A DNA stretch of 64,000 nt from Chitinophagales bacterium (GTDB lineage Bacteria; Bacteroidota; Bacteroidia; Chitinophagales; LD1). Both the position numbers and the translations under genes were made by a program. The stretch's first letter is position 1. The number at the start of each line of letters is the position of its first letter. Shown piece after piece: positions 1-64,000 of the stretch. The notes under the pieces were generated by a model. It saw nothing but the letters and a program-made list of their open reading frames with translations. It had not been told where the DNA came from and did not search any database. The DNA is taken from NCBI GenBank assembly GCA_016787045.1, contig JAEUVA010000024.1, positions 33,618 to 97,617 on the forward strand, in the 5' to 3' direction.

Positions 1-1026
1 GGTGCGGCACATTTCCTTGTCGCCATTATCCATGCTTACATGAAAACCAAAACCTTTTTCATCTTTGATAGGCAGCGATTCGTAATACGATTTCAGTTCT
101 GCCACTTCTTCTTTTTTCAATAACGGAAAAACAGCATAACCCTCACGTTCAAAAAACTGCTGCTTTTCTTCCTCTTTAAATATAGGAATCATTTTATACA
201 TATCTGCTGCTTTAAGTTGTTGAAATTGTAGCTTGGCTTGGCGATATTCTTCGGCTGTAACAAAGTGTTGTTGGTAATCAAAAACAGTTTTCAGTTCACC
301 AAAATTGGGTCGCTGGCCAATTTGCGTGTTATAGCGCTGAAAAAAATCTTCCTCTACAAAATACTGCTCCACTCTTCCTTCCTCATTTTTGTGGTAAAAC
401 ATGAGTTGTGCAGCTGCATCTATCAAACCATAAGTAACCGCAATGCGCGGCTCACCACTCCTATTTGCTGGAGAAGCATGCAACAATGCCTGCGAAAAAA
501 TAAATGCCTCACCGGCTTTCATTGGCATCAGTTTCAAATCCTTGCGCAACTCGACCTGAATGTTTTTGAATGGGTCTTCTAAAGAAGGCGAACGCAATGC
601 ACTTGAAAAGCGATGGCTGCCGTCAATCACCTGAATAGCACCATTTTTTTCATTCACATCTTGCAATGGAATCCAAATGGTGATGCTATCAAAGTTAGGT
701 TCATCTACCACTGTCCAATCTTGGTGGATGGGCATTTCGCTTTGCGCTCCGGGTTGCTTGTTCAAAAAGCAACCGCCTAATTTTTTGATGGCATTGAAAT
801 GCGAGCCGACTTGTTCGCTCAGCACACCTTCAATCTTATCATTCACACTTTGCTTGTGTGTTTCATCGGTATTGAAGCTGCTGCTGTAAAAACCATCGGG
901 CAGTTGCGAATGTTTTGCAAAGAAAAACTCACGCAGTGCAGCCACCTGTGTCTCGTCCAAAAACGGCACTACCACGTAACCGTTGAGGTTAAATTGTTGT
1001 TGAAGTTTTTCGTTTTTGAAGAGCAT
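1..1026 (-). CDS. Tandem two-domain phytanoyl-CoA dioxygenase (PhyH)-family Fe(II)/2-oxoglutarate oxygenase, 3' end beyond window edge
   Basis: Not in the ORF track because it has no stop in the window. Hand translation from ATG 1026 is open to position 1: MLFKNEKLQQQFNLNGYVVVPFL...EMPIHQDWT...TIWIPLQDVNEKNGAIQVIDGSH...MKAGEAFIFSQALLHASPAN...PRIAV. A second PhyH start follows in frame at 192 (MIPIFKEEEKQQFFEREGYAVFPLL). Confidence 0.85.
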   Translation of the reverse strand, partial: MLFKNEKLQQQFNLNGYVVVPFLDETQVAALREFFFAKHSQLPDGFYSSSFNTDETHKQSVNDKIEGVLSEQVGSHFNAIKKLGGCFLNKQPGAQSEMPIHQDWTVVDEPNFDSITIWIPLQDVNEKNGAIQVIDGSHRFSSALRSPSLEDPFKNIQVELRKDLKLMPMKAGEAFIFSQALLHASPANRSGEPRIAVTYGLIDAAAQLMFYHKNEEGRVEQYFVEEDFFQRYNTQIGQRPNFGELKTVFDYQQHFVTAEEYRQAKLQFQQLKAADMYKMIPIFKEEEKQQFFEREGYAVFPLLKKEEVAELKSYYESLPIKDEKGFGFHVSMDNGDKEMCRT

Positions 1027-1028
1027 GG

Positions 1029-1949
1029 TTAAGCAAAAACTTCTTTCAGTTTTTCAATCAGTCCTTTTTTCTCTTGCAGTTCATCAAAGCGGGGTTGCTG
1101 CAATCGCTGCACAAACTCTTTCTCGTCAATTACGCGGTGTTTGTACGAAATTGTTTTGGTACGTTTCACATTGCCCGGGTTTTTCCACGGATTGAACTGC
1201 ATATAAAAATCCACATCTACCTCCAGCACTTCCACCTCTTCCATGCTCTTTGATGGATTCATGTGGTAATGGATAGAAGGCATTTCGGAGGGTATGCAGA
1301 TAAGTTGAATAGCCAAACGCAAATCACCTGTTTTATTGATAGCGGAGTAGTGTACAATGCTATCATCCAAAATCACACAATCACCGGCTTTGGTTTCTAA
1401 AGGCACTAAGTGATTTTCAATAATTTCTTTTTTGATGTTATCTAACTCCCACGGAATCATGGGCCCGCGCACTTCGCCAAATCGCTTGTGGCTGCCGGGT
1501 ACCACTTGTAGTGTTCCATTTTCAATGGTTGAATCTACCAACGGGCACCATATAGAAACGGTAAAGCATTTGCGTTCATCGGCAAAGGCCCAGTTTTGGT
1601 GCAAGGGTACTTCTCCGGTATCGGTTTGCTTGCGAATGTAGTTGGCAATAATGGGTTTGTAATCGGCCAAAAGGCGTTTCATATGTGGCTTAAAATAATC
1701 GGTGATGATGTTGAACACCATCTGCTTGTACTCGGGGTTCTTATCAATGAATGTGAAATCGTATGTTACCAAGCGGCTATTTTCCACTCCGGTTTCTTCA
1801 GCAGATATTTGTCCGCCACTTTTGGGCAGTGTGTCAAAAAATTTTTGCTTCAGTTCAGCTACTTCTTGTGGTGTAATAAAAGGCACACATACATAACCGT
1901 TTTTTACAAATTGTTCATTCAGTAGGGCATCATTCAAAACTCCACGCAT
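1029..1949 (-). CDS. PhyH-family Fe(II)/2OG dioxygenase with atypical H-x-N metal motif
   Basis: F..NGYV..P N-terminus, VPLHQNW, SIWCPLVD...NGTLQVVPGSH, KAGDCVILDDSIVHYS, LRLAI. Confidence 0.85.
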   Translation of the reverse strand: MRGVLNDALLNEQFVKNGYVCVPFITPQEVAELKQKFFDTLPKSGGQISAEETGVENSRLVTYDFTFIDKNPEYKQMVFNIITDYFKPHMKRLLADYKPIIANYIRKQTDTGEVPLHQNWAFADERKCFTVSIWCPLVDSTIENGTLQVVPGSHKRFGEVRGPMIPWELDNIKKEIIENHLVPLETKAGDCVILDDSIVHYSAINKTGDLRLAIQLICIPSEMPSIHYHMNPSKSMEEVEVLEVDVDFYMQFNPWKNPGNVKRTKTISYKHRVIDEKEFVQRLQQPRFDELQEKKGLIEKLKEVFA

Positions 1950-2011
1950 AGTTTAAATAATTATGGTGGTGAAGATAAGCAAAACGAACAGAGTAAAATC
2001 AATGATCTACG

Positions 2012-2848
2012 TCAGGCGTGATCCACTATTTCGTCTTCTACGCGGGTAAGGTACCAGCAACCGGCTAATGCCATCAAAACTATTGTGGCTACTGCCGGAA
2101 AATACTGCCAAACCGGAAATGGCTCCCCTAAAAGTGCAAACCGGTAACCCTCTATAATGCCCGCCATAGGGTTGAGGTAAACCAAAAAATGATATTGCGG
2201 TGGAATAATGGTAGTAGGGAAAAACACAGGCGTAAACCATATCGCAATTCCTAAAAGCGGAAGAATGATTTGGTTGAGGTCACGATAGCGAACGTTTAGC
2301 GCATTCATCCAAAAAGCAACTGCCAAACCACACATTATGTTGAGTGCCACAAACAGCGGAAGTGTTAAAATACCCACCCCCGGAAAATGGAGCACAACCA
2401 TCATCATTACACCCAATATGAGTAAAGATGCCCCCAACTCTACCATAGCCACCAGCACTTTTGATAATGGCAAAATCATTTTTGGGAAATACATTTTACG
2501 AATCAGGTTTTGCCGCTGCACAATGGCTGTGGAAGCATTAGAAGCTATATTTTGAAAAAAATTCCATGCCACCATGCCGCTAAAAGCAAATAGAAAGTAA
2601 GGGGAGCTGGTTTTTATATTCAATAAAAAGTTAAATAATACAGTGAATACTGATAGGATAACCAGCGGACGAAGCACTACCCACGCCAGCCCAAAATAGG
2701 TTTGTGCGTATTGGGTTTTTATTTCTTGCCAAGCAAAGACCCATATCAAACTGCGGTACTTTACCATCTCGTTCCAGTACTCGCTTATACTGAGTGGATC
2801 GGGAGTAATCACCTTTACAGGTTTGGGGTTTGTAGAAATGGTTTCCAT
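2012..2848 (-). CDS. wzm: ABC-2 type polysaccharide export permease (Wzm/RfbA-like)
   Basis: YRSLIW...EIKTQYAQTYFGLAW, NLIRKMYFPK, VRYRD, TPVFFP, LNPMAGIIEGYR motifs; about six TM helices. Confidence 0.85.
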   Translation of the reverse strand: METISTNPKPVKVITPDPLSISEYWNEMVKYRSLIWVFAWQEIKTQYAQTYFGLAWVVLRPLVILSVFTVLFNFLLNIKTSSPYFLFAFSGMVAWNFFQNIASNASTAIVQRQNLIRKMYFPKMILPLSKVLVAMVELGASLLILGVMMMVVLHFPGVGILTLPLFVALNIMCGLAVAFWMNALNVRYRDLNQIILPLLGIAIWFTPVFFPTTIIPPQYHFLVYLNPMAGIIEGYRFALLGEPFPVWQYFPAVATIVLMALAGCWYLTRVEDEIVDHA

Positions 2849-2850
2849 GC

Positions 2851-5667
2851 TTATCGCTTCAATGTTTTTTCAAGTTCCACAATGGTTTGTTTCAACTTAA
2901 GGTCATTAGGTAGCAACAGTTGCGTTTTCCGAAAGTAATATAATGCGCTGTCGTTCTTCTGCTGGCTCAAAAATATTTTGGCCGTATTGATGTACGGCTC
3001 AAATGCATAAGGGAAAAGTTGTGTGGCTCTGCGGTTTACGCTTACGGCATTATCATAATCTTTGAGCATAAAATAGCTGAAACTAAGATTGGCATACACC
3101 GATTGGTTTTGCGGAAACTTACTCAGGTATTTTTCATACAGCGGAATAGCCCCTGCAAAATCTTTTTTCTCATACAAAATGGATGCCATGTCTAAACAGG
3201 GCACTACAAAATTACTATCTAACTCAATCGTTTTTTTGTAGCTGGCAAAAGCTTCATCGGGCTTGCCGAGCATCAGGTAGCACTGCCCCATATCAAACCA
3301 AGGGTTTTTGTAGTCGGGCACAATTTCTGCGCTGCGCTTGAGGTGAATAATTGCTTCTTCTGCATACTTGGTGCGCTTAGGTTGGTCAGTTGCTTTTTTG
3401 GCTTCTATCAGCAAAGTTACCCCCAGCATATCTTGCCCTTTGGCAGAGTTTTCTAAGTGTTTAATGTCATTGCGATATAGCGTCAATTCGTTTTTCCAAT
3501 CGGTATTGCGGGCAATGGTCATGCCGGTATAAAGCAAAAGGATAGCAGCCAATATTCCTTTTTGTGTAGCAGAAAAATGATGAACGGATAATTTGCCAGA
3601 TGCTTCCTGCTTGAATACAAAAAAGAAAAGTGCCGTTAATGCAGTAGCAGTTCCCAGTGTGGGAACAAACAAAAAACGGTCGGCCATTACACCGGGTACC
3701 ACGGTTACTACGTTGGTGTATGATGCAATACTGATGGTGTAAAACAATAACCCGAAACCGGCTAACTTTTTTTCAGTTGTAATTAACCAGAGGCCAGCAG
3801 CCAACAACAAGCCATAAACGAGTAATCCCAATACCGCAATTCCATCTGTCCACTGGCGCGGCACAATTTCTTTGTATCCATAATAAAATCGCATAGGGTA
3901 GGGCAGTACCGATAACTTCAAGTACCGCAATAAAACATCGGCTGCAGTGCCTATTTTCTCGCTCATAGGCGATAGCCGGTTTACGGGTGTTTCCATAAAC
4001 TGCACGGGGCGGTTTAGGTTTTTTGGTGTGATGTTTACCGGATTTTGCCAATTGATCTTAGCAAGCGCTTCGTTTGTTTTTGGCGCGTTAGATGGAAAAG
4101 TAACAGAGTTCCAAGATAGTAGTAGTGCTACCCAAACCATGGCTACCGATACATATTCGGCAAACTTAGAATGTATGTTTTTAATCAGAATATAAACTAA
4201 CGCAGCCACGTAAGGCACAAGCAAGTACAAAAGAGTATTACTAATCGGATTTCCGTTGATGACTAACCAAGCTACGTATACAAATCCAATACTCAAAAAA
4301 CTAATTCCTGCATAAGTTGTCCATTTATAATTTTTAAATGTCAATGCCGCAAAAAGTAGAACCACCACAATTCCCCAGTAAAAATTACTATGCCAGCCAC
4401 CTATGGTTAAGATTAACAATAGTGAAAAAAGAACAATGTATAATGCGGGTTTTTTTGCTGTGGCAAGTAGCATGGTGCCGGTGGCTAACACATTTACAAA
4501 GAGAAAAGCAGTGCTGATTTCGCACCACATACCTGCACAAAGTAGTGCAGTTGCATAACCCAAAAATAAAATAGGTTTTGCGTCAGCTTGCACGGCAACA
4601 AACAGCGCGCTTAATATAAAAATGCCTGCATACAAAAGGGCTGTATTGGCGTAATACATACCAGCAAAAAACACAGCTAAGCTTACGATCAAAAGACCAA
4701 AGTAAGTGAAGTAAAATGCCGGCTGTGTGTACAATTTTGACCGACTTGCCTCATCATTAGATTGCAACTCAATTTGTGGCTTCATCAAAACATTAATCAC
4801 CTGTTTTTTCTGTTCGCTCCAAAAGTTTAGAAGGTATGCCTTTTGTATCAACAAATAGATAAAAGTTACTACACCGTACGTGCCTCCAATAACTATCATG
4901 CGGCTGCTGATATTCGGCAGGTTTAGCACCGGAAACATCACCACGGCCAAAGTTAAATACAGCGCAGTAACCTCGTACCATCTTACGTTTCTGAAAATTA
5001 GTAGCGAAGCAGGTATAAATATGATGAAGGTGGTAGCCGTTTGCTTAGATAGTAACGCAATGAGAAATGATAATGCTGCCACCGGCAACCAGAGCCATCT
5101 CTTTGGTTTGTCGGTATCTGCAAAAAGCAGTGTAGCTTTCCACGCAAGTAATGAAAAAATAACAGCCAATAACTCATCTCTGTTTTTGATACTGGCTACT
5201 ACCTCGGTATGTATGGGGTGAGCTGCAAAAAGCAGTGTGATAATAAAAGGAACCAATGGCGAATATTCTTGCAGTAGTTGACGCAGTACACTCAATAGCA
5301 ATACGCACAGCAAACCATAAAACAGCACATTGAAAAAATGGCTCCCACTTGCTTTTTCACCAAAAAACTGGTGCTCAATGGCAAAGCTGACTAATACAAT
5401 AGGGCGGTATTCATAAGCAAAGCCCGCTTTGTCTTTATAGTATGGTTCTTTAAAAATATCGGCAATGGCCGATATGCCTTTAGAAGTAAGCCGATGGTTT
5501 TGAGTAACGAGGGTATCATCTATGTTGTAGCCGTTGGGCAACGTGTTGAAATACAAAAACATACTAAACAAAAACACGGTTAGCCATTGCCATTTGCCCG
5601 TGGCGGCATCTAACCAGTTCGTTGAAACGGTTTCTTTTTTAGGAGGTGTTCTTTTAGCAGCTGTCAT
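2851..5667 (-). CDS. TMTC-like GT-C membrane glycosyltransferase with C-terminal TPRs and a large membrane insertion
   Basis: GYNIDD, YRPI, FAAHPIHTEVV..IKNRDELL, LLSKQ, ADRFLFVP, RNTDWKNELTL followed by TPR repeats (approx. residues 745-935). Confidence 0.75.
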   Translation of the reverse strand: MTAAKRTPPKKETVSTNWLDAATGKWQWLTVFLFSMFLYFNTLPNGYNIDDTLVTQNHRLTSKGISAIADIFKEPYYKDKAGFAYEYRPIVLVSFAIEHQFFGEKASGSHFFNVLFYGLLCVLLLSVLRQLLQEYSPLVPFIITLLFAAHPIHTEVVASIKNRDELLAVIFSLLAWKATLLFADTDKPKRWLWLPVAALSFLIALLSKQTATTFIIFIPASLLIFRNVRWYEVTALYLTLAVVMFPVLNLPNISSRMIVIGGTYGVVTFIYLLIQKAYLLNFWSEQKKQVINVLMKPQIELQSNDEASRSKLYTQPAFYFTYFGLLIVSLAVFFAGMYYANTALLYAGIFILSALFVAVQADAKPILFLGYATALLCAGMWCEISTAFLFVNVLATGTMLLATAKKPALYIVLFSLLLILTIGGWHSNFYWGIVVVLLFAALTFKNYKWTTYAGISFLSIGFVYVAWLVINGNPISNTLLYLLVPYVAALVYILIKNIHSKFAEYVSVAMVWVALLLSWNSVTFPSNAPKTNEALAKINWQNPVNITPKNLNRPVQFMETPVNRLSPMSEKIGTAADVLLRYLKLSVLPYPMRFYYGYKEIVPRQWTDGIAVLGLLVYGLLLAAGLWLITTEKKLAGFGLLFYTISIASYTNVVTVVPGVMADRFLFVPTLGTATALTALFFFVFKQEASGKLSVHHFSATQKGILAAILLLYTGMTIARNTDWKNELTLYRNDIKHLENSAKGQDMLGVTLLIEAKKATDQPKRTKYAEEAIIHLKRSAEIVPDYKNPWFDMGQCYLMLGKPDEAFASYKKTIELDSNFVVPCLDMASILYEKKDFAGAIPLYEKYLSKFPQNQSVYANLSFSYFMLKDYDNAVSVNRRATQLFPYAFEPYINTAKIFLSQQKNDSALYYFRKTQLLLPNDLKLKQTIVELEKTLKR

Positions 5668-5668
5668 T

Positions 5669-6775
5669 TTATTTTACACGGTATTCAAACAGGTTGCCAT
5701 AAATAGATTGTACTTGCGCTATCACCTCTGCCCGGTCTGTAATCATTACTTTTCTGTTTTGCTGAGCTAACAGTAGAGCAATTTTTAAACGCTGCGATTC
5801 ATCGATAAAAACAGTACCAGCTTTGTAAGCTACACCGTCTATTTCAATACATTCATCCGGTTTGTGCGCTTTCAAAAGGGTTTGTATTTGAAAATGCAAA
5901 TGTTGTTCATTCACTTTATCTGTTGCTGATGCCAATGGCAGCGGTTGTTGTACGGTATCTGCAAATTTTTGAAGCGCACGGTTATCACGCGGAAAACATG
6001 GCCCGCCAAAACCATCACCATAATTCAAATACTTGTTTCCAATACGCGAATCGGCACCTACTGCTTGCAACACTTTTGTTACATCTGCTCCGGCTTTTAT
6101 CGCCAAATCGCCAATAGAATTTGCAAACGAAATTTTAGTGGTTAAAAAACAATTAGTGGCCAGCTTGGCAATTTCTGCACTTAATCTATCCATCCGGTGA
6201 ACCGTAGGCGTGCTTTGGCAAAAACTGAGATGTAGCTCTTCAATTGCATTGCCTACGCTTTCATTTTCTTCTCCAATTAAAATTACATCCGGGTTTTGCT
6301 GATTGCGGATAATGCTGCCTTGTGCAATAAATTCCGGATTGTAACTAACAGTATAATTATGAGGATTCAATTTAGCTGCCAACGTATTGCAATAGCCCGG
6401 CATAGTGGTACAGCCAATCACCAAATGTTTAGTAGAAGTTGGCTTGGGTAGCGATAAAAGTTGTTCGGCAATTCGCTCTATTTGCTCGTGGTTGTAGCTG
6501 CCATCGGGCAGTGCCGGTGTAGCTACAAAAACAAAAATTAAATCAGTACCCAAAGCAGTTGAAAGATCAGTACTTGCAAAAAAGTTTTTTGCTTCTTGCA
6601 AATATTCATTGACCAGTGGCTCGGGCGAGCGAAAAGCTTTTTGGTTAATACTCAAAACATAATCTTCACTCACATCTACACCGGTAACAAAGTACCCACT
6701 ACGCTCCGCATTCAGTGCAAAGCACAAGCCAAGTTTACCAATACCAATTACACCAATTTTCTTTTCAGCATTCAT
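5669..6775 (-). CDS. UDP-glucose/GDP-mannose dehydrogenase family protein (short C-terminal domain)
   Basis: Rossmann GIGKLG, VATP, NPEFIAQG, AEIAKL..N..L..KISFAN, DSRIG, catalytic GFGGPCFPRD. Confidence 0.85.
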   Translation of the reverse strand: MNAEKKIGVIGIGKLGLCFALNAERSGYFVTGVDVSEDYVLSINQKAFRSPEPLVNEYLQEAKNFFASTDLSTALGTDLIFVFVATPALPDGSYNHEQIERIAEQLLSLPKPTSTKHLVIGCTTMPGYCNTLAAKLNPHNYTVSYNPEFIAQGSIIRNQQNPDVILIGEENESVGNAIEELHLSFCQSTPTVHRMDRLSAEIAKLATNCFLTTKISFANSIGDLAIKAGADVTKVLQAVGADSRIGNKYLNYGDGFGGPCFPRDNRALQKFADTVQQPLPLASATDKVNEQHLHFQIQTLLKAHKPDECIEIDGVAYKAGTVFIDESQRLKIALLLAQQNRKVMITDRAEVIAQVQSIYGNLFEYRVK

Positions 6776-6883
6776 TGTTCTGAGCCGCTACTTACCAAAA
6801 GCCATTGTACTTTGCAAGTTTAGGATAAAGAACCAAACTGTCATTTTTGTGTTTAATCAATCGCTCTACATTCGCCTTAAATT

Positions 6884-7951
6884 ATGGTTATGGACAGTAC
6901 TGCAAGAAAATGGATAGGAACATGGTTGCTCATTGGTTGTGTGATGGTATTTTTTCAGGTGATGGTAGGCGGAGTAACGCGGCTTACCGAGTCGGGCTTA
7001 TCCATTACGGAATGGAAACCTATTAAAGGCATAGTGCCACCAACCAATGAACAAGAATGGAACGCAGAATTTGAACGTTACAAAACCATAGCACAGTACC
7101 AAACAATCAATCAGGGCATGTTGCTTAGTGAGTTTAAGTGGATTTATTTTTGGGAATACTTCCATCGGTTTTGGGCGCGGTTTATGGGTTTTGTGTTTGC
7201 TATACCCTTTGCTTTTTTCTTATACAAAAAGTGGTTTACTAAAGACCTGATGCAAAAAACCATTCCGCTTTTTGTGTGGGGTGGTGTAATAGGAGTTTAC
7301 GGTTGGATAATGGTGCGTAGCGGCTTGCGCGGTATGTATGTACCTCCCATTCACCTCAGCATTCACCTGCTGTTAGCCATGAGTTTGTTTGGATACTTGG
7401 TGTGGCTGACTACGTATGTCTGGTTGGGCGTTTCCGCAACTACGGCCATTTCAAAGTATAAAAATTTATTGTGGGTAATGCTTGTTCTTTTGTTTGTACA
7501 GGTGTTTTTTGGCGGCATTGTTTCGGGCATGAAAGCCGGCTTGGCCGCCAACGACTGGCCGCTCATCAACGGGCAACTCATTCCCGACACATTATGGCAG
7601 TTATCGCCCAATAGCAGCGGGTTTACGCAGTACAATGCACAAGATTTTTGGGGAAGAATTTTTATACAGTTTGTTCATCGTAGCACGGCATATATTATTG
7701 TTGGTTTGGTGTTTTTCTTTTGGTGGAAAAACAGAAATGCGGTAACTTCATCCACCGGCAAATTAGGTATCAATCTTTTACCGCTTACCGTTTGCTTACA
7801 AGCTATTATTGGAATATTTACTGTGGTAAATTGCGTGGGTCACATACCCGTTTTTTATGGAGTGCTGCATCAGGTAGGAGCCATGTTGCTCATTGCTAAT
7901 ATGGTTTTTGTGCTGTTTCACATGCAGCAAAAAAGTACATTGGCGGTATGA
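6884..7951 (+). CDS. ctaA: Heme A synthase (COX15/CtaA type 2)
   Basis: VGGVTRLTESGLSITEW, WEYFHR, QFVHR, VLHQ motifs; 8 TM. Confidence 0.9.
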   Translation: MVMDSTARKWIGTWLLIGCVMVFFQVMVGGVTRLTESGLSITEWKPIKGIVPPTNEQEWNAEFERYKTIAQYQTINQGMLLSEFKWIYFWEYFHRFWARFMGFVFAIPFAFFLYKKWFTKDLMQKTIPLFVWGGVIGVYGWIMVRSGLRGMYVPPIHLSIHLLLAMSLFGYLVWLTTYVWLGVSATTAISKYKNLLWVMLVLLFVQVFFGGIVSGMKAGLAANDWPLINGQLIPDTLWQLSPNSSGFTQYNAQDFWGRIFIQFVHRSTAYIIVGLVFFFWWKNRNAVTSSTGKLGINLLPLTVCLQAIIGIFTVVNCVGHIPVFYGVLHQVGAMLLIANMVFVLFHMQQKSTLAV

Positions 7952-9198
7952 AGGATAAGATTCATGCCATACGCTCTGTTTTTACAGCGGCTGTTATTGT
8001 AGCAGCGCTCGGATACTTTGTAGATATCTATGATTTGTTGCTGTTTAGCGTGATTTGGAAGCCGAGTTTAAAAGACATGGGTGTTCCTGCCGCAGAGTTG
8101 ATTAGCACCGGTGAAATGCTGATCAATACTCAAATGACCGGCTTGCTGCTCGGAGGTATTTTGTGGGGAGTAATGGGCGATAAGCGAGGTAGGTTATCTG
8201 TGCTTTTTGGGTCTATTGTTACATACTCATTAGCCAACATCATGAATGGCTTTGCCAATGAAGTGTGGCACTATGCCTTGCTGCGTTTTATTGCCGGTAT
8301 TGGTTTAGCCGGTGAATTAGGCGCGGGCATTACGCTGGTGGCAGAGTCGCTGCCCAAAGAAAAACGTGGATGGGGTACCATGCTGGTGGCAGCCGTGGGG
8401 GTATCGGGTGCAGTGTTTGCCGGTATGATGTGGCGGGTACTCAGCAACAATGGAGCTGATATTAGCGCCTGGCGCACGTGCTTTTTTATAGGAGGTGCCT
8501 TAGGTCTCGCATTATTAATTTTGCGCATAGGAGTTTATGAGTCGGGCATGTTTACCCAATTGGTTTCGCAACATGTAGATAGGGGTAATTTCTTTAAACT
8601 GTTTAATAATAAAGAAAGGTTTCTGCGCTACATGCGCTGCATTTTGGTGGGCTTGCCCACTTGGTTTAGTATAGGAGTATTGGTTACGTTTTGTCAGAGT
8701 TTTGCCGAGCAATTAGGCGTAGTAGGTGCTGTAGAGTCTGGCATTGCCATTATGTATGCCTACAGCGGTATTACCATAGGCGATTTTGCAGCCGGCTACC
8801 TGAGTCAGGTGTTGAAGAGCCGCAGAAAAGCATTGTTTACTTTTTTAATGTTTACAGCGCTTGGGTTCTTAATGTACTTTAATGCTCGTGGAGTAAGTGC
8901 GCAGTACTTTTACATGATTATCGGCTTTATTGGTTTTGGTACCGGTTTTTGGGCGGTGGTGGTCACCAATGCTGCCGAACAGTTTGGCACCAATCTGCGC
9001 AACACGGTAGCTACAACTGTACCGAACTTTATTCGCGGTTCGCTGCCATTACTTATCTTTTTGTATAAAGGTTTGCAAACCTACTTTTCGCAGTTGCACA
9101 GCGCGGCTATTGTTGCGGTACTCTGCATTATAGTACCTATGGTTGCCGTGTACTACTCTGCCGAAACTTACGGCAAAGAGTTAGAGTATGTAGAATAA
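7948..9198 (+). CDS. MFS transporter
   Basis: GYFVDIYD, GDKRGR motif A, RFIAGIGLAGE, EQFGTNLR; about 12 TM; ATGA overlap with ctaA. Confidence 0.88.
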   Translation: MKDKIHAIRSVFTAAVIVAALGYFVDIYDLLLFSVIWKPSLKDMGVPAAELISTGEMLINTQMTGLLLGGILWGVMGDKRGRLSVLFGSIVTYSLANIMNGFANEVWHYALLRFIAGIGLAGELGAGITLVAESLPKEKRGWGTMLVAAVGVSGAVFAGMMWRVLSNNGADISAWRTCFFIGGALGLALLILRIGVYESGMFTQLVSQHVDRGNFFKLFNNKERFLRYMRCILVGLPTWFSIGVLVTFCQSFAEQLGVVGAVESGIAIMYAYSGITIGDFAAGYLSQVLKSRRKALFTFLMFTALGFLMYFNARGVSAQYFYMIIGFIGFGTGFWAVVVTNAAEQFGTNLRNTVATTVPNFIRGSLPLLIFLYKGLQTYFSQLHSAAIVAVLCIIVPMVAVYYSAETYGKELEYVE

Positions 9199-9199
9199 T

Positions 9200-9529
9200 T
9201 TACTTATGAAAGGTATAGTCTGTTACCAACGACCCTTGCTCGCCACTGGTACTTTGTGAAATAAGCAGATAGCCCTGCGCGCTGATTTTGTTGAGGGTTT
9301 TAACCACCGTGCGCATGTTTTCGGTTACATTTTTTTCGCTGAAAGGGAGTAACTCCACTTCCTCACTTTTACCATCTTCATACACAATAACAATGCGCGC
9401 ATTTACATAGCCGCCACCCATGCCCACGGCACGATTGCAATCAAACACGCGCATTACGGCATATCCGTTAGGCAGCGCAAAGCCGGTCACAGCGGTCAGC
9501 AAAAACAAAACAGTAAGCACTTTTTTCAT
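9200..9529 (-). CDS. Small secreted hypothetical protein
   Basis: Start moved to MKKVLTVLFLLTAVTGFA (signal peptide); LNK....GY.LI C-terminal pattern. Confidence 0.6.
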   Translation of the reverse strand: MKKVLTVLFLLTAVTGFALPNGYAVMRVFDCNRAVGMGGGYVNARIVIVYEDGKSEEVELLPFSEKNVTENMRTVVKTLNKISAQGYLLISQSTSGEQGSLVTDYTFHK

Positions 9530-9580
9530 ACAATACAATTTAAGAGATACACACAATTGCAATTATCCCGCCAACTATTC

Positions 9581-10567
9581 CTAAACAGCGGCAGCATTAT
9601 TTTTCATCAAATTTACTTTACCATCTTTTACTCGCTCTACACGGCTAAACAACGAGTAGCGGCTATCAAACAAAAAAGCCAACCATAATTTTACCCAACT
9701 GGTGTGGTATTTTATGTTGTTGTAATATTCGGGAGCCACCTCGCGTATTTTGGGTAAATTATTCCAGGGTACCGATGGAAAATCGTGGTGTTCGTTATGA
9801 TAACCCACATTGAGTGCCACAATATTTATTGGGCCGTAGTAACTAAAAGTTTCCTGCTCTCCTTCTGGTGTGTAGTGTTCTTGTATCCAACGCGCACCAA
9901 CCGGATGTAAACCTATAGACAGGAAAAATGAAAACACCAGGTAGAGCAAGCCCGCCCATCCGCAGAAATAAATAATCAACGCATCGTAAGTAACGGCAGC
10001 TATCAGATTGTACCAGCTCCATTGGCTCCACATTTTTATGGCCTTTAAACGGGGCGGACGCGTAAGTTGAAACAATGGGAAAAACGCCAGCCAAAATGCT
10101 TTGCCAAAAAAATTATTGCCAATAAACTTGGCTTCCCAGCGGTTGGCCAAATCGGCATCATAATCATAATCGCCTTGGTGTGCATGGTGCTTGAGGTGGT
10201 AAACAAAAAAGCCCATAGAACCCGGAAACAAATTGGGTAGGTCAGCAAAAATAGCCGTCCACCTATTCCAGCTTTTGCTGGTAAAAATCAAATTATGGCT
10301 TGCTTCATGTATAATCACATACATACAATGGTTGGCAAAAGCCCCGACCAGATAAGCCAAAATCAAAGCTACCCACCAGTAGTGTAGGCCCAACTGCCCC
10401 ATAGCGTAAGCAATAGAGGTTTGCAAGGCCAATACAAAAAGCATAATGCCAAAGGTGTAAGGATTTTTGCCCATCAGTTTTTTAATCTCCGGATATTTGC
10501 GCATCAGTTCTTTGGTGCGCTGTGGGTGTGGCTGGTCAATATCCGATTGGTGAAAATTGCTTTGCAT
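9581..10567 (-). CDS. Membrane fatty-acid desaturase, sphingolipid delta-4 desaturase / C4-hydroxylase (DEGS/DES1)-like
   Basis: His boxes HEASH, HLKHH, HNEHH. N-terminal DQPHPQR...KYPEIKKLM and C-terminal GLHP, ETFSYYGP.N...NVGYHNEHHDFP, APEYY, SWVK are DES1-type signatures. Confidence 0.85.
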   Translation of the reverse strand: MQSNFHQSDIDQPHPQRTKELMRKYPEIKKLMGKNPYTFGIMLFVLALQTSIAYAMGQLGLHYWWVALILAYLVGAFANHCMYVIIHEASHNLIFTSKSWNRWTAIFADLPNLFPGSMGFFVYHLKHHAHQGDYDYDADLANRWEAKFIGNNFFGKAFWLAFFPLFQLTRPPRLKAIKMWSQWSWYNLIAAVTYDALIIYFCGWAGLLYLVFSFFLSIGLHPVGARWIQEHYTPEGEQETFSYYGPINIVALNVGYHNEHHDFPSVPWNNLPKIREVAPEYYNNIKYHTSWVKLWLAFLFDSRYSLFSRVERVKDGKVNLMKNNAAAV

Positions 10568-10703
10568 ACGCGGCAAAAATAGCAGGGGAAATGGTTTGCA
10601 GTAGCAACTGTTAATTTGTAGTCAATCACCCATAAATCATTATTGGGCATTGGAGCTAGGTGGTATTCTGCCATCTCAAATACCCCATTATATTCGCCCC
10701 GCT

Positions 10704-11054
10704 ATGCAAATATCTGTCTATAAAAGTAAAATACACCGCGCCACTGTTACGCAGGCCGATTTAAACTACATCGGCTCTATTACCATAGATGAAAATTTGA
10801 TGGAGGCCGCCAACTTGGTGGAGCATGAGCGCGTGCAAATTGTTAACGTAAATAATGGAGAGCGCTTAGAAACGTATGTTATTAAAGGCGAGCGTGGTTC
10901 GGGCATTATTTGTCTGAACGGCCCAGCAGCACGCAAGGTGGCAGTTGGCGATATTATCATCGTGATTTCCTACTGCAACCTTACCATGGAAGAATACAAA
11001 ACCCATCAACCGGTAACTGTACACGTCAACTCGGCTAATCAACTTACTGATTAA
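10704..11054 (+). CDS. panD: Aspartate 1-decarboxylase
   Basis: [23 protein letters not shown] (G-S autocleavage site), [17 protein letters not shown]; start moved to ATG 10704. Confidence 0.95.
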
Positions 11055-11071
11055 TTATTTTTTTATTTATT

Positions 11072-12079
11072 ATGAAAAAACACATCGGCAATGCACTTAA
11101 ACTCCTTTTGTCGCTGGGTTTAGGCGTGGGTCTTATCTATTGGTTTGTGGGAAAAATGAGTGATGATGACATCCGGCTCACCAAAGATGCTTTCCTGCGC
11201 GCCAACTATTTCTGGATTTTTTTGGCACCGGTTATGGGGCTTATCTCCAACTTTAGCCGTGCCCGCAGGTGGATAATGCTGCTGGAGCCAACCGGCCACA
11301 AGCCCGGTTTTATCAATACCTATTGCAGTGTAATGATGATGTATTTGTTCAATCTGCTTTTTCCGCGGTTGGGCGAGGTGACCCGTTGTAGTATACTAGC
11401 GCGCTACGAAAACGTACCCTTAGACAAAAGCATAGGCACCATGGTGGTAGAGCGGCTGGTAGATTTATTTACCATTGTTGTAATTGGCTCACTCTTACTG
11501 TTTTTTGAACGCGAACGGCTGATGACTTTTTTTCAGGAAAACGTATTGAGCAAACCTGAAGCAGCTCCTATAGAAAGCGGTTACATGAAGTGGGTAGTGT
11601 ACGGTATAATACTCTTGGGGATAATTGCAGCCGCAGTATATTTTGAACAGAAGTATGGCTTTGCCCGGTTCAAGCAAATGCTGAAAGAACGTTTGGTTGG
11701 TTTTTTTGAAGGATTAAAATCTATCCGCAATGTAAGCAACCCTGCAGAGTTTGTTTTTCACTCTGTGTTTATATGGGTATGCTACTTTTTGATGATATAT
11801 TGGAGTTTCCCCGCGTTGGCCGAAACTAAGGGAATGGGTGTATCTACAGGCATGGCCTGTTTATTTTTTGGGGGATTTGCCATGGTTGCCACTCCGGGTG
11901 GTATTGGCGCGTATCCGTTAGCTATTTCTAAAGTTTTGGCGCTGTATGGATTGAGCGAAACTATTGGCTATGCCTTTGGCTCCATAGTGTGGGTGGCACA
12001 AATGGGGGCAGTACTTTTAGGAGGTGTAATTTGTTTAGTCGTGTTGGCAATAATCAACCGTGAGCCAGCGTTAGAGTAA
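11072..12079 (+). CDS. Lysylphosphatidylglycerol synthase TM / UPF0104 flippase-like membrane protein
   Basis: RARRW..LL, N...PRLGEVTR, GTMVVERLVD, TPGGIGAY. Confidence 0.85.
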   Translation: MKKHIGNALKLLLSLGLGVGLIYWFVGKMSDDDIRLTKDAFLRANYFWIFLAPVMGLISNFSRARRWIMLLEPTGHKPGFINTYCSVMMMYLFNLLFPRLGEVTRCSILARYENVPLDKSIGTMVVERLVDLFTIVVIGSLLLFFERERLMTFFQENVLSKPEAAPIESGYMKWVVYGIILLGIIAAAVYFEQKYGFARFKQMLKERLVGFFEGLKSIRNVSNPAEFVFHSVFIWVCYFLMIYWSFPALAETKGMGVSTGMACLFFGGFAMVATPGGIGAYPLAISKVLALYGLSETIGYAFGSIVWVAQMGAVLLGGVICLVVLAIINREPALE

Positions 12080-12087
12080 AATTACCG

Positions 12088-12561
12088 ATGAATACCAGCG
12101 CTAAAATATTTTCGCTACCCGAGTTAATGCAGCGCCTTGCTTTTTGGCGTACACTTGGCGATACTATTGTTTTTACAAACGGGTGTTTTGATATTCTGCA
12201 TCCCGGCCATGTACATTTATTGCAAACGTGCCGCAGTTTTGGCGATAGAGTAATTGTGGGTCTTAATGCAGATGTTTCAGTAAAGAGGTTGAAGGGAGAA
12301 AAACGCCCCGTTAACAATGAACAATCTCGTGCTATAATCTTAGCAGCGCTCAGCGCTACTGATGCTATTATCTTGTTTGAAGAAGATACTCCTGAACAAC
12401 TCATTCACCACATAAAACCAGACGTATTGGTTAAAGGCGGTGATTGGAAGAAAGAAGAGATTGTAGGAAATTCTTTTGTACAAAGCTATGGCGGTAAAAC
12501 GGAAGTGGTGCCTTACCTCAGCGGACATAGCACCACTTCTATTATAGAACGGAGTAAGTAA
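12088..12561 (+). CDS. rfaE2: D-glycero-beta-D-manno-heptose 1-phosphate adenylyltransferase
   Basis: FTNGCFDILHPGH, VGLNAD.SVKRLKG..RP, F.EDTP, LVKGGD, STTSII. Confidence 0.9.
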   Translation: MNTSAKIFSLPELMQRLAFWRTLGDTIVFTNGCFDILHPGHVHLLQTCRSFGDRVIVGLNADVSVKRLKGEKRPVNNEQSRAIILAALSATDAIILFEEDTPEQLIHHIKPDVLVKGGDWKKEEIVGNSFVQSYGGKTEVVPYLSGHSTTSIIERSK

Positions 12562-12565
12562 TCAC

Positions 12566-13795
12566 TTACTTTCCTGCTTCACCAAATTGCTCTTCCAATT
12601 TTCTTTTTTCGTTTAGGTCTGCCACAACTTGTGTTGGTGTTGGGTTTTCCTCCAGTGGCTCGTAGCTGCTCCAAAACTTAGTATTGTAGCCATATTTAGT
12701 GGTGTACAAATCGCTAAAGGCGCCAAATTTACCCAGCGATGCGCCAATGTTTTTGGTATTGAAATCAGCAAAATAGATTTCAAAAGATTCTTCTACAATA
12801 AAATCTACCTGGCCGGTGTTTACGTTTAGCACATGGTGGTTGTAGCTGCGCTCAATAGAACTCACCACATACTTCCCGTTTACCTTTTCGGTTTTTATCA
12901 CGTTCTTTTCATTCACCAATTTCCAGCGGCTGTCATTATCGTATTTGCGCTTCACATAATTCGGATTAGGATATTTTTCAATTTCTATTTGCGTAATAGC
13001 GTATCCCTCTTTGCTTACCCAAATTTTGGCCTGCTCTAATTTCTGGCTGCTGTTTTCTTTATACTGTACGCTTATCACATATTCCTTATCGTTTTCACCG
13101 GCAAACTTGGGCGAGTAAAAGTCAAGTTTCTTTTTATCCAAAAAATTATTGCGATTGTAGCTGTACGGGTTCTCTTTGAGCAAGTCCACTAAATGGTCGC
13201 CATGCTCATCGCCATTGGTTTCGTAGTTCAAACTTCTGCGCACTTTGTTTACCTTCAGCATTTCATGAAAAGAATACCGGTATGCGCTTTTACAGTTAAA
13301 AGCCACACTCACATCTGCCTCTATCAATCGTACATACTTGCCATTTTCTTTGTGATACTGCCGGTACATGCCGGTAGAAATCAATGAATCGTACAGCAGG
13401 TTTTGTTTCATGTTATCAATTGCTTTAATCAATACACCTTTGGCATTCATGGCTACTACCACTACTTCTTCCTTAGTTTCAAAGTTAGTGCCTACATATA
13501 TGCGTAGCGTATCGCCCGGCTTGTAGTTGATGATAGATATTGTAGTTGGTGTGTAGCCCACATAACTTACCCGCAGCGAGTCTTTGAGGTTTAGTTTTGG
13601 AATCGGAATTTCAAAGTAGCCATTATCATCGGCAAGGCCGCCCAACTGTGTGTTTTTTATCTGTACGGCAGCCATACCAAGAGGAGCATTATTGGCCTCT
13701 TTATCATATACAAATCCGCGGAGCAAAATGTTGTCTTGCGCTTTTGTAGTAAGCAGAAATAGACAAAGAGTTACACAAAAAATCAATCGCTTCAT
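12566..13795 (-). CDS. Secreted protein with carboxypeptidase-like regulatory (CarboxypepD_reg) domain
   Basis: Signal peptide; G.V.D...PL, G..AD.NG.F, SYVGY N-terminal domain; later YRQ and FW..Y motifs typical of this Bacteroidota family. Confidence 0.7.
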   Translation of the reverse strand: MKRLIFCVTLCLFLLTTKAQDNILLRGFVYDKEANNAPLGMAAVQIKNTQLGGLADDNGYFEIPIPKLNLKDSLRVSYVGYTPTTISIINYKPGDTLRIYVGTNFETKEEVVVVAMNAKGVLIKAIDNMKQNLLYDSLISTGMYRQYHKENGKYVRLIEADVSVAFNCKSAYRYSFHEMLKVNKVRRSLNYETNGDEHGDHLVDLLKENPYSYNRNNFLDKKKLDFYSPKFAGENDKEYVISVQYKENSSQKLEQAKIWVSKEGYAITQIEIEKYPNPNYVKRKYDNDSRWKLVNEKNVIKTEKVNGKYVVSSIERSYNHHVLNVNTGQVDFIVEESFEIYFADFNTKNIGASLGKFGAFSDLYTTKYGYNTKFWSSYEPLEENPTPTQVVADLNEKRKLEEQFGEAGK

Positions 13796-13858
13796 AAGTG
13801 GTTGTTTTATTTCTAAACGCCTGTTACTGCGTTTTTGATATGCACAAATAAAAAAGGT

Positions 13859-15481
13859 TTATTGGTTCACCCAAGTAATGCTGAGTGGTGGCAACCACAC
13901 AAAATGTGAGTTGGTGGTGTTTTTAATGTGTGCTGATCGTAGTTTTCCTTTAGAATTTCTAAGCGAAATCAGCTCTTCGGTAAAAACAGATTCTTTCACA
14001 AATTTTCGCTTATTAAAGTTCAACATTGCGCCATTCAGGTATAGTACGTTGCCCATGCGCTTTACTTCGCATTTGGTTGTTCGTAGCCCTTGTAGTGTTT
14101 TTATGAAGTAATATAGCGATGAAGAATCACTTAAAGATTTTTCTGCATTTACGTGTTTGTAGTTTTCGTTTACGGGTAGCCAAGGTTTGTTTGAACTAGA
14201 GAAACCTGCGTTCTTATCGTTCTTCCACTGCATGGGTGTGCGCAATTCATCGCGGTTAAGCGTTTCATTGGCCATGTTCACTAATCCGCGCGGAAGCTTT
14301 ACAAAGTGCGGCACCGGGTCTAAAGCATTTTTGTACGGCAGTTTACTATCGGTCATTCCAAGCTCTTCGCCATAATACACACAAGGCACACCTCGTGCTA
14401 AAAACTGTACGGCATGAACGAGTTTGGCTTTGTCTGTGTTTCCTTTTACCCGGCTCAGCATTCTCCTGCGGTCGTGGTTGCTAAATACGTACACCGGCAT
14501 AAAGGGAGCCGTAAAATCTTTTTCCATGTTTTTTATTAATCGCTCAAAGTAGCGGGCATTGAATTTGAATCGCAGCATTTCAAAATTGAAAGCCAATGTG
14601 AGCCGGTTGTTCTTTGTAACTCCACAATAGGCGCGGCTTACACTTCGGTCGCCAATAATTTCGCCAATCAACATTTTTTCTCCAAACGAATCGCACACGC
14701 TGCGCAGTTCTTCGGCAAACTGCAAGCAAGCCGGCAAACTGGCCGTGTAATTGGTTTTTTGAAAATGAGTGAGCGCATTCAGCGAAGCAGGATTGTTGCG
14801 AAACAAGCTATCTTCGTATATAGAATTAAAAATATCTAACCGAAAGCCATCGGCTCCTTTTTGGAGCCAAAACTTTACATTGTCAAGCATTGCTTTTTTT
14901 ACTGCCGGGTTGTAGTAATTCAAATCGGGCTGAAAGGGCAAAAAGGCAGCATAGTAGTACTGCCCGCGCTCTTTGCTGTAGTGCCAGGCGCTGCCACTAA
15001 CCATGCTTTTCCAGTTGTTTGGTTTATCGCGCCATACATAAAAATCATTTTCAATGCCTCTTTCATCGGGTTTGCGCTGTACATCTTGCTTAAACCATTC
15101 GTGCGCTATGCTGGTGTGGTTCATCACCATATCCAAAACAATTTTCATGCCACGCTGATGCACTTCTTTTATCAGTTGCTCCACATCGGCCATCGTGCCA
15201 TACTCGGGGGCTATGTTTTGGTAATCGCTTACATCATATCCAAAATCGGCTTGTGGCGAACTGAAAAACGGAGATACCCATACCGTTTCAAAGCCCATGC
15301 TTTTGATGTAATCCAGCTTTTGGATAATGCCATGTATATCGCCAATGCCATCGGCATTTGTATCATAGTATGAGCGCGGGTAGATTTGGTAAATAGAGGT
15401 GTGGTGATACCACGGAGTTTGGGCAAGTGCCCAAACCGTGCAGAAGGTGAAGAGTATTAGCGCTATAAATTGACGGAGCAA
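13859..15481 (-). CDS. GH13 alpha-glucosidase / oligo-1,6-glucosidase-like, exported
   Basis: YQIYPRS..D.NADGIGD, DFGYDVSDY, DMVMNHTS, QPDLN, GFRLD (nucleophile), IGE, NHD, RDELRTPMQW. Confidence 0.9.
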   Translation of the reverse strand: MLRQFIALILFTFCTVWALAQTPWYHHTSIYQIYPRSYYDTNADGIGDIHGIIQKLDYIKSMGFETVWVSPFFSSPQADFGYDVSDYQNIAPEYGTMADVEQLIKEVHQRGMKIVLDMVMNHTSIAHEWFKQDVQRKPDERGIENDFYVWRDKPNNWKSMVSGSAWHYSKERGQYYYAAFLPFQPDLNYYNPAVKKAMLDNVKFWLQKGADGFRLDIFNSIYEDSLFRNNPASLNALTHFQKTNYTASLPACLQFAEELRSVCDSFGEKMLIGEIIGDRSVSRAYCGVTKNNRLTLAFNFEMLRFKFNARYFERLIKNMEKDFTAPFMPVYVFSNHDRRRMLSRVKGNTDKAKLVHAVQFLARGVPCVYYGEELGMTDSKLPYKNALDPVPHFVKLPRGLVNMANETLNRDELRTPMQWKNDKNAGFSSSNKPWLPVNENYKHVNAEKSLSDSSSLYYFIKTLQGLRTTKCEVKRMGNVLYLNGAMLNFNKRKFVKESVFTEELISLRNSKGKLRSAHIKNTTNSHFVWLPPLSITWVNQ

Positions 15482-15488
15482 TGTGGAG

Positions 15489-18400
15489 TTAGTGTTTAAT
15501 TACAAATTGACTGTAAGTATCGTAATCTGTGCGGATATTCAGAAAGTAAATACCCGTACCCCATTCGCTAGTGGTTATGGTCATCGTTTCTTCCATAATT
15601 GGTGAATAAAACAATACCCTGCCCAGTGGGTCGGTAATGGTTACATGAGTAATAGAGGATACAGGTATGTTGCGAATAAAGATTTCATCGCGAAATGGAT
15701 TGGGTACTACGGAAATTAAATCGTGCAGGTTTACATTGTTTACAGCGTTCGTTAGCGCTGTGAGCGTAACAGATGTAGTGGCAGAGCAACCGTGGGCATC
15801 GGTTACTGTAAGTGAGTAAGTGCCGGGGCCGAGAGCACCAATAGCCGGTACCTGTGCTGCATTGCTCCATGAATAGGAGTATGGGGCTATTCCGTCAAGT
15901 GCTATAACCGATATGATGCCATCAGCAGAAGTGGCCGTAAGCGGGTGTTTAATGCTATCAAAGATGAATGCTATGGCAGCCGGCTGCGTGATGGTAGTAT
16001 GGTAAGTGTAACTACAACCCGAAGCATTGCTAATGGTAAGCGAATAGGTGCCGGAACTTACATTGGTGATGGAGTCGGTAGTATGTCCGGTATTCCAAAG
16101 CAACGTGTACCCTCCCGGTATAGAGCCGGTGATGTTGGCTTTCAGTGTAGTTTTGTTACCATGGCATTTAATGGGAGCCGCTGCGAAAGAAACGCTGAGT
16201 TGTGCAGCTACGGGGTTCACTATTTCAAATGTGTCTCTTGCTTCACAGGGGGTAGATGTGGTCTTTAATAAGTACTTGCCGGGTTGGGGTTGTGGCAATG
16301 TAAAACTACCTGCTCCGCTAAATACCATACTGCCCGTAGTAAGATAAAGGCATTGATATGTGATAGTGTTATCAATTAAACTATTATTTAATACAATAGG
16401 TTGAACCACAACCGGTGAGATCTGGCAAAGAAAGGTATCCTTAAAGTTAATACTAATAGCATTGGTTGTATTTACATTGACAAACTGAATGGCATTGCTG
16501 GTGCATCCATTGGGTGTATAAGCGGTAGCAGTATATGTGGTAGGAGAAACCGGGTTTGAAATGGCAATCAAATCTCCAGCAGTGGGTAATGCAGCATTAG
16601 TGCCGGTATCGGGCAACCAATGAATGAGCGTGCCGGGCGGCAAATCTTGCACGCACACATTAAAAAGTGTATTGGGTCTGGTACTGGATGTATTGTACGG
16701 GGTGAAGTAGTCGCATGGCTGTATGTTTGTGGCGGTGTAACACACAGACACAAATGGCGTGTTGGTAGCCATCATTTTTGAATTGAGCGAGCCGGAGTTG
16801 CCTGTGTATGAACATACCTCTACCACTATGTCGGACACCCCATCCCAATCATAAGGTATGTCCAACAGGTGTGTTTTCCATCCGGTATTGGCGGGCGGCC
16901 ATAATGTTAAACTTTTGGGGGTAAACACCGTTTGCAGATTGCTCACCCAACCGTTTTCCAGGTTACTGAGCGATACGCAGCCCATTTTTATTTCAAAATT
17001 TTCTAATGAGTCATTTGCAGATGAATTACTCTGGCTGAGGTAAAATGCGATACTTTTGATGGTACCTCCTTTTACTCCATATTGCTTTAACTCGGCCGCT
17101 TTGTACAGAAATTGGTGTCGCGCGCCTTTTTGGTAATGACCATACACGGTTGGATAACCCGTAGCAGAACTAGCCGGTGTTTGGTAGTTGCCCGTACCTA
17201 CTTGCACCGGAATAGAATTGCCGGTACAGAGCGTATTGTTTGCACCACACGATTTAGCAACTTGAAGCAATGTTAATTGTACAGTTCCACCGGATTGGCA
17301 AAGCACCTCTGGCTCAGCCACTATTTTTAATTCCGCACCACTGTTTTGTACAGTTATCAAAACAGTATCATGTGTCAAACAGCCATTTATATTAGTAGCA
17401 GTTGCAATGTAATGGGTGCTTATTGCAGGTGCGGCCAATACTATTTCAGATGTAGAGTCAGTGCCACCGGTTACCGGATTTATCAATCCTTGGGTCGGAT
17501 TCCATTTCAAACTCCATCCGGCAGAATCGCTGGAACTTGCGGAGAGAGGAGCAAAAGCATTTCTGCATATTGTTGTATCGCCCCATGCAGTGAGTGAGAA
17601 AGCCGGAAACGGTTGTACGGTAACACTATCCGTGCCACATGTAGAATGTAAATAATATGTTTGAGTGGCTTGTGGCGAAACGCTCGTTTGGTAACTATTT
17701 GGATTAGATACGGCATTGATACCTGTGTTGGGTGCCCACACCGGATTGCTGCCCCCTACGGCTTTCAAGATTACAGGCGTGCCACAAAACGATGTGCTCA
17801 CCGCCTGTATATTGGGGTGTGGTGCTGTGCAAAGCGTAAATTTTCGCCAGTTGGAGCCGGTTATGGGGCAGTTGTCTAGCTTGCTCTTTAACCAAAAGCT
17901 ATGGCATCCGCTCAAAGTTGGAGCAACCACGTATGTAACCTGTGCAGTAACAGAGCTATGGGTGCCTTGCTGAAGCAAATCAACAACAAATGCCGAGTCG
18001 GCTATGACTGAGCTAACCTTAAGTGGTGCGCCAATCTCTGATAGTACCAATGATTGAAACTGTACGGTATCGCTAGGGCAGGCATACAAGGTATCTGCTC
18101 CGCCAGCGTAACCACCATTTATGTTTTGCGCTGACGTGATGTCTGGCAGAGTGAGCTTGCAAGGCAGCACGGCAATTTGTATGTCGCGCATTACACTACC
18201 TACTAAAACTCCGTTGCGGTATTCACTCACTTTGATAGCAGCCACACTATACTCTAAGTTTGAAGGGGTAATTTTCCAAAGGCCGGTTTGGGTATCAAAA
18301 CTTTGTTGCGTACCTTTGATGGGTTGCTGGGCAGACCATCCGTTATTAAAAGGTATGGGATTGTAAGTTTCATTCAACGGATGGACCAATTCATACACCA

Positions 18401-19040
18401 GCGAGTCGCCATCCGGATTGTACCCGCCATGAAAAAAAACAATGTGTGAATTAGCACATGCAGTATGAAACCCCGGCTCTAAAAAACGGATAGAGCTATT
18501 TTGCAATGCTATGCCCGTAGCCGGTTGTATGGCATTGTTTATCTGCGCTACCAATCCATACCCTGTTGAGCTTGGATTTGGAATATTGCTGAGTGCATTA
18601 TTTCTGCAACATTCGCTAAAGCGTATCTGCCAGTTGTTGCAATTACCATTGAGGGTAACAGTACCTGTGTACACATACAAACGAACACCCGGATAAACAG
18701 GTGTGCTGCCAGCAGGGTTGGCCGGGCAAACACCGGAGGGTTGGCAAGTAGTAAGTACGCCCGATAGATTGCATACTTGTGACATTTCATTATTTGTTCC
18801 GGAGACGTCCTGAAGGATAAAATTTGAGTTGGTATTTGTACAAGTGTTAACTGCCTGCATCTGCACAGACGAAGGCATAGAGATGCCGCAGCAATCTCTG
18901 TAATAGTTTAAGGTAATCTGGTACTGGTTTCCGCCAATATGTCGGTACGATATATCAGCACCCGCAAAATGAGAGCCAAATGAAACTGTGCTTAAAAAAA
19001 TATAGAATAGGATAAGTGCGAAGTATATGCTGCGTTTCAT
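15489..19040 (-). CDS. Large Cys-rich T9SS cargo (adhesin-like, SprB-type repeats, type A CTD)
   Basis: Signal peptide + SHFAGADISY; Ig/SprB-like repeats (G..PYSYSWSN...GTYSLTVTDAHGC); CTD VVPNPF...GIYFLNI...VIKH. Confidence 0.8.
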   Translation of the reverse strand: MKRSIYFALILFYIFLSTVSFGSHFAGADISYRHIGGNQYQITLNYYRDCCGISMPSSVQMQAVNTCTNTNSNFILQDVSGTNNEMSQVCNLSGVLTTCQPSGVCPANPAGSTPVYPGVRLYVYTGTVTLNGNCNNWQIRFSECCRNNALSNIPNPSSTGYGLVAQINNAIQPATGIALQNSSIRFLEPGFHTACANSHIVFFHGGYNPDGDSLVYELVHPLNETYNPIPFNNGWSAQQPIKGTQQSFDTQTGLWKITPSNLEYSVAAIKVSEYRNGVLVGSVMRDIQIAVLPCKLTLPDITSAQNINGGYAGGADTLYACPSDTVQFQSLVLSEIGAPLKVSSVIADSAFVVDLLQQGTHSSVTAQVTYVVAPTLSGCHSFWLKSKLDNCPITGSNWRKFTLCTAPHPNIQAVSTSFCGTPVILKAVGGSNPVWAPNTGINAVSNPNSYQTSVSPQATQTYYLHSTCGTDSVTVQPFPAFSLTAWGDTTICRNAFAPLSASSSDSAGWSLKWNPTQGLINPVTGGTDSTSEIVLAAPAISTHYIATATNINGCLTHDTVLITVQNSGAELKIVAEPEVLCQSGGTVQLTLLQVAKSCGANNTLCTGNSIPVQVGTGNYQTPASSATGYPTVYGHYQKGARHQFLYKAAELKQYGVKGGTIKSIAFYLSQSNSSANDSLENFEIKMGCVSLSNLENGWVSNLQTVFTPKSLTLWPPANTGWKTHLLDIPYDWDGVSDIVVEVCSYTGNSGSLNSKMMATNTPFVSVCYTATNIQPCDYFTPYNTSSTRPNTLFNVCVQDLPPGTLIHWLPDTGTNAALPTAGDLIAISNPVSPTTYTATAYTPNGCTSNAIQFVNVNTTNAISINFKDTFLCQISPVVVQPIVLNNSLIDNTITYQCLYLTTGSMVFSGAGSFTLPQPQPGKYLLKTTSTPCEARDTFEIVNPVAAQLSVSFAAAPIKCHGNKTTLKANITGSIPGGYTLLWNTGHTTDSITNVSSGTYSLTISNASGCSYTYHTTITQPAAIAFIFDSIKHPLTATSADGIISVIALDGIAPYSYSWSNAAQVPAIGALGPGTYSLTVTDAHGCSATTSVTLTALTNAVNNVNLHDLISVVPNPFRDEIFIRNIPVSSITHVTITDPLGRVLFYSPIMEETMTITTSEWGTGIYFLNIRTDYDTYSQFVIKH

Positions 19041-19101
19041 AGCGTTTGCTTTACCGTAAAGGTAAAAGCTATTCGTTCTGCTTGCAATTCTTTTGCTTTA
19101 A

Positions 19102-19121
19102 TATGACAAATCTATGACATA
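19102..19121 (-). promoter_or_regulatory. 11-bp-period TGTCAT direct repeat (pho-box-like) upstream of the 15489-19040 gene
   Basis: Minus strand TATGTCATAGATTTGTCATA, about 40-55 nt upstream of a -7-like TACCTTTA (19057-19064). Confidence 0.35.
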
Positions 19122-19224
19122 GATACTCAGTATGAAGAAATTCATATTCTAAACATCCATGAATTTTTTTGCTTCTGAAACATTCATCCTAATGTTTATT
19201 GCATGGTGCATGATAGTGGTAAAC

Positions 19225-19257
19225 AAAAAGAGCAACAGATTTCTCCGTTGCTCTTTT
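19225..19257 (-). terminator. Intrinsic terminator after DEAD-box helicase
   Basis: AAAAGAGCAAC-N10-GTTGCTCTTTT inverted repeat about 20 nt past the stop. Confidence 0.7.
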
Positions 19258-19276
19258 CTAAATTTCGTCTAAGCTA

Positions 19277-21256
19277 CTACCAGCTCAAATCGTCCTGAAA
19301 TTTTCCTAAGAACTTATCTACCTCTGAGGTATCGCTCTTTTTTTTAGAAGGTTTTTCACCCGATGTTTTGGTCTCTAAGTAGTCGGTCAGTTTGTTTTCG
19401 CGCTTGCGTACGGGTTTTGCATCGTTGGTATAGTCGCTTGCGCCTGCACTAATAGTAGAGGGTTTTTTATACGAATCGCCTTTGGGAGCAAATTGTTTTT
19501 TATCACCAAATTCTTTACGGTCGTTGCTGTATGGTTTGCGCTCGCGGTCGTTGTAATGCTTGCGTTCGCCATAGTTTTTGCGCTCACCAAACTCCGATTT
19601 TTTCTTGAAGTCGCCCTTGTAGCCGCCTCCACCTTCGTTTCTGCGACCACCTCCGCTGTTGTTGCTATCTCTTTCTTTGGCTCGGGTAACTAATGGTTTG
19701 CCACCGCGTTTGTTTTTGCCAAACACCACCAATACTTGCTCTGCTTGCTCAGCAGGTAATGTAATGAATGAAAAATTGTCATACACACGCACATCATGTA
19801 TAGATTGTGGGTCTATGCCCGCTTCGCTGGCTACAAAGTCAATTATTTTTGCAGCATTGAAATTAGCGGTATGGCCTTTGGCCACAAAAAGGCGAGCATC
19901 GCTGCTTGATGTAGCGGTGCCCTGTTTAGCAGTTTGTATCTTACCAATTTCTCGGTACATAGATTCTTTCAAAGTATCTTTAAACGTGTAGTTCAAGATA
20001 GCCGAAAGTACTTGTGCTGGTTCGCGGTCATCTTCTAAAAGTTCTTGTGCCAAGGCCAAGTAATCTGTAGCGCTTTTGTGTTCCAGCAAATTCATGAGGT
20101 CGGTTTTCAACTTCATTTTTTTGGTTTCTATCACTACATCTACAGCAGGTACTTCTTCTTTACGAAACTGCGTACGTGCTATTTTTTGGATAAAGAGCAA
20201 ATCGCGTCTTTCGTTTGGCGATACAATAGTAATAGCGGTACCATGTTTACCTGCACGACCGGTACGGCCTATGCGGTGCACGTACGCCTCAGGGTCTTGC
20301 GGCAGGTTGTAGTTTACTACGTGTGTAAGGTCGTTTACATCAATGCCACGAGCAGCCACATCGGTAGCTACCAATATCACAATTTTACGCAGTTTGAATT
20401 TTTTTAATGTCAGTTCGCGTTGGTTTTGTGTTACATCACCATGTATGGCCTCAGCATCGTAACCGCGGTCTATCAGTTTATCAGCTACTGTATCTGTTTC
20501 GGCTTTAGTGCGGCAAAATACAATGCCGTAAAATTCCGGTTCGGTATCAATAATGCGGCAAAGTGCCTCAAAGCGGTCGCGCTCGCTTACTTCAAAGTAC
20601 ATTTGATCAACCAGTTCGGTAGTTGCCTGTGTTTTTTCTACCGCTATCAATTCGTAATTGCCCATAAAGGTTTTGGCAATTTTGAGGATAGGTGTAGGCA
20701 TAGTTGCGCTAAACAATAACATCCGTTTTTGTTCCGGCACTTGCTTTAAAATTTCGCGTACTTCTTCTTCAAAACCCATGTTGAGCATTTCATCGGCCTC
20801 ATCAAGCACCACGTGTGTTACGTTGCCGAGCTTTAATGTGCCACGCTCAATGTGGTCGCGAATACGGCCTGGGGTTCCCACCACAATTTGAGTGCCTTTT
20901 TCTAAGGCACGGGCTTGTGTGCCAAAGCTGGCACCACCATATACGGCTTGTACCCAAAGTTTTTTATCGCCTTTGAAAGAGGTAATCTCATCGGCCACCT
21001 GCACGGCCAACTCGCGCGTTGGGCATAAGATAAGCGCCTGTACTTTGCGGCTGCTATCGTCAAGCTGGTCTATGAGCGGCAAGCCGAAAGCACCCGTTTT
21101 GCCGGTACCTGTTTGCGCCTGACCTACTAAGTCTTTTTCGTTTTTAAGTAAAAGCGGGATAGTTTTTTCCTGAATTTCAGAAGGTGTTTCCCATCCCTTT
21201 TTTTGAAGTGCGTTTAGCACATTTTGGCTCAATCCGAGCGCTGCAAATTTTTCCAT
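19277..21256 (-). CDS. DEAD-box RNA helicase with DbpA-type RNA-binding domain and charged tail
   Basis: Q motif, AQTGTGKT, PTRELA, TPGR, DEAD, SAT, ARGID, HRIGRTGRAG; C-terminal RLFV..G...FSFI domain. Confidence 0.95.
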   Translation of the reverse strand: MEKFAALGLSQNVLNALQKKGWETPSEIQEKTIPLLLKNEKDLVGQAQTGTGKTGAFGLPLIDQLDDSSRKVQALILCPTRELAVQVADEITSFKGDKKLWVQAVYGGASFGTQARALEKGTQIVVGTPGRIRDHIERGTLKLGNVTHVVLDEADEMLNMGFEEEVREILKQVPEQKRMLLFSATMPTPILKIAKTFMGNYELIAVEKTQATTELVDQMYFEVSERDRFEALCRIIDTEPEFYGIVFCRTKAETDTVADKLIDRGYDAEAIHGDVTQNQRELTLKKFKLRKIVILVATDVAARGIDVNDLTHVVNYNLPQDPEAYVHRIGRTGRAGKHGTAITIVSPNERRDLLFIQKIARTQFRKEEVPAVDVVIETKKMKLKTDLMNLLEHKSATDYLALAQELLEDDREPAQVLSAILNYTFKDTLKESMYREIGKIQTAKQGTATSSSDARLFVAKGHTANFNAAKIIDFVASEAGIDPQSIHDVRVYDNFSFITLPAEQAEQVLVVFGKNKRGGKPLVTRAKERDSNNSGGGRRNEGGGGYKGDFKKKSEFGERKNYGERKHYNDRERKPYSNDRKEFGDKKQFAPKGDSYKKPSTISAGASDYTNDAKPVRKRENKLTDYLETKTSGEKPSKKKSDTSEVDKFLGKFQDDLSW

Positions 21257-21464
21257 GTTTGTTTTTTCCCGAATAGGCCATTAAACAATATGACACACTC
21301 CGGAGGTGATAAATAATTGATTTCGGTTAATCACCGAACTTTTTTGAGAGAGGAACCGTACTCGGTTAAAGCAACTTGTTTGGGCTGCTGTGACTGTTCT
21401 TTTTGGGAAGTCGCATCTCACACTTGGTTCGTGTGAAGTTGTTCTGTTTTTTTCAGAACGGGCG

Positions 21465-21472
21465 CAAATGTA
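21465..21472 (-). promoter_or_regulatory. Bacteroidota sigma-70 -7 element (TACATTTG) for the helicase gene
   Basis: Exact TAnnTTTG on the minus strand, about 208 nt upstream of ATG 21256. Confidence 0.55.
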
Positions 21473-21547
21473 GTATAATAAACCATACTTTGCTATTTAT
21501 TTTCACGATAGTGAGATTTTAGCACATTCGCAGTTGTAAAATTCAGC

Positions 21548-22297
21548 TTGAAAAAATCGTTGCTCTTTTTTTTTGTTTTAGGTAGTGTTGGTGTGTTGGC
21601 TCAAGCGCAAAAGAGTGTAACCAAGCAAACTCTTGCTTGGTATAGCGCCCTTATACATTTACAAATCAATGAGCGCTGGAGTTGGCAAACAGATATGGGT
21701 GAACGAATCTACATTGACCCATTTGCTCAGCACCAAATGCTTATCCGCACTCATGCGCATTATCATTTTGGAAAAAGCGGGTGGGAGGTCTCTGCCGGCT
21801 TTTGTGTATTTGGCCAAAGCCCTAACGAACCCATCACCAAACAAAGGTTGATGGTGCCTGAACTGCGCCCACATATTGAAGTAGCGTATAAAAACCGATT
21901 GAAGCACTTTACGCTTGATCATCGGTTTCGTGCAGAAGCACGCTTTTTTCATGGCACAAACTCCTTTCGTACCGAACTGGCCGATGGATTTAGTTTTGGC
22001 AACTTTCGTTTTCGATATAGGATAACAACTACTATTCCAATCCTTCATATTGATGAGCACCGGAGTTATAAAATGAAGATAGGTGATGAAGTAATGGTAA
22101 ATGCTGGTGCAAAAATTGCCAAAAACATATTTGACCAGAATCGATTATTTGTAGCGCTATCAATAGATGTACTACCGCAGTTAAGCATAGATGCCGGATA
22201 CCTCAATTGGTATCAGATGCGGGAGAATGGTGCTTTTTTTAACCGGCATATCATTACGCTGGCTACACAGTACACCATTCGGCTGAAGAAAAAATAA
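21548..22297 (+). CDS. DUF2490-type outer-membrane beta-barrel protein
   Basis: Signal peptide; ELRP, HRFRAEARF, RFRYR, FDQNRL, GYL motifs; TTG start. Confidence 0.75.
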   Translation: MKKSLLFFFVLGSVGVLAQAQKSVTKQTLAWYSALIHLQINERWSWQTDMGERIYIDPFAQHQMLIRTHAHYHFGKSGWEVSAGFCVFGQSPNEPITKQRLMVPELRPHIEVAYKNRLKHFTLDHRFRAEARFFHGTNSFRTELADGFSFGNFRFRYRITTTIPILHIDEHRSYKMKIGDEVMVNAGAKIAKNIFDQNRLFVALSIDVLPQLSIDAGYLNWYQMRENGAFFNRHIITLATQYTIRLKKK

Positions 22298-22330
22298 CCA
22301 AGGGTGTAGGAGTATAAATTTTATTAACCG

Positions 22331-22744
22331 CTATTGTTTCATGGTTAAATAACTCTGCAAAATCAAGTTTGCAGCTATGGCATCTATGTGGCCTTTTCTT
22401 TGTCTTTCTTTTTTACCCAACCCGCTTTGTAGTAATGTTTGTTTAGCAATAGTGGAGGTAAAGCGCTCATCTATTCGATGAATTTTTTTATCGGGAAAAA
22501 GTAGTTGCAACTGCGCAATAAATTTCTCTACCTCGCTCATCACTTCATTTTGGCGCGTGCCGGTGTTGTAGGGTACACCTACCACAAACGCTTCTACATT
22601 TTCGGCAACGCAATATTTTTTGATGAAATCAAAAACAGTCTTAGTGGGTAATGTTTCTAATGAATTGGCAATAATTTGCAACGGGTCGGTTACAGCAATG
22701 CCGGTTCGCTTAGTGCCAAAATCAAAAGCCATCACGCGAGCCAT
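22331..22744 (-). CDS. ruvX: Holliday junction resolvase-like / pre-16S rRNA nuclease YqgF
   Basis: MARVMAFDFGTKRTGIAVTD, VVGVP, IDERFTS, D..AA.LILQSYL. Confidence 0.92.
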   Translation of the reverse strand: MARVMAFDFGTKRTGIAVTDPLQIIANSLETLPTKTVFDFIKKYCVAENVEAFVVGVPYNTGTRQNEVMSEVEKFIAQLQLLFPDKKIHRIDERFTSTIAKQTLLQSGLGKKERQRKGHIDAIAANLILQSYLTMKQ

Positions 22745-22754
22745 ATTGAAAAGA

Positions 22755-23618
22755 TTAATGAGGAAAAACAATCATGGATTCGCGGAGTGCTTCTTCAAAA
22801 GCCGGTATGCTGAAATTTGCGCCTAACTGTTCTTCGGTAAAGTAATTGAGTAAATTTTCGGTGGGCATGTTGCCTAGCAAATCATCTTTGGCCATAGGGC
22901 AGCCGCCATAACCACGAATGGCGGTATCGAAACGAGTGCAGCCACTTTGGTAGGCAGCATCTATTTTTACTTTCCAGTTGTGTGGGGCTGTGTGTAAGTG
23001 TGCCCCTATTTCTAATTGCGGAAAAGCAGGAATGAGTGTTTCAAACAAATAGCGAATGATGGTTGGCTCTGCCACTCCCACCGTATCGCTGAGCATAAAT
23101 GTTTTAATGCCAAGTTGCGATAACTCACTTACCCATTTTTCTACTACTTGTGGGCTGTACTCATCGCCATACGGATTGCCAAAACCCATGCTGATGTACA
23201 GTATGAGTTCTTTATTGTGCTGCTGCGCTAAAACATTTATTTTTTTTACGCGCTCTACTGCCTCTGGTATAGTGCTGTTAGCGTTTCTGCGCTGAAAGGT
23301 TTCGGACACCGAAAACGGAAATCCCAAATAATTTATCTGTTGAAACTCGCAGGCATCTTTTGCTCCACGCTCGTTGGCAATAATGGAAATGAGTTTGGAT
23401 GAAGTGTTATTCAATTCTAAACTGTCTAAAACACGTGCGGTGTCTGCCATTTGTGGTATTACCTCCGGGTTCACAAAACTGCCAAAGTCAATAGAGTGGT
23501 AACCTACTTTAAGTAGTTTATTGATATACGCTACTTTGGTAGCTGTGGGTATGAAGGTTTTGATGCCTTGCATGGCATCGCGGGGGCATTCAATAATTTT
23601 TACGGCAGTGCGGCTCAC
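22755..23618 (-). CDS. Hydroxymethylglutaryl-CoA lyase
   Basis: ECPRDAMQG, GSFVNP...PQMAD, FGNPY, SDTVG, HLH, GYGGCP, GNMPTE. Confidence 0.88.
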   Translation of the reverse strand: MSRTAVKIIECPRDAMQGIKTFIPTATKVAYINKLLKVGYHSIDFGSFVNPEVIPQMADTARVLDSLELNNTSSKLISIIANERGAKDACEFQQINYLGFPFSVSETFQRRNANSTIPEAVERVKKINVLAQQHNKELILYISMGFGNPYGDEYSPQVVEKWVSELSQLGIKTFMLSDTVGVAEPTIIRYLFETLIPAFPQLEIGAHLHTAPHNWKVKIDAAYQSGCTRFDTAIRGYGGCPMAKDDLLGNMPTENLLNYFTEEQLGANFSIPAFEEALRESMIVFPH

Positions 23619-23715
23619 GGCTCAAACGTAAAAAAAATAACTCATCAGTGAGTTTCGCTATTGCATTACATTCCACACCGTTCATTGTTGCTAAACAGAT
23701 TAATAGATATTGCTC

Positions 23716-23880
23716 TTACGTAGCATCATATCTAAATGTCCGGTTTTCATCGTCCTCAATGTCATCCATTTTAGAGTCGGGTATTCGCGGAGTGGTAAGC
23801 ACTTTGTAAAAAAAGTAACCTGTTACTGCCGATACTAAAATCATGGCAGAGGCCATGAGTATGATTGCTGATGTATTCAT
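23716..23880 (-). CDS. 54-aa single-TM peptide, probable NSS transporter small subunit (MetS-like)
   Basis: Below ORF-track cutoff: MNTSAIILMASAMILVSAVTGYFFYKVLTTPRIPDSKMDDIEDDENRTFRYDAT. Its ATG overlaps the transporter stop (TAATG). Confidence 0.7.
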   Translation of the reverse strand: MNTSAIILMASAMILVSAVTGYFFYKVLTTPRIPDSKMDDIEDDENRTFRYDAT

Positions 23881-25544
23881 TAGGCAGTTCCTCCTTTAAG
23901 TTTTCGTTTGTTGTGCGCTAAATAGACTAAGAAACATATTCCTGCGAAGGTGAGCAGCAGCAAAATTCGTGCACCGTTTACATAAAACAACTTGTCTTGC
24001 AACTGCAAAACCACAGCAGGGTCGGTAGCTGCTGCTATTTGCTCGTATATGCCTGCATTTGTAATTTGCTTGATGATGGAGCCGTTGTCGAGTGTCCATC
24101 CGTTACCCGAAAATAAATTGCTGATTTCTACTTTCCAGTTATTTCCTTTCGGAGTTATCAATGAACCCAAAAACACAAATGTGAGCAACACCGGAGTTAC
24201 ATACTTGATAATGTATTTGTAAAATTCAGGAACCTTCATGTCGGCACCACGGGTTATCTCTTTCCAACCATTGTTGATGCCGAAAACCCAAGCAAAAAGA
24301 ATGGTTTCAATAAGTGCAAAAACCACCAACGAAACTGTACCTGCCCAATAGTCATATTCTTCAAAAACTCCTTGATGGTAAAAGAAAACAGTTGGTAAGC
24401 CGAGTATCAGAATAATTAAACCAAAAGACCATGCTCCTTTTTGTCTTTTCCAACCAAACTCATCGTGCATAAAACCCATCCAAGGGGTGCCCATGGCAAG
24501 CGAAGAAGTGATGCCCGCAAAAAACAGCAAACCAAACCACATGACCCCGGCCACCATAGAAAGTACAGGCCCCCATTTTTCAAACAAATAAGGCATGGTT
24601 TGAAACGCCATGCCAAAGCCGGCATTCTCTTTTACCCAATCTAAACCAAGGTAGCCCGCAGCAATAGGAATTACAATGGAGCTTCCCAGCACCACTTCTA
24701 CAAATTCGTTCATAAACCCGGCTGAGGCGGCATTTAAAGCCACATCATCGCGCTGTTTTAAGTACGATGCGTAGCATTGAATTGAACCCATACCTACAGA
24801 TAGTGTAAAGAAAATTTGCCCCGCAGCAGCCAACCAAACTTTAGGGTTGGTGAGTGAATCAAACTGGGGTGTCCACAAAAAATTTAAACCATCAATGGCA
24901 CTGGCTGTTGGGTGTTCGGCACTGGCGCCCGATGTGCCCAACGTTAACCCCCGAATGGCCAAAACCACTCCAAAAAGTATAAGCAAGGGCATTCCAATTT
25001 TTGCTACTTTTTCTACACCATCTAAACCGCGCGAAAGAATAAACGTGTTGAGCCCTAAGCAGACAAGAAAGAACAATACCGCCTCAAATGGAATTCCGGT
25101 AGTGGAATGAAATACATCTATATAGCTACCGAAAAATGCCGCTACTTGCGATTGCGAAAGCCCATCGAATGTTCCGGCTACGGAATGATAAACGTAAGCC
25201 ATGGTCCAACTCTCAATGTAGCAGTAATATGCGGCCACACCTATATTGGTAAAAATTCCAAAAACGCCTATGTATTTCCAGAGCGAAGATTTTCCTAAAC
25301 TCCCCATGATAAACGGTGTGGAGTGATTGCCGTTTTTTCCGCCAAATCTTCCGGTACTCCATTCAATCCACAGCAGCGGAATACCCATCAATAAAAAGCA
25401 TACTATGTAAGGAATGATAAATGCGCCACCACCATTGTTAATGGCCTGCACCGGAAAACGAAGAAAGTTACCTAAGCCAACAGCATTGCCGGCCATGGCT
25501 AAAATTAATCCAACTCGTGATCCCCAACCTTCCGATTTCGACAT
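23880..25544 (-). CDS. Sodium-dependent transporter, neurotransmitter:sodium symporter (LeuT-like) family
   Basis: W.SR.GLILAMAGNAVGLGNFLRFP, GGGAF..PY, W.AA.GQIFFTLS, FFAGITSS. Confidence 0.92.
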   Translation of the reverse strand: MSKSEGWGSRVGLILAMAGNAVGLGNFLRFPVQAINNGGGAFIIPYIVCFLLMGIPLLWIEWSTGRFGGKNGNHSTPFIMGSLGKSSLWKYIGVFGIFTNIGVAAYYCYIESWTMAYVYHSVAGTFDGLSQSQVAAFFGSYIDVFHSTTGIPFEAVLFFLVCLGLNTFILSRGLDGVEKVAKIGMPLLILFGVVLAIRGLTLGTSGASAEHPTASAIDGLNFLWTPQFDSLTNPKVWLAAAGQIFFTLSVGMGSIQCYASYLKQRDDVALNAASAGFMNEFVEVVLGSSIVIPIAAGYLGLDWVKENAGFGMAFQTMPYLFEKWGPVLSMVAGVMWFGLLFFAGITSSLAMGTPWMGFMHDEFGWKRQKGAWSFGLIILILGLPTVFFYHQGVFEEYDYWAGTVSLVVFALIETILFAWVFGINNGWKEITRGADMKVPEFYKYIIKYVTPVLLTFVFLGSLITPKGNNWKVEISNLFSGNGWTLDNGSIIKQITNAGIYEQIAAATDPAVVLQLQDKLFYVNGARILLLLTFAGICFLVYLAHNKRKLKGGTA

Positions 25545-25599
25545 AGTTTACTTTTTGGTTAATTTTTAAATGTAGAGAAATATATGAGCAGGCAAAATT

Positions 25600-26367
25600 T
25601 CAAACCTCAATTTTCAATCCATCATAAGCAATGATAATGTTTGGAGGTAGCTTTTTCTCCATCAAATCATGCAGTCCAAACTGATGACTCATATGCGTGA
25701 AATAGCATGTCTCGGGCTGAATATCTTCTACTACTTCTAATGCTTGCTCAATGGTGAGGTGAGAGTAATGCTCAGAATGGCGCAGCGCATTAAGTACCAA
25801 TACTTTTGTGCCGCGTATTTTTTCTCGCTCTTTGGGGGCAATGGTTTTAGCATCGGTGATGTAGGTAAAGTTTTTACCAAACCTAAAGCCCAACACCGGC
25901 ATAGAGCCATGCATTACTTGTATGGGCGTAATCTGAAATGTACCAATTGCAAACGGCTTATCAGCATTTATGCGATGAAAATTCATTTTGGGTAAATACG
26001 GATAATCGGTTTCGCTAAAGGCATAACTGTATTGGTCTTTGATGCCTAACTCGGTCGCAAAATCGCAGTAAAAATCTACCGGTTTTTTGTTCATGAAGTT
26101 GAAAGAGCGGATGTCGTCTATACCACCGGTGTGGTCTTTGTGCGCGTGGGTAAAAAGTATGCCGTCAATACTTTTTACTTTTTCGCGCAGCATCTGTTGC
26201 CTAAAGTCAGGTCCGCAGTCCACTACAATGGTTTGGCTGTTTTCTTCCAACATAATGGAAGTGCGCAGCCGCTTATCTTTTGGGTTTTGTGATGAACAAA
26301 CCTCACAACCGCACCCAATTAAAGGTACTCCGCCAGAGGTGCCTGTGCCGAGAAAAGTAACTTGCAT
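25600..26367 (-). CDS. MBL-fold metallo-hydrolase (PhnP/YycJ-like phosphodiesterase)
   Basis: LGTGTSGGVP.IGC.C.VC, VDCGPDFRQQ, THAHKDH, THMSH, AYDG. Confidence 0.9.
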   Translation of the reverse strand: MQVTFLGTGTSGGVPLIGCGCEVCSSQNPKDKRLRTSIMLEENSQTIVVDCGPDFRQQMLREKVKSIDGILFTHAHKDHTGGIDDIRSFNFMNKKPVDFYCDFATELGIKDQYSYAFSETDYPYLPKMNFHRINADKPFAIGTFQITPIQVMHGSMPVLGFRFGKNFTYITDAKTIAPKEREKIRGTKVLVLNALRHSEHYSHLTIEQALEVVEDIQPETCYFTHMSHQFGLHDLMEKKLPPNIIIAYDGLKIEV

Positions 26368-26385
26368 ATAACGAATGTAGTTTCT

Positions 26386-27786
26386 CTAAGGTACCATCAC
26401 ATTTGCAATGTGTGTGCCTTGCTTGAGGTAAACCGGAAATTCGTCCAGCGAAAAGGTTTTAGTAGTTGAACTTCCACCATCAAATACCTGCGATTTATCA
26501 TACAAGTAAACCCACTTATCTCCAGCCGGAAAATTGACGGTAACATTACCGGAAGCGTCTAGCACCGGTGCTACAAAAATATCAGTGCCCAATGTGTAGG
26601 TGTAATTGGTTTTGTTGACAAATTGCATTAAACTTTTGTTGGCTGCAAAAGCCGGTACAGATTGCCCTAGCAAGTAACCCACCAAAAACTTTTCGCGTAG
26701 TAAAACTAATTTGCGGTAAATGGTTTCGGTTTGTGCATCAAACATCCAGGGGCGGTGCTCTCCACCACCACCGTTTTCCATTAAGCCCGAAAAAGCGCCT
26801 ACTTGTGCCCAACGGATAAATAATTCTTTAGTACGCATTTGAGGTGGCGAAGTGTTGTCTTCGCGGTAGCCGCCAATATCTGAGCCATGCACTAAATACG
26901 GATAATCAGAACTCCAGTACATATTATTGAGCGCTGCCTTTAAGCCACCGAAAGTGGCATCTTGATCGCCCACCCAACAACTCCAGCCAATTTCTTTAGG
27001 ACTAAAGGCAGCTAAATCACCACCAAAATCGCCCAAGTTGTAGTTATCAATGGGGCGGCTCATAATAGCTGTGCTAATGCCACGTTTTTGGCGGGTGTAA
27101 TCGTGAAACAATTGATAATATGAATGCGAATGCTCTAAGCGGGTAACCATACCGCCCTTACCCGGAGAATACACTTGCGGGAAGGCATAAAAATCGGCTC
27201 CATCGCATTTCCAGCCATCTACGCCCATATCCAGCGCTTTGTCCATCAGCCCTTTCCACCAAGTTACCGCAGCGGGGTTGTGGAAGTCAATCAAACTGCC
27301 GCTGCCTTTCCACCAGTTTACCACTTTGGGGTTGGCATCACCGGCATTGCTTTTCATAAAGTAGCCATTGGCCTTGGCTTCATCATAAAGTGGCTGGCAA
27401 TTCACGTTTACCACACCGGTTATCCAAAGCAATACTTTAATGTTTTTGCTATGGAAATAATCAATCATGGCTTTCGCATTCGGGTACAATGTATTGTCCC
27501 ATTCAAATGTATTGTAGCCGGTTTCCCAGGGGCTGTCAATTACAATGGCATCTACCGGTATGTTGTGGGCTAAATAATCATCAACCAATGCGCGTGCGCT
27601 GGCGGTGGTACCTTCGTCTTCCCATACCCAGTGCTGAAAAACCCACTTAGGCCACGGAGTGTTTTGTACATAGGTAGTATCACACGGTGTAGCTGTACAA
27701 TCTATGTCATCTTTCTTTTTTTTACAAGATGATGTTGCAATAATCAATACCAAAAAAACTACAGACGGGTAAAGGAGTTTTTTCAT
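26386..27786 (-). CDS. GH31 glycoside hydrolase lipoprotein
   Basis: Lipobox TSSC-KKKK; IPVDAIVIDSPW, DFHNP.A..WW, GWKCDG (nucleophile), WVGD (acid/base), GSDIGG, LFIRW.Q. Confidence 0.85.
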   Translation of the reverse strand: MKKLLYPSVVFLVLIIATSSCKKKKDDIDCTATPCDTTYVQNTPWPKWVFQHWVWEDEGTTASARALVDDYLAHNIPVDAIVIDSPWETGYNTFEWDNTLYPNAKAMIDYFHSKNIKVLLWITGVVNVNCQPLYDEAKANGYFMKSNAGDANPKVVNWWKGSGSLIDFHNPAAVTWWKGLMDKALDMGVDGWKCDGADFYAFPQVYSPGKGGMVTRLEHSHSYYQLFHDYTRQKRGISTAIMSRPIDNYNLGDFGGDLAAFSPKEIGWSCWVGDQDATFGGLKAALNNMYWSSDYPYLVHGSDIGGYREDNTSPPQMRTKELFIRWAQVGAFSGLMENGGGGEHRPWMFDAQTETIYRKLVLLREKFLVGYLLGQSVPAFAANKSLMQFVNKTNYTYTLGTDIFVAPVLDASGNVTVNFPAGDKWVYLYDKSQVFDGGSSTTKTFSLDEFPVYLKQGTHIANVMVP

Positions 27787-27850
27787 AAGGGGTTGTTTGA
27801 GGTGAAAGTAACGATTTGTCAAAAAGCTACAACCCCGTGTATTTAAACAT

Positions 27851-28648
27851 TTACGAATCGGGCGTAGCTGCTTTTTTTTGAGTCAACGGTAAGCGGTAGG
27901 TAACTCCGGTTTGCATGCCTACACTCCACAACCGTTCGGTTACCGGAGTCTGTTTGGTGTTGTATAAGCATTGTATGCGTGCTATGGGAGCAAATGAAAT
28001 AGTCACATTATTTTTGAAACTGTAGCTAACCCCAACAGATAAGTAAGCAGTGAGATTCGCCCTCTGATGTGGGTTCAAATTGACATTGTTATTGTAGTTG
28101 CGGTATATGCTTCCATCGGGATTGGTGAGATGAGTATGGGTATATTTTTTTAGCAATACATTTATTTCTGCACCTGTACCGATTGTTGCTTTAAATGCAG
28201 ATTTGCCTAATGAAAATCGTATGCCTAACGGAATGTTGAGATAATGGTAGCCGTAGGTTAAGATAAGTCGGCACGGTTGCAAGTTGTTGTTGTAAGAGGT
28301 ATCATTGTATCCACCGGTATCAAAAAAGAGGTTATTATCAATGTGCCTGTAGCTATGGTGCGCGTAATTAACACCACTTTCCACAGCAAAAAAATTCTTT
28401 ACCTGAAAACCACACACGATTCCGGTTGCTCCGTAGATGTATGGGTGCTCTGATTTATTGCGCAGATTAAAAATAAAATCAGGTATATTGGCTATGTTTG
28501 GTTGAGGTACTTTGCTATTGAGAAATAACACCCGATGAGAAACTCCTGGAGTAATTTGTGCACCTACATAAAAGTATTTGCCATCTTGCGCTTTAGCAAC
28601 AGATAGAAGACAGAGGAGAATGATGATACTTAGAGGACGCATAATCAA
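27851..28648 (-). CDS. Outer-membrane beta-barrel protein (PorT/OMP_b-brl-like)
   Basis: Signal peptide; ESGVNY, YLNIPL, alternating beta-strands, GVTY terminus. Confidence 0.6.
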   Translation of the reverse strand: MIMRPLSIIILLCLLSVAKAQDGKYFYVGAQITPGVSHRVLFLNSKVPQPNIANIPDFIFNLRNKSEHPYIYGATGIVCGFQVKNFFAVESGVNYAHHSYRHIDNNLFFDTGGYNDTSYNNNLQPCRLILTYGYHYLNIPLGIRFSLGKSAFKATIGTGAEINVLLKKYTHTHLTNPDGSIYRNYNNNVNLNPHQRANLTAYLSVGVSYSFKNNVTISFAPIARIQCLYNTKQTPVTERLWSVGMQTGVTYRLPLTQKKAATPDS

Positions 28649-28667
28649 TCGGCATAAAGTTAATATA

Positions 28668-30548
28668 TTATCTATTAACGCAAACTATGCGCTGTTTGGT
28701 TGCACCATATTTGCCCAAAATATGCAGTGTGTAAACGCCTGCCACTAAGTTTGGTGTTGTTAACTGTATCACATTCGTACCGGTATTTATTTGACCGGTT
28801 TGATGGCGAAAAATATCTCTACCGTTGGCATCTGTTATTATGGTGGTTATTATATCTAGTTGTTGTATATCTACCATCACCTGAAACTCATCCACAAATG
28901 GATTTGGTAATATTTGTACCACTGTAATGTTTTTTGTACTCAATTCATATATTCCTGCAACTAATGGCATAGGTGCTAATGGCGGATAAGTATCGGATGG
29001 CAATGCAGATTGATTGCAGGCGTTTAACCACGTTTCTCCATCATTTACGCAGTAATGGTTGATTTCTGAAACAGTAAACTGTTGGGTAGCAATATCGCTC
29101 ACGTACACAAAATCGGCTTGTGTTTTTTGGGGCTTGATGTCTAACATATAATAACCGTGCCGTACCAACTCAACATAACGCACATGTGGTGCCAGCGTAC
29201 TGATAACCGGTGCTGTAATTAACGGAGGCAACTCGTTGCCGGAAGTAATGCTGGGGGCTACAAATTCTACTCCAACAGAGGCGGTGCGGTTGCTGGTATC
29301 ATAGGCAGGCAATGGCAAGTCATTTGCCCAAGCGGTATGGATATCTCCGGTAAGCACCACTACATTTTTTATAGAATCAATTTTTACAATATCATAAAAG
29401 TGCTGCCGCTCGTAGGGGTATCCATCCCATTGGTCGCCATTTACAATAAAGGGAGTTGCGCCCAATACTCCAGCGGGTATCACTAATGGAGCCATCATGA
29501 CTTGCTGGCCAAGTATTTGCCACTTGGCGGTAGAGTTTTTGAGATTGTTTTCTAACCAGCCGAACTGCACAGGACCCACCATGGTACGGGCACTATCGTT
29601 GAGTGTAGCATCTGTAATAGAAACTGTTGTGCCTGCTTGTCGCGAGCGGTCGTACAGGCGGGTGTCTATCATGTGCAAGTCAGCTAAGTTGCCCCAGGTA
29701 AATTTTCGGAAAATCCGGTAGGGATCTGTGCTATCGGGCTGGCGAACGGGCATCCACTCGTTATATGCTTTTATGGCGTTGGCTTTTCGATTTGCCCATA
29801 GACCGTCATTTACATTATGATTTTTTGCACTGTCAGTATAAGAGTTATTGGCGGTTTCGTGGTCGTCCCACACACATATCCACGGGTACTGCTGGTGGGC
29901 GGCTTGCAGGTCGGGGTCTAAGTGATAGAGCGATTGCCGGATGCGGTAATCCATGGCCGTGGTTGTTTTTTTGTTGGGCACATGGTAGCGTTCGCCCACC
30001 GGGTTGTTGTCTGCAGCATCTTCGTACGTGTAATCGCCCAGAAATAGTACCGCATCAATATCGTTGCGCTGAGCCAAATGTCGGTGAGCATTGTAAAAAC
30101 CGCTTTGGTAATCTTGGCAACTGGCTACAGCAAACCGGATGTTGGAAACATTTCCAACGGGCAAAGTGCGCGTACGTCCAATTACCGAGTGAAATGTATC
30201 GTAAGTAAACCGATAATAGTACCAAGTATTGGGCTGGAGATTTTGTACATCAACTTTTATGGTGTAATCTACGCTACTGTCTGTGCCTGCCACACCATTT
30301 TGCACTGCCTGCGATAAATTGACATCCGCAAAAATTTCCCACCCCACAGATGCAGATGTGATTAATGAATCTAATGTAATCCGGCTCCAAATAATAACGC
30401 TGTTGGCTTGTGGATCGCCTGATGCTACGCCATGATAAAACGGATACATGTCAGGATTTAGACCTGAACGAGTGCCAAAAGAATGTACTTGAGAGTATGA
30501 TGAGTAGAGTAGCAATGCGCATGCAAAGGAGGATAAAGCTTTATACAT
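28668..30548 (-). CDS. phoD: Alkaline phosphatase D with T9SS type A CTD
   Basis: FYHGVASGDP, GRTRTLP, LGDYTYE, WDDHE, DTR, DQWDGYP.ER, LTGDIH; CTD ILPNPF...AGVYTL. Confidence 0.9.
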   Translation of the reverse strand: MYKALSSFACALLLYSSYSQVHSFGTRSGLNPDMYPFYHGVASGDPQANSVIIWSRITLDSLITSASVGWEIFADVNLSQAVQNGVAGTDSSVDYTIKVDVQNLQPNTWYYYRFTYDTFHSVIGRTRTLPVGNVSNIRFAVASCQDYQSGFYNAHRHLAQRNDIDAVLFLGDYTYEDAADNNPVGERYHVPNKKTTTAMDYRIRQSLYHLDPDLQAAHQQYPWICVWDDHETANNSYTDSAKNHNVNDGLWANRKANAIKAYNEWMPVRQPDSTDPYRIFRKFTWGNLADLHMIDTRLYDRSRQAGTTVSITDATLNDSARTMVGPVQFGWLENNLKNSTAKWQILGQQVMMAPLVIPAGVLGATPFIVNGDQWDGYPYERQHFYDIVKIDSIKNVVVLTGDIHTAWANDLPLPAYDTSNRTASVGVEFVAPSITSGNELPPLITAPVISTLAPHVRYVELVRHGYYMLDIKPQKTQADFVYVSDIATQQFTVSEINHYCVNDGETWLNACNQSALPSDTYPPLAPMPLVAGIYELSTKNITVVQILPNPFVDEFQVMVDIQQLDIITTIITDANGRDIFRHQTGQINTGTNVIQLTTPNLVAGVYTLHILGKYGATKQRIVCVNR

Positions 30549-30663
30549 ATAAAGGGGATATTTAGAGCAATGTAAAAATTTGAACTTAAAATTTGATAAG
30601 AACAATCAACGTTTCATTTGCACAACTCCCAACTCTTCGCTATTCGTCTATTTTAGCCCCATC

Positions 30664-32688
30664 ATGCAATTTGTCTATCCGTGGTTTTTGTGGGCTTTAG
30701 CGGCCATCAGCATACCGGTCATTATTCACCTGTTCAATTTTCGCAGGTACAAAACGGTGTATTTCAGCAACGTAAAGTTTTTGAAAGAAGTACAACAAGA
30801 AACTACCTCGCGCAACCGATTGAAGCATCTGTTAGTATTGGCCGCACGTGTATTAGCTATCATTTTTTTAGTTTTGGCCTTTGCACAACCCTATCTGCCC
30901 GGGCAAAAAAATACCAGTGCAGCCGGCAAAAAAGCCGTGAGTATATATGTAGATAATTCGTTTAGTATGAATGCCACCGGCAGTGGCACCAATTTGTTGG
31001 ATAAAGCAAAACTTACCGCCAAAGAAATAGCCAACAGCTATGGCGCTGCCGATGAATTTCAACTACTCACCAATGATTTTGAAGGCAAACACCAGCGCAT
31101 GGTCAGCCGCGATGAGTTTTTGAGTATGTTGCAAGAGGTGGAGCTATCGCCAACTTCCAGAAACCTCAAAGATATAGCACAGCGACAAAGTGCGGCACTC
31201 TACCAAACCGGAGAGCAAAATAAAATGGTCTATCTCCTCAGCGATTTTCAACAGCACATGGGCACTCTGCAACCCGATAGTGCCATTAGCTATAATTTAG
31301 TTCCTTACAAAGCCGATGAGCAAGCCAATTTGTTTATTGACTCTGCATGGTTCAACGAGCCGGTACAAATCTTTAACAGAACGGCCACGCTGATGGTAAA
31401 AGTGAGCAACAGTGGTGATAACGCTGCCGAAAATGTTCGGCTCTCTTTCAAACTCAACGGCCAAACCAAGAGCATGAACGAGCTAACCATACAGCCGGGT
31501 AGTTTTGTGGTAGATACGTTCTCGTTTTTGCTCAACCAGCCAAATTGGAATAAAGCAGAACTAACCATTAGCGACCAGCCCATAGTTTTTGATGATAGCT
31601 ATTACTTGGCTTTTAATGTGCACGAAAAGATAAATGTGCTGTGTATCAACAACGGAGTAAGTAACAAATACATAGACGCATTTTTCTCTAACAAACAAGA
31701 GTTTCAATACACCACCGTTGCAGAGAGCGGTTTTCAGGGGGATATGCTTAACGATGCACAGTTTTTGGTTTTAGAAAACCTGCCCTCAATTTCGTCAACC
31801 TTAGCCACAGCAGCCAATAAATTTTGTGCCGAAGGCGGAAGCGTAGCTCTTTTTACGGCAACTGCCGCAGAAACAGAATCGTATAACCGGCTACTCAATA
31901 GTATGCGGGCAAACTCTATCACCGGGTTTACTGAACAGCCGCAGGAGGTAGCCGGCATCAATGTACAGGAGAATGTATTTAAAGATGTGTTTGACAAGGT
32001 GCCTCAAAACATGAATTTGCCTATAGCAAAAAAGTACTACACCTTCACCACCTCATCAGCCACCACCGAAGCCCCCATTTTGACCCTCAAAGATGGATCG
32101 TCTTTTTTAAGCAGTTACCGCAACGGGGAGGGTTGTTTTTATGTGTGTGCATCGCCATTGAGCAAAGAGTACAGCGACCTACCGGTACATGCCCTTTTTG
32201 TGCCACTCTTATACAAGATGAGTATCGGTTCGTTGGGCAAAAATGTAATTGCCACATTTGCCGGAAGCACTGAACGGGTAGAAGTAGCCGGTACACCGGG
32301 CAGCAAAGAGGCCGTATATAAAGTTAGCGGGCAGGGAATAGAGTTTATTCCCGAGCAATATGCCTCAGGCAACAAAGTGCTGCTGGGTATCAGTGAGCAG
32401 ATAAAAAAGGCAGGGTTTTACACGGTTAGCAACAACATGGCCAGCGAAACACAAACCATAGCTATTAATTTTAATCGTAAAGAATCGGTACTAAAGTTTT
32501 TTGATGCGGCCCAGTTGCAACAACAATACTTGGGCAATAATATACATATAGTAAACGGAGCCGGAGCCAATGTGGCAAGTGTTGTTAGCGAATTGCACCG
32601 CGGTACTTCTCTCTGGAAATGGTGCATTATGGCTGCCCTCATTTTTTTGGCTACAGAAATTCTTCTGCTCCGATTCTGGAAAACCTAA
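30664..32688 (+). CDS. BatA-type N-terminal double-TM + VWA domain protein
   Basis: MQF.YP.FLW.L..I.IPVIIHLFNFRR....F, LAFAQP, MIDAS DNSFS, LSDFQ, NFNRKES, C-terminal LW...E..L TM. Confidence 0.85.
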   Translation: MQFVYPWFLWALAAISIPVIIHLFNFRRYKTVYFSNVKFLKEVQQETTSRNRLKHLLVLAARVLAIIFLVLAFAQPYLPGQKNTSAAGKKAVSIYVDNSFSMNATGSGTNLLDKAKLTAKEIANSYGAADEFQLLTNDFEGKHQRMVSRDEFLSMLQEVELSPTSRNLKDIAQRQSAALYQTGEQNKMVYLLSDFQQHMGTLQPDSAISYNLVPYKADEQANLFIDSAWFNEPVQIFNRTATLMVKVSNSGDNAAENVRLSFKLNGQTKSMNELTIQPGSFVVDTFSFLLNQPNWNKAELTISDQPIVFDDSYYLAFNVHEKINVLCINNGVSNKYIDAFFSNKQEFQYTTVAESGFQGDMLNDAQFLVLENLPSISSTLATAANKFCAEGGSVALFTATAAETESYNRLLNSMRANSITGFTEQPQEVAGINVQENVFKDVFDKVPQNMNLPIAKKYYTFTTSSATTEAPILTLKDGSSFLSSYRNGEGCFYVCASPLSKEYSDLPVHALFVPLLYKMSIGSLGKNVIATFAGSTERVEVAGTPGSKEAVYKVSGQGIEFIPEQYASGNKVLLGISEQIKKAGFYTVSNNMASETQTIAINFNRKESVLKFFDAAQLQQQYLGNNIHIVNGAGANVASVVSELHRGTSLWKWCIMAALIFLATEILLLRFWKT

Positions 32689-32690
32689 AG

Positions 32691-33659
32691 TTATTTTTTC
32701 AGAAGCTTTTGGCACTGTCCATCGCTACATAACAGGTATATACCGTTTGAAAGATTAGTGGTGTTCAACTCATACCTGTTTGATGTGGCTGTCTCGCTCA
32801 GCACCAATTCTCCTAAAGATGAGTATAGTTTCAACTGTTTACCCGCTGCATTTGTTATAGTCACTAAACCAGAAAACGGATTAGGAAAAATTTGTAGGTT
32901 ACTTCCTGCAACAAATCCATCTGCCAAAGAAGTAACTGTGGCTTTTGAAGAGGCAGCATTCCACACTTCTTTAGTGTCTGTTTTGGAGAGAATAGCTATA
33001 GTGCGCAAGTTGCTCAAATTCCATCCTGCGGCAGCTTTGTAATGAAAGATAAATGACATTGAATCATTAACCAAAGGCAGCGGAATCAAATTGCCTTCAT
33101 TGCCATTTAGTGCTTTTCTGAAAACATCATGGTGTATATTTTCGCCATTAGGGGCGTTGTAATTGATGGGCTCTTCGGCCACTGCCACATATAGTTTTGC
33201 AGCGCTTACTCCGGCACTCACAGTAGTTTTAATTAGCACCGTAACAACAGCAGAGTCCGCAGTTATCCATTCATCACTCACCGAAATGGCAAACGGAGTA
33301 AGTTGATTCAATGTAGTATCAATAGTGGTGGTATTAATTGCCGGGTTTGCACTTGGTAATACTTTGCCATTGAGCACAAACCGAGGGGTAGCGCCATAGA
33401 TGCCATAATGGTTGGTGCGCCCGTCATTCTCTGAAACATTTTGCTGACTAAAGAAACAATTGCTATAGGGCGAGCTAGGGTGGTAAGCAATGTGCAGCAC
33501 CTTAGGGTAGTTATTCAATACCCCATAAAAACCTGGGTTTCGCGAAGCGCAAATACTACACCGCGTATTGGTAAAGTGTTCTATCACATTGGTACGTACT
33601 ACTTGTGCAAACAAATGGCAGGTCTGTACAACAGAAAAGAAAATGAATATCCAGCGCAT
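32691..33659 (-). CDS. Omp28-related thioredoxin-fold protein with T9SS type A CTD
   Basis: EHFTNTRCSIC (CxxC), YH, G.P...NG, H.DVFRK; CTD IFPNP...GIYLL...KLLKK. Confidence 0.75.
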   Translation of the reverse strand: MRWIFIFFSVVQTCHLFAQVVRTNVIEHFTNTRCSICASRNPGFYGVLNNYPKVLHIAYHPSSPYSNCFFSQQNVSENDGRTNHYGIYGATPRFVLNGKVLPSANPAINTTTIDTTLNQLTPFAISVSDEWITADSAVVTVLIKTTVSAGVSAAKLYVAVAEEPINYNAPNGENIHHDVFRKALNGNEGNLIPLPLVNDSMSFIFHYKAAAGWNLSNLRTIAILSKTDTKEVWNAASSKATVTSLADGFVAGSNLQIFPNPFSGLVTITNAAGKQLKLYSSLGELVLSETATSNRYELNTTNLSNGIYLLCSDGQCQKLLKK

Positions 33660-33697
33660 AAAGAATTGTTTAATTTGTGAGTGAAAATAAGAACATA

Positions 33698-34330
33698 GTG
33701 TACATACCACCGCACTTCAAGCTTGAAGATAAAATACAGATAGCTCAATTGATTGAGCAAAATAGTTTTGGCACCTTAGTTAGCGCACACAATAACATAC
33801 CCGTGGCCACACACATACCACTGGAGTTAAATACGACAGATTCAGAAAACTGGATTTTGTATGGCCACATGGCAAAAGCCAATCCGCAATGGAAACAGTT
33901 TGTTACCGGCACCGAAGTATTGGCCATGTTTTTAGGGGCGCATAGTTATATTTCTCCCTCGTGGTACACAGCACCTAACGTGCCTACATGGAACTATCTG
34001 GCCGCGCACCTGTATGGTACTCTTCGCATGCTTGAAGGCGAGGAACTGGAGAACCTGCTGCAAATGCAAATGAAGCGATATGAACAGATGCTGGCTAATA
34101 AACCTCAACCTTATGAAGCAATACCTGCACATACGCTTGAAAAGGACTTAAAGGGTGTGGTGGGTTTTGCTATTCGGGTGACCAAAGTGGAGGCCACCCA
34201 AAAACTATCTCAAAACAGAGACAACCAAAGCAAGCAAAACATCGTAAATGAGTTGAAAAATCAAAGATCATATGGCGCACCGCAAATAGCTGCTGAGATG
34301 GGAAAGCTACTTGACCCCAACAAAAAGTGA
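33698..34330 (+). CDS. paiB: FMN-binding PaiB-like protein (negative transcriptional regulator family)
   Basis: (M)YIP.HF, ATHIP, GHMAKANPQW, HSYISPSWY, VPTWNY, KLSQN; probable GTG start at 33698. Confidence 0.85.
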   Translation: MYIPPHFKLEDKIQIAQLIEQNSFGTLVSAHNNIPVATHIPLELNTTDSENWILYGHMAKANPQWKQFVTGTEVLAMFLGAHSYISPSWYTAPNVPTWNYLAAHLYGTLRMLEGEELENLLQMQMKRYEQMLANKPQPYEAIPAHTLEKDLKGVVGFAIRVTKVEATQKLSQNRDNQSKQNIVNELKNQRSYGAPQIAAEMGKLLDPNKK

Positions 34331-34400
34331 AAAATAAATTTGCACGGTATTTATGTGTTTGTACATTTATGGCCTGATTCAACTAACTAAAAACGGCAAC

Positions 34401-34922
34401 ATGAAAAAACTCTTTACAATTTTAGCTGTAGTGGCTGCCCCGGTGTTCATGAGCGCACAATCGCTCACACCAACTGTAATTGCCAGTACTGGCGGCTTTG
34501 CACAAAATGCCAACGGCAGTTTGTCTTACACCGTAGGCGAAATGACTATGGTACAAACTTTTTCTGCTAACGGAAACATACTTACACAAGGTTTCCAACA
34601 ACCTAACGACATCACCATTGGGCTAATAGATATTACCAAAGATGCTTTTGGCTCTTTTGTAGTATACCCTAACCCAGCCGTTGACAATTTGTTTTTTGGC
34701 TTTCAGTTTCCTGAGGCAGGTACTGTAAAGGTGGCTTTGTATGATGTGCTTGGTCAAAAATTAGGTGACATTTACTCTGCAGAGTACAGCACCGGAAAAA
34801 CCGTTGACGGATTTGCGGTGAACAACATGGCAGCTGGCATGTACTACCTCTCACTAAACTTTACTTCGGCTACCACCGGTAAAGAGTATGTGAGCACTAA
34901 GCCATTCCAAGTTATCAACTAA
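34401..34922 (+). CDS. Small T9SS type A cargo (short N-domain + CTD)
   Basis: Signal peptide, VIASTGG...LSYTVGE...LTQGFQQP, then CTD VYPNP...YDVLGQ...AGMYYL. Confidence 0.8.
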   Translation: MKKLFTILAVVAAPVFMSAQSLTPTVIASTGGFAQNANGSLSYTVGEMTMVQTFSANGNILTQGFQQPNDITIGLIDITKDAFGSFVVYPNPAVDNLFFGFQFPEAGTVKVALYDVLGQKLGDIYSAEYSTGKTVDGFAVNNMAAGMYYLSLNFTSATTGKEYVSTKPFQVIN

Positions 34923-34943
34923 TTCATTTCTTATCTAAACATT

Positions 34944-34969
34944 GCCGCAGCCCTGTCTGCGGCTTTTTT
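34944..34969 (+). terminator. Hairpin + U-tract between the small T9SS gene and the collagen-like gene
   Basis: GCCGCAG-CCCTGT-CTGCGGC-TTTTTT. Confidence 0.6.
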
Positions 34970-35004
34970 GTCATACCTAAACCAAAATTTAAACTCAAAA
35001 GCAC

Positions 35005-37125
35005 ATGAAAAAGTTATTACTCTTTTTAGTTGCAGCAGCTACGTTTATCACGTCAGCAAACGCACAGGCCCCACAAGGCATGAACTATCAAGCCATAGTT
35101 CGCAGTTCAACAGGTGCACCGGTTACTACCGGCACTGTACGTTTTCGTTTTACCATCCGCGATGGCTCACCTACTGGCTCAGCCGTATTTCAAGAATCAC
35201 AAACCGCTAACCCTAATCAGTTTGGTTTGGCTAATGTGGTTATTGGTACTGGCGGTGGCAACTTAGCTACTGTTAACTGGGGCAATGGTTCAAAATATTT
35301 ACAAGTAGAGTTAGACGTAACCGGTGGTACTAACTACACCGATATGGGTACTACTCAATTAATGAGCGTTCCTTACGCACTATTTGCCGGGAATGCCGGT
35401 GGCGCTACAGGCCCACAAGGTCCTACCGGTCCACAAGGCCCGGCCGGTAACGATGGTGCACCAGGCTCAGCAGGCCCAGCAGGTCCTACCGGTGCAGCAG
35501 GCGCTACTGGTGCAGCCGGAAATGACGGAGCTACTGGAGCAACTGGTGCTACAGGCCCACAAGGAGCCACAGGAGCTACAGGTTCAGGCGGTGGTGCTAC
35601 TGGCGCTACAGGTGCTACTGGCCCTACTGGTGCTGCTGGAGCAACAGGTAGCGCAGGTGCTACTGGTGCAGCAGGTGCTACCGGTGCCACAGGTGCAGTT
35701 GGTGCTACCGGTGCCACAGGTGCCACCGGTGCGGGTGCTACCGGTGCCACAGGTGCCACAGGCCCTGCCGGAAGCGGCACGGTAAGCGGTACATTAAACA
35801 CTGTGGCTAAGTTTACCCCTAACGGTACTTCTGTAGGCAACTCTCAAATTACTGATGATGCTACAACAGTATCAGTAGGCACACCGTTTACGGGTGTTGG
35901 GCTGGTGCATGTGGCTGGTGGGGTATCTACTAACAGTGCTGGCGGAGCGGGTTTCTACACCTATCAAACAGGAGTATTTAAAGGGGGTATGGAATTATTT
36001 GCCGGAGGGTATGACATCTATACAGATGCTACCACGCCAATTACATTTAGTCCTGGTGGTGGTTCTGAGCGCGCTCGCATTACACCAACCGGAGATGTAG
36101 GTATAGGCACTGCTGCACCAGGTGCTAAACTTGAAGTAGCGGGTCAGGTAAAAATAACCGGAGGCGCTCCGGGGGCAGGTAAAGTTTTAACTTCAGACGC
36201 AACCGGTTTAGCTACATGGGAAACTCCAGCAGCGGGTGGTGGTCAATGGATAACCAGTGGCAACAACATTTACAATGCTAATACTCAGTCTGTAGGTGTG
36301 GGCATCGCCACTCCAAGTGCAGTACACAAATTGCATGTGGTTGGTACTGACACTGCTGCAATTTATGGTGTATATAATGGTACTTTGAATGGTAAAACCG
36401 CAATTCATGGACACAATGCTTATGCTACTTTCACCGGTAGCGGAAACAACATTGGTGTGTTGGGTACTTACAACACAGCCGTTTACGGTACAGGTGTGGC
36501 TGGTATTGGTTTCACCGGTACTAAGCCGGCTAACGGTTTAGATATTGGCGTGTATGGCTCGGCTTCCATTGGTGGTTATTTTAAAGGGTCAACCGCTATA
36601 CGTGCAGAAGGTGTAGTAACCATTGTGGATGGTACACAAGGTGCCGGCAAAGTGTTAACTTCTGATGCTAACGGAAACGCTTCTTGGCAAACGCCAAGTG
36701 GTGGTGGCGGAGGCGGCACTGCCGTAACTGCTGCTTCATTTAGCGGATTTGCGGGAAGCAGCATTGCATCTGGCTCAACAGCATACGTTTTTGCAGGTCC
36801 AACAACCACAGTTACTATTACTTCTACCACTCAGCGAATTGTGGCTTCTGCCTCAGCAAATTTGGGAATGACTACAGGCAGCACAAATGCTGATATCGGT
36901 ATTTGTTACCAATTAGGAGCAGGAGCAATCACTAACTTTGTTGGAATCAACTACATAACAATGGCGCTGAATTCTACAACAACAGGCACTGTATCTGCTG
37001 ATGGCAGCATTACCGGTTTAGCTCCGGGTACTTACACCATTGGCTTAGGTATAAGAAATAGTGGAGCAGGTGCAATTAACAATAACGACTATGTTAATGG
37101 TTGGGTTATGGTGATTGGAAATTAA
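35005..37125 (+). CDS. Secreted collagen-like / tail-fibre-like trimeric surface protein without a T9SS CTD
   Basis: Signal peptide; [13 protein letters not shown]...SVPYALFA N-domain; about 40 Gly-X-Y triplets; G.VGIG...P..KL.V.G and [15 protein letters not shown] repeats; beta-rich C-terminal head. Confidence 0.8.
35401..35769 (+). repeat. Collagen Gly-X-Y repeat (GAT-dominated)
   Basis: 123 codons: 20 triplets, a GSGG break, 15 triplets, a GA break, 4 triplets; 9-nt DNA units such as GGTGCTACC/GGTGCCACA. Confidence 0.9.
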
Positions 37126-37146
37126 TCTGTATAGACAATTATTCGC

Positions 37147-37180
37147 AGAGGCCGCACCGAAAGGTGCGGCCTCTTTTTTT
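37147..37180 (+). terminator. Strong intrinsic terminator
   Basis: AGAGGCCGCACC-GAAA-GGTGCGGCCTCT followed by T-run. Confidence 0.88.
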
Positions 37181-37237
37181 GCGGTTAGCAATAGCATTTT
37201 TTTGGGGCAAACGCTAAGGCATCAGTAAAACTGACGA

Positions 37238-37732
37238 TTAATCGCTATAAGTAAAACTGAACTGCCCTTCACTCAACACCTTGGTGTTGCTGCCGTTGCT
37301 CTCGGCCACAACAGCACTAAAAGTGCCCGCAATTTTTTTAGTAGAGGGGTCAAACTCTGTAAAGTTAAGCACGCCCGGAGTGGCGTTTTGCGAGTAAAAT
37401 GTTTTGTCAAAATTGTTATTGCCGTAGCGCAAGATATTAGTGCCGTAGTTCAGTTCAATGGGGTTTAGTAAACTGTCCGGGTTGATGTAAAAATCAATTT
37501 CTACTTCGCCATAAAGTTTGCTGTTGTTTTGAAACTCTACCAGTTTGGTGCCTTTAACGGTAATGCGATTGCCATTGCGCTTTGCGCTACTGGTAGCTGC
37601 CGGAGCGTAAAACTCTTGCCCATCTAACTTAAAGCGGAAAGGAGCGGTGTTGAAATTTTCTTTTTTGCAGCCGGAGATCAAAAGTAGCAGGCAAGCAATT
37701 AGGAGTGGGCTATAACGTAGTTGGTGCATCAT
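37238..37732 (-). CDS. Hypothetical lipoprotein (DUF6252-like)
   Basis: Lipobox ISGC-KKE; F.LDG, G....T.FD.....I.GTF, ..EG.F end pattern. Confidence 0.6.
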   Translation of the reverse strand: MMHQLRYSPLLIACLLLLISGCKKENFNTAPFRFKLDGQEFYAPAATSSAKRNGNRITVKGTKLVEFQNNSKLYGEVEIDFYINPDSLLNPIELNYGTNILRYGNNNFDKTFYSQNATPGVLNFTEFDPSTKKIAGTFSAVVAESNGSNTKVLSEGQFSFTYSD

Positions 37733-37808
37733 GTAGATTTTGTATCCGCTAAAGTAACTGCCAAAGGGCAATTAACTGCGCCACTCCATCACCAAAACAC
37801 TGTCATTC

Positions 37809-39566
37809 TTACTGCTTGGTAGCAATTCCCAATTCGTCTAACTGTTTTTTGTCAACGGGTGTTGGAGCGTCCATCATCAAATCGCGCCCACCACTGGTTT
37901 TTGGGAAAGCCATCGTATCGCGAATGGTTTCGCCACCGGTCATTAGCATGACTACGCGGTCTAAACCAAAAGCACAACCACCGTGTGGGGGCGCTCCGTA
38001 GCGAAAAGCATTGAGCATGAAACCAAACTTCTTTTCTTGCTCTTCAGGAGTTAGCCCCAAACTCTTAAATACTTTTTCCTGCACATCGTGGTTGTGAATA
38101 CGAATACTGCCCGATAGCACCTCGTTGCCATTCATCACCATGTCATACGTTTGTGCACGCACACGCAAGGGTTCGGTATCAAAGTACTGTAAATCCTCTG
38201 GGTGTGGTGAGCAGAAGGGGTGGTGAGCAAACGTAATGGCTCCGGTTTCTTCATCTTGTTCAAAGAGCGGGAAGTCCACTACCCAAAGCACGCTCCACTT
38301 GTTGGGGTCAATCCAGTTGTTGCGCTTGGCTAATTCTAATCGGAGGTCGCCTAAGCTTTTGCGCACTTTAGCGGTTTTTTCAGCCGCTATCAAAATCAGA
38401 TCCCCTTTTTGTGCGTTAAAAGCTGTACCAATTAGGCGCAGTTGTTCCTCCGTATAAAACTTATCTACCGATGATTTTACGCTGCCATCTTCATTAAACC
38501 GAATGTTGACCAAGCCGCTTAACCCACGGTGGCTAACTTTTACAAATTCCGTAAGTTCATCCAATTGTTTTCTGCTGTAGGCAGCACAGCCGCTGGCATT
38601 TAATCCGGCCACCAATCCACCATTTTGAATAGTGTTGTTGAATACCGCAAATTCTGATGAAGGCAGCATTTGATTCAATTCCACTATCGGGCAATCAAAA
38701 CGCAAATCAGGTTTATCGCTGCCATACAGGCGCAGGGCATCATCGTATTTTAAGCGATTTAACTCAGGCAATTCATAGTTTATCACCTTTTTAAATACGT
38801 GGCGAACCATTCCGCCAAAGGTTTCAAAAATATCTTCCTGGTGCACAAAGCTCATTTCGCAATCTACCTGCGTAAACTCGGGCTGGCGGTCTCCACGAAA
38901 ATCTTCATCGCGAAAACACTTTACAATTTGATAGTATCTGTCCATTCCGGCTACCATCAATAATTGTTTTAATATTTGGGGAGATTGGGGCAAGGCATAA
39001 AAGCTGCCTTCCACTAATCGTGATGGCACCAAAAAATCGCGCGCACCCTCGGGTGTACTTTTGATAAGGTTAGGCGTTTCTATTTCTATAAAATCTTTGG
39101 CATCTAAGTATTCGCGCACCGCTTTGCTAATTTGTGCACGTTTTACCAGCACATCTTTTAGCTTGGGTCTGCGAATGTCTAAGTAACGGTACTTTAAACG
39201 CAACTCTTCGCTGCCATCGGTATCGTTTTCAATCAAAAAAGGTGGCACCTCGCTGGTGTTAAGTAAGGTCAATTCATCAGCAATTATTTCTATGTTTCCT
39301 GTAGGAATGTTAGGGTTTTTGTTGGTGCGCTCGGCCACAGTGCCTTTCACTTGTATCACATATTCTCTACCCAAAGCGTTGGCTTGTTCGCACAATGGTG
39401 CATTCCGCTCCATATTAAATACCAACTGAGTGATACCGTAGCGATCGCGCAAATCCACAAAAGTCATTCCACCTAATAGCCGGTTTTTTTGTACCCATCC
39501 GCTCAGGGTTACAGTTTGGCCTACTTGGTTAAGGGTCAATTCACCACAGGTATGTGTTCTATACAT
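37809..39566 (-). CDS. aspS: Aspartate--tRNA ligase
   Basis: MYRTHTCGEL, FVDLRD, RYLDIRR, TPEGARDF, LPQSPQ..KQLLM, FRDED.R.DRQPEFTQ, HHPF, GAPPHGG..FGLDR. Confidence 0.97.
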   Translation of the reverse strand: MYRTHTCGELTLNQVGQTVTLSGWVQKNRLLGGMTFVDLRDRYGITQLVFNMERNAPLCEQANALGREYVIQVKGTVAERTNKNPNIPTGNIEIIADELTLLNTSEVPPFLIENDTDGSEELRLKYRYLDIRRPKLKDVLVKRAQISKAVREYLDAKDFIEIETPNLIKSTPEGARDFLVPSRLVEGSFYALPQSPQILKQLLMVAGMDRYYQIVKCFRDEDFRGDRQPEFTQVDCEMSFVHQEDIFETFGGMVRHVFKKVINYELPELNRLKYDDALRLYGSDKPDLRFDCPIVELNQMLPSSEFAVFNNTIQNGGLVAGLNASGCAAYSRKQLDELTEFVKVSHRGLSGLVNIRFNEDGSVKSSVDKFYTEEQLRLIGTAFNAQKGDLILIAAEKTAKVRKSLGDLRLELAKRNNWIDPNKWSVLWVVDFPLFEQDEETGAITFAHHPFCSPHPEDLQYFDTEPLRVRAQTYDMVMNGNEVLSGSIRIHNHDVQEKVFKSLGLTPEEQEKKFGFMLNAFRYGAPPHGGCAFGLDRVVMLMTGGETIRDTMAFPKTSGGRDLMMDAPTPVDKKQLDELGIATKQ

Positions 39567-39653
39567 TATTCGCTTGTTTTGAGGGGCGCAAATTAAATCC
39601 AATTCAGCCAATAGAAAACGCAAGTTTTCTAAACCTTTTTACAACGAAATGGC

Positions 39654-39661
39654 TACATTTG
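39654..39661 (+). promoter_or_regulatory. -7 promoter element TACATTTG for the large adhesin gene
   Basis: Exact TAnnTTTG 38 nt before ATG 39700; supports that start. Confidence 0.55.
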
Positions 39662-39699
39662 GCGTCTTTCATCTTTTTATAGCAAACACTTTCTTTCTG

Positions 39700-42600
39700 A
39701 TGAGGAATTTTTACTTATCGCTGTTGTTGATTTTTGGGATGTTATTTACTGCCAACCAAGTTAGTGCTTCGCACGTGATGGGAGCAGATATGGAGTATGA
39801 GTGCCTTGGCAATAATCAATACCGGGTAACTCTTCGCATTTATCGCGATTGTTGCGGTATCAGTATGTCTTCTTCAGTGCAGATGCAAGTGCTCAACACC
39901 TGTACAAACGCATCGTCCACGGTTACTCTAAATCAACAACCCGGCTCCGGTGTAGAAGTATCGCAACTTTGCCCATCTCAACTAAATCAAAGTGTTTGTA
40001 ACTCAGGTGTTACCTGCCCGGCCAATCCCTCCGGAAATCCGGCTACATACCCGGGGGTTCGTGTACACATTTATCAGGCCATTGTTACTCTAAATGGCCA
40101 ATGTAACAGTTGGCTTTTGCGCTGGAACGAGTGCTGCCGAAATAATGCCGTTAATAATATTCCGAATGCCAGTGGTACAGGAATAGGCATTGTGGCAATG
40201 ATAAACAATACCAATGACCCAGCTACGGGACAACCGTATTGCAACAATTCTGTGGCCTTCTCTACATTGCCGGTGCCGTTCATTTGTCTCAACTCTCCGT
40301 TCACGTTTAATAATGGTGGGGTAGATGTAAACGGGGACTCTCTCTTTTACCAACTCATTAACCCACTAAACGATACATACGGCAACGTTAACTTCAATGC
40401 CGGGTGGAGTGTTACTCAGCCGGTACGAACCACTCCGGCCAATAGTTTTCAATTTAGTTCCAGCTCCGGGCAAATGGCTTTTACTCCCGGTTTTTTAGAA
40501 GTAGATGTATTAGCCATGCGCGCTAATGAATACAAGAACGGTGTATTGGTGGGCTATACCATGCGCGATATTCAGGTTACCGTACTGCCATGTGTGGTAT
40601 CTACACCGGCTCAGCAGCCAATAACTAACCTACAAAATGGCAATCAGGTAGATTCGCTAAAAGTGCAAGTTTGCCCCGGTACTCCTTTGCAGTTTGATAT
40701 CTTGTGTATAGATCCGGCTAATCACAATCTTACAGTTACCAGCAATATCAATGCCTCTCCTTCGGCTATTCCGGGTGCCTCTATCACACAAATAGGTACC
40801 GGAGATTCGGTATTGGCTCGGCTGCAATGGACGCCATTAGCCAGCGATACCGGTTGTAAAAACTTTACGATTAACGCTAAAAATGACGACTGTCCCATTA
40901 ATGGGCAGCAGGTTAAGGTATATACGATTTGTGTGTTTACTAAAGTGCAGTTGCTGTCGGCAAGCCCCACCTTTTGTGGTACTCCGGTGCAACTTACCGC
41001 CAGCGGAGGTACAGGTTATGTGTGGACTCCTTCTACCGGTCCTAATGCGGTTTCTAATCCCAATATTTTAAATCCTACGGTTTCGCCCACCAGCAATCAG
41101 ATGTATTACTTCAGCAGCGATTGCGGCACGGATAGTGTTTTTGTTAAATCTGATCCTCCATTTTTATATGATGCCGGCCCCGGTGGCAGTATTTGCCAAA
41201 ATGGTCAATTGCAACTGAATGGGTTTACCGATAATTTATATGGGCCATATACATACAAATGGGTGCCAAGTACCGGTTTACAAGACCCGGTTTCGGGCTT
41301 GCCAAACGATTCTATCCTCAACCCGGTAGCGGCTCCACTCGCTACCACTAAGTACAAACTATATATCACCGGCACTAATGGCTGTACTAATGTAGATTCA
41401 GTAACCGTAAATGTAGCAGGCACCGGCCCGTCTATTGTAGTTAAAGCACAACCTGCCAATGTATGCCCTAACGACCCCGTACAGTTAAATATTTTTACTA
41501 ATCCAAATAACTGCGGCATCAGTCAAGCGCCCTGCACCGGCAATGTGCAGCAAGGCCAAGTGGGTATAGGTACAGGTCAAACTCCGCCCGGTTCAGCTAC
41601 TGGATATCCAACAGTTTATGGTCATTACAGCAACAGTGCACGGCACCAGTTTTTGTTTTTGGCCAGTGAGTTGCTTAGCCAGTTTCCATCAGGTGGAGAG
41701 ATAAGAAGTTTGTCCTTCAACGTAACGCAGATAAACACTGCCAACGATACCATCAAAAATTTTGAGATAAAATTAGGTTGCACCTCTGCTACTTCGCTAA
41801 GCACTTGGCAACCCAATTTGGTTACGGTGTTTTCGCCCAAAAGCATAGCCATGGGGCCCACTACTAACACCGGCTGGAAAACACATACATTTGATTTTCC
41901 ATACAACTGGGATGGGGTGTCTAACTTAGTGGTTGACATATGTTTTAATAACCCTACCGGCTCGGTGCTCAATGCCAAAATGCAAATGACACCTACTACC
42001 TTCAACTCTGTTTATTTTTCTAAAGGAAATACAACCCAATGCGGTACAACAGGTACACCAACGGTAAGCGTTAATCGGCCAAACACACAGTTTAATATGT
42101 GTATTACCGATGTATCGGGTATGCCTATTGTTTGGACCCCCGGTACAGGACCTAATGCGCCTACTCCGGCAGTTAACTCCACTAACCCCATAGCTAATCC
42201 TGTAACACCAGTTATTTATTATGCCGATGTAACAGCGCCTAACGGATGTGTGAGCAAAAATTACAAGTTGGTAAATGTAGATACCTCGCTCCGCTTTTTT
42301 GCCTTTCCTGCGGATACATTTTTCTGTAATCCTACCCAAGTGCAACTTACTACCCAAACAGTTGGTTTGCCATTGCCGGGGCAGCAGTTCAGTTACGAGT
42401 TTAGAAACTTATCTACTAACACTGTTTTGCAAAACAATGCTACCAACAGTTTGACGGTGAATCCTACTACCACCACCTCGTATTTAGTTACGCTCAATGG
42501 TGGTGCCTGTGTTATACGTGATACTGTTCGTGTGGTGATTGGCAATAGCATACCGGTAAATCTGGTAGTGGATAGTATCCGCTGTTTTGGACAAGCTAAC

Positions 42601-45372
42601 GGCAAAATAAAAGCAGTACCCAACGGTGGCACTGCGCCAATACAGTACAACTGGAGTACCGGTGCCATTATAGACTCTATTATAAATCTGGCCCCAAATA
42701 CTTATTCTGTAACTGTGCAAGACGCCATCGGCTGTACAGGCAGTGCCACTTTTAACCTTACACAACCTACTCAATTGGTACTGAATACGGCCACTCAAAA
42801 CGCAAGTTGTTTTGGGGGAAGCAACGGAAGTATCAACCTGAACCCATCTGGCGGCACACCAAATTATACCGTACAGTGGAGCCCGGCTCAGCCACCCGCT
42901 ACGAGCATCAATGGCTTAACACAAGGCACTTACAACGCTACTGTAACTGATAGCAAGGGATGTACGGTTACTTCATCACAAAACATATCTCAACCTACAC
43001 AACTTACGGTTAGTATTAGCTCAACCAATGTATCAGTAAATGGTGGAAGTGATGGTACAGCCACGGCTACAGCGCAGGGTGGAACACCAAACTACACATA
43101 TAATTGGAGCAACGGTGCTACCGGTGCCACCATTAGCAGCTTACCTTTTGGTAATTATTGTGTAACCGCTACCGATCAAAACAACTGTACTGCTACAGCA
43201 TGTGTGAGCATTACACAACCACCACCCATAGTTTTAAATTTCAATACAACAAACAACGCCTGCTTTGGCGATTGCAACGGTACGGCATCTGTAAGCGCTA
43301 CTGGAGGTACCTCTCCATATACATTTGCATGGAGTAATGGAATAAATGGAAATAGCATCAGTAACTTGTGTGCGGGTAATTACATCGTTACAGCTACCGA
43401 CAGCTCAGGGGCATCTGTAACGGGTACTGTAAACATCAGCGCACCTACACAGGTTAGTGTAGCTATTAATTCTACAAACATCACTTGTTTTGGTGCAAAC
43501 AATGGAGCTGCTATTGCTGTAGCTACAGGCGGTACAAGCGGCTACAGCTATTTGTGGAGCAATGGAAACGCTACTGCAAGCATCAGCAACCTTGCACCCA
43601 ATACGTACAGCGTAACCGCTACTGATGCTAATAATTGCACTGCCAGCGCCACTTGGACAGCCGTAGAGCCACCACAACTTACTCTCAGTATTTCATCTAC
43701 TACCGATGTGAGTTGTTTTGGAGGAAACAATGGTACCGCAACTGCCAATGCCAACGGAGGCACTCCGGGCTATACTTTCAATTGGTCACAAATAGGAAGT
43801 ACAGGTAATAGCAGTGTGGCCAATGGTTTTGCTGCTACTAACCATACGGTAACTGTAACCGATGTGCCGGGTTGTACAGCCACGGCCTCATTCACCATCA
43901 ATCAACCCACCGCATTGCTGGTAAATGTGGCATCGGTAACTAATGCTACTTGCTTTGGCGCTGCCAATGGTGTGGTAGATATTAATGTAAATGGAGGTAC
44001 TACTCCGTATGTTTTCTTGTGGAGCAACAGCAACACTACCGAGGATTTGAATGGTGTGACAGCCAACAATTATTCAGTAGTAGTAACCGATGCCAAACAA
44101 TGTACTGCTACCACATCGGCTATTATAAATCAACCCACACAAATTGTACTCACTTTTACCCATACCGACCCGCTTTGCAACGGTGATGCCAATGGCTCAG
44201 TAAGCGTAACAGCCACAGGCGGTACTCCCGGGTACAATTATGCGTGGTCATACAATCCATCGCCCAATAGCAACCTTTTACAAGGCATACCGGCAGGTAC
44301 ATATACTGTAATAGTTGCAGATATAAATAACTGCACAGTAACGGGTAATGAAACCGTAACTGACCCGGCCACACTCACAGCTGCTCTGATAAACAAAGTA
44401 GAAATTAGTTGTGCCAATGCAGCCGATGGCAGCATAGAGGTAAGCGCCAGTGGTGGAGTTACTCCGTACTACTACAATTGGAGCCACGGCCCAACTCAAT
44501 CTGCGGTTAGCAACCTTGCTCCAGGGGTATATGATGTAACCGTGCGCGATTTCAATAATTGTAGTGTGGTGTTGAATACCACATTTACTGCACCGGCACC
44601 TGTGGCAGTGGCATCGCTCATCATAGATTCTGTGAGTTGTCCGGGATATACAGATGGATGGTTGCAAATTTCGGCTATTGGTGGCACGCCATCACCCACT
44701 TTTGGGTATGAGTATTCTGTGAATGGCGGAGCTTTTCAAACCGCTCAGGTATTTGATAACCTAAAGGCAGGTGCATACAAAGTAACCATCCGCGATGGCA
44801 AAGGATGCACTAAAGACACCACTGTGTATGTGTATGAGCCACAGCAACTTTCATTAGACATAATGCCTAAAGACAGTATGATTGATTTGGGCACATCTAT
44901 TACGCTGGTTTCTAATATACCTAACTATAGCGGAAGTAGTATCAACTATTACACATGGAGTCCGCTTACAGGCATAACTTGTGCCGATTGTGCCTCAACC
45001 ATTGCCACCCCTTATACACACACTGCTTATACTTTAACAGTAAATTATTTACAGAATTGCAGCGTTTCGCAAACGGTAAGCGTCTATGTAGAGCCGGGTG
45101 ACGATTTTTTTGTGCCTAATGCATTTTCGCCAAACGGTGACGGCAACAATGACGTTCTTGTAGTTTATGGTAGTGGCATAGCCAAAGTGGACTTGAAAAT
45201 TTTTAATCGTTGGGGCGAATTGATTTTTGACTCACAAAACCAGTGGGCCGGTTGGGATGGTACCTACAAAGGTGTAGTACAAAACCCCGGAGTATATACG
45301 TATCAGGTGGTGGCTACTTACTTAAATGGCAAGGTGCACCAGAAAAAAGGAACTATTACTATTTTGCGATAA
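39700..45372 (+). CDS. Large SprB-repeat adhesin-like protein with type B (gliding motility-associated) CTD
   Basis: MRNFY signal peptide + SHVMGADMEY; about 10 SprB repeats (C.G...G.......GGT..Y.Y.WS.G); CTD VPNAFSPNGDGNND...NRWGE...GWDG...GVYTY. Confidence 0.88.
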   Translation: MRNFYLSLLLIFGMLFTANQVSASHVMGADMEYECLGNNQYRVTLRIYRDCCGISMSSSVQMQVLNTCTNASSTVTLNQQPGSGVEVSQLCPSQLNQSVCNSGVTCPANPSGNPATYPGVRVHIYQAIVTLNGQCNSWLLRWNECCRNNAVNNIPNASGTGIGIVAMINNTNDPATGQPYCNNSVAFSTLPVPFICLNSPFTFNNGGVDVNGDSLFYQLINPLNDTYGNVNFNAGWSVTQPVRTTPANSFQFSSSSGQMAFTPGFLEVDVLAMRANEYKNGVLVGYTMRDIQVTVLPCVVSTPAQQPITNLQNGNQVDSLKVQVCPGTPLQFDILCIDPANHNLTVTSNINASPSAIPGASITQIGTGDSVLARLQWTPLASDTGCKNFTINAKNDDCPINGQQVKVYTICVFTKVQLLSASPTFCGTPVQLTASGGTGYVWTPSTGPNAVSNPNILNPTVSPTSNQMYYFSSDCGTDSVFVKSDPPFLYDAGPGGSICQNGQLQLNGFTDNLYGPYTYKWVPSTGLQDPVSGLPNDSILNPVAAPLATTKYKLYITGTNGCTNVDSVTVNVAGTGPSIVVKAQPANVCPNDPVQLNIFTNPNNCGISQAPCTGNVQQGQVGIGTGQTPPGSATGYPTVYGHYSNSARHQFLFLASELLSQFPSGGEIRSLSFNVTQINTANDTIKNFEIKLGCTSATSLSTWQPNLVTVFSPKSIAMGPTTNTGWKTHTFDFPYNWDGVSNLVVDICFNNPTGSVLNAKMQMTPTTFNSVYFSKGNTTQCGTTGTPTVSVNRPNTQFNMCITDVSGMPIVWTPGTGPNAPTPAVNSTNPIANPVTPVIYYADVTAPNGCVSKNYKLVNVDTSLRFFAFPADTFFCNPTQVQLTTQTVGLPLPGQQFSYEFRNLSTNTVLQNNATNSLTVNPTTTTSYLVTLNGGACVIRDTVRVVIGNSIPVNLVVDSIRCFGQANGKIKAVPNGGTAPIQYNWSTGAIIDSIINLAPNTYSVTVQDAIGCTGSATFNLTQPTQLVLNTATQNASCFGGSNGSINLNPSGGTPNYTVQWSPAQPPATSINGLTQGTYNATVTDSKGCTVTSSQNISQPTQLTVSISSTNVSVNGGSDGTATATAQGGTPNYTYNWSNGATGATISSLPFGNYCVTATDQNNCTATACVSITQPPPIVLNFNTTNNACFGDCNGTASVSATGGTSPYTFAWSNGINGNSISNLCAGNYIVTATDSSGASVTGTVNISAPTQVSVAINSTNITCFGANNGAAIAVATGGTSGYSYLWSNGNATASISNLAPNTYSVTATDANNCTASATWTAVEPPQLTLSISSTTDVSCFGGNNGTATANANGGTPGYTFNWSQIGSTGNSSVANGFAATNHTVTVTDVPGCTATASFTINQPTALLVNVASVTNATCFGAANGVVDINVNGGTTPYVFLWSNSNTTEDLNGVTANNYSVVVTDAKQCTATTSAIINQPTQIVLTFTHTDPLCNGDANGSVSVTATGGTPGYNYAWSYNPSPNSNLLQGIPAGTYTVIVADINNCTVTGNETVTDPATLTAALINKVEISCANAADGSIEVSASGGVTPYYYNWSHGPTQSAVSNLAPGVYDVTVRDFNNCSVVLNTTFTAPAPVAVASLIIDSVSCPGYTDGWLQISAIGGTPSPTFGYEYSVNGGAFQTAQVFDNLKAGAYKVTIRDGKGCTKDTTVYVYEPQQLSLDIMPKDSMIDLGTSITLVSNIPNYSGSSINYYTWSPLTGITCADCASTIATPYTHTAYTLTVNYLQNCSVSQTVSVYVEPGDDFFVPNAFSPNGDGNNDVLVVYGSGIAKVDLKIFNRWGELIFDSQNQWAGWDGTYKGVVQNPGVYTYQVVATYLNGKVHQKKGTITILR

Positions 45373-45508
45373 GCAAAAAATAGAGTTGTATTGAAACATT
45401 TGAATTGATTTGGCAGTAAAAGGCAAGTGGAACCCTTAAAATATTCCGCAAAAATTTTTTCGGAATCAAATTTTTATACTTTTAAACCATCACAAAAAAC
45501 CGGGATTA

Positions 45509-46579
45509 ATGAAGAAGTTTTTACCAATCTTGTTAGTAGCCCTGAGCATTTTGAAGGCAAATGCGCAGGATCCTCACTTTTCGCAATTTTACATGACACC
45601 GCTTTATCTCAACCCCGGTCTTACCGGTGCGTTTGATGGCAACTATCGCCTCACCGCGCTATTTCGCGGCCAATGGGGCGAGGTGTTGCGCAACGAAAGC
45701 GTGCCCATGTACCGTACTTATACCGCCAGTGCAGATTTTAGAACAAACAAGGGCTTTGGCAAAGGCGATGCCTTTGGTTTTGGTGCCTCTTTTATGGGCG
45801 ACCAAGCCGGTGAATCTAAATTTGGATTCAACAGTGGAGGGCTGTCTTTAGCATACCACAAAGCACTCAACTCACGTGCAACTAATTTTTTGACATTAGG
45901 ATTTTCGTCCAGCATCTATCAGCAAACTATTGATTTTAGCCGACTGCAATTTGGCAGCCAGTGGGATGGTAACGCCTACAATGCCTTGTTGCCTACCAAC
46001 GAGTTTTTGGTAAACAACCGCTTTTTGTACTGGGATGTAAATGCCGGTATGTTGTGGTATATGAAAGTGGCTAAGCGCACCAGTGTATATGTTGGCGCTT
46101 CTGCGTTCCACATTAACCGTCCGTCTATCTCTTTCTTAGGCGATAAGAATGTACGCTTGAACATGAAATTTGTAGGCCATGGTGGTGTTCGTTTCCCGCT
46201 CAAAGGCCGCTTTGACATGCAACCCAAGTTTATTGTGATGTTCCAAGGCAAGAGCATAGAAACCATTCTGGCTACCGACTTCCGCATATTGTTTGAAGAG
46301 CGCTACCCCGAAGGCAACCACATGCGCTTTGGTGCTATGATGCGCCTTGTAGGTGGCGATGCAAATGCACCATGGAGAGATAAGCGCTTGAATGCTGAAG
46401 CGGTAATTTTAAATGCCGGTGTGGTATTTAATGGATTAGAAGTAGGTGTAGCGTACGATGTAAACGTAAGCCAGCTGATTGGCGGCTCTCGCGGCCGTGG
46501 CGGATTTGAAGTAGGTTTGGCTTATGTAGGTGCATGGAAGAAGAGAGGTCCGCAGACGATTTACTGTCCTCGTTTTTAA
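45509..46579 (+). CDS. PorP/SprF family T9SS outer-membrane protein
   Basis: AQDPHFSQFY..PL.LNP..TG, R.QW, HINRP, AYD, FEV; directly downstream of a type B CTD gene. Confidence 0.9.
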   Translation: MKKFLPILLVALSILKANAQDPHFSQFYMTPLYLNPGLTGAFDGNYRLTALFRGQWGEVLRNESVPMYRTYTASADFRTNKGFGKGDAFGFGASFMGDQAGESKFGFNSGGLSLAYHKALNSRATNFLTLGFSSSIYQQTIDFSRLQFGSQWDGNAYNALLPTNEFLVNNRFLYWDVNAGMLWYMKVAKRTSVYVGASAFHINRPSISFLGDKNVRLNMKFVGHGGVRFPLKGRFDMQPKFIVMFQGKSIETILATDFRILFEERYPEGNHMRFGAMMRLVGGDANAPWRDKRLNAEAVILNAGVVFNGLEVGVAYDVNVSQLIGGSRGRGGFEVGLAYVGAWKKRGPQTIYCPRF

Positions 46580-46601
46580 GATTATTAATCTAAATAATAT
46601 C

Positions 46602-46632
46602 AAAAAGCCCCTCACAAAAGAGGGGCTTTTTT
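46602..46632. terminator. Bidirectional intrinsic terminator
   Basis: AAAAAGCCCCTC-ACAAAA-GAGGGGCTTTTTT between convergent genes. Confidence 0.85.
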
Positions 46633-46818
46633 GTTTGTAGTTGGTGGTCGGCTTCGCGTGTTTTAAGGAGTCACTGCGGGCTTTGCGGTTAGTTTGCTTT
46701 GCTTTAAGAGTACATGCTTTGAGGTAGAATGAGTTTAGAGAGTTATTGCTAAACCTCCGGCTCTTTATTTAGGCATACATTACTTAGCATCGGTGCTGTC
46801 TTCTTTCAGAAAAAATTG

Positions 46819-49800
46819 CTACCTAAACCCAATCTGCTTGCTATCTGCCTCAGCAACTTTATTGACAAACTCACGAAACTGTTCATACTCAGCGGCAGGC
46901 AATACATCTTTTTTAATTTTTAGCTCGCGTACCGCTTTGAGTTTACCGGCCGTGGCAGTGGAGTAGGTAAGCGAGTAATCGGCCACAGAACAACTGAGCG
47001 AAACATTTTTAGGTGTTTCGGCCAGTGTTTTTCCTTTGGGGATTTCAATGTTCATGGTTTCGCGGTTCACCTCATCGGCCCGCCAGTACCAAATCAAAAA
47101 CGGATGGTCGCGTTTTTCTTGTGATAAAAAATCTAAAGAGCGGATGCCTTCGCTCCACGGTATGCGCAATATTTTGATGCCGACCACTTCGGTCAGTTCA
47201 TTTTTTACGGTAATGGCGTAAATATAGTTTACAGAGTCAGATAATGATTTTAGATCATTAAACACCAGCGTAGAAAGTTTGGTAGGGTTGGTAAAGTCAG
47301 CAGCTACGGCCTGAGTAATTACCTTCTCTTGCTTGTCTTTACCGAGGTCGGCATAGTCGTTACGCATTTGCGAAGCCAGCGCACCGGTTTTGGTGTTTTT
47401 GCGGCTGAGCGAGAGGTCGTTGTTATCAAACTTAATATTTGTTTCTCTGATAATGTGATTAGGTACGCGGTTGACGTTGTTGAGCTTCATTAGTTTTTCA
47501 GCAGCCGCATCGCCATCGCGCGGGATGAATAGTGCATTGGAGTTAATATCTGTAAACGGAAGAGAAGCAAAAGACAAACGCTGGTCTGTCAATTCAATAA
47601 AATATGTTTTGCCGCCAGAGGTGAGTTGCGCAATGCAATGGTTAAAGTCAATGCTTGGTAACGTAAGGTGTTCATCGCCATTATCGCGGGTGTCTACTAA
47701 AATAAGGTTGGCTTTTAGACCGACCTCTTTACACATAGCTACAAAGAGTGTGGCCACATCTTTGCAGTCGCCCAGCTTGGTGGTAAGTGTGCGCGATGCC
47801 TTTTGAGGAATAATAGGCCCGTGCATAAACGGTACGCTGCTGTAGCTTACATTTTGTTCAATAAACTCGTAAATCAGTTTTGCTTTCTGAATTTCGGATA
47901 GATTTTTTTTGTCTTTAAACAGTTCATTCACCGCTTCTTTGATTACAAAATCGGTTTTTGCTAAAGAGGAAGATAAATCGGAGTACCAGTTGCTTACAAA
48001 CTTCCAATCGGGTAGGGTGGTGATGTGCAATACAGCGCCCACATCGGCTAATGTGCTCATGTACGGTTCCGGCTCTATGGCGGGTTGGTTGTTCATTTCC
48101 CACACATACAATTTCATATCATCAACATCTTTAATGCTTTCTTTTACAGCCGTGGCACGAAGAGTTTTGTGTTTAAACGCTTTGGCAGCAGGAATCAACA
48201 AACTATACCGCGCAACTTTAGAGGGAAACTCGTAGTTAAAGTTAAACTGCTCCCAAAAGTGTTGTGCCAGTTTGCCGGTATTGTAGTTTTCCATGCGGTA
48301 CGAAACGTGTATGGCATCGCCCACTTCTAAGTTGGTAAACACAATATAGGCCTGATTTTTTTCGGCTTGTATTTTATTGCCGTCTTTTTTAATTACCTCG
48401 GCCTTATCAATCACTAATCGCTGGCTGTATTGATTAAAACCAATAGAGTATTCTTTCCATATATCTATACCCGCCTGATTGAGTATCTTTATGAGTACTT
48501 CTACACGCTCTTCGGTTGCTCCTTCGGGATATACTACGCGCTGCACTTCGTTGAGCAGCACTATGCTATTATCTTCCGGATAATTTTTGCTGCCCGAAGA
48601 TTTTTTAAAAAGTTCGTAGGCATCGGTCTTCTCAAAATTTTCAAAAAGGTCTTTTTTGCCCTCTAATTTGCGGAGTTGTTTGCGGGCTTCGTAATTGGTG
48701 GGGGTGTAGTAAATAGCTTTTTTGAAATCTTCTTTGGCTCCTTCTTCATTACCTAAAGCGCGTTTTACTTTACCGGTTTTAAACCAATATGAACCAATGA
48801 AAGGGGCAAATTCCAATTGCTTTTCTGCCCACTTTTGCGCGTTGTTGTAATCTTGCGCGTTATAGTACAAGTCAGCTAAATCGCCATAGTAACCAATGCT
48901 ATACGGAAAATCTTCTACACGTTGCTGATAGAGTTGGTAGGCCTCGGCATTCTTCCCTAATTTGAAGTAGTTATCTGCAAGGGTGGTCAACACCTTATCG
49001 CTATAGTTGCGTTTTTGGTACTCGGTCAAAATCTTATTGGCATTGTTCAGGTCTTTGCTGGCACTCATCTCTAATTGATAGTTTACCGCCATTAAATCAT
49101 AGTTATCGGGGTACTTGGCATATAGCTCTTTTGCAGAAGTAGTCAACTTATCGTATCGCTTGCGATTAATCAGTAGATTGAGTTCTTGAATGTCTGTAAA
49201 CTCATTTTTGCCATATAGTGTTTTTATCTTCTCTAAAATTTTTTCTGCTTCATCATAATCTTCGCGCTCGTTAGCTTCATCCAAAAGTCCTTTTAGCGAG
49301 TAAACATTTTCGGGGTCAGTAGATTTAATTTTTTCATATTCTTTGGTCAGGTCAGTTACGTTTTTATCGCGGGCAAATGCCTCCGTTAATATTCTGCTTA
49401 CAAAGGTGCTGTTAGGGGCAAGTTCTTTTGCTTTTTTGAGCACTTTTCGCGCCTCATACACTTTATCGTTACGCATATACACCTGTGCCAGCAAAATGTA
49501 ATGGCTGATTTTTTCCGGCTCAGTTTTGATTTTGTTTTCAAAAAAATCTTCCGCAAAAACAGGGTAAGATTGAACCGTGTATTCTTCGGCTTTGGTATAT
49601 GGTTGGTATTCGGGCTTCACCGAAATGCCCGTAATGATGTTGCCCTCCTTATCGGTAACGCGGAGCATAAAGTTGGCGTTCTCTGTTTCGCTTTCGCCTA
49701 TCTGTATCAGCACACGGTTATAGCCGTTTTTCAGTTTTGCATTGTTAATGTAGATGTCTAAATCGCAATTGCGCTCGTCACTTATATTAGAAATAAGTTT

Positions 49801-50577
49801 ATCGTTTACCCAGAGCTTTAACGAGCCACTGGTGCCGGTGCGAAAAAAAACCTCTTGGTCTGCATTGCTTTTGATAAAAGTTTGCGCATACATAATGGAG
49901 TTATTGATACCCATGTAGTAATCAAAATCAAACCAGCGGTCGCTGCGAATGTGTGGTGGGGTGTACCATTTTACATCGGCATTTACTTTGTTTTTAAAAA
50001 CGGCATCAGGTTTTGGATTGGTCAACGCACCAAAGTCTTTACTAAATCCGCTACCGGAGGTATTGTCAAAGGTTCCTAGAATCTGCCATTGGTCTATGGT
50101 TCCCAACTTGCTGTAAGCATTTTCCGCTTGCTTGAAATCTCCGATAGCGGTATAGTGTTTTCCTAACATGGAGTGAGCCATGGCGCGAATGGTACTATTG
50201 GACTTAGCGTCATTGGCAATTTTATTTAAGAAGGCAATAGTTTCTTCGGTTTGTTTGCCTACACTATTGAATACCGCGGGGGTGTTCCATAATCCATAAA
50301 TGTAGGCATCGGCATTATTGCCAGTTTTAAAGAACTCCCGAAATGCTTTACTGCTGTTTGTGGCATCATCATTATTCCAATACCAAAAAGCCAACGCCAG
50401 TTGTGCATCGGCTTTAGTAATGGGGTCTGTTGCGGCTTGTTCAAACAATCGTTTGGCTTCATCGCGTTGGTTGTTATTAAAGGCCGCCCATCCATTCAGA
50501 AGGGCATCGCTGGCCGAGTTGGTTAGCGGAAAAGTGCCAATAAAAAATAGAAGGAAAGAGTAGCGCAGGAATGGCAT
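46819..50577 (-). CDS. TPR + DUF3857 + transglutaminase-like domain protein
   Basis: Signal peptide, many TPRs, LEVGD (DUF3857), putative triad GDCKD / FNHCI / ELTD, DUF3858-like C-terminus. Confidence 0.82.
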   Translation of the reverse strand: MPFLRYSFLLFFIGTFPLTNSASDALLNGWAAFNNNQRDEAKRLFEQAATDPITKADAQLALAFWYWNNDDATNSSKAFREFFKTGNNADAYIYGLWNTPAVFNSVGKQTEETIAFLNKIANDAKSNSTIRAMAHSMLGKHYTAIGDFKQAENAYSKLGTIDQWQILGTFDNTSGSGFSKDFGALTNPKPDAVFKNKVNADVKWYTPPHIRSDRWFDFDYYMGINNSIMYAQTFIKSNADQEVFFRTGTSGSLKLWVNDKLISNISDERNCDLDIYINNAKLKNGYNRVLIQIGESETENANFMLRVTDKEGNIITGISVKPEYQPYTKAEEYTVQSYPVFAEDFFENKIKTEPEKISHYILLAQVYMRNDKVYEARKVLKKAKELAPNSTFVSRILTEAFARDKNVTDLTKEYEKIKSTDPENVYSLKGLLDEANEREDYDEAEKILEKIKTLYGKNEFTDIQELNLLINRKRYDKLTTSAKELYAKYPDNYDLMAVNYQLEMSASKDLNNANKILTEYQKRNYSDKVLTTLADNYFKLGKNAEAYQLYQQRVEDFPYSIGYYGDLADLYYNAQDYNNAQKWAEKQLEFAPFIGSYWFKTGKVKRALGNEEGAKEDFKKAIYYTPTNYEARKQLRKLEGKKDLFENFEKTDAYELFKKSSGSKNYPEDNSIVLLNEVQRVVYPEGATEERVEVLIKILNQAGIDIWKEYSIGFNQYSQRLVIDKAEVIKKDGNKIQAEKNQAYIVFTNLEVGDAIHVSYRMENYNTGKLAQHFWEQFNFNYEFPSKVARYSLLIPAAKAFKHKTLRATAVKESIKDVDDMKLYVWEMNNQPAIEPEPYMSTLADVGAVLHITTLPDWKFVSNWYSDLSSSLAKTDFVIKEAVNELFKDKKNLSEIQKAKLIYEFIEQNVSYSSVPFMHGPIIPQKASRTLTTKLGDCKDVATLFVAMCKEVGLKANLILVDTRDNGDEHLTLPSIDFNHCIAQLTSGGKTYFIELTDQRLSFASLPFTDINSNALFIPRDGDAAAEKLMKLNNVNRVPNHIIRETNIKFDNNDLSLSRKNTKTGALASQMRNDYADLGKDKQEKVITQAVAADFTNPTKLSTLVFNDLKSLSDSVNYIYAITVKNELTEVVGIKILRIPWSEGIRSLDFLSQEKRDHPFLIWYWRADEVNRETMNIEIPKGKTLAETPKNVSLSCSVADYSLTYSTATAGKLKAVRELKIKKDVLPAAEYEQFREFVNKVAEADSKQIGFR

Positions 50578-50639
50578 GGTAAATTTTTTGTTGTTCCGAA
50601 TGTATTTAAACGACTGATAAATCGTAATTATTGCACTCC

Positions 50640-51242
50640 ATGAGCACCCTGTTGTCTTTGCCTTACTTGCCCTCTGTAGCGTGGATGGCAGTTTTTTTGA
50701 AAAGCGAAAATGTATGGATAGAAGCGCACGATAATTTTCAGAAATCTACATCGCGCAACCGCACTACTATAGCCGCAGCAAATGGTTTGCAACATCTGAG
50801 CATTCCGTTGGTTGGTGGTAGAGATACACACCGGCTGTATGGCGAAACAAAAATTTCATACACTGAAAATTGGCAGAAGAATCATTGGCGAAGTATAGTT
50901 AGCGCTTACAATCGCTCTCCATTTTTTGAGCACTACGCGTATTTTTTTGAGCCGTTTTACACACAAAGACACGAACAGTTATTTAAGTACAATTCGCAAC
51001 TGCTGAATACTATTTTACAAGCATTGAAAGCAAGCAAGGAGATTAGTTTTACAGAGCAATACGATGTTAATTTTTACACGCAAGACTTTCGAAAAAATGA
51101 ACCAGAACTTAATCTCCCTCGCTATTGGCAAGTGTTTGAAGACCGCAACGGTTTTCAACCGAAAGTGTGTGTGTTAGATTTGATTTTTAATCTGGGTCCG
51201 CAGGCGTTGGCTTATCTCAGCAAGTTGGAAGTTGTTCCATAA
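50640..51242 (+). CDS. wbqC: WbqC-like protein
   Basis: PYLP, FQK.T.RNR, LSIP, WQKNHW.SI..AY..SPFFE, Y.QVF, LDLIFN.GP. Confidence 0.85.
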   Translation: MSTLLSLPYLPSVAWMAVFLKSENVWIEAHDNFQKSTSRNRTTIAAANGLQHLSIPLVGGRDTHRLYGETKISYTENWQKNHWRSIVSAYNRSPFFEHYAYFFEPFYTQRHEQLFKYNSQLLNTILQALKASKEISFTEQYDVNFYTQDFRKNEPELNLPRYWQVFEDRNGFQPKVCVLDLIFNLGPQALAYLSKLEVVP

Positions 51243-51277
51243 AAAAACCTCCCTACACTTTGCAGTAGTAAGGAGGT
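51241..51277 (-). terminator. Probable terminator between convergent wbqC and DUF4476 genes
   Basis: ACCTCC...GGAGGT imperfect stem, followed on the minus strand by a T7 run. Confidence 0.45.
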
Positions 51278-51300
51278 AAACCCCGAGCTGAAAAAGTTTG

Positions 51301-52116
51301 TTATTGATTCATGGCTATAAAATCGCCAAGTGCGTTTACGCTGCTACTGAAACTAAACTGGTTGTTGATTACATAGTAGTTGTATTGATCCACTGTTTTA
51401 GGATACATCATCTTGGCAACTTCCAGCTTAGAACTTTCAAACCAAAACTGGCTCATCATTTCAGACACTTGCTGTGTGGTAAAGAAGTTGTACGGCAATG
51501 CCTGTTTCAATACACTCAACCGGGTACTTTCAAAACTTGCTTTGGCTACAGTTGCTTTGAGTTGTGTAAAATCGTTTTGGTGCATAGGTAGCGGTACTGG
51601 TGGAGTAACAGGTGCTTGTACTACAGGAGTGCCGCATTGGCCAGGGCCGGGTTGGTTTTGTGCCACCCAGTTGTGCATACCGGGCCGAGTAATCGGAAAA
51701 CCGTTCAAGGCCACTACGCGGTCAAATTTGATTTTGTTCATACCCAACATTACTGTTACAAACGCTTCGGTGCGTGGGTTGATGTCAATGTATCCGCGGT
51801 AAGCATTGTCTAAGCACTCAAACCCCCATGAGTTATCAATACTATACACCTGCATAAAGTGGCGCCCCGGTGTAAGGTTTGAAATGGTTGCGCGGCTATC
51901 CGTGGTATTGATGCTGATGCCGTCTATCATTACCCTAAACGGCATATCGTTGCTCATTCTTAGGTTTAACACGCTGGCTTCCATGGCCGGTTTAAACTGT
52001 GCGTAAGAAAAGTAAGCGGTTAGTGTAAGCACGGCCAGAACCATCACTTTTTTTAAACTGAGCGTAAAGCCCTCGTTACATCTTACGTTGCTGCTGGGTG
52101 TTGTGTGGGTTTCCAT
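51301..52116 (-). CDS. DUF4476 domain-containing secreted protein
   Basis: Signal peptide, N-terminal beta domain, Pro-rich linker, M...DF..L......SFES.RL...FWFESSKLEVAK..Y...VD..NY...F.FSSS. Confidence 0.8.
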   Translation of the reverse strand: METHTTPSSNVRCNEGFTLSLKKVMVLAVLTLTAYFSYAQFKPAMEASVLNLRMSNDMPFRVMIDGISINTTDSRATISNLTPGRHFMQVYSIDNSWGFECLDNAYRGYIDINPRTEAFVTVMLGMNKIKFDRVVALNGFPITRPGMHNWVAQNQPGPGQCGTPVVQAPVTPPVPLPMHQNDFTQLKATVAKASFESTRLSVLKQALPYNFFTTQQVSEMMSQFWFESSKLEVAKMMYPKTVDQYNYYVINNQFSFSSSVNALGDFIAMNQ

Positions 52117-52362
52117 AACTTGTTCCTCCTTATTTTGTTTTTGTTGTTGTGGTGAACGTTATACAGGTAAGATGCGCGAATGGCAGATGCGTTTAACGAG
52201 GGTGATTTCTTGTGCCTAAAAAATGCGCGAAACGCAATGTAGGTAAGGGTTTCAGCCGATTGTGAAAAAATGTAAATGCATTTCTTTTAACGAGTTATGG
52301 CTAGAGCCGTGGAGTAAAATATTGCTTCTGCGCATCCGAAAGTTCTGCTAAACTTGCAAAGC

Positions 52363-54321
52363 GTGATTTCGGTATCTACCATACAGAAAATTAATGACGA
52401 AGCCCGTGTAGAAGACATAGTAGGCGAGTTTGTAACCCTCAAAAAACGGGGTGCAAATCTGCAAGGGCTATGCCCATTTCACAACGAAAAAACACCATCG
52501 TTTAACGTAAGCCCGGCAAAAAACATTTACAAATGTTTTGGCTGTGGCAAGGCAGGCGGGCCGCTCAATTTTTTGATGGATTACCAGCAAATGAGTTACC
52601 CCGATGCACTTCGCTACGTAGCCAAAAAATACGGTATAGAAATAGAAGAAACCGAACGCACAGATGAAGAAAAGCAACGCGAGTTAGAGCAGCACAACCT
52701 CACCGAAAGTATTTTGATTGCCAACACAGCGGCACAAAAATTTTTTACGGATTACATGCTGCACAACGAAAACGGCAAAATAGGTTTGGCATATTTTAAA
52801 GAGCGGGGTTTTCTTACTTCTACTATCGAAAAATTTCAGTTGGGTTTTGCTCCCGATGCGGGTGATGCATTTACGAAACATGCCCTGCAAAACGGGTATC
52901 AGTTAGATATTCTCAAAAAAGCCGGGCTTACCTCACCTAAAGAAAACAGCACCTACGATTTTTTTAGAAACCGAGTGATGTTTCCGATACATAACCTCAC
53001 CGGCAAGGTAGTGGCCTTTGGTGGGCGAATTATGGGCAAAGATGAAAAGGCGCCCAAGTATGTGAATACACCGGAGAGCGAAGTGTACATCAAAAGCAAG
53101 GTGCTGTACGGGTTGTTTTTTTCTAAAAACGACATCCGCAAAAAAGACGAATGCCTGCTTGTAGAAGGTTATACAGATGTGATTTCTCTGCACCAAAATG
53201 GAATAGAAAATGTGGTGGCTTCGTCAGGCACTGCGCTTACGCAAGAGCAAATACGGTTGGTTAAACGCATTACTTCAAATATTACTTTGATATATGATGG
53301 AGATGCAGCAGGTATTAAAGCTGCGCTACGCGGTACCGATTTGATACTGGAAGAAGGCATGAATGTGCGCATAGTGGTTTTGCCCGCACCCGAAGATCCC
53401 GACTCTTATGTGCGCAAAGTAGGAGCAGAAGATTTTCAGAAATATGTACAGCAAAACAAGCGCGACCTCATTAGTTTCAAAACCTCCATGTTGGCCGAAG
53501 AAGCCAAGCAAGACCCTATTCAAAAGGCAAAACTTATTCGCGAAATCATAGAGTCTATCGCCAAAATTCCGGATCAGATACAACGCTCTGTTTATATCAA
53601 GCAAAGTAGCCAGTTGTTTGATATGCACGAGCAGATATTGATTACCGAAGTCAATAAGCTTAGGCGAAAACGAGTAAAGGAAGCAGAGCAAGCCATTAAC
53701 CCCGAGCAGCAATTGGTGCAAGCAGCCAACGAGGCGCAAGAACAAAAAGCACTGGCAGATATACACGGTGAACAACTAAATGAAGCATCCGGAAACTTGC
53801 CATTACTTGAGCGCGAAGTAGTGCGTGTGCTTATGGAATTTGGTAGTTGGCAGTTGTTGGTAGAAGAAACCATGACCACCGTTACCGCATTTGTACTTGC
53901 CGAACTGGAGGGTTTAGAAATTCAAACTCCGCGCTTACAAAAAACCTATGGCTACATTAAGAGTGAGTTTGCGCAGGGCAATGTGCATGACGAAAAACAT
54001 TTCCTGCAACATGACGATATTGAAGTTGCTTCGCTGGCTATAGAAATATTGGCACAACCCTACTCGCTAAGCGAAAACTGGTGGAATAAGTATCAGGTAG
54101 TAGTGCCCGAAAAGCGAAATATTTTTGCCCGCGATATTCAATCGGTGCTCAACCACTACAAGCGGCACATTACCACAGAAGAAATCAAAAAAGTAAACGC
54201 AGCTATCAAAAAGGCATCGGAAGAAGGCAACGAAGAAGAGCTAATGAATTTGCTCAAAGACCACCGCCTGCTCACGGAGCAAAAGAAGGAGATTTCAAAA
54301 AACTCCGGAACTGTTATTTAG
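52363..54321 (+). CDS. dnaG: DNA primase
   Basis: CPFH.EKTPSF...YKCFGCG zinc finger, FRNRVMFPI, FGGR, KYVNTPE, TOPRIM VEGYTDV / YDGDAAG / DPD; probable GTG start. Confidence 0.97.
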   Translation: MISVSTIQKINDEARVEDIVGEFVTLKKRGANLQGLCPFHNEKTPSFNVSPAKNIYKCFGCGKAGGPLNFLMDYQQMSYPDALRYVAKKYGIEIEETERTDEEKQRELEQHNLTESILIANTAAQKFFTDYMLHNENGKIGLAYFKERGFLTSTIEKFQLGFAPDAGDAFTKHALQNGYQLDILKKAGLTSPKENSTYDFFRNRVMFPIHNLTGKVVAFGGRIMGKDEKAPKYVNTPESEVYIKSKVLYGLFFSKNDIRKKDECLLVEGYTDVISLHQNGIENVVASSGTALTQEQIRLVKRITSNITLIYDGDAAGIKAALRGTDLILEEGMNVRIVVLPAPEDPDSYVRKVGAEDFQKYVQQNKRDLISFKTSMLAEEAKQDPIQKAKLIREIIESIAKIPDQIQRSVYIKQSSQLFDMHEQILITEVNKLRRKRVKEAEQAINPEQQLVQAANEAQEQKALADIHGEQLNEASGNLPLLEREVVRVLMEFGSWQLLVEETMTTVTAFVLAELEGLEIQTPRLQKTYGYIKSEFAQGNVHDEKHFLQHDDIEVASLAIEILAQPYSLSENWWNKYQVVVPEKRNIFARDIQSVLNHYKRHITTEEIKKVNAAIKKASEEGNEEELMNLLKDHRLLTEQKKEISKNSGTVI

Positions 54322-54397
54322 CCCCCTCGTTTACAACTTTACCCCTCTGTTTGTTGTTTATACAACTATTTTATCTTCGTTGGCTTTTAAAAAATTG

Positions 54398-57226
54398 ATG
54401 ATGAACAAAATATTGCTCTCGCTACTATTTTTGGTTACTACCCTGGCTTCTACCGCACAACAGAATTTTGTGCGCTGCTCAACCATGGAAGACGACTCTA
54501 TGCTTCGCGCTTCGCGCCCCATGGAAAGCATGGCCGATTTTGAAAACTGGTTGCAAGCAAAAATTGCCCTATACAAAAACTCAGACGAGTACAAGAGCGG
54601 TAGCCGCGCTGTGGTTACCATTCCGGTAATCTTTCACATTATACACGATGGCGATGCTGTAGGCAGTGGAGAAAACATTGCAGCATCCAGAGTAACCAGC
54701 GCCATCACGGTGCTCAATAACGATTTTCGTAAACTATTTGGCACTAACGGATATAACACTCACCCTGCCGGTGCGGATTGTGAAATAGAATTTTGTGCTG
54801 CAGTGGTTGACCCCAATGGAAATGTGCTGACAGAGCCGGGCGTTAACAGAGTAAACATGGGGCAAGCCATTTGGACACAAACAGACGTAAACAGTACTGT
54901 AAAACCACAAACTCAGTGGGATCCTACAAGATACTATAACATATGGTCGGTAGCTTTTGGCGGCTCATCATCTAACTTGCTGGGCTATGCGCAATTTCCG
55001 AGCAGTTCGGGTTTGCAGGGTTTAAACAACAACGGTGGCTCAGCTACTACCGATGGAGTAGTAGTGCGCTATACTTCGGTAGGACTAAGCGGCAGTAGTA
55101 ATGCCCCTTACAATTTAGGCAGAACCCTCGTTCACGAAACCGGCCATTGGTTGGGCTTGCGGCATATCTGGGGAGATAGCAATTGCGGAAATGATTACTG
55201 CAACGATACTCCTACAGCTGCCGAAGCCAACTATGGTTGCCCTACAAAAAACAGTTGCAACGATGGCACACCTGACCCTAACGATATGGTGCAAAACTAT
55301 ATGGACTACAGCAACGATGCTTGCATGAATATTTTTACTAATGATCAAAAAACGCGGATGCTTACTGTGCTCACCAACAGTCCGCGCAGGGCAAGTTTGT
55401 TGAATAGCAACGTGTGCTCTGTACCACTTACTTTTTCATACACCGGTAGGGTAGTAGATGCAAGCACCAACCAAGGAATAGCAAATGCCAAGGTATTGTT
55501 TGATGGCCCCTCGGATTATACACCTACCACAGATGCTAATGGCTATTTTACCATTGCCAATTTGCAACAGAATAACTACAACGTGTATGCCGGTAAATGG
55601 GGATACGTAACCGGCTATTTGCCCTCACAGGCATTTACGCCTGCCACACCGCAAATTGTAGTTGCATTAGACTCTGGATATTATGATGATTTTATATTTG
55701 ACTTCAACTGGACGGTAAGTACCACTGCAACATCAGGTGCTTGGGTGCGTGGTAATCCGGTAGGTACTACTTATACTGCCAACAACGTAACCTACCAAAG
55801 CAACCCCGGTGCAGATGTAACAGGCGATAACGGCACACAGGCCTTTGTAACCGGCAACGCAGGCGGCCAAGCCGGTGCTGATGATGTGGATGGAGGCACT
55901 ACCACCCTCACCTCACCGGTGATGAATTTGAGCAACTACACAGATCCACTAGTGCGCTACTACCGATGGTTTTTTAATAATGGCGGAAGCGGCACTCCTG
56001 ATGATTCACTAGTAGTATCCTTAGTGAACGGCACACAAGTGATAGATATAGATAAAGTAGGGCAGGGGGCAAACAGTAATCAGTGGTTGAGCAGAAGCTA
56101 TCGAATAAAAGATTATATCAGTAACCCCGGAAACAACGTGTATTTCAGAGTAAGAACGTTTGACTCACCTACCGGACATTTGGTAGAGGGCGGCTTAGAT
56201 TTGTTCAGAGTAATTGATTCTACGGCTACCAGCGGCATACCGCCAATTGCCAATTTTGCAGCGAGTGCTACGCAGGTATGTGCCGGTGAGCAAATTGCAT
56301 TCAGCGATTTGAGCAGCAATAACCCCAATCAGTGGCAGTGGACATTTCAGGGTGGTACTCCGGGTACATCTACACAACAAAATCCGAGTATAACCTACAA
56401 TACACCCGGTACTTTTGCAGTAACACTTAAAGCAACCAACCTTTCCGGAAATAATACGATGACGCAAACCGGCTACATTACTGTAACACCGGTGGTAGCT
56501 AAGTTTTCGCAAGACCTGCTGAGTGTATGCCCCGGCTACTCGGTTACATATACCAACGAAAGCGAATGTAATGCCACATCGGTAAAATGGATTTTTCAGG
56601 GCGGAGATCCGCTTACTTCTACCGATTTGAACCCTACTGTGCTTTATACTACTGCTGGTTACTACGATGTAACTTTGGTAGCCACCAATACCAGTGGCAG
56701 CGATACCTTGATAGAGAATCTGGCGGTTTTGGTGTATTCTCCACCTACGCTCAGCACCACTGTATTGCCCGATACTAATAATACAGCTCTTGGTTCAGCC
56801 ACGGTAAACGTGAGTGGTGGTACCATACCCTATACCTACAAATGGAACACCAATCCGCAGCAAACTACCGCCACTGCTTCTAACCTCCCGGCAGGTATAT
56901 ATAATGTAACCGTAACCGATGGTAACGGTTGCAATTCTATTACCAGCGTAAATGTGGGAAATGTTGAAGTAATAGGTTTAAGCGAATTGAAAGATTTAGG
57001 AGTTAAAATTTATCCAAACCCAACTAAAGATGTTTACCATGTAGCGGTACAGAAAAATGCTACGGCAGCCCTTTACAATAATCTAGGCGAGGTAGTTTGG
57101 ACAAATTATTTATTACTGCCAAGTGTTACCTACACTATACCTGCCAGCCAGCTTAGTGCAGGTATCTATCACCTGAAATTAGTTTCGCAGGAGGGAACTT
57201 TTAGCGTAAAATTAGTGAAGGAGTAG
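54398..57226 (+). CDS. M43 (pappalysin/ulilysin-like) zinc metalloprotease with PKD domains and T9SS type A CTD
   Basis: Pro-region RC, IPVIFHII, LLGYAQFP, GRTLVHETGHWLGLRHIWGD, Met-turn NYMDYS; two PKD domains (W.W.F.GG.P), SprB repeat, IYPNP...AGIY CTD. Confidence 0.9.
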   Translation: MMNKILLSLLFLVTTLASTAQQNFVRCSTMEDDSMLRASRPMESMADFENWLQAKIALYKNSDEYKSGSRAVVTIPVIFHIIHDGDAVGSGENIAASRVTSAITVLNNDFRKLFGTNGYNTHPAGADCEIEFCAAVVDPNGNVLTEPGVNRVNMGQAIWTQTDVNSTVKPQTQWDPTRYYNIWSVAFGGSSSNLLGYAQFPSSSGLQGLNNNGGSATTDGVVVRYTSVGLSGSSNAPYNLGRTLVHETGHWLGLRHIWGDSNCGNDYCNDTPTAAEANYGCPTKNSCNDGTPDPNDMVQNYMDYSNDACMNIFTNDQKTRMLTVLTNSPRRASLLNSNVCSVPLTFSYTGRVVDASTNQGIANAKVLFDGPSDYTPTTDANGYFTIANLQQNNYNVYAGKWGYVTGYLPSQAFTPATPQIVVALDSGYYDDFIFDFNWTVSTTATSGAWVRGNPVGTTYTANNVTYQSNPGADVTGDNGTQAFVTGNAGGQAGADDVDGGTTTLTSPVMNLSNYTDPLVRYYRWFFNNGGSGTPDDSLVVSLVNGTQVIDIDKVGQGANSNQWLSRSYRIKDYISNPGNNVYFRVRTFDSPTGHLVEGGLDLFRVIDSTATSGIPPIANFAASATQVCAGEQIAFSDLSSNNPNQWQWTFQGGTPGTSTQQNPSITYNTPGTFAVTLKATNLSGNNTMTQTGYITVTPVVAKFSQDLLSVCPGYSVTYTNESECNATSVKWIFQGGDPLTSTDLNPTVLYTTAGYYDVTLVATNTSGSDTLIENLAVLVYSPPTLSTTVLPDTNNTALGSATVNVSGGTIPYTYKWNTNPQQTTATASNLPAGIYNVTVTDGNGCNSITSVNVGNVEVIGLSELKDLGVKIYPNPTKDVYHVAVQKNATAALYNNLGEVVWTNYLLLPSVTYTIPASQLSAGIYHLKLVSQEGTFSVKLVKE

Positions 57227-57241
57227 TTCGTCTTTAGCAGT

Positions 57242-57895
57242 ATGATTCAACGTGTAGCTATATTGTGTTTGGTATTGCTGCTAAGTGTTTCGGCAGGTAT
57301 CAAAAAAACATTGCCGGAAGAAGTAGTGAGCAGTAATGATGCGCTTACATCTATTACAAAAGAACTGTACATAAAAACCGGTCTGAAAGGCGTGTTAAGT
57401 TACGAAGCATTTCAACGGGCAGTACAGGGGGTAAAGCAATATAGTCCGGCAAAAACTATCGTTGCGGTTTGCGATTTTTCTAAACCATCCACCCAAGAAA
57501 GATTTTTTGTAATAGACATGCAAAAGGGTGAAGTGTTACTCAAATCTTTGGTTGCACACGGTAAAAACTCCGGAGAGCTAATGGCTACCACATTTTCTAA
57601 TCAGCCGCAGTCACTGCAAAGCAGCTTGGGTTTTTATCAGATTGGAGAAGTGATTCAAAGTCCCAAGCATGGTATCGCACTTTTATTAGAGGGCTTAGAA
57701 AAAGGGGTGAACCACAATGCCCGCCAGCGCGAAGTTATTATTCACGGAGCCGATTATGTTTCGGAGGCGTTTATTGCTGCCCATGGTCGGCTTGGTCGCA
57801 GTTTTGGCTGCCCCGCACTACCCAATGAAGTGATGAAAAAAGCAGCGCCATTGCTTTGCAATGGCGCGTTGTTATATGTGTTTGCTAAGCAGTAG
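57242..57895 (+). CDS. Murein L,D-transpeptidase catalytic domain family (YkuD_2)
   Basis: DFSKPS...R, VAHG.NSG, FSN...S..SSLG, IHGADY, GRSFGCPA. Confidence 0.88.
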   Translation: MIQRVAILCLVLLLSVSAGIKKTLPEEVVSSNDALTSITKELYIKTGLKGVLSYEAFQRAVQGVKQYSPAKTIVAVCDFSKPSTQERFFVIDMQKGEVLLKSLVAHGKNSGELMATTFSNQPQSLQSSLGFYQIGEVIQSPKHGIALLLEGLEKGVNHNARQREVIIHGADYVSEAFIAAHGRLGRSFGCPALPNEVMKKAAPLLCNGALLYVFAKQ

Positions 57896-57901
57896 CAATT
57901 T

Positions 57902-58777
57902 TTAATCACCATCAATATACCGTTTGGTAATTGGTTGATAGGAATCAATTCTGCGGTCGCGCAGAAAAGGCCAATGTGTGCGGTAAAAGTCAGTTTTCTT
58001 TAAATCAATTTCTACTACTGCATTCTCTTCATCATCATGCGAAGCCAGGTACTCTAATTTTCCGAACGGATTGCTCACAAAACTTCCACCCCAAAATTTC
58101 ATAGCTCCCTTTTGCTCTAAGCCCACCCGGTTTACACTAACCACATGCACCCCGTTTGACACGGCATGCGCACGCTGCATGGTTTGCCAGGCGTTGTATT
58201 GCTCTTGATTGGTGGCTTCGTCTTGCGCAGTAGCCCAACCAATGGCAGTGGGGTAAAAAAGTATCTCCGCACCCATCAGCGAAGTGATACGCGCTGCCTC
58301 AGGGTACCACTGATCCCAGCAAATCAATACACCAATGGTGGCAAACTTTGTTTTGAAAACTTTGTACCCCAAATCACCAGGAGTAAAGTAAAATTTTTCG
58401 TAATATGCCGGATCGTCCGGAATATGCATTTTGCGGTACTTGCCCAAATATGAGCCATCGGCATCGAGCACGGCAGTAGTGTTGTGGTACAATCCTTCGG
58501 TACGTTTCTCGAACAAAGAAGCAATAATGACTACGCCCAATTCTTTGGCTACTTTACTTAGTGCATCGGTGCTAGGGCCGGGAATTTGCTCTGCTAGCTT
58601 AAAATTTTCATAATCTTCTACATCGCAAAAATACAGGGAGGTAAACAATTCTTGCAAGCAAACTATCTGCGCGCCTTTAGCAGCCGCATCACGTATGCCG
58701 GCTATGGCTTTATCTAAATTGGGTTGGTGCTCCCGCACACAACTCATTTGTACTAAACCTACCTTTATTTTGCTCAT
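57902..58777 (-). CDS. Carbon-nitrogen hydrolase, N-carbamoylputrescine amidase-like
   Basis: Triad LQELF / YRKMHIP / ICWDQW; YYEKFYF.PGD, YPTAIG, FLRDRR. Confidence 0.88.
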   Translation of the reverse strand: MSKIKVGLVQMSCVREHQPNLDKAIAGIRDAAAKGAQIVCLQELFTSLYFCDVEDYENFKLAEQIPGPSTDALSKVAKELGVVIIASLFEKRTEGLYHNTTAVLDADGSYLGKYRKMHIPDDPAYYEKFYFTPGDLGYKVFKTKFATIGVLICWDQWYPEAARITSLMGAEILFYPTAIGWATAQDEATNQEQYNAWQTMQRAHAVSNGVHVVSVNRVGLEQKGAMKFWGGSFVSNPFGKLEYLASHDDEENAVVEIDLKKTDFYRTHWPFLRDRRIDSYQPITKRYIDGD

Positions 58778-58853
58778 GAGGTAAAAATTGAGCCGCGAAA
58801 ATAACATAGCAAAGCAATTTGCCTGCTACTCCAAATCGCATTGAAACAGATGG

Positions 58854-59597
58854 TTAAAAAATATTGATGAACCCTAATTGTACCACTAACCCGCGGGGAT
58901 AAATGGAATAGGCGCGTTGCGAAGGAGAGGTAAACGGGTGCAGTACATTGTAAGACACCATAAGGGGGAAAAAGAAGTTGCGGCTTTGCAACAGATTGTA
59001 TCCGGCACCTACCAAAAGGGCAGGAATGGTTTTGTCTATTTTGGGGATGATGACCTTGTAAGTATTGTTTTGTGGATTCACCTGCACGCTTACACTGCCG
59101 CTGTAAAAATCATCTAATCTACGGTGAAGCACTTCCATACGAACGCGCGCAAAAAGACCCTTCCAAATGTTGTATTGCAAAAATGCGCCACCCCCAAACG
59201 TGTGCCAATTGGCATTGGCAAAGTAAGATTTGCCGGTGTTATCGGTAAACTGGATGTTGCGGAAACCGGTGTAGAAATAAGTAAGCCCGCCACCTGCATA
59301 CAGCCCTATACCTGTGCCTCTTTTTTTGTTGGGTTCCCAAACGCGGTAACCTACATACGGTGAAAGCCCCACATCTATTCGGCCCTGACCAATAGAAAGG
59401 TTAAAGTTTGGCTCAATAATAAACTTGGATAAATCCACCTTTTTTTTGGTCGTAAAACCCTGAAAATCACCATCAGGCGGGCGCTGATTGCCCTGTGTTT
59501 GAGGTTTACTGCTGGGTGGCGGTAACTCGTCATCTTGTGCTGTGGCCGACAACACAGCAAACAAGAGCATCAATGGAAACAATTTTTTCACCGCCAA
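58854..59597 (-). CDS. Hypothetical outer-membrane protein
   Basis: Signal peptide, Pro-rich N-segment, SPYVGYR, amphipathic strands, C-terminal Phe. Confidence 0.55.
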   Translation of the reverse strand: MAVKKLFPLMLLFAVLSATAQDDELPPPSSKPQTQGNQRPPDGDFQGFTTKKKVDLSKFIIEPNFNLSIGQGRIDVGLSPYVGYRVWEPNKKRGTGIGLYAGGGLTYFYTGFRNIQFTDNTGKSYFANANWHTFGGGAFLQYNIWKGLFARVRMEVLHRRLDDFYSGSVSVQVNPQNNTYKVIIPKIDKTIPALLVGAGYNLLQSRNFFFPLMVSYNVLHPFTSPSQRAYSIYPRGLVVQLGFINIF

Positions 59598-59787
59598 AAG
59601 GGTTTGTGTTCAAACGAAAGTAAGCGAAATATGTTTCAAAGGCAGACAATTTTTGTGAAAGAAAGTTTGGCGATGGCAAGTAAAATTTGCTGGTTGTCGG
59701 AAAGTCGGAAAATAAGTGCAATTAACAGGGGCCGGGGTGTATCTTTTTCAGGAACTACACGTAAACGCTACATATTAACGCCCCGAC

Positions 59788-62700
59788 ATGAATCACAGGT
59801 ACGAGAATAATTTTCAAAAAACATGTTCGCTTTCGGAAGAAGGACCGAAAGTGGGCGGCTGGCACAAAGCCGTAATCATGTTGGCAGTAGCACTGGCCGC
59901 ACTACAGGCAACTGCACAGGTAACCATAATCCAGAACAGTAACTCACAAACACTCTCACAGCTACTGGCAGGTACTGGTGTTACGATTACCAATTACACG
60001 AAAAGTTGTGCAAACAACGGTACGGGCACATTTAACAATGTAAGCAGTAACTTAGGATTGACCGGTGGTGTGGTGATGGCCAGTGGTAATGTAACCAATA
60101 TTTCTCAGCCGGCTAACAATTTCGCTTCTACACAATTTACGCTTACCGGAGATGCTCAGCTTTCTACCCTTACCGGTGGAACTATTTATGACCCATGTGT
60201 TTTAGAATTTGATATTGTACCTCAAGGGCCACTACTGCGTTTCAATTATGTATTTGCCTCAGAAGAATATCCGGAGTGGGTGTGTTCGCAGTTTAATGAT
60301 GTGTTTGGATTTTTTATATCGGGTCCAAAACCGGGTGGCGGCAATTATACTAACCAAAATATTGCTATTATTCCAAATACGAATTTGCCTGTTGCTATCA
60401 ATACGATAAATGCCGGGGTGCCCGGTGCAAATGCGGGTGGTGGTACTTGCTCGGGTAGCAACCAATCTTTGGCATACTCTTCGTTATATAAGAACAACCT
60501 ATCACCAGTAAATCCGGTTATTGTTTATGACGCTCAAACGCATGTACTGCAAGCCACAATAGCCGTAACACCCTGCCAATCTTATCATTTAAAAATAGCG
60601 ATAGCCGATGTGGCCGATCGGATATATGACTCGGGAGTTTTCTTGGAGGCGTATTCATTTACTTCAAACCCCATTTCGGTATCTGCAGTATCTGCCTTAC
60701 AGTATGCGGGTTTCTCCAGTGCTTATGAAGGGTGTGTGAATGGCACTTTTACGCTCACACTTTCGCAGGTTCAACAAACAGATGTGTTTGTAAATCTTGC
60801 TATCAGTGGCACTGCAACCAATGGCACAGACTATACTACTATACCTGCGGTTGTAATGATACCTGCGGGGCAAACTACATTAACCATTCCGCTTACGCCA
60901 CTTGCTGATGGGTTAACTGAAGCTCCGGAAACCGTAACACTTGCTGTGCTGGACCCTTGTACAGGTGCTGTATCGAGCAGCGCCAGCATAACTATTCGCG
61001 ATGATATACCTCCTTCAATTACAGTAAGTGACAGTACGCTTTGTCTCGGCCAATCTGCACAGCTCAATGCCAATGGTGGATTAACTTACACTTGGAGCCC
61101 CGCAGCAGGGTTAAGCAGTGCTACGGTTAAAAATCCTATTGCCACACCAACGGTTACCACTACTTATACTGTAACCATGACTTGGGGTAGTTGCACTAAA
61201 ACCGCCTCGCAGACCATTTATGTAAGCAACCCAGCAAATATTGTAAACGCTACACCGGCAGGCACTATTTGTAATGGAGGTACAGTTACGCTCACTTCGG
61301 CTCCAACTAACGGACAATCTCCTTACTCATATTTATGGAGTACAGGAGCCACTACACCAACAACAGTAGTAGCCACCAGTGGTACCTACATTGTTACAGC
61401 TACAGACAATTTTGGATGCTCGGCCTCTGCTTCCAGAACAGTTACTATTTCAAATTTAAATATCACGGGAGTAACCACTAATGTAACTTGCCTTGGTGCA
61501 AACAATGGCACTATAGATATTACAGTAACCGGTAGTAATGCTCCATTTACATATAACTGGGGCGGTGGAGTTACTACACAAGATCGCACCAACCTTGCAG
61601 CTGGCACTTATACAGTTACTGCCAGCAATACGGTAGGGTGTTCAGTTACTGCATCTTACACCATCACACAACCAGCAGCAGCGCTTACTTCAACAGCAAC
61701 ACAAAATAATATTATTTGTAATGGGTTAAACAATGGGAGTATTAATCTAACTGTTAACGGTGGAGTTGCTCCCTATACTTTCAGTTGGAGCAATGGCGCT
61801 ACTACAGAAGATATTGCCACTCTATCAGCAGCAGTTTATACCGTAACTATAACAGACTTCAATGGCTGCACAGCCACCCGTACGGTAACCATTACTCAAC
61901 CCCCGGTATTAGCTACTTCATCTGCACAAATAAATGTGTCTTGTAACGGTGGTAACACCGGCTCAGTTGATTTAAGTGTAAGTGGCGGTGTAGCACCATA
62001 TGTTTACTCTTGGAGTAACGGGATAAGCACACAAGATATTTTTACATTAACAGCCGGAGCATACAGTGTAACTGTGGCCGATTCTAACGGATGTACAGCC
62101 ACTCGCTCTGTAAATATTACTCAGCCAACGGCTATCAATATATCGCTTGCTGCTACAAATGTAGCTTGTAATGGCGGCAATACAGGCAGTATTAACACTA
62201 CGGTAACCGGTGGTACTGGGGCTTACACCTATAACTGGGGAGGTGGTATTACCACACAGAACCGTACATCTTTAGTTGCAGGCACCTATACAGTTACCGC
62301 AACCGATGCCAACGGATGTACCGCAACTGCGACTGCGACTATTGCCCAACCTGCGGTGCTTACAGTTAGTAATACAGCCACAAACATTTCTTGTAATGGC
62401 GGAAGCAACGGTGCAATTACTACAACAGTAACCGGTGGCAACTCGCCTTACAGTTACAACTGGGGTGGGGGAATAACCACACCAAACAGAGCTGCATTGG
62501 CCACAGGCACATATACTGTTACAGTTACATCAACCGGTGGATGTACAGCCACGGCATCTTCTACTATAACACAACCTACGGCACTTAACTTATCGGCAGT
62601 AGCTACTCCTGTAAGTTGCAATGGTGGTAACAACGGCAGTATAGATTTGACAGTATCGGGTGGTACTGGTACATACACCTACAACTGGACCGGTGGAGTT

Positions 62701-64000
62701 ACAACTCAAGATCGCTCTAACCTTACAGCAGGGTCATTTACTGTAACCGTTACAGATGCGAATGCTTGTACGGCTACTGCTTCATACAGCATTACACAAC
62801 CTGCAGTGTTGAATATCTCGTTTACCTCCGTAAATCCGGTTTGTAACGGTGGAAGCACCGGCAGTATCAACACCACAATAACCGGTGGCAATTCGCCATA
62901 CACCTTCTTATGGAACGATGGAACAACCACACAAAACCGTACCGGACTAGCTGCCGGAGTTTATCAAATTACTGTTACTGACAATAAAGGTTGTACTGCT
63001 GCAGGAAGCAGAACTATTACTCAACCAACTGCTATCGCTATTTCACCAAGTGTAACCAATGCGAGCTGTGCGGTAGGAAACGATGGAAGCATTTCGTTGG
63101 CTGTAAGTGGTGGTACCGCTCCATATACCTACAATTGGGGTGGAGGCATCATTACACAAAACCGTACAAACTTAGTAGCCGGTACCTATACAGTTACCGT
63201 TACTGATAATGCCGGATGTACTGCATCTCAAGCGGTAAATGTTACTCAAATAGGTTCGGGTATCACCTTGTCTTCATCAGCCACAAATGTGCTTTGTTTT
63301 GGAGCAAATACCGGAGCCATTGATGTAACCGCTTCTACATCAAACCCACCTTTAAACTACAATTGGGGCGGTGGTGTTACTACCGAAGACCGCACCAACT
63401 TAGTAGCTGGCACATATTCAGTTACGGTAACAGATGCAGCCGGTTGTTCAGCGGTTTCTACCAACACTATCACTCAACCCACAACCGCACTATCTGTTAC
63501 AAAAATTACTGGTCAAGTAAGTTGCTTTGGAGGAAATGATGGATTTATCAATATCAATGTAAATGGAGGCACTGCTCCTTATACCTATAACTGGGGTGGA
63601 GGCATCACCACGCAAAACCGTAGCAGTTTAACAAGTGGTACTTATACCGTTACTGTAACTGACAACTCAGGTTGCACACTTAGCAATACCACAGCCATTA
63701 CTCAGCCGGCTTCGGCACTCAGCGTAAATACAACACCTACTCATGTATCCTGTTTTGGCGGAAGCACTGGTGCGGTGAGTGCAGCTATTGGTGGAGGCAC
63801 GTCTCCATACACATTTGCATGGAACAATGGTGGAGTATCACAAAACATCAGCGCGTTGGCATCTGGTACTTTTACTATTACAGTTACCGATAGCAAAGGA
63901 TGTACTGCGCAGTCATCCGCAACGGTAAACCAACCCGCTGCGGTATTATCCGTATCTTTTAGCAACACACACGTTTTGTGCAATGGTGCCAGCACGGGCA
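59788..64000 (+). CDS. Giant adhesin-like protein: choice-of-anchor L domain, Calx-beta-like domain, SprB repeats; 3' end beyond window
   Basis: Not in the ORF track (no stop). Hand translation: MNHRY...LAVALAALQATAQ, DPCVLEFD...FNYVFASEEYPEWVCSQFNDVFGFFISG, KIAIADVADRIYDSGVFLE, GTATNGTDY...DGLTEAPETV, then roughly 75-aa repeats YNWGGG(V/I)TTQ(D/N)RT.L.AGTYTVT. Confidence 0.85.
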   Translation, partial: MNHRYENNFQKTCSLSEEGPKVGGWHKAVIMLAVALAALQATAQVTIIQNSNSQTLSQLLAGTGVTITNYTKSCANNGTGTFNNVSSNLGLTGGVVMASGNVTNISQPANNFASTQFTLTGDAQLSTLTGGTIYDPCVLEFDIVPQGPLLRFNYVFASEEYPEWVCSQFNDVFGFFISGPKPGGGNYTNQNIAIIPNTNLPVAINTINAGVPGANAGGGTCSGSNQSLAYSSLYKNNLSPVNPVIVYDAQTHVLQATIAVTPCQSYHLKIAIADVADRIYDSGVFLEAYSFTSNPISVSAVSALQYAGFSSAYEGCVNGTFTLTLSQVQQTDVFVNLAISGTATNGTDYTTIPAVVMIPAGQTTLTIPLTPLADGLTEAPETVTLAVLDPCTGAVSSSASITIRDDIPPSITVSDSTLCLGQSAQLNANGGLTYTWSPAAGLSSATVKNPIATPTVTTTYTVTMTWGSCTKTASQTIYVSNPANIVNATPAGTICNGGTVTLTSAPTNGQSPYSYLWSTGATTPTTVVATSGTYIVTATDNFGCSASASRTVTISNLNITGVTTNVTCLGANNGTIDITVTGSNAPFTYNWGGGVTTQDRTNLAAGTYTVTASNTVGCSVTASYTITQPAAALTSTATQNNIICNGLNNGSINLTVNGGVAPYTFSWSNGATTEDIATLSAAVYTVTITDFNGCTATRTVTITQPPVLATSSAQINVSCNGGNTGSVDLSVSGGVAPYVYSWSNGISTQDIFTLTAGAYSVTVADSNGCTATRSVNITQPTAINISLAATNVACNGGNTGSINTTVTGGTGAYTYNWGGGITTQNRTSLVAGTYTVTATDANGCTATATATIAQPAVLTVSNTATNISCNGGSNGAITTTVTGGNSPYSYNWGGGITTPNRAALATGTYTVTVTSTGGCTATASSTITQPTALNLSAVATPVSCNGGNNGSIDLTVSGGTGTYTYNWTGGVTTQDRSNLTAGSFTVTVTDANACTATASYSITQPAVLNISFTSVNPVCNGGSTGSINTTITGGNSPYTFLWNDGTTTQNRTGLAAGVYQITVTDNKGCTAAGSRTITQPTAIAISPSVTNASCAVGNDGSISLAVSGGTAPYTYNWGGGIITQNRTNLVAGTYTVTVTDNAGCTASQAVNVTQIGSGITLSSSATNVLCFGANTGAIDVTASTSNPPLNYNWGGGVTTEDRTNLVAGTYSVTVTDAAGCSAVSTNTITQPTTALSVTKITGQVSCFGGNDGFININVNGGTAPYTYNWGGGITTQNRSSLTSGTYTVTVTDNSGCTLSNTTAITQPASALSVNTTPTHVSCFGGSTGAVSAAIGGGTSPYTFAWNNGGVSQNISALASGTFTITVTDSKGCTAQSSATVNQPAAVLSVSFSNTHVLCNGASTG

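Follow-up and report, generated by a model that had tools for sequence, protein, structure and literature searches.

What does a bacterium make with a sugar-nucleotide dehydrogenase, a membrane glycosyltransferase, a polysaccharide-type export permease, and a series of PhyH-type oxygenases encoded in a single operon? This question is raised by the left end of a 64,000-nucleotide stretch of DNA (hereafter called the window) from a Chitinophagales bacterium, an uncultured sludge organism. Building on the observed gene content, protein families, motifs, conservation patterns, and C-terminal tails, the operon most likely makes an unusually oxidised and still undescribed cell-surface glycan. In the reading that we favour, to which we give a probability of roughly 0.45, a lipid-linked glycan would be oxidised at the membrane and exported by the Wzm-type permease with the help of a Wzt ATPase encoded in trans, the glycosyltransferase and dehydrogenase genes having been joined to this system in the present lineage.

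Layout of the operon

The operon lies on the minus strand (C24:29916-40392, 10,477 bp) and comprises eight genes in the ORF listing, with six PhyH domains according to Pfam. It crosses the left edge of the window, which holds its first five genes (Table 1). These are co-oriented, and their intergenic gaps of 1, 2, 62, and 2 nt (in operon order) agree exactly with the preliminary description. To the left of the window, three further PhyH genes (PhyH_D, E, and F) were read, separated in turn by 10 nt, a 1-nt overlap, and 12 nt. The earlier count of at least three PhyH domains holds for the operon as a whole but not for the window, where Pfam finds two and the third lies mostly beyond the left edge. 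Judging from gene order, the tight packing is not due to chance: the order of all eight genes is found again in the relative G005, at 49-77% protein identity. None of the eight genes encodes a glycan-assembly glycosyltransferase or an initiating phosphoglycosyl transferase, a point against the favoured reading.

Table 1. Operon genes and flanking features, numbered from the first letter of the window
Feature	Position	Strand	Size and remarks
PhyH_BC gene	1-1026	-	first 342 of 638 residues; gene end C24:32727, left of the window
PhyH_A gene	1029-1949	-	306 aa
Permease/PhyH_A spacer	1950-2011	-	62 nt
Wzm-type ABC-2 permease gene	2012-2848	-	278 aa
GT-C/TPR gene	2851-5667	-	938 aa
UGDH-family gene	5669-6775	-	368 aa
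Divergent intergenic region, presumed operon promoter region	6776-6883		108 nt, between UGDH gene and ctaA
ctaA	6884-7951	+	divergent from the operon's first gene

In the presumed promoter region, a sigma-70-like signal did not rise above that of shuffled sequences, and the exact TAnnTTTG motif is absent from the minus strand; an exact copy occurs at 2082-2075, within the permease gene. A short inverted repeat of the form TGA-N6-TCA (2014-2003) overlaps the stop codon of the permease gene and is present in seven of nine aligned spacers between permease and PhyH_A genes. The PhyH_A/PhyH_BC junction is spanned by RNA-library contigs from two runs, and that of UGDH/GT-C by contigs from a single run (93% identity). 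Such contigs are no proof of a single transcript, and RNA libraries may be contaminated with DNA.

Families and motifs of the encoded proteins

Family assignments bear out the gene identities proposed earlier, namely a UDP-sugar dehydrogenase, a TMTC-like protein, Wzm, and PhyH proteins. The first gene product matches the N-terminal and central domains of the UGDH family (PF03721, E 1.1e-22; PF00984, E 2.8e-28) and scores 225.5 bits against TIGR03026 (cut-off 189.8) over profile positions 1-353 of 413; the C-terminal UDP-binding domain (PF03720) is unmatched at E 0.01. It is short compared with the second UGDH homologue of the genome (439 aa). The catalytic cysteine of UGDH enzymes lies in a GGxCxxKD-type motif, which is represented here by GGPCFPRD, with Arg replacing Lys. 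This short dehydrogenase would supply a uronic-acid-type precursor.

The AF2 model of the second gene product (pLDDT 77) was compared with solved structures in VIA-align, where it matched ALG12 (9s6t_A; Z 16.8, rmsd 4.4, 312 aa), AglB (3waj_A; Z 16.6, rmsd 4.5, 325 aa), and Pmt1-Pmt2 (6p2r_B; Z 16.1, rmsd 4.8, 335 aa), values to be read against the tool's warning that helical bundles reach about Z 13-14 by chance. The model thus points to a multi-helix membrane domain of the GT-C fold. Across 17 family sequences, D50, D51, Y87-R88-P89, H150-P151-H153-E155, and K208 are invariant, and the acidic pair D50/D51 follows directly on the first predicted helix of the model, which would place it in the first extracytoplasmic loop. 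A DD pair after helix 1, Y-R-P, A-H-P-I-H-T-E, and K-x-T-x-x-T are placed as in the published description of TMTCs (PMC7801869). Together with the GT-C fold shared with TMTC1-4 and PMT enzymes (GT39-like) as well as a TPR domain at the C terminus (about aa 727-938), these motifs make the label "TMTC-like" defensible. The protein nevertheless falls outside the TMTC family proper as defined by DUF1736, which is unmatched at E values up to 5 in residues 1-300, 301-539, and 540-760 and is absent from the precomputed Pfam domains of its relatives (among the 120 listed). It further differs from TMTC and PMT enzymes in its bacterial host, in a weak PMT_2 match (24 bits, cut-off 26.1, E 3.6e-4), and in an additional, poorly conserved block of helices, some 300 aa long (about aa 250-550), because of which the model has many more helices than the 11 transmembrane helices of TMTCs, whose TPR domain lies on the non-cytoplasmic side. 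In public records the family is named "tetratricopeptide repeat protein". The enzyme would take a sugar from a lipid-linked donor and attach it, on the periplasmic side, to an acceptor. The Thr-rich adhesins suggested earlier as acceptor find no backing: the Thr-rich proteins are encoded 9-53 kb from the operon, and no evidence connects the two.

A sugar 6-dehydrogenase and a GT-C enzyme using a polyprenyl-phosphate sugar are also combined in the ArnT pathway of lipid A modification (Ugd, ArnC, ArnT). The likeness extends to an ArnC-like GT2 (E 9.6e-51), which flanks related loci (L054-L057) and is also encoded elsewhere in this genome. Unlike that pathway, the operon holds no ArnA, ArnB, or ArnD homologues, its GT-C enzyme carries a TPR domain and TMTC-type motifs, and ArnT is not among the fold matches listed for the GT-C model.

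The permease scores 53.9 bits against PF01061 (ABC2_membrane; cut-off 26.9) and matches the NCBIfam models Wzm/RfbD (E 1e-13) and KpsM (E 3e-8), both being equivalog models whose cut-offs lie far above these scores. Among solved chains, the profile of 18 orthologues finds the Wzm-type 6m96_B (9.1e-33), TarG (6jbh_C, 3.4e-28), and 9qfx_A (6e-22); at E < 0.1 its sole matches are seven "transport permease", TarG, and other O-antigen-type permeases (9.1e-33 to 1.3e-14). By sequence homology, the permease is thus assigned to the Wzm-type group of glycopolymer exporters.

All five PhyH proteins exceed the PF05721 cut-off of 22 bits by far (70.5-163.7 bits), with 81.8 bits for PhyH_A and 89.1 bits for the part of PhyH_BC inside the window. 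In PhyH_BC (638 aa), two PhyH stretches with a summed score of 163.7 bits are fused, the second starting at about residue 300, and both domains carry the iron triad and arginine, H-x-D...H...R. This pattern reads H-Q-D...H...R in domains B-F of this genome and is found as H-x-D...H...R in 122 of 122 B-F orthologue domains. The Arg that binds 2-oxoglutarate (2OG) stands 11 residues past the distal His, spaced as in human PhyH. PhyH_A departs from the pattern: it reads H117-Q-N119...H200...R211, and all 23 sequences compared, including that of the window, have H-(Q/E)-N...H...R in place of H-x-D/E. At this iron-ligand position, hydroxylases have a carboxylate and halogenases Ala or Gly; the Asn of PhyH_A matches neither. 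Its AF2 model (pLDDT 84.2) ends in a terminal helix (297-305) after a low-confidence linker, and its fold matches (TM 0.45-0.57) come from all parts of the superfamily alike.

Several paralogous oxygenases act on one glycosylated scaffold in the biosynthesis of orthosomycins (EvdO, AviO, HygX) and nogalamycin (SnoK, SnoN). SnoK, SnoN, EvdO2, and HygX are found near the top of the comparisons with the present oxygenases, both by sequence (six-domain profile: SnoK 2.6e-13, SnoN 2.7e-11, EvdO2 1.9e-10) and by fold (PhyH_A), with a similarity no greater than that to PHYHD1 or MysH (1e-14). Those enzymes are soluble and belong to antibiotic clusters of actinomycetes, whereas the oxygenases described here have membrane-type tails and stand beside a polymer exporter in Bacteroidota.

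Two modules with separate distributions

The preliminary description had joined the TMTC-like, Wzm, and PhyH genes into a single pathway, for which a conserved neighbourhood would be expected. Conservation was found for one part of the operon. The permease gene adjoins PhyH_A in 18 of the 27 PhyH_BC loci (18 of the 24 with the upstream side on the contig), in either order and often with gaps of 0-15 nt, and PhyH_A adjoins PhyH_BC in 22 of 27. Gene neighbourhoods thus strongly support a Wzm-PhyH cassette (Module 2: the Wzm-type permease with PhyH_A, BC, D, E, and sometimes F, in varying contexts) as a conserved unit. Of 301 genomes of the order, 58 encode the PhyH_BC didomain; within the family the share is 26 of 31, and within the genus 14 of 18. 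The single pathway fails on gene order, because the full order is found at one of 15 fetched relative loci and one of 27 PhyH_BC loci (in the same relative, G005, both times), because the dehydrogenase and GT-C pair occurs without the cassette in two genomes (G008 and G022, where a GT8-like gene follows), and because the permease-PhyH cassette is kept at 17 of the 26 PhyH_BC loci without the pair. The short NDP-sugar 6-dehydrogenase and the GT-C/TPR enzyme therefore form a separable Module 1, adjacent in only four genomes, with orthologues side by side in G005, G008, and G022.

The same distributions would fit two functionally unrelated modules fused in this lineage, where the dehydrogenase and GT-C/TPR enzyme would serve periplasmic glycosylation (e.g., protein O-glycosylation of the TMTC/PMT type) and the cassette a different polymer. 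We judge this explanation somewhat improbable. It gains from the distribution of the GT-C family, which is matched in 41 of 41 relatives and numbers about four paralogues in this genome, most of them paired with GT8-like and GDSL genes rather than PhyH. It is opposed by the spacing of only 2 nt between the GT-C gene and the permease gene, which is kept in G005 and implies co-expression, and by PhyH genes near other GT-C paralogues (L027, L028, L029). In addition, 5 of the 27 cassettes have a GT-C/TPR or PMT_2 gene no more than 10 kb away, against about 2% by chance, a rough estimate from about four copies per 4-Mb genome rather than a computed test, and on loci that are kin. In the favoured reading, Module 1 would be co-expressed with the cassette in this lineage and would probably contribute to the same surface glycoconjugate. 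As judged from these neighbourhoods, the link of the GT-C enzyme to the cassette is lineage-specific, and since only one other genome combines the two, a shared pathway may be a coincidence of one lineage.

Substrate, tailoring, and export

In other genomes, the cassette has as neighbours sugar-pathway genes, B12-radical-SAM enzymes, and Wzt-type ATPases, and sugar-nucleotide and GT2/GT4 genes are the commonest among them. Besides the ArnC-like protein and other small GT2 enzymes, they include a UDP-GlcNAc 3-dehydrogenase-like oxidoreductase (E 4.4e-49), a WecE-like aminotransferase (E 8.2e-101), and, at L041, a WecA-family GT4 together with a Wzc-like kinase. The glycan context assumed from the start is thus supported by what the cassette's neighbours appear to encode.

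Other neighbours are of the lipid type. Near cassettes or in an island on contig C49 of this genome, CMAS-like methyltransferases, GDSL lipases, LPG_synthase_TM, UbiA prenyltransferases, and many B12-radical-SAM genes are found, as well as fatty-acid desaturases (L033, L047) and a FabH-like KAS III (L054). The cassette may accordingly tailor a membrane lipid or lipid-like product by poly-hydroxylation of alkyl or isoprenoid chains, with C-methylation and sulfation encoded elsewhere, and the permease would export the lipid. DrrAB-type ABC-2 systems export lipid-like substrates, an acyl-CoA is the substrate of the founding PhyH enzyme, and amphipathic tails fit any membrane-embedded substrate. 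We hold this to be unlikely: among solved chains, the hits of the permease profile were confined to Wzm, TarG, and other O-antigen-type permeases, and both the ATPases near cassettes, which score best as Wzt/TagH, and the sugar-related neighbours speak for glycans.

Clusters of B12-radical-SAM and PhyH genes with an Asp/Asn beta-hydroxylase gene occur in an island of G005 and in the C49 island of this genome, which brings to mind proteusins, ribosomal peptides modified in such a manner. GriE and proline hydroxylase, both amino-acid hydroxylases, are moreover among the PhyH_A fold matches. That the oxygenases, together with radical-SAM enzymes from other loci, act on a ribosomal peptide or protein, the permease providing export or immunity, is nonetheless very improbable; no precursor-like small ORF, peptidase, NHLP-type, or other leader-associated gene was found beside the 27 cassettes (among ORFs of at least 80 aa), and the transporter type and cassette neighbours indicate glycans.

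On a glycan, the favoured reading assigns the oxygenases most likely to the cytoplasmic face of the inner membrane, where they would oxidise a lipid-linked (polyprenyl-linked) substrate at C-H bonds in several distinct reactions. The oxygenases have no signal peptides, and basic amphipathic C-terminal tails (net charge +1 to +3) are present on all five proteins and kept in orthologues; their hydrophobic moments (0.58-0.66) are only moderately high, at the 87th-94th percentile of 2196 C-termini in this genome. A membrane-tethered tailoring enzyme with an amphipathic C-terminal helix is known from E. coli O9a, where the cytoplasmic WbdD is a kinase/methyltransferase terminator. The predicted cytoplasmic oxygenases resemble WbdD in their tails and differ from it in that six Fe/2OG oxygenase domains take the place of the terminator. 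PhyH genes beside exporters have been described in Xanthomonas: a PhyH-like gene, XAC3597, lies inside the wzm/wzt LPS cluster of X. citri 306 (PMC3130047), and the BXO8-type LPS cassette contains a PhyH-family gene (bioRxiv 10.1101/2022.03.02.482478). The likeness is one of gene content; the Xanthomonas cassettes have one or two PhyH genes of unassigned role beside both wzm and wzt, with neither an array nor a didomain nor a reported H-x-N variant.

A bolder proposal, which we consider quite unlikely, is that the permease and the six membrane-tethered oxygenase domains form a coupled tailoring-export machine specific to Chitinophagales-type Bacteroidota, oxidising a lipid-linked polymer at many positions while it is fed into the channel. 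Such oxidation could be hydroxylation or the formation of orthoester- or ether-type cross-links as in orthosomycins, and PhyH_A would have a special role, either as a non-canonical oxygenase that obtains the missing carboxylate from an acidic (uronic-acid) substrate or as an adaptor to Wzm. If true, the resulting poly-oxidised surface glycan would represent a class undescribed in any bacterium and would be attached or decorated by the TMTC-like GT-C enzyme in this lineage.

How the glycan would be exported depends on the ATPase. As stated in the preliminary description, no Wzt follows wzm in the window, and the sequence to the left, inspected for wzt, added none: Wzt is absent from the annotated genes of C24:21.2-45.7 kb, i.e., the ten left ORFs (C24:21.2-34.6 kb) and the window up to 12,079. 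The nearest ABC ATPase (C24:11444-12340) matches a Wzt-type query only at E 1e-15. The operon thereby differs from the Wzm/Wzt O-antigen pathway, which it resembles in its permease, by having neither an adjacent Wzt nor polymerising glycosyltransferases. It had been proposed that the oxygenases sit in the ATPase's position; docked on the permease, they would couple tailoring to an ATPase-independent or shared export channel. The frequent adjacency of PhyH_A and permease genes agrees with this, and the non-canonical H-x-N, which no other paralogue has, could suit an adaptor. The idea is left unsupported, however, and seems highly unlikely, because Wzt/TagH-type ATPases with C-terminal extensions are found in cis within 10 kb of 4 of the 27 cassettes and two Wzt-type ATPases without a permease are encoded in this genome; to our knowledge, ABC-2 permeases of the Wzm group occur only as partners of nucleotide-binding subunits.

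In the favoured reading, a Wzt/TagH-type ATPase from another locus would instead drive the oxidised glycan through the Wzm channel. This genome has two Wzm-type permeases and three Wzt-type ATPases, and the same pattern is found in G005. Of the two permease-less ATPases, between which the choice is ambiguous in a poorly resolved tree, the better candidate is that of the C49 island, where it is accompanied by PhyH, B12-radical-SAM, and sulfotransferase genes. At one locus in another genome (L042), the cassette, three radical-SAM genes, and Wzt are found together, and two of these radical-SAM genes have their best relatives on the C49 island (47-49% identity).

Organization of the operon and its oxygenases

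The five genes at the left end of the window, whose families were assigned with Pfam and NCBIfam, are listed in the table. The ORF listing of window 1-6775 bore out the preliminary description of a co-oriented group with intergenic gaps of 1, 2, 62, and 2 nt. The window corresponds to positions 33618-97617 of contig C24 (JAEUVA010000024.1) in its own genome (G000). On the contig, PhyH_BC continues to a full length of 638 aa with two fused PhyH domains and is followed by three more PhyH genes (D, E, and F), after a gap of 10 nt, an overlap of 1 nt, and a gap of 12 nt, respectively. The unit therefore spans 10,477 bp (C24:29916-40392) and consists of eight genes, which encode six PhyH domains in all; inside the window only two of these are complete, not the three or more of the original count. 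After the last PhyH gene, a gap of 214 nt precedes a T9SS-sorted esterase. None of the ten annotated ORFs left of the window (C24:21.2-34.6 kb) encodes an ABC ATPase, in agreement with the earlier statement that no wzt follows wzm.

Genes of the operon within the window, with further features of the window
Feature	Window position	Strand	Basis or remark
NDP-sugar 6-dehydrogenase (UGDH), 368 aa	5669-6775	minus	TIGR03026, 225.5 bits (cut-off 189.8)
GT-C/TPR protein, 938 aa	2851-5667	minus	TPR and weak PMT_2 match
ABC-2 permease, 278 aa	2012-2848	minus	Pfam/NCBIfam
PhyH_A, 306 aa	1029-1949	minus	Pfam PhyH
PhyH_BC, 342 aa within window, open at edge	1-1026	minus	Pfam PhyH
Sphingolipid delta-4-desaturase-like gene	9581-10576	minus	Lipid_DES and FA_desaturase; right of operon, beyond ctaA and MFS transporter
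panD	10650-11054	plus	just right of operon
LPG_synthase_TM/flippase-like gene	11072-12079	plus	just right of operon
Large threonine-rich proteins	15489-19040; 35005-37125; 39649-45372; 54380-57226; 59788-63999		11-17.5% threonine; N-terminal hydrophobic stretches

The six PhyH domains share 25-30% identity with PhyH_A, and each forms its own orthologous lineage. The H-x-D...H...R signature is kept in all 122 orthologue domains of B-F. In PhyH_A and its orthologues from L033-L057 (23 of 23 sequences), the signature reads H-(Q/E)-N...H...R; the distal His and the Arg are thus retained, and Asn replaces the iron-binding Asp/Glu. A fold search with PhyH_A gave no specific nearest neighbor, and the ESM Atlas returned "PhyH family" clusters only. 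No N-terminal signal sequence was found in the translation of any oxygenase. All five oxygenase proteins end in a basic amphipathic tail with a net charge of +1 to +3 and a hydrophobic moment of 0.58-0.66, which places them in the 87th-94th percentile of 2196 C-termini of the genome. The tail pattern is preserved in orthologues, where the preceding linkers vary, and the three PhyH genes on contig C49 of the same genome lack such a tail. The AF2 model of PhyH_A contains a terminal helix (297-305) behind a low-confidence linker.

DNA run X2, which comes from a study other than that of the possible source run, covers 30 of 30 bins of window 1-6900, with 10 of 15 pieces at least 99% identical. Contigs from RNA libraries span two junctions: PhyH_A/PhyH_BC, in X18 (945-1396, one mismatch) and in X20 (865-1300), and UGDH/GT-C, through a 93% identical contig from X20 (5614-5886). 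As assemblies, they are no proof of a single transcript, and they may include DNA carry-over. No RNA contig fell on window 1848-4831 in three RNA runs, an absence that proves nothing. Neither a sigma-70 promoter scan nor a terminator scan, the models of which were not built for Bacteroidota, returned anything above shuffled sequences. The -7-like TATCTTCA in the permease-PhyH_A spacer, flagged in the preliminary description, has two mismatches to the motif TAnnTTTG. It was also observed that a small inverted repeat (TGA-N5-6-TCA) at 2003-2014 overlaps the permease stop codon. The repeat is kept in seven of nine aligned permease-to-PhyH_A spacers, with equivalents in L016, L038, L044, L047, L048, and L056; it may form a hairpin or serve as a binding site.

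Conservation and genomic context of the cassette

The GT-C query matched all 41 genomes searched (its own genus and 16 other families of the order), mostly several times each. Among the 16 GT-C loci that were fetched and mapped, the full operon order recurs only in G005, a relative in which the identities are 67% for UGDH, 77% for the permease, and 68-77% for the PhyH proteins. The GT-C enzymes of the two genomes (2851-5667 versus L016:3953-6772) share 49%, against 67-77% for every neighboring gene. In the relatives G008 and G022, a GT8-like gene comes after the UGDH-GT-C pair; most other GT-C paralogues have a GT8-like gene and a GDSL gene ahead of them.

The PhyH_BC query yielded 27 loci in one-genome-per-species contigs, two of which repeat G005 and G021. 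All come from MAGs; their titles read Chitinophagales, Bacteroidetes, or Flavobacteriales, and in one case Verrucomicrobia. The map of these loci took in ORFs of 80 aa or more. Of the 27 loci, 18 have the permease directly beside PhyH_A, on one side or the other, and three of the remaining nine are truncated by a contig end. PhyH_A adjoins PhyH_BC in 22. D and E come next in the majority of loci, and F in roughly half; in the more distant L054-L057, D is fused with E and extra copies occur. UGDH with the orthologous GT-C gene is present in one of the 27 loci, and five have some GT-C/TPR or PMT_2 gene no more than 10 kb away. Of 301 genomes sampled from the order, 58 carry the PhyH_BC didomain; they include 26 of the 31 genomes of the family and 14 of the 18 of the genus. 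Near-complete genomes such as G070 and G083 have matches of 43-45% identity. In the operon, therefore, a UGDH-GT-C pair has been joined, specifically in this lineage, to a Wzm-PhyH cassette that is itself widespread and portable. Of the gene neighborhood put forward earlier (TMTC-like enzyme, wzm, and PhyH), the wzm-PhyH part is thus conserved, but the full order is not. As a separate observation, L054:10001-22677 encodes eleven PhyH domains in two groups, separated by a methyltransferase and a Wzt-type ATPase: one strand carries the permease and, after it, seven domains, and the opposite strand carries the other four.

In a survey of the neighbors of all 27 loci, small GT2 enzymes were counted next to the PhyH array in 12. 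Further glycan-type neighbors include an ArnC-like polyprenyl-phosphate glycosyltransferase (E 9.6e-51), enzymes resembling UDP-GlcNAc 3-dehydrogenase (E 4.4e-49) and WecE (E 8.2e-101), a WecA-family GT4 accompanied in L041 by a Wzc-like kinase, and a DprE1/DprE2-like pair (L056). B12-radical-SAM genes recur in large number, as do CMAS-like methyltransferases and WelO5-like oxygenases, and lipid-type neighbors are also present (desaturases, a FabH-like enzyme, and GDSL lipases).

The permease and its candidate ATPases

A profile of 18 orthologous permeases matched seven solved permeases of the Wzm/TarG/KpsM group (9.1e-33 to 1.3e-14) and nothing else at E < 0.1, and on this profile evidence the permease is assigned to that group. 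The genome encodes one other Wzm-type permease (C49:283139-283999, paired with an ATPase) and three Wzt/TagH-type ATPases, two of which have no permease (C49:90179-91297 and C11:174453-175694). The 276-aa protein beside the C11 ATPase was rejected as a divergent Wzm: it is soluble and devoid of hydrophobic segments and profile similarity (probability 0.1), which leaves two permeases to three ATPases. In the preliminary description, the oxygenases were placed in the ATPase's position; this idea was not sustained, given the permease-less Wzt-type ATPases elsewhere in the genome and the Wzt/TagH-type ATPases that lie within 10 kb of the cassette in 4 of the 27 loci. G005 also has permease-less ATPases, and one of them is surrounded by B12-radical-SAM genes (four) and PhyH genes (three). 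The C49 ATPase has no clear orthologue in five relatives, as the best match reaches 40% identity and covers the nucleotide-binding part. The ATPase tree is mostly without resolution; it groups the C49 ATPase with those encoded in cis in L054 and L057, in a weak clade (81/90) flagged as possible long-branch attraction. C11:173607-175694, L029:6704-8822, and L059:2202-4293 share an arrangement in which a Wzt-type ATPase with no adjoining permease immediately precedes a soluble protein of roughly 270-285 aa and of no known family. In the relative G002, such a pair sits between a GT-C/TPR gene and an FAD-PhyH fusion with a sulfotransferase.

The permease-less C49 ATPase (C49:90179-91297) belongs to a roughly 40-kb island (C49:60000-99999; loci L061 and L027) that holds three PhyH genes, a WelO5-like gene, four B12-binding radical-SAM genes, two other radical-SAM genes, two UbiA prenyltransferases, two sulfotransferases, a GT2, a GDSL lipase, and a second GT-C/TPR protein (936 aa), together with an LMF1-like membrane protein, a DUF1800/DUF1501 pair, a carbamoyltransferase, and a CMAS-like methyltransferase. 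L042 combines the cassette with three radical-SAM genes and a Wzt at a single locus, and two of these radical-SAM genes have their best relatives in the C49 island of G000 (47-49% identity). The C49 methyltransferase has relatives of 45-51% identity beside the cassettes of L044, L045, and L054-L057. Gene content thus suggests that the cassette system is split between C24 and C49, and that G000 would divide between the two contigs what other genomes hold in one locus.

The TMTC-like enzyme and the proposed pathway

In whole-protein searches of the GT-C enzyme with Foldseek and with a profile against the PDB, TPR matches dominate, and the membrane domain was seen by VIA-align alone. The AF2 model (mean pLDDT 77), aligned with 48,161 chains, matched three GT-C enzymes, interspersed with TPR matches: ALG12 (Z 16.8, 312 aa), AglB (Z 16.6, 325 aa), and Pmt1-Pmt2 (Z 16.1, 335 aa); ArnT and TMEM260 are absent among the matches listed, which excludes neither. 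Seventeen aligned family members share the invariant residues D50-D51, Y87-R88-P89, H150-P151-x-H153-x-E155, and K208, which correspond in order and position to the human TMTC motifs DD, SHKSYRP, (A/V)HPIHT, and KET(Q)xxT as given in an excerpt of PMC7801869. The TMTC hallmark DUF1736 had no Pfam match at E up to 5, the PMT_2 score is below the cut-off, and paralogues of about 670 aa lack a barely conserved stretch of helices (aa 250-550, about 300 aa). "TMTC-like" is hence to be read as a probable mode of action and not as membership. Among 120 relatives listed, one is publicly named "glycosyltransferase family 39" and 119, unnamed ones included, "tetratricopeptide repeat protein"; the family represents a large unrecognized set of bacterial TMTC-like enzymes. 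The adjoining UGDH is short, its TIGR03026 match ending at profile position 353 of 413; Pfam found no PF03720 domain, and the GGPCFPRD stretch is retained.

The conserved core couples oxidative tailoring to a Wzm-type exporter, with a lipid-linked glycan as the most likely substrate. The pathway proposed at the outset is thereby supported in part; the attachment step assigned to the TMTC-like enzyme is confined to a single lineage. The large threonine-rich proteins of the window are presumably the adhesins suggested as acceptors; nothing connecting the operon to them was found.

Assembly, capping, and export in ABC-transporter-dependent glycan pathways are well understood. C-H oxidation by a battery of Fe/2OG enzymes is not known to be part of them; the present system is placed with these pathways as a variant. 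A fixed set of five to six oxygenase lineages accompanies the Wzm permease and is present in most sampled genomes of the family. Titles and abstract openings in the literature yielded no description of a Wzm-PhyH array, an H-x-N iron site, or TMTC-like enzymes of Bacteroidota. For Xanthomonas, excerpts of two sources place a PhyH-like gene within a wzm/wzt LPS cluster (PMC3130047; bioRxiv 10.1101/2022.03.02.482478).

The family that carries the cassette is common in sludge and bioreactors, a habitat reading that leaves out RNA libraries with a small share. If the substrate is a surface glycan, the system would represent new envelope chemistry bearing on phage and predator recognition and on floc formation, would offer regio-specific sugar oxidases for biocatalysis, and would make the conserved H-x-N site of PhyH_A a question for non-haem iron enzymology.

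Downstream of the T9SS esterase, a Dam-family N6-adenine methyltransferase adjoins a PD-(D/E)XK nuclease-domain protein (L003:12050-13579, equivalent to G000:C24:25749-27278), and the two are likely a restriction-modification pair.

Follow-up and report, generated by a model that had tools for sequence, protein, structure and literature searches.

The two genes at 34401–34922 and 35005–37125 of the window (the whole 64,000-nucleotide stretch of Chitinophagales DNA that was analysed; all features given here lie on its forward strand) are likely to encode a surface fibre and the protein that holds it. We give a probability of about 0.6 to the reading in which gene 2 specifies a trimeric surface fibre resembling the mosaic adhesive trimers (MAT) of Bdellovibrio, with gene 1 as its T9SS-borne adaptor, anchoring or exporting the fibre.

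Gene 1 is a very small protein. Its open reading frame spans 34353–34922 and, from the MKKLF start at 34401, encodes 173 residues. As the preliminary description had it, the product is a signal peptide, a short segment and a type A C-terminal sorting domain (CTD), without a catalytic domain. The signal peptide (residues 1–19; 34401–34457) has typical n-, h- and c-regions with predicted cleavage between MSA and QS, as read from the translation. The CTD (residues 88–159; 34662–34877) matches PF18962 (E 2e-9; 38 bits, where the cut-off is 27) as well as TIGR04183 (38.3 bits, where it is 23) and is modelled by AF2 at pLDDT above 90. It is the sole family match in Pfam and NCBIfam, and no catalytic domain was found there; the protein has no cysteine and no lipobox of the kind expected of a surface lipoprotein. 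Between signal peptide and CTD lies an ‘N-module’ (residues 21–69; 34461–34607), recognised by its conservation and by the complex model described below as a predicted fibre-binding plug. Its sequence, VIASTGG...LSYTVGE...LTQGFQQP, contains the motifs GG, S-Y-T-x-G-E and LTQGFQQP, and no other part of the protein is as well conserved, its majority-residue share being 0.66 compared with 0.47 for the CTD and 0.40 for the linker. The module has no match among the Pfam, NCBIfam and PHROG models and is poorly ordered when gene 1 is modelled alone (pLDDT 41–59). A fold search in the Atlas finds a resemblance (0.90) to unnamed Bacteroidota clusters, which is a lead only.

The N-module defines a large family of 10678 representative clusters at 50% identity. 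Among the top 150 representatives the majority resemble gene 1 in being 150–180 residues long, and a module plus CTD with nothing to display is by far the prevailing form. A CTD is present on 132 of the 150 (Por_Secre_tail in 130, CHU_C in 2).

Gene 2 (706 residues) has the order of parts first read from its translation: signal peptide, N-domain, collagen stalk, phage-fibre-like shaft and head. The signal peptide (residues 1–20; 35005–35064) contains no cysteine and has a predicted cleavage site between ANA and QA, again read off the translation. The conserved MAT-like N-domain that follows (residues 21–131; 35065–35397), recognised by NF053851, is modelled by AF2 as a beta-sandwich (pLDDT 87.7, pTM 0.81) and ends at a ...SVPYAL motif. 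The collagen-like triple-helix stalk (residues 133–258; 35401–35778) comprises 41 G-X-Y triplets in three runs and matches Pfam Collagen at E 4.2e-13. Next comes a shaft of repeated GxGIGT...KL.V.G units (35779–36681), the motif lying at residues 387 and 546. These units are common to the paralogous fibres C45, C21, L036 and L032, and PHROG tail-fibre families extend past the collagen, phrog_6320 over residues 133–477 and phrog_819 over residues 133–609. The distal head (residues 560–706; 36682–37122) is variable; among all open reading frames of the 157 collected loci and the genome itself, its only homologue is in L082. In the Atlas model the head resembles phage hypothetical proteins (TM 0.75), which is likewise a lead only. 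The 41 collagen triplets, together with an N-domain trimer modelled at pLDDT 91, point to a trimeric fibre body, and gene 2 presumably forms a trimer.

The absence of a CTD, lipobox or autotransporter barrel from the fibre, also remarked on at the outset, holds up. Collagen is the only Pfam match at E ≤ 1, so that no CTD, no autotransporter barrel and no C-terminal YadA-type anchor barrel of the sort found in trimeric autotransporter adhesins was detected at that level, and the only cysteine is residue 634, so the lipobox of a surface lipoprotein is lacking. Nor does gene 2 group with the LPXTG collagen-like adhesins (Scl, Lcl), its matches being confined to the collagen part; it scores 61.5 bits against a cut-off of 400 for NF038330, 59 against 325 for NF038329 and 42.5 against 500 for NF046116. 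A CTD that had gone unrecognised in the fibre tails was considered and rejected, as the tails are mutually unrelated and CTD models match none of 53 full-length fibres.

PMC10769870 describes the MAT of Bdellovibrio bacteriovorus as trimeric fibres in which a conserved, beta-rich N-domain of about 110–130 residues stands directly after the signal peptide, and as a large paralogous family with exchangeable tips of S74-chaperone and non-S74 types. What the N-domain binds and how the fibres are held on the cell are explicitly left open there (PMC10769870). The gene 2 family shares the plan of signal peptide, conserved N-domain, trimeric fibre and exchangeable tips, and its many paralogues. It differs in its host, one of the Bacteroidota and not a BALO predator, in the collagen stalk and in the linked small protein with a T9SS CTD. 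NF053851 (Bdello_MAT_N) is the only non-collagen match in gene 2 (E 1.3e-8; 34.9 bits, below the curated cut-off of 60), and all 64 of 64 relatives match it too, every one under 60 bits. Judged by its sequence, gene 2 is thus a distant homologue of the MAT N-domain, outside the curated Bdellovibrio subfamily. Among 53 relatives the recognisable tips are Peptidase_S74 (12), YadA_head (1) and C1q (1), gene 2 itself being non-S74, and the relatives show the division into S74 and non-S74 types and the mosaic heads that characterise the MAT family. In the literature searched, the term ‘mosaic adhesive trimer’ is used in seven papers, each of them concerned with Bdellovibrio or its relatives. Bdellovibrio lies outside the phylum that uses the T9SS, and the display of MAT fibres on its surface implies that the N-domain has no inherent need of a CTD partner.

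The family also has features of phage tail fibres, namely the PHROG tail-fibre matches and the S74 chaperones of relatives. Unlike tail-fibre genes, however, the pair is flanked by housekeeping genes and by no phage genes, and a phage or prophage origin was rejected on that ground. The fold of the N-domain gives weak matches to a phage neck protein (7kjk, E 2.9e-3), a tail-tip complex protein (9e7m, E 4.8e-3) and, in BFVD, minor tail proteins. No match in the PDB reaches E ≤ 0.001 with Foldseek; BFVD gives three matches at that level, with TM up to 0.54, and in a VIA-wide fold search the best Z is 6.9, with none of 8 or more. These matches are at the level of a generic beta-sandwich, and as modelled the domain is assigned to no named fold family.

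The proposed binding of the small protein to the fibre N-domain is backed by computation, as is the expectation that modelling it with an N-domain trimer would give a confident interface. Three fibre N-domains were modelled with one N-module from custom-made unpaired alignments, giving ipSAE values of 0.80, 0.82 and 0.82, which express model confidence, while the best of three controls gave 0.02. In calibration, 116 of 157 solved complexes attained the ipSAE mark, as did 2 of 215 mismatched pairs; the 3+1 arrangement used here is unlike that of the calibration set. The runs have at least 87% of contacts in common, with partner pLDDT at least 68. In the model all 49 residues of the N-module contact the trimer and all three copies are touched, through N-domain strands 7–16, 52–61, 80–86 and 93–105 (alignment numbering) of each copy. 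Within the N-domain, the columns predicted to form the interface are better conserved than the rest (0.70 versus 0.57) and are retained in orphan fibres. Binding of the predicted plug to the fibre N-domain trimer is thus well supported by modelling, and the two presumably also meet inside the cell.

The pairing itself recurs. Counting an N-module reading frame as adjacent when no more than 150 nt separate it from a fibre N-domain reading frame of the same strand, adjacency was found for 57 of 79 N-module frames in 40 related genomes of the order and for 31 of 40 in other orders and classes of the phylum. With 13 fibre genes in the 3.6-Mb genome, chance adjacency should be under about 1%. A hand tally over 301 Bacteroidota genomes gives 58 with both families, 1 with the module only, 27 with fibres only and 215 with neither; fibres are thus present in 58 of 59 module-bearing genomes, and the sole exception is a doubtful internal match. 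Many of the genomes sampled from genus g85 of family f43 have just one adaptor–fibre pair. The recurrence of the pair in Bacteroidota with variable heads, suggested at the outset, is borne out by the adjacency counts and the mixed tips, and the HMM comparison of genomes put forward as a check shows families that co-occur and adjoin far beyond chance.

Some adaptors may also have been missed. At 20 fibre loci from 19 genomes in which no module had been detected, an improved HMM places a module frame directly upstream of the fibre in four. Of the 12 loci from module-negative genomes that were then inspected, seven have a small signal-peptide frame directly upstream, which matches a Pfam CTD model in all seven cases and above cut-off in six; the other five have no small CTD frame upstream. 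The pair is not a closed system, however, and the original ‘two-gene module’ stands as a recurring adjacent pair but not as a self-contained one. Only 2 of the 13 fibres in the genome have a small gene and 11 do not, and orphan paralogues include those on contig C10; order-wide, N-domain matches number 422 and pairs about 59, so that roughly six in seven fibres lack an adjoining adaptor gene, and a single genome can hold up to 34 N-domain matches. Conversely, the small-gene copies that are best conserved are often solitary. A search with an alignment of 11 close sequences retrieves close relatives only, all from uncultured Chitinophagales or Bacteroidota MAGs. Since most fibres have no small gene of their own and such genes often occur alone, an adaptor is probably shared among several fibres; and because the N-domain is conserved across many paralogues while adaptor genes are few, a small number of adaptors probably suffices for all the fibres.

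How such a system might work can be sketched. The fibre would have a conserved N-terminal base, followed by the collagen stalk, the shaft and an exchangeable head. After Sec export, the poorly ordered N-module (roughly 50 residues) would insert on the three-fold axis at the fibre base, one adaptor for every three fibre chains, with its LTQGFQQP strand pairing with the NYQAIVR strand of the fibre. The type A CTD of the adaptor would then be the only T9SS signal in the complex, and it could either take the assembled fibre along ‘piggy-back’ through SprA, the translocon, or bring the adaptor out first. By either route, cleavage of the CTD by PorU would leave the adaptor attached to the cell surface, and with it the fibre, tethered at its base and with its variable head pointing outward; a few adaptors may in this way serve the whole fibre repertoire. 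That gene 1 supplies secretion or anchoring in trans is suggested by the distribution of CTDs, lacking from the fibres and present on most N-module proteins, and by the presence of SprA (TIGR04189, 2447.5 bits) and PorU (NF033707, 1319.7 bits) in the genome. CTD-dependent export, surface display and an adhesive function of the fibre are part of this proposal. A bolder version, which is tentative and which we would hold somewhat below even odds, is a phylum-wide ‘hitchhiker’ branch of the T9SS, in which a CTD-bearing plug of about 6 kDa sits in the base of a pre-assembled, CTD-less trimer and is its only export signal, with one CTD to each trimer, and then, once the sortase has cut, its covalent anchor. 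A handful of plugs would serve an exchangeable repertoire that may reach dozens of MAT-type fibres in a cell.

The predicted binding would also suit an arrangement of the opposite polarity, in which the fibre has some other anchor and the N-module acts as a dockerin-like tag, docking T9SS-secreted proteins such as enzymes and PKD proteins on the fibre base, with no cargo in the minimal form. Long proteins that begin with the N-module and contain PKD, GH16-like or beta-helix regions do occur, and 7 of 13 such long frames adjoin fibre genes, directly downstream of the fibre. By far the commonest form, however, is module plus CTD with no cargo. Across the fibres, moreover, only the N-domain is conserved, and its axis is taken by the module, which leaves no other obvious anchor in proteins without lipobox, barrel or CTD; we regard this arrangement as unlikely. 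The small protein could instead assist assembly, as a periplasmic or extracellular chaperone or cap for N-domain trimerisation that is absent from the final structure. Phage tail-fibre assembly proteins (Tfa-type) are encoded beside fibre genes, as gene 1 is, and a protein that is disordered alone and in the model contacts three chains at once has properties suited to such a role; 12 of the 53 relatives carry an intramolecular S74 chaperone at the opposite end of the fibre. A chaperone would have no need of the T9SS sorting domain carried by most of the family, and the long multidomain variants fit poorly, making an assembly factor distinctly improbable.

Very improbable, finally, is the absence of any physical link, with the genes merely co-regulated or mobile as a cassette and the small protein an independent secreted or surface protein. 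The terminator-like hairpin between the genes and the many fibres without an adjoining small gene are in its favour, as are 11 of the closest orthologues of gene 1, which have no fibre N-domain frame within the retrieved stretch, although three of them (L014, L016 and L027) have a collagen frame upstream whose N-terminus lies beyond the stretch; all these observations also weigh against the adaptor reading. Against a merely genomic association are the persistence of adjacency across classes of the phylum despite divergence to 25–40% identity, the nested co-occurrence of the two families in genomes, and a confident predicted interface for which the controls are near zero.

In the reading preferred here, that of a fibre held by a T9SS-borne adaptor, gene 1 shares with ordinary type A cargo a type A CTD above cut-offs, and has a putative Sec signal peptide, read by eye. 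In the Porphyromonas and Flavobacterium paradigm, cargo with such a CTD is attached to the surface by PorU. Gene 1 differs in the small size of its passenger, some 65 residues that include neither an enzymatic nor an adhesive domain, and in its proposed role of carrying or anchoring a second, CTD-less protein. The literature searched contains no example of a CTD-less partner that is co-exported by the T9SS, nor anything on the N-module in connection with T9SS piggybacking or hitchhiking, tail fibres or collagen-like fibres. The nearest precedents come from elsewhere. In the Tat pathway a signal-less partner leaves with a signal-bearing subunit. The proposed system is similar in that one subunit holds the only targeting signal and a pre-assembled folded complex would cross a membrane, but here it is the outer membrane that would be crossed, by way of the T9SS and with a C-terminal signal, co-translocation itself being a proposal. 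The BclA collagen-like nap of the Bacillus exosporium is anchored by its N-terminal domain to a basal-layer protein. Like the proposed fibre it is a trimer on a collagen stalk, bearing a globular beta head and bound by a short N-terminal region to a separate anchor; gene 2 differs from it in its diderm host, in the fold and family of its N-domain and in an anchor proposed to be delivered by the T9SS.

The N-module is a concrete candidate for what the MAT N-domain binds, the question left open in PMC10769870. If the plug reading is true, it reveals the kind of partner that such N-domains bind; and if fibres ride on the CTD of an adaptor, there is a class of T9SS cargo that is invisible to CTD searches, and the prediction of secretomes changes. 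The module family has neither a family model nor a functional name, so that thousands of genes could be annotated at once. Dozens of N-domain matches in a genome, with swapped heads, would make this a major system, as yet unstudied, by which environmental Bacteroidota bind cells, particles or prey, and a short plug that captures a trimer is a possible display handle.

The sequence around the pair allows some comment on its transcription. A weak candidate for a Bacteroidota-type −7 promoter box, TAAATTTG (34335–34342), was read off the sequence upstream of gene 1, on the basis of a consensus that we take to be TAnnTTTG. The hairpin noted earlier between the genes and the strong terminator after them were both located. 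The first (34944–34970) has a stem at 34944–34963 of 7 pairs, 6 of them G-C, followed by TTTTTT; the second (37147–37181) has a stem at 37147–37174 of 12 pairs, 9 of them G-C, followed by T7. The whole scan found 5 terminator-like sites against 4.0 expected, and these two stand out among the scanned sites only by strength and position. RNA-library contigs from three studies cover both genes and leave the flanks uncovered, starting at 34394, just 5′ of gene 1, and with no cover past 37109 in any of the four runs. In run X1 the contigs break at 34979/34982, by the intergenic hairpin, and word depth is 32 over gene 1 and 8 over the fibre, contig depth being a poor measure of expression level that was not used for ranking. 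In runs X2–X4 cover is missing from parts of the collagen stalk and the shaft, a gap to which no meaning is attached, and contigs bridge gene 1 and gene 2, running through the hairpin.

Gene 2 (35005-37125; 706 aa) is a non-S74, collagen-stalked fibre resembling the mosaic adhesive trimers (MAT). Its signal peptide lacks cysteine, the sole cysteine of the protein being residue 634, and is followed by a conserved domain of about 110 residues (the fibre N-domain), 41 G-X-Y triplets, a shaft of repeated units common to its paralogues and a head of 147 residues that has a single homologue among all the collected sequences. Since Pfam at E<=1 gives Collagen alone, gene 2 is without a CTD (the C-terminal sorting domain of type IX secretion, T9SS), a YadA anchor or an autotransporter barrel. 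Its one informative non-collagen match is to NF053851, the NCBIfam model of the Bdellovibrio MAT N-domain (E 1.3e-8); at 34.9 bits, under the 60-bit cut-off, gene 2 is a homologue of the curated subfamily and not a member. All 64 aligned related N-domains match this model and no other, and the published Bdellovibrio MAT family has the same plan as gene 2 and its relatives (PMC10769870). Tips vary: 12 of 53 full-length fibre relatives carry Peptidase_S74, one YadA head repeats and one a C1q domain. Modelled with AF2, the fibre N-domain forms a confident beta-sandwich (pLDDT 87.7, pTM 0.81) for which fold searches returned no specific solved relative, in agreement with what the MAT paper states (PMC10769870).

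The window's genome has 13 N-domain ORFs, three of them cut by contig ends, and related genomes have up to 34 matches each. Several contigs of the assembly (C18, C8, C36, C47, C11 and C21) begin or end within fibre N-domains or collagen repeats, and 13 is a lower bound because assembly breaks at these sequences. One fibre without an adjacent small gene (contig C6, 102708-104207) lies about 1.9 kb downstream of sprA (93371-100828), from which a single opposite-strand ORF separates it.

Gene 1, 173 aa from its preferred start at ATG 34401, begins with a signal peptide, continues through a Gly/Ser/Thr-rich stretch of about 50 residues (the module) and a short linker, and closes with a type A T9SS sorting domain, which scores 38 bits against PF18962 (cut-off 27) and 38.3 bits against TIGR04183 (cut-off 23). 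Outside the CTD there was no match in Pfam, NCBIfam or PHROGs. A profile search of 1.84 billion representatives placed the module in a family of 10678 proteins at E<=0.001, of which 2478 pass E<=1e-10, labelled at source solely as 'T9SS type A sorting domain-containing protein' or 'hypothetical'. The top 150 are mostly 150-180 aa, with the module immediately after the signal peptide, and the family is tied to CTDs (Por_Secre_tail in 130 of the 150, CHU_C in 2). Majority-residue conservation in gene 1 is highest in the module (0.66), followed by the CTD (0.47) and the linker (0.40). Both SprA and PorU of the T9SS machinery are encoded in the window's genome. In five family members (P0125, P0126, P0133, P0177 and P0221) two matched module stretches indicate tandem duplication.

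The preliminary description suggested that such a pairing of small gene and fibre recurs in Bacteroidota, and the pairing is real, both within the order and beyond it. On contig C22 the window's genome has its only other module ORF, immediately upstream of a different fibre. Among 40 related genomes of the same order, 33 had module matches, 78 in all, which were fetched as 75 loci and gave 79 module ORFs; 57 of these lie on the same strand as a fibre N-domain ORF and within 150 nt of it (42 small and upstream of the fibre, 8 small and downstream, 7 long and downstream), three lie at a greater distance from a fibre, and for 19 the fetched stretch contains no fibre. Close relatives among named MAG records, a set overlapping the first and thus not independent of it, gave 61 of 84 adjacent, and other orders and classes gave 31 of 40 directly adjacent. 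By a hand tally of 301 Bacteroidota genomes, in which related genomes are not independent of one another, 58 have module and fibre, one the module only, 27 the fibre only and 215 neither. The fibre-only class is in part a detection limit for the module: when 20 fibre loci of 19 such genomes were searched with an improved HMM, four proved to have a module ORF directly upstream of the fibre. Twelve fibre-only loci were inspected, and a small signal-peptide ORF lies upstream of the fibre in seven and not in five; these seven and two further upstream ORFs (from genomes G039 and G033) all match the Pfam CTD model, eight of the nine above cut-off. No CTD was found on any of the 53 full-length fibres, so that export signals within the pair are complementary, the fibres being without a CTD and the module proteins mostly with one. 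Locus L167 looks like a decayed copy of the pair, with a module ORF of just 69 aa and a fibre N-domain divided between two short ORFs.

Binding of the small protein to the fibre N-domain trimer, also proposed beforehand, is supported by structure prediction. Three fibre N-domains and one module (residues 1-67 of the mature protein), with a separate alignment for each chain, scored 0.80, 0.82 and 0.82, while the three controls scored 0.02 at best; 116 of 157 solved complexes attain the score mark, as do 2 of 215 mismatched pairs, counts that are only a rough guide here because the alignments were custom-made and the arrangement was 3+1. At least 87% of contacts agree between runs, with a partner pLDDT of at least 68. 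Module residues 1-49 contact near-identical residues on the three fibre chains (7-16, 52-61, 80-86 and 93-105), which would place the module on the three-fold axis, one per trimer, and the tightest predicted contacts join its NILTQGF stretch to the fibre YQAIVR strand. Modelled alone, the module is poorly ordered (pLDDT 41-59), while the gene 1 CTD is confident. Conservation of the fibre N-domain agrees with this interface (0.70 in predicted interface columns, 0.57 elsewhere), although these may also be trimer-core positions.

Our conclusion, at a probability of roughly 0.6 for the whole of it, is that the module attaches to the fibre trimer at its base and connects the trimer to T9SS, the binding part having stronger computational evidence than the rest. 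The fibre may cross the outer membrane together with the adaptor, as piggy-back cargo, or may dock on an adaptor already exported and sortase-anchored. Piggy-back export would suit fibres that carry a Sec signal peptide but for which no other way across the outer membrane can be recognised, and would result in one CTD per trimer. Three points speak against treating it as a requirement: Bdellovibrio, which is not a T9SS organism, displays MAT fibres, some fibre loci and genomes show no adaptor, and the literature searched held no precedent for T9SS piggy-back of a CTD-less partner. Less probable than the adaptor reading are three rivals: a reverse scaffold, chaperoning of fibre assembly by the small protein, and simple co-regulation of the two genes.

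Fibres with an adaptor gene of their own are a minority (2 of 13 in the window's genome, about one in seven in the order), and the predicted interface residues are kept in orphan fibres as well as, or better than, in the second adaptor-linked paralogue. For eleven of gene 1's closest orthologues, all from its own genus, the fetched stretch lacks a fibre N-domain ORF, though three do have a collagen ORF upstream. Most simply, a few adaptors would serve all of the fibres. The best-conserved small-gene copy is often alone (loci L003, L013, L018 and L020-L024), between what appear by eye to be a dehydrogenase-like gene and a UvrB-like gene. The module also heads long proteins (794 to >1267 aa; loci L042, L048, L049, L051, L052, L054-L057, L062, L065, L071 and L072), preceding PKD, GH16-like, beta-helix or MopE-like regions. 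Seven of the 13 lie directly downstream of a short fibre gene, and CTD matches were found in three of the eight whose C-terminus is in view. Its presence at the head of long proteins next to fibres suggests that the module is a portable tag by which T9SS cargo binds fibres.

Neither MAT fibres nor T9SS cargo are new in kind, and in the literature searched the term 'mosaic adhesive trimer' was confined to seven papers on Bdellovibrio and its relatives. Three features appear new: the existence in Bacteroidota of a MAT-like family of very large size, its coupling to an undescribed family of N-modules (about 10^4 clusters), and the possible provision of a CTD in trans to a trimer that has none of its own.

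The hairpin between the genes (34944-34963, then T6) and the closing terminator (37147-37174, 12 pairs, then T7) are as initially described, and the pair is matched by contigs of four RNA libraries from three studies. In the run of identical sequence, gene 1 is covered by a contig at 34446-34979, and the following one starts at 34982, immediately beyond the hairpin. A strain about 98.7% identical supplied the other three runs, in which a contig (34394-35304) extends from gene 1 across the hairpin into the fibre N-domain. None of the four runs has contig cover of the flanks at 34200-34303 and beyond 37112. Such a pattern fits a two-gene unit that begins shortly before 34401 and is partly terminated at the hairpin, although such contigs do not prove transcript ends or levels and may include DNA carry-over. 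Over 35465-35623, one contig of run X4 omits 157 nt of collagen repeats and has 10 other letters instead, probably through strain variation in repeat length or an assembly effect.

Among the neighbours, judged by eye, the ORF at 32691-33710 (minus strand, 339 aa) has a CTD-like C-terminal end and that at 37238-37771 (minus strand, 177 aa) a lipobox-like LLISGCKKE. Further downstream, a 1907-aa ORF (39649-45372, plus strand) contains many repeated Cys-containing units, and its C-terminal end resembles, again by eye, a gliding-motility-type (type B) T9SS sorting domain.
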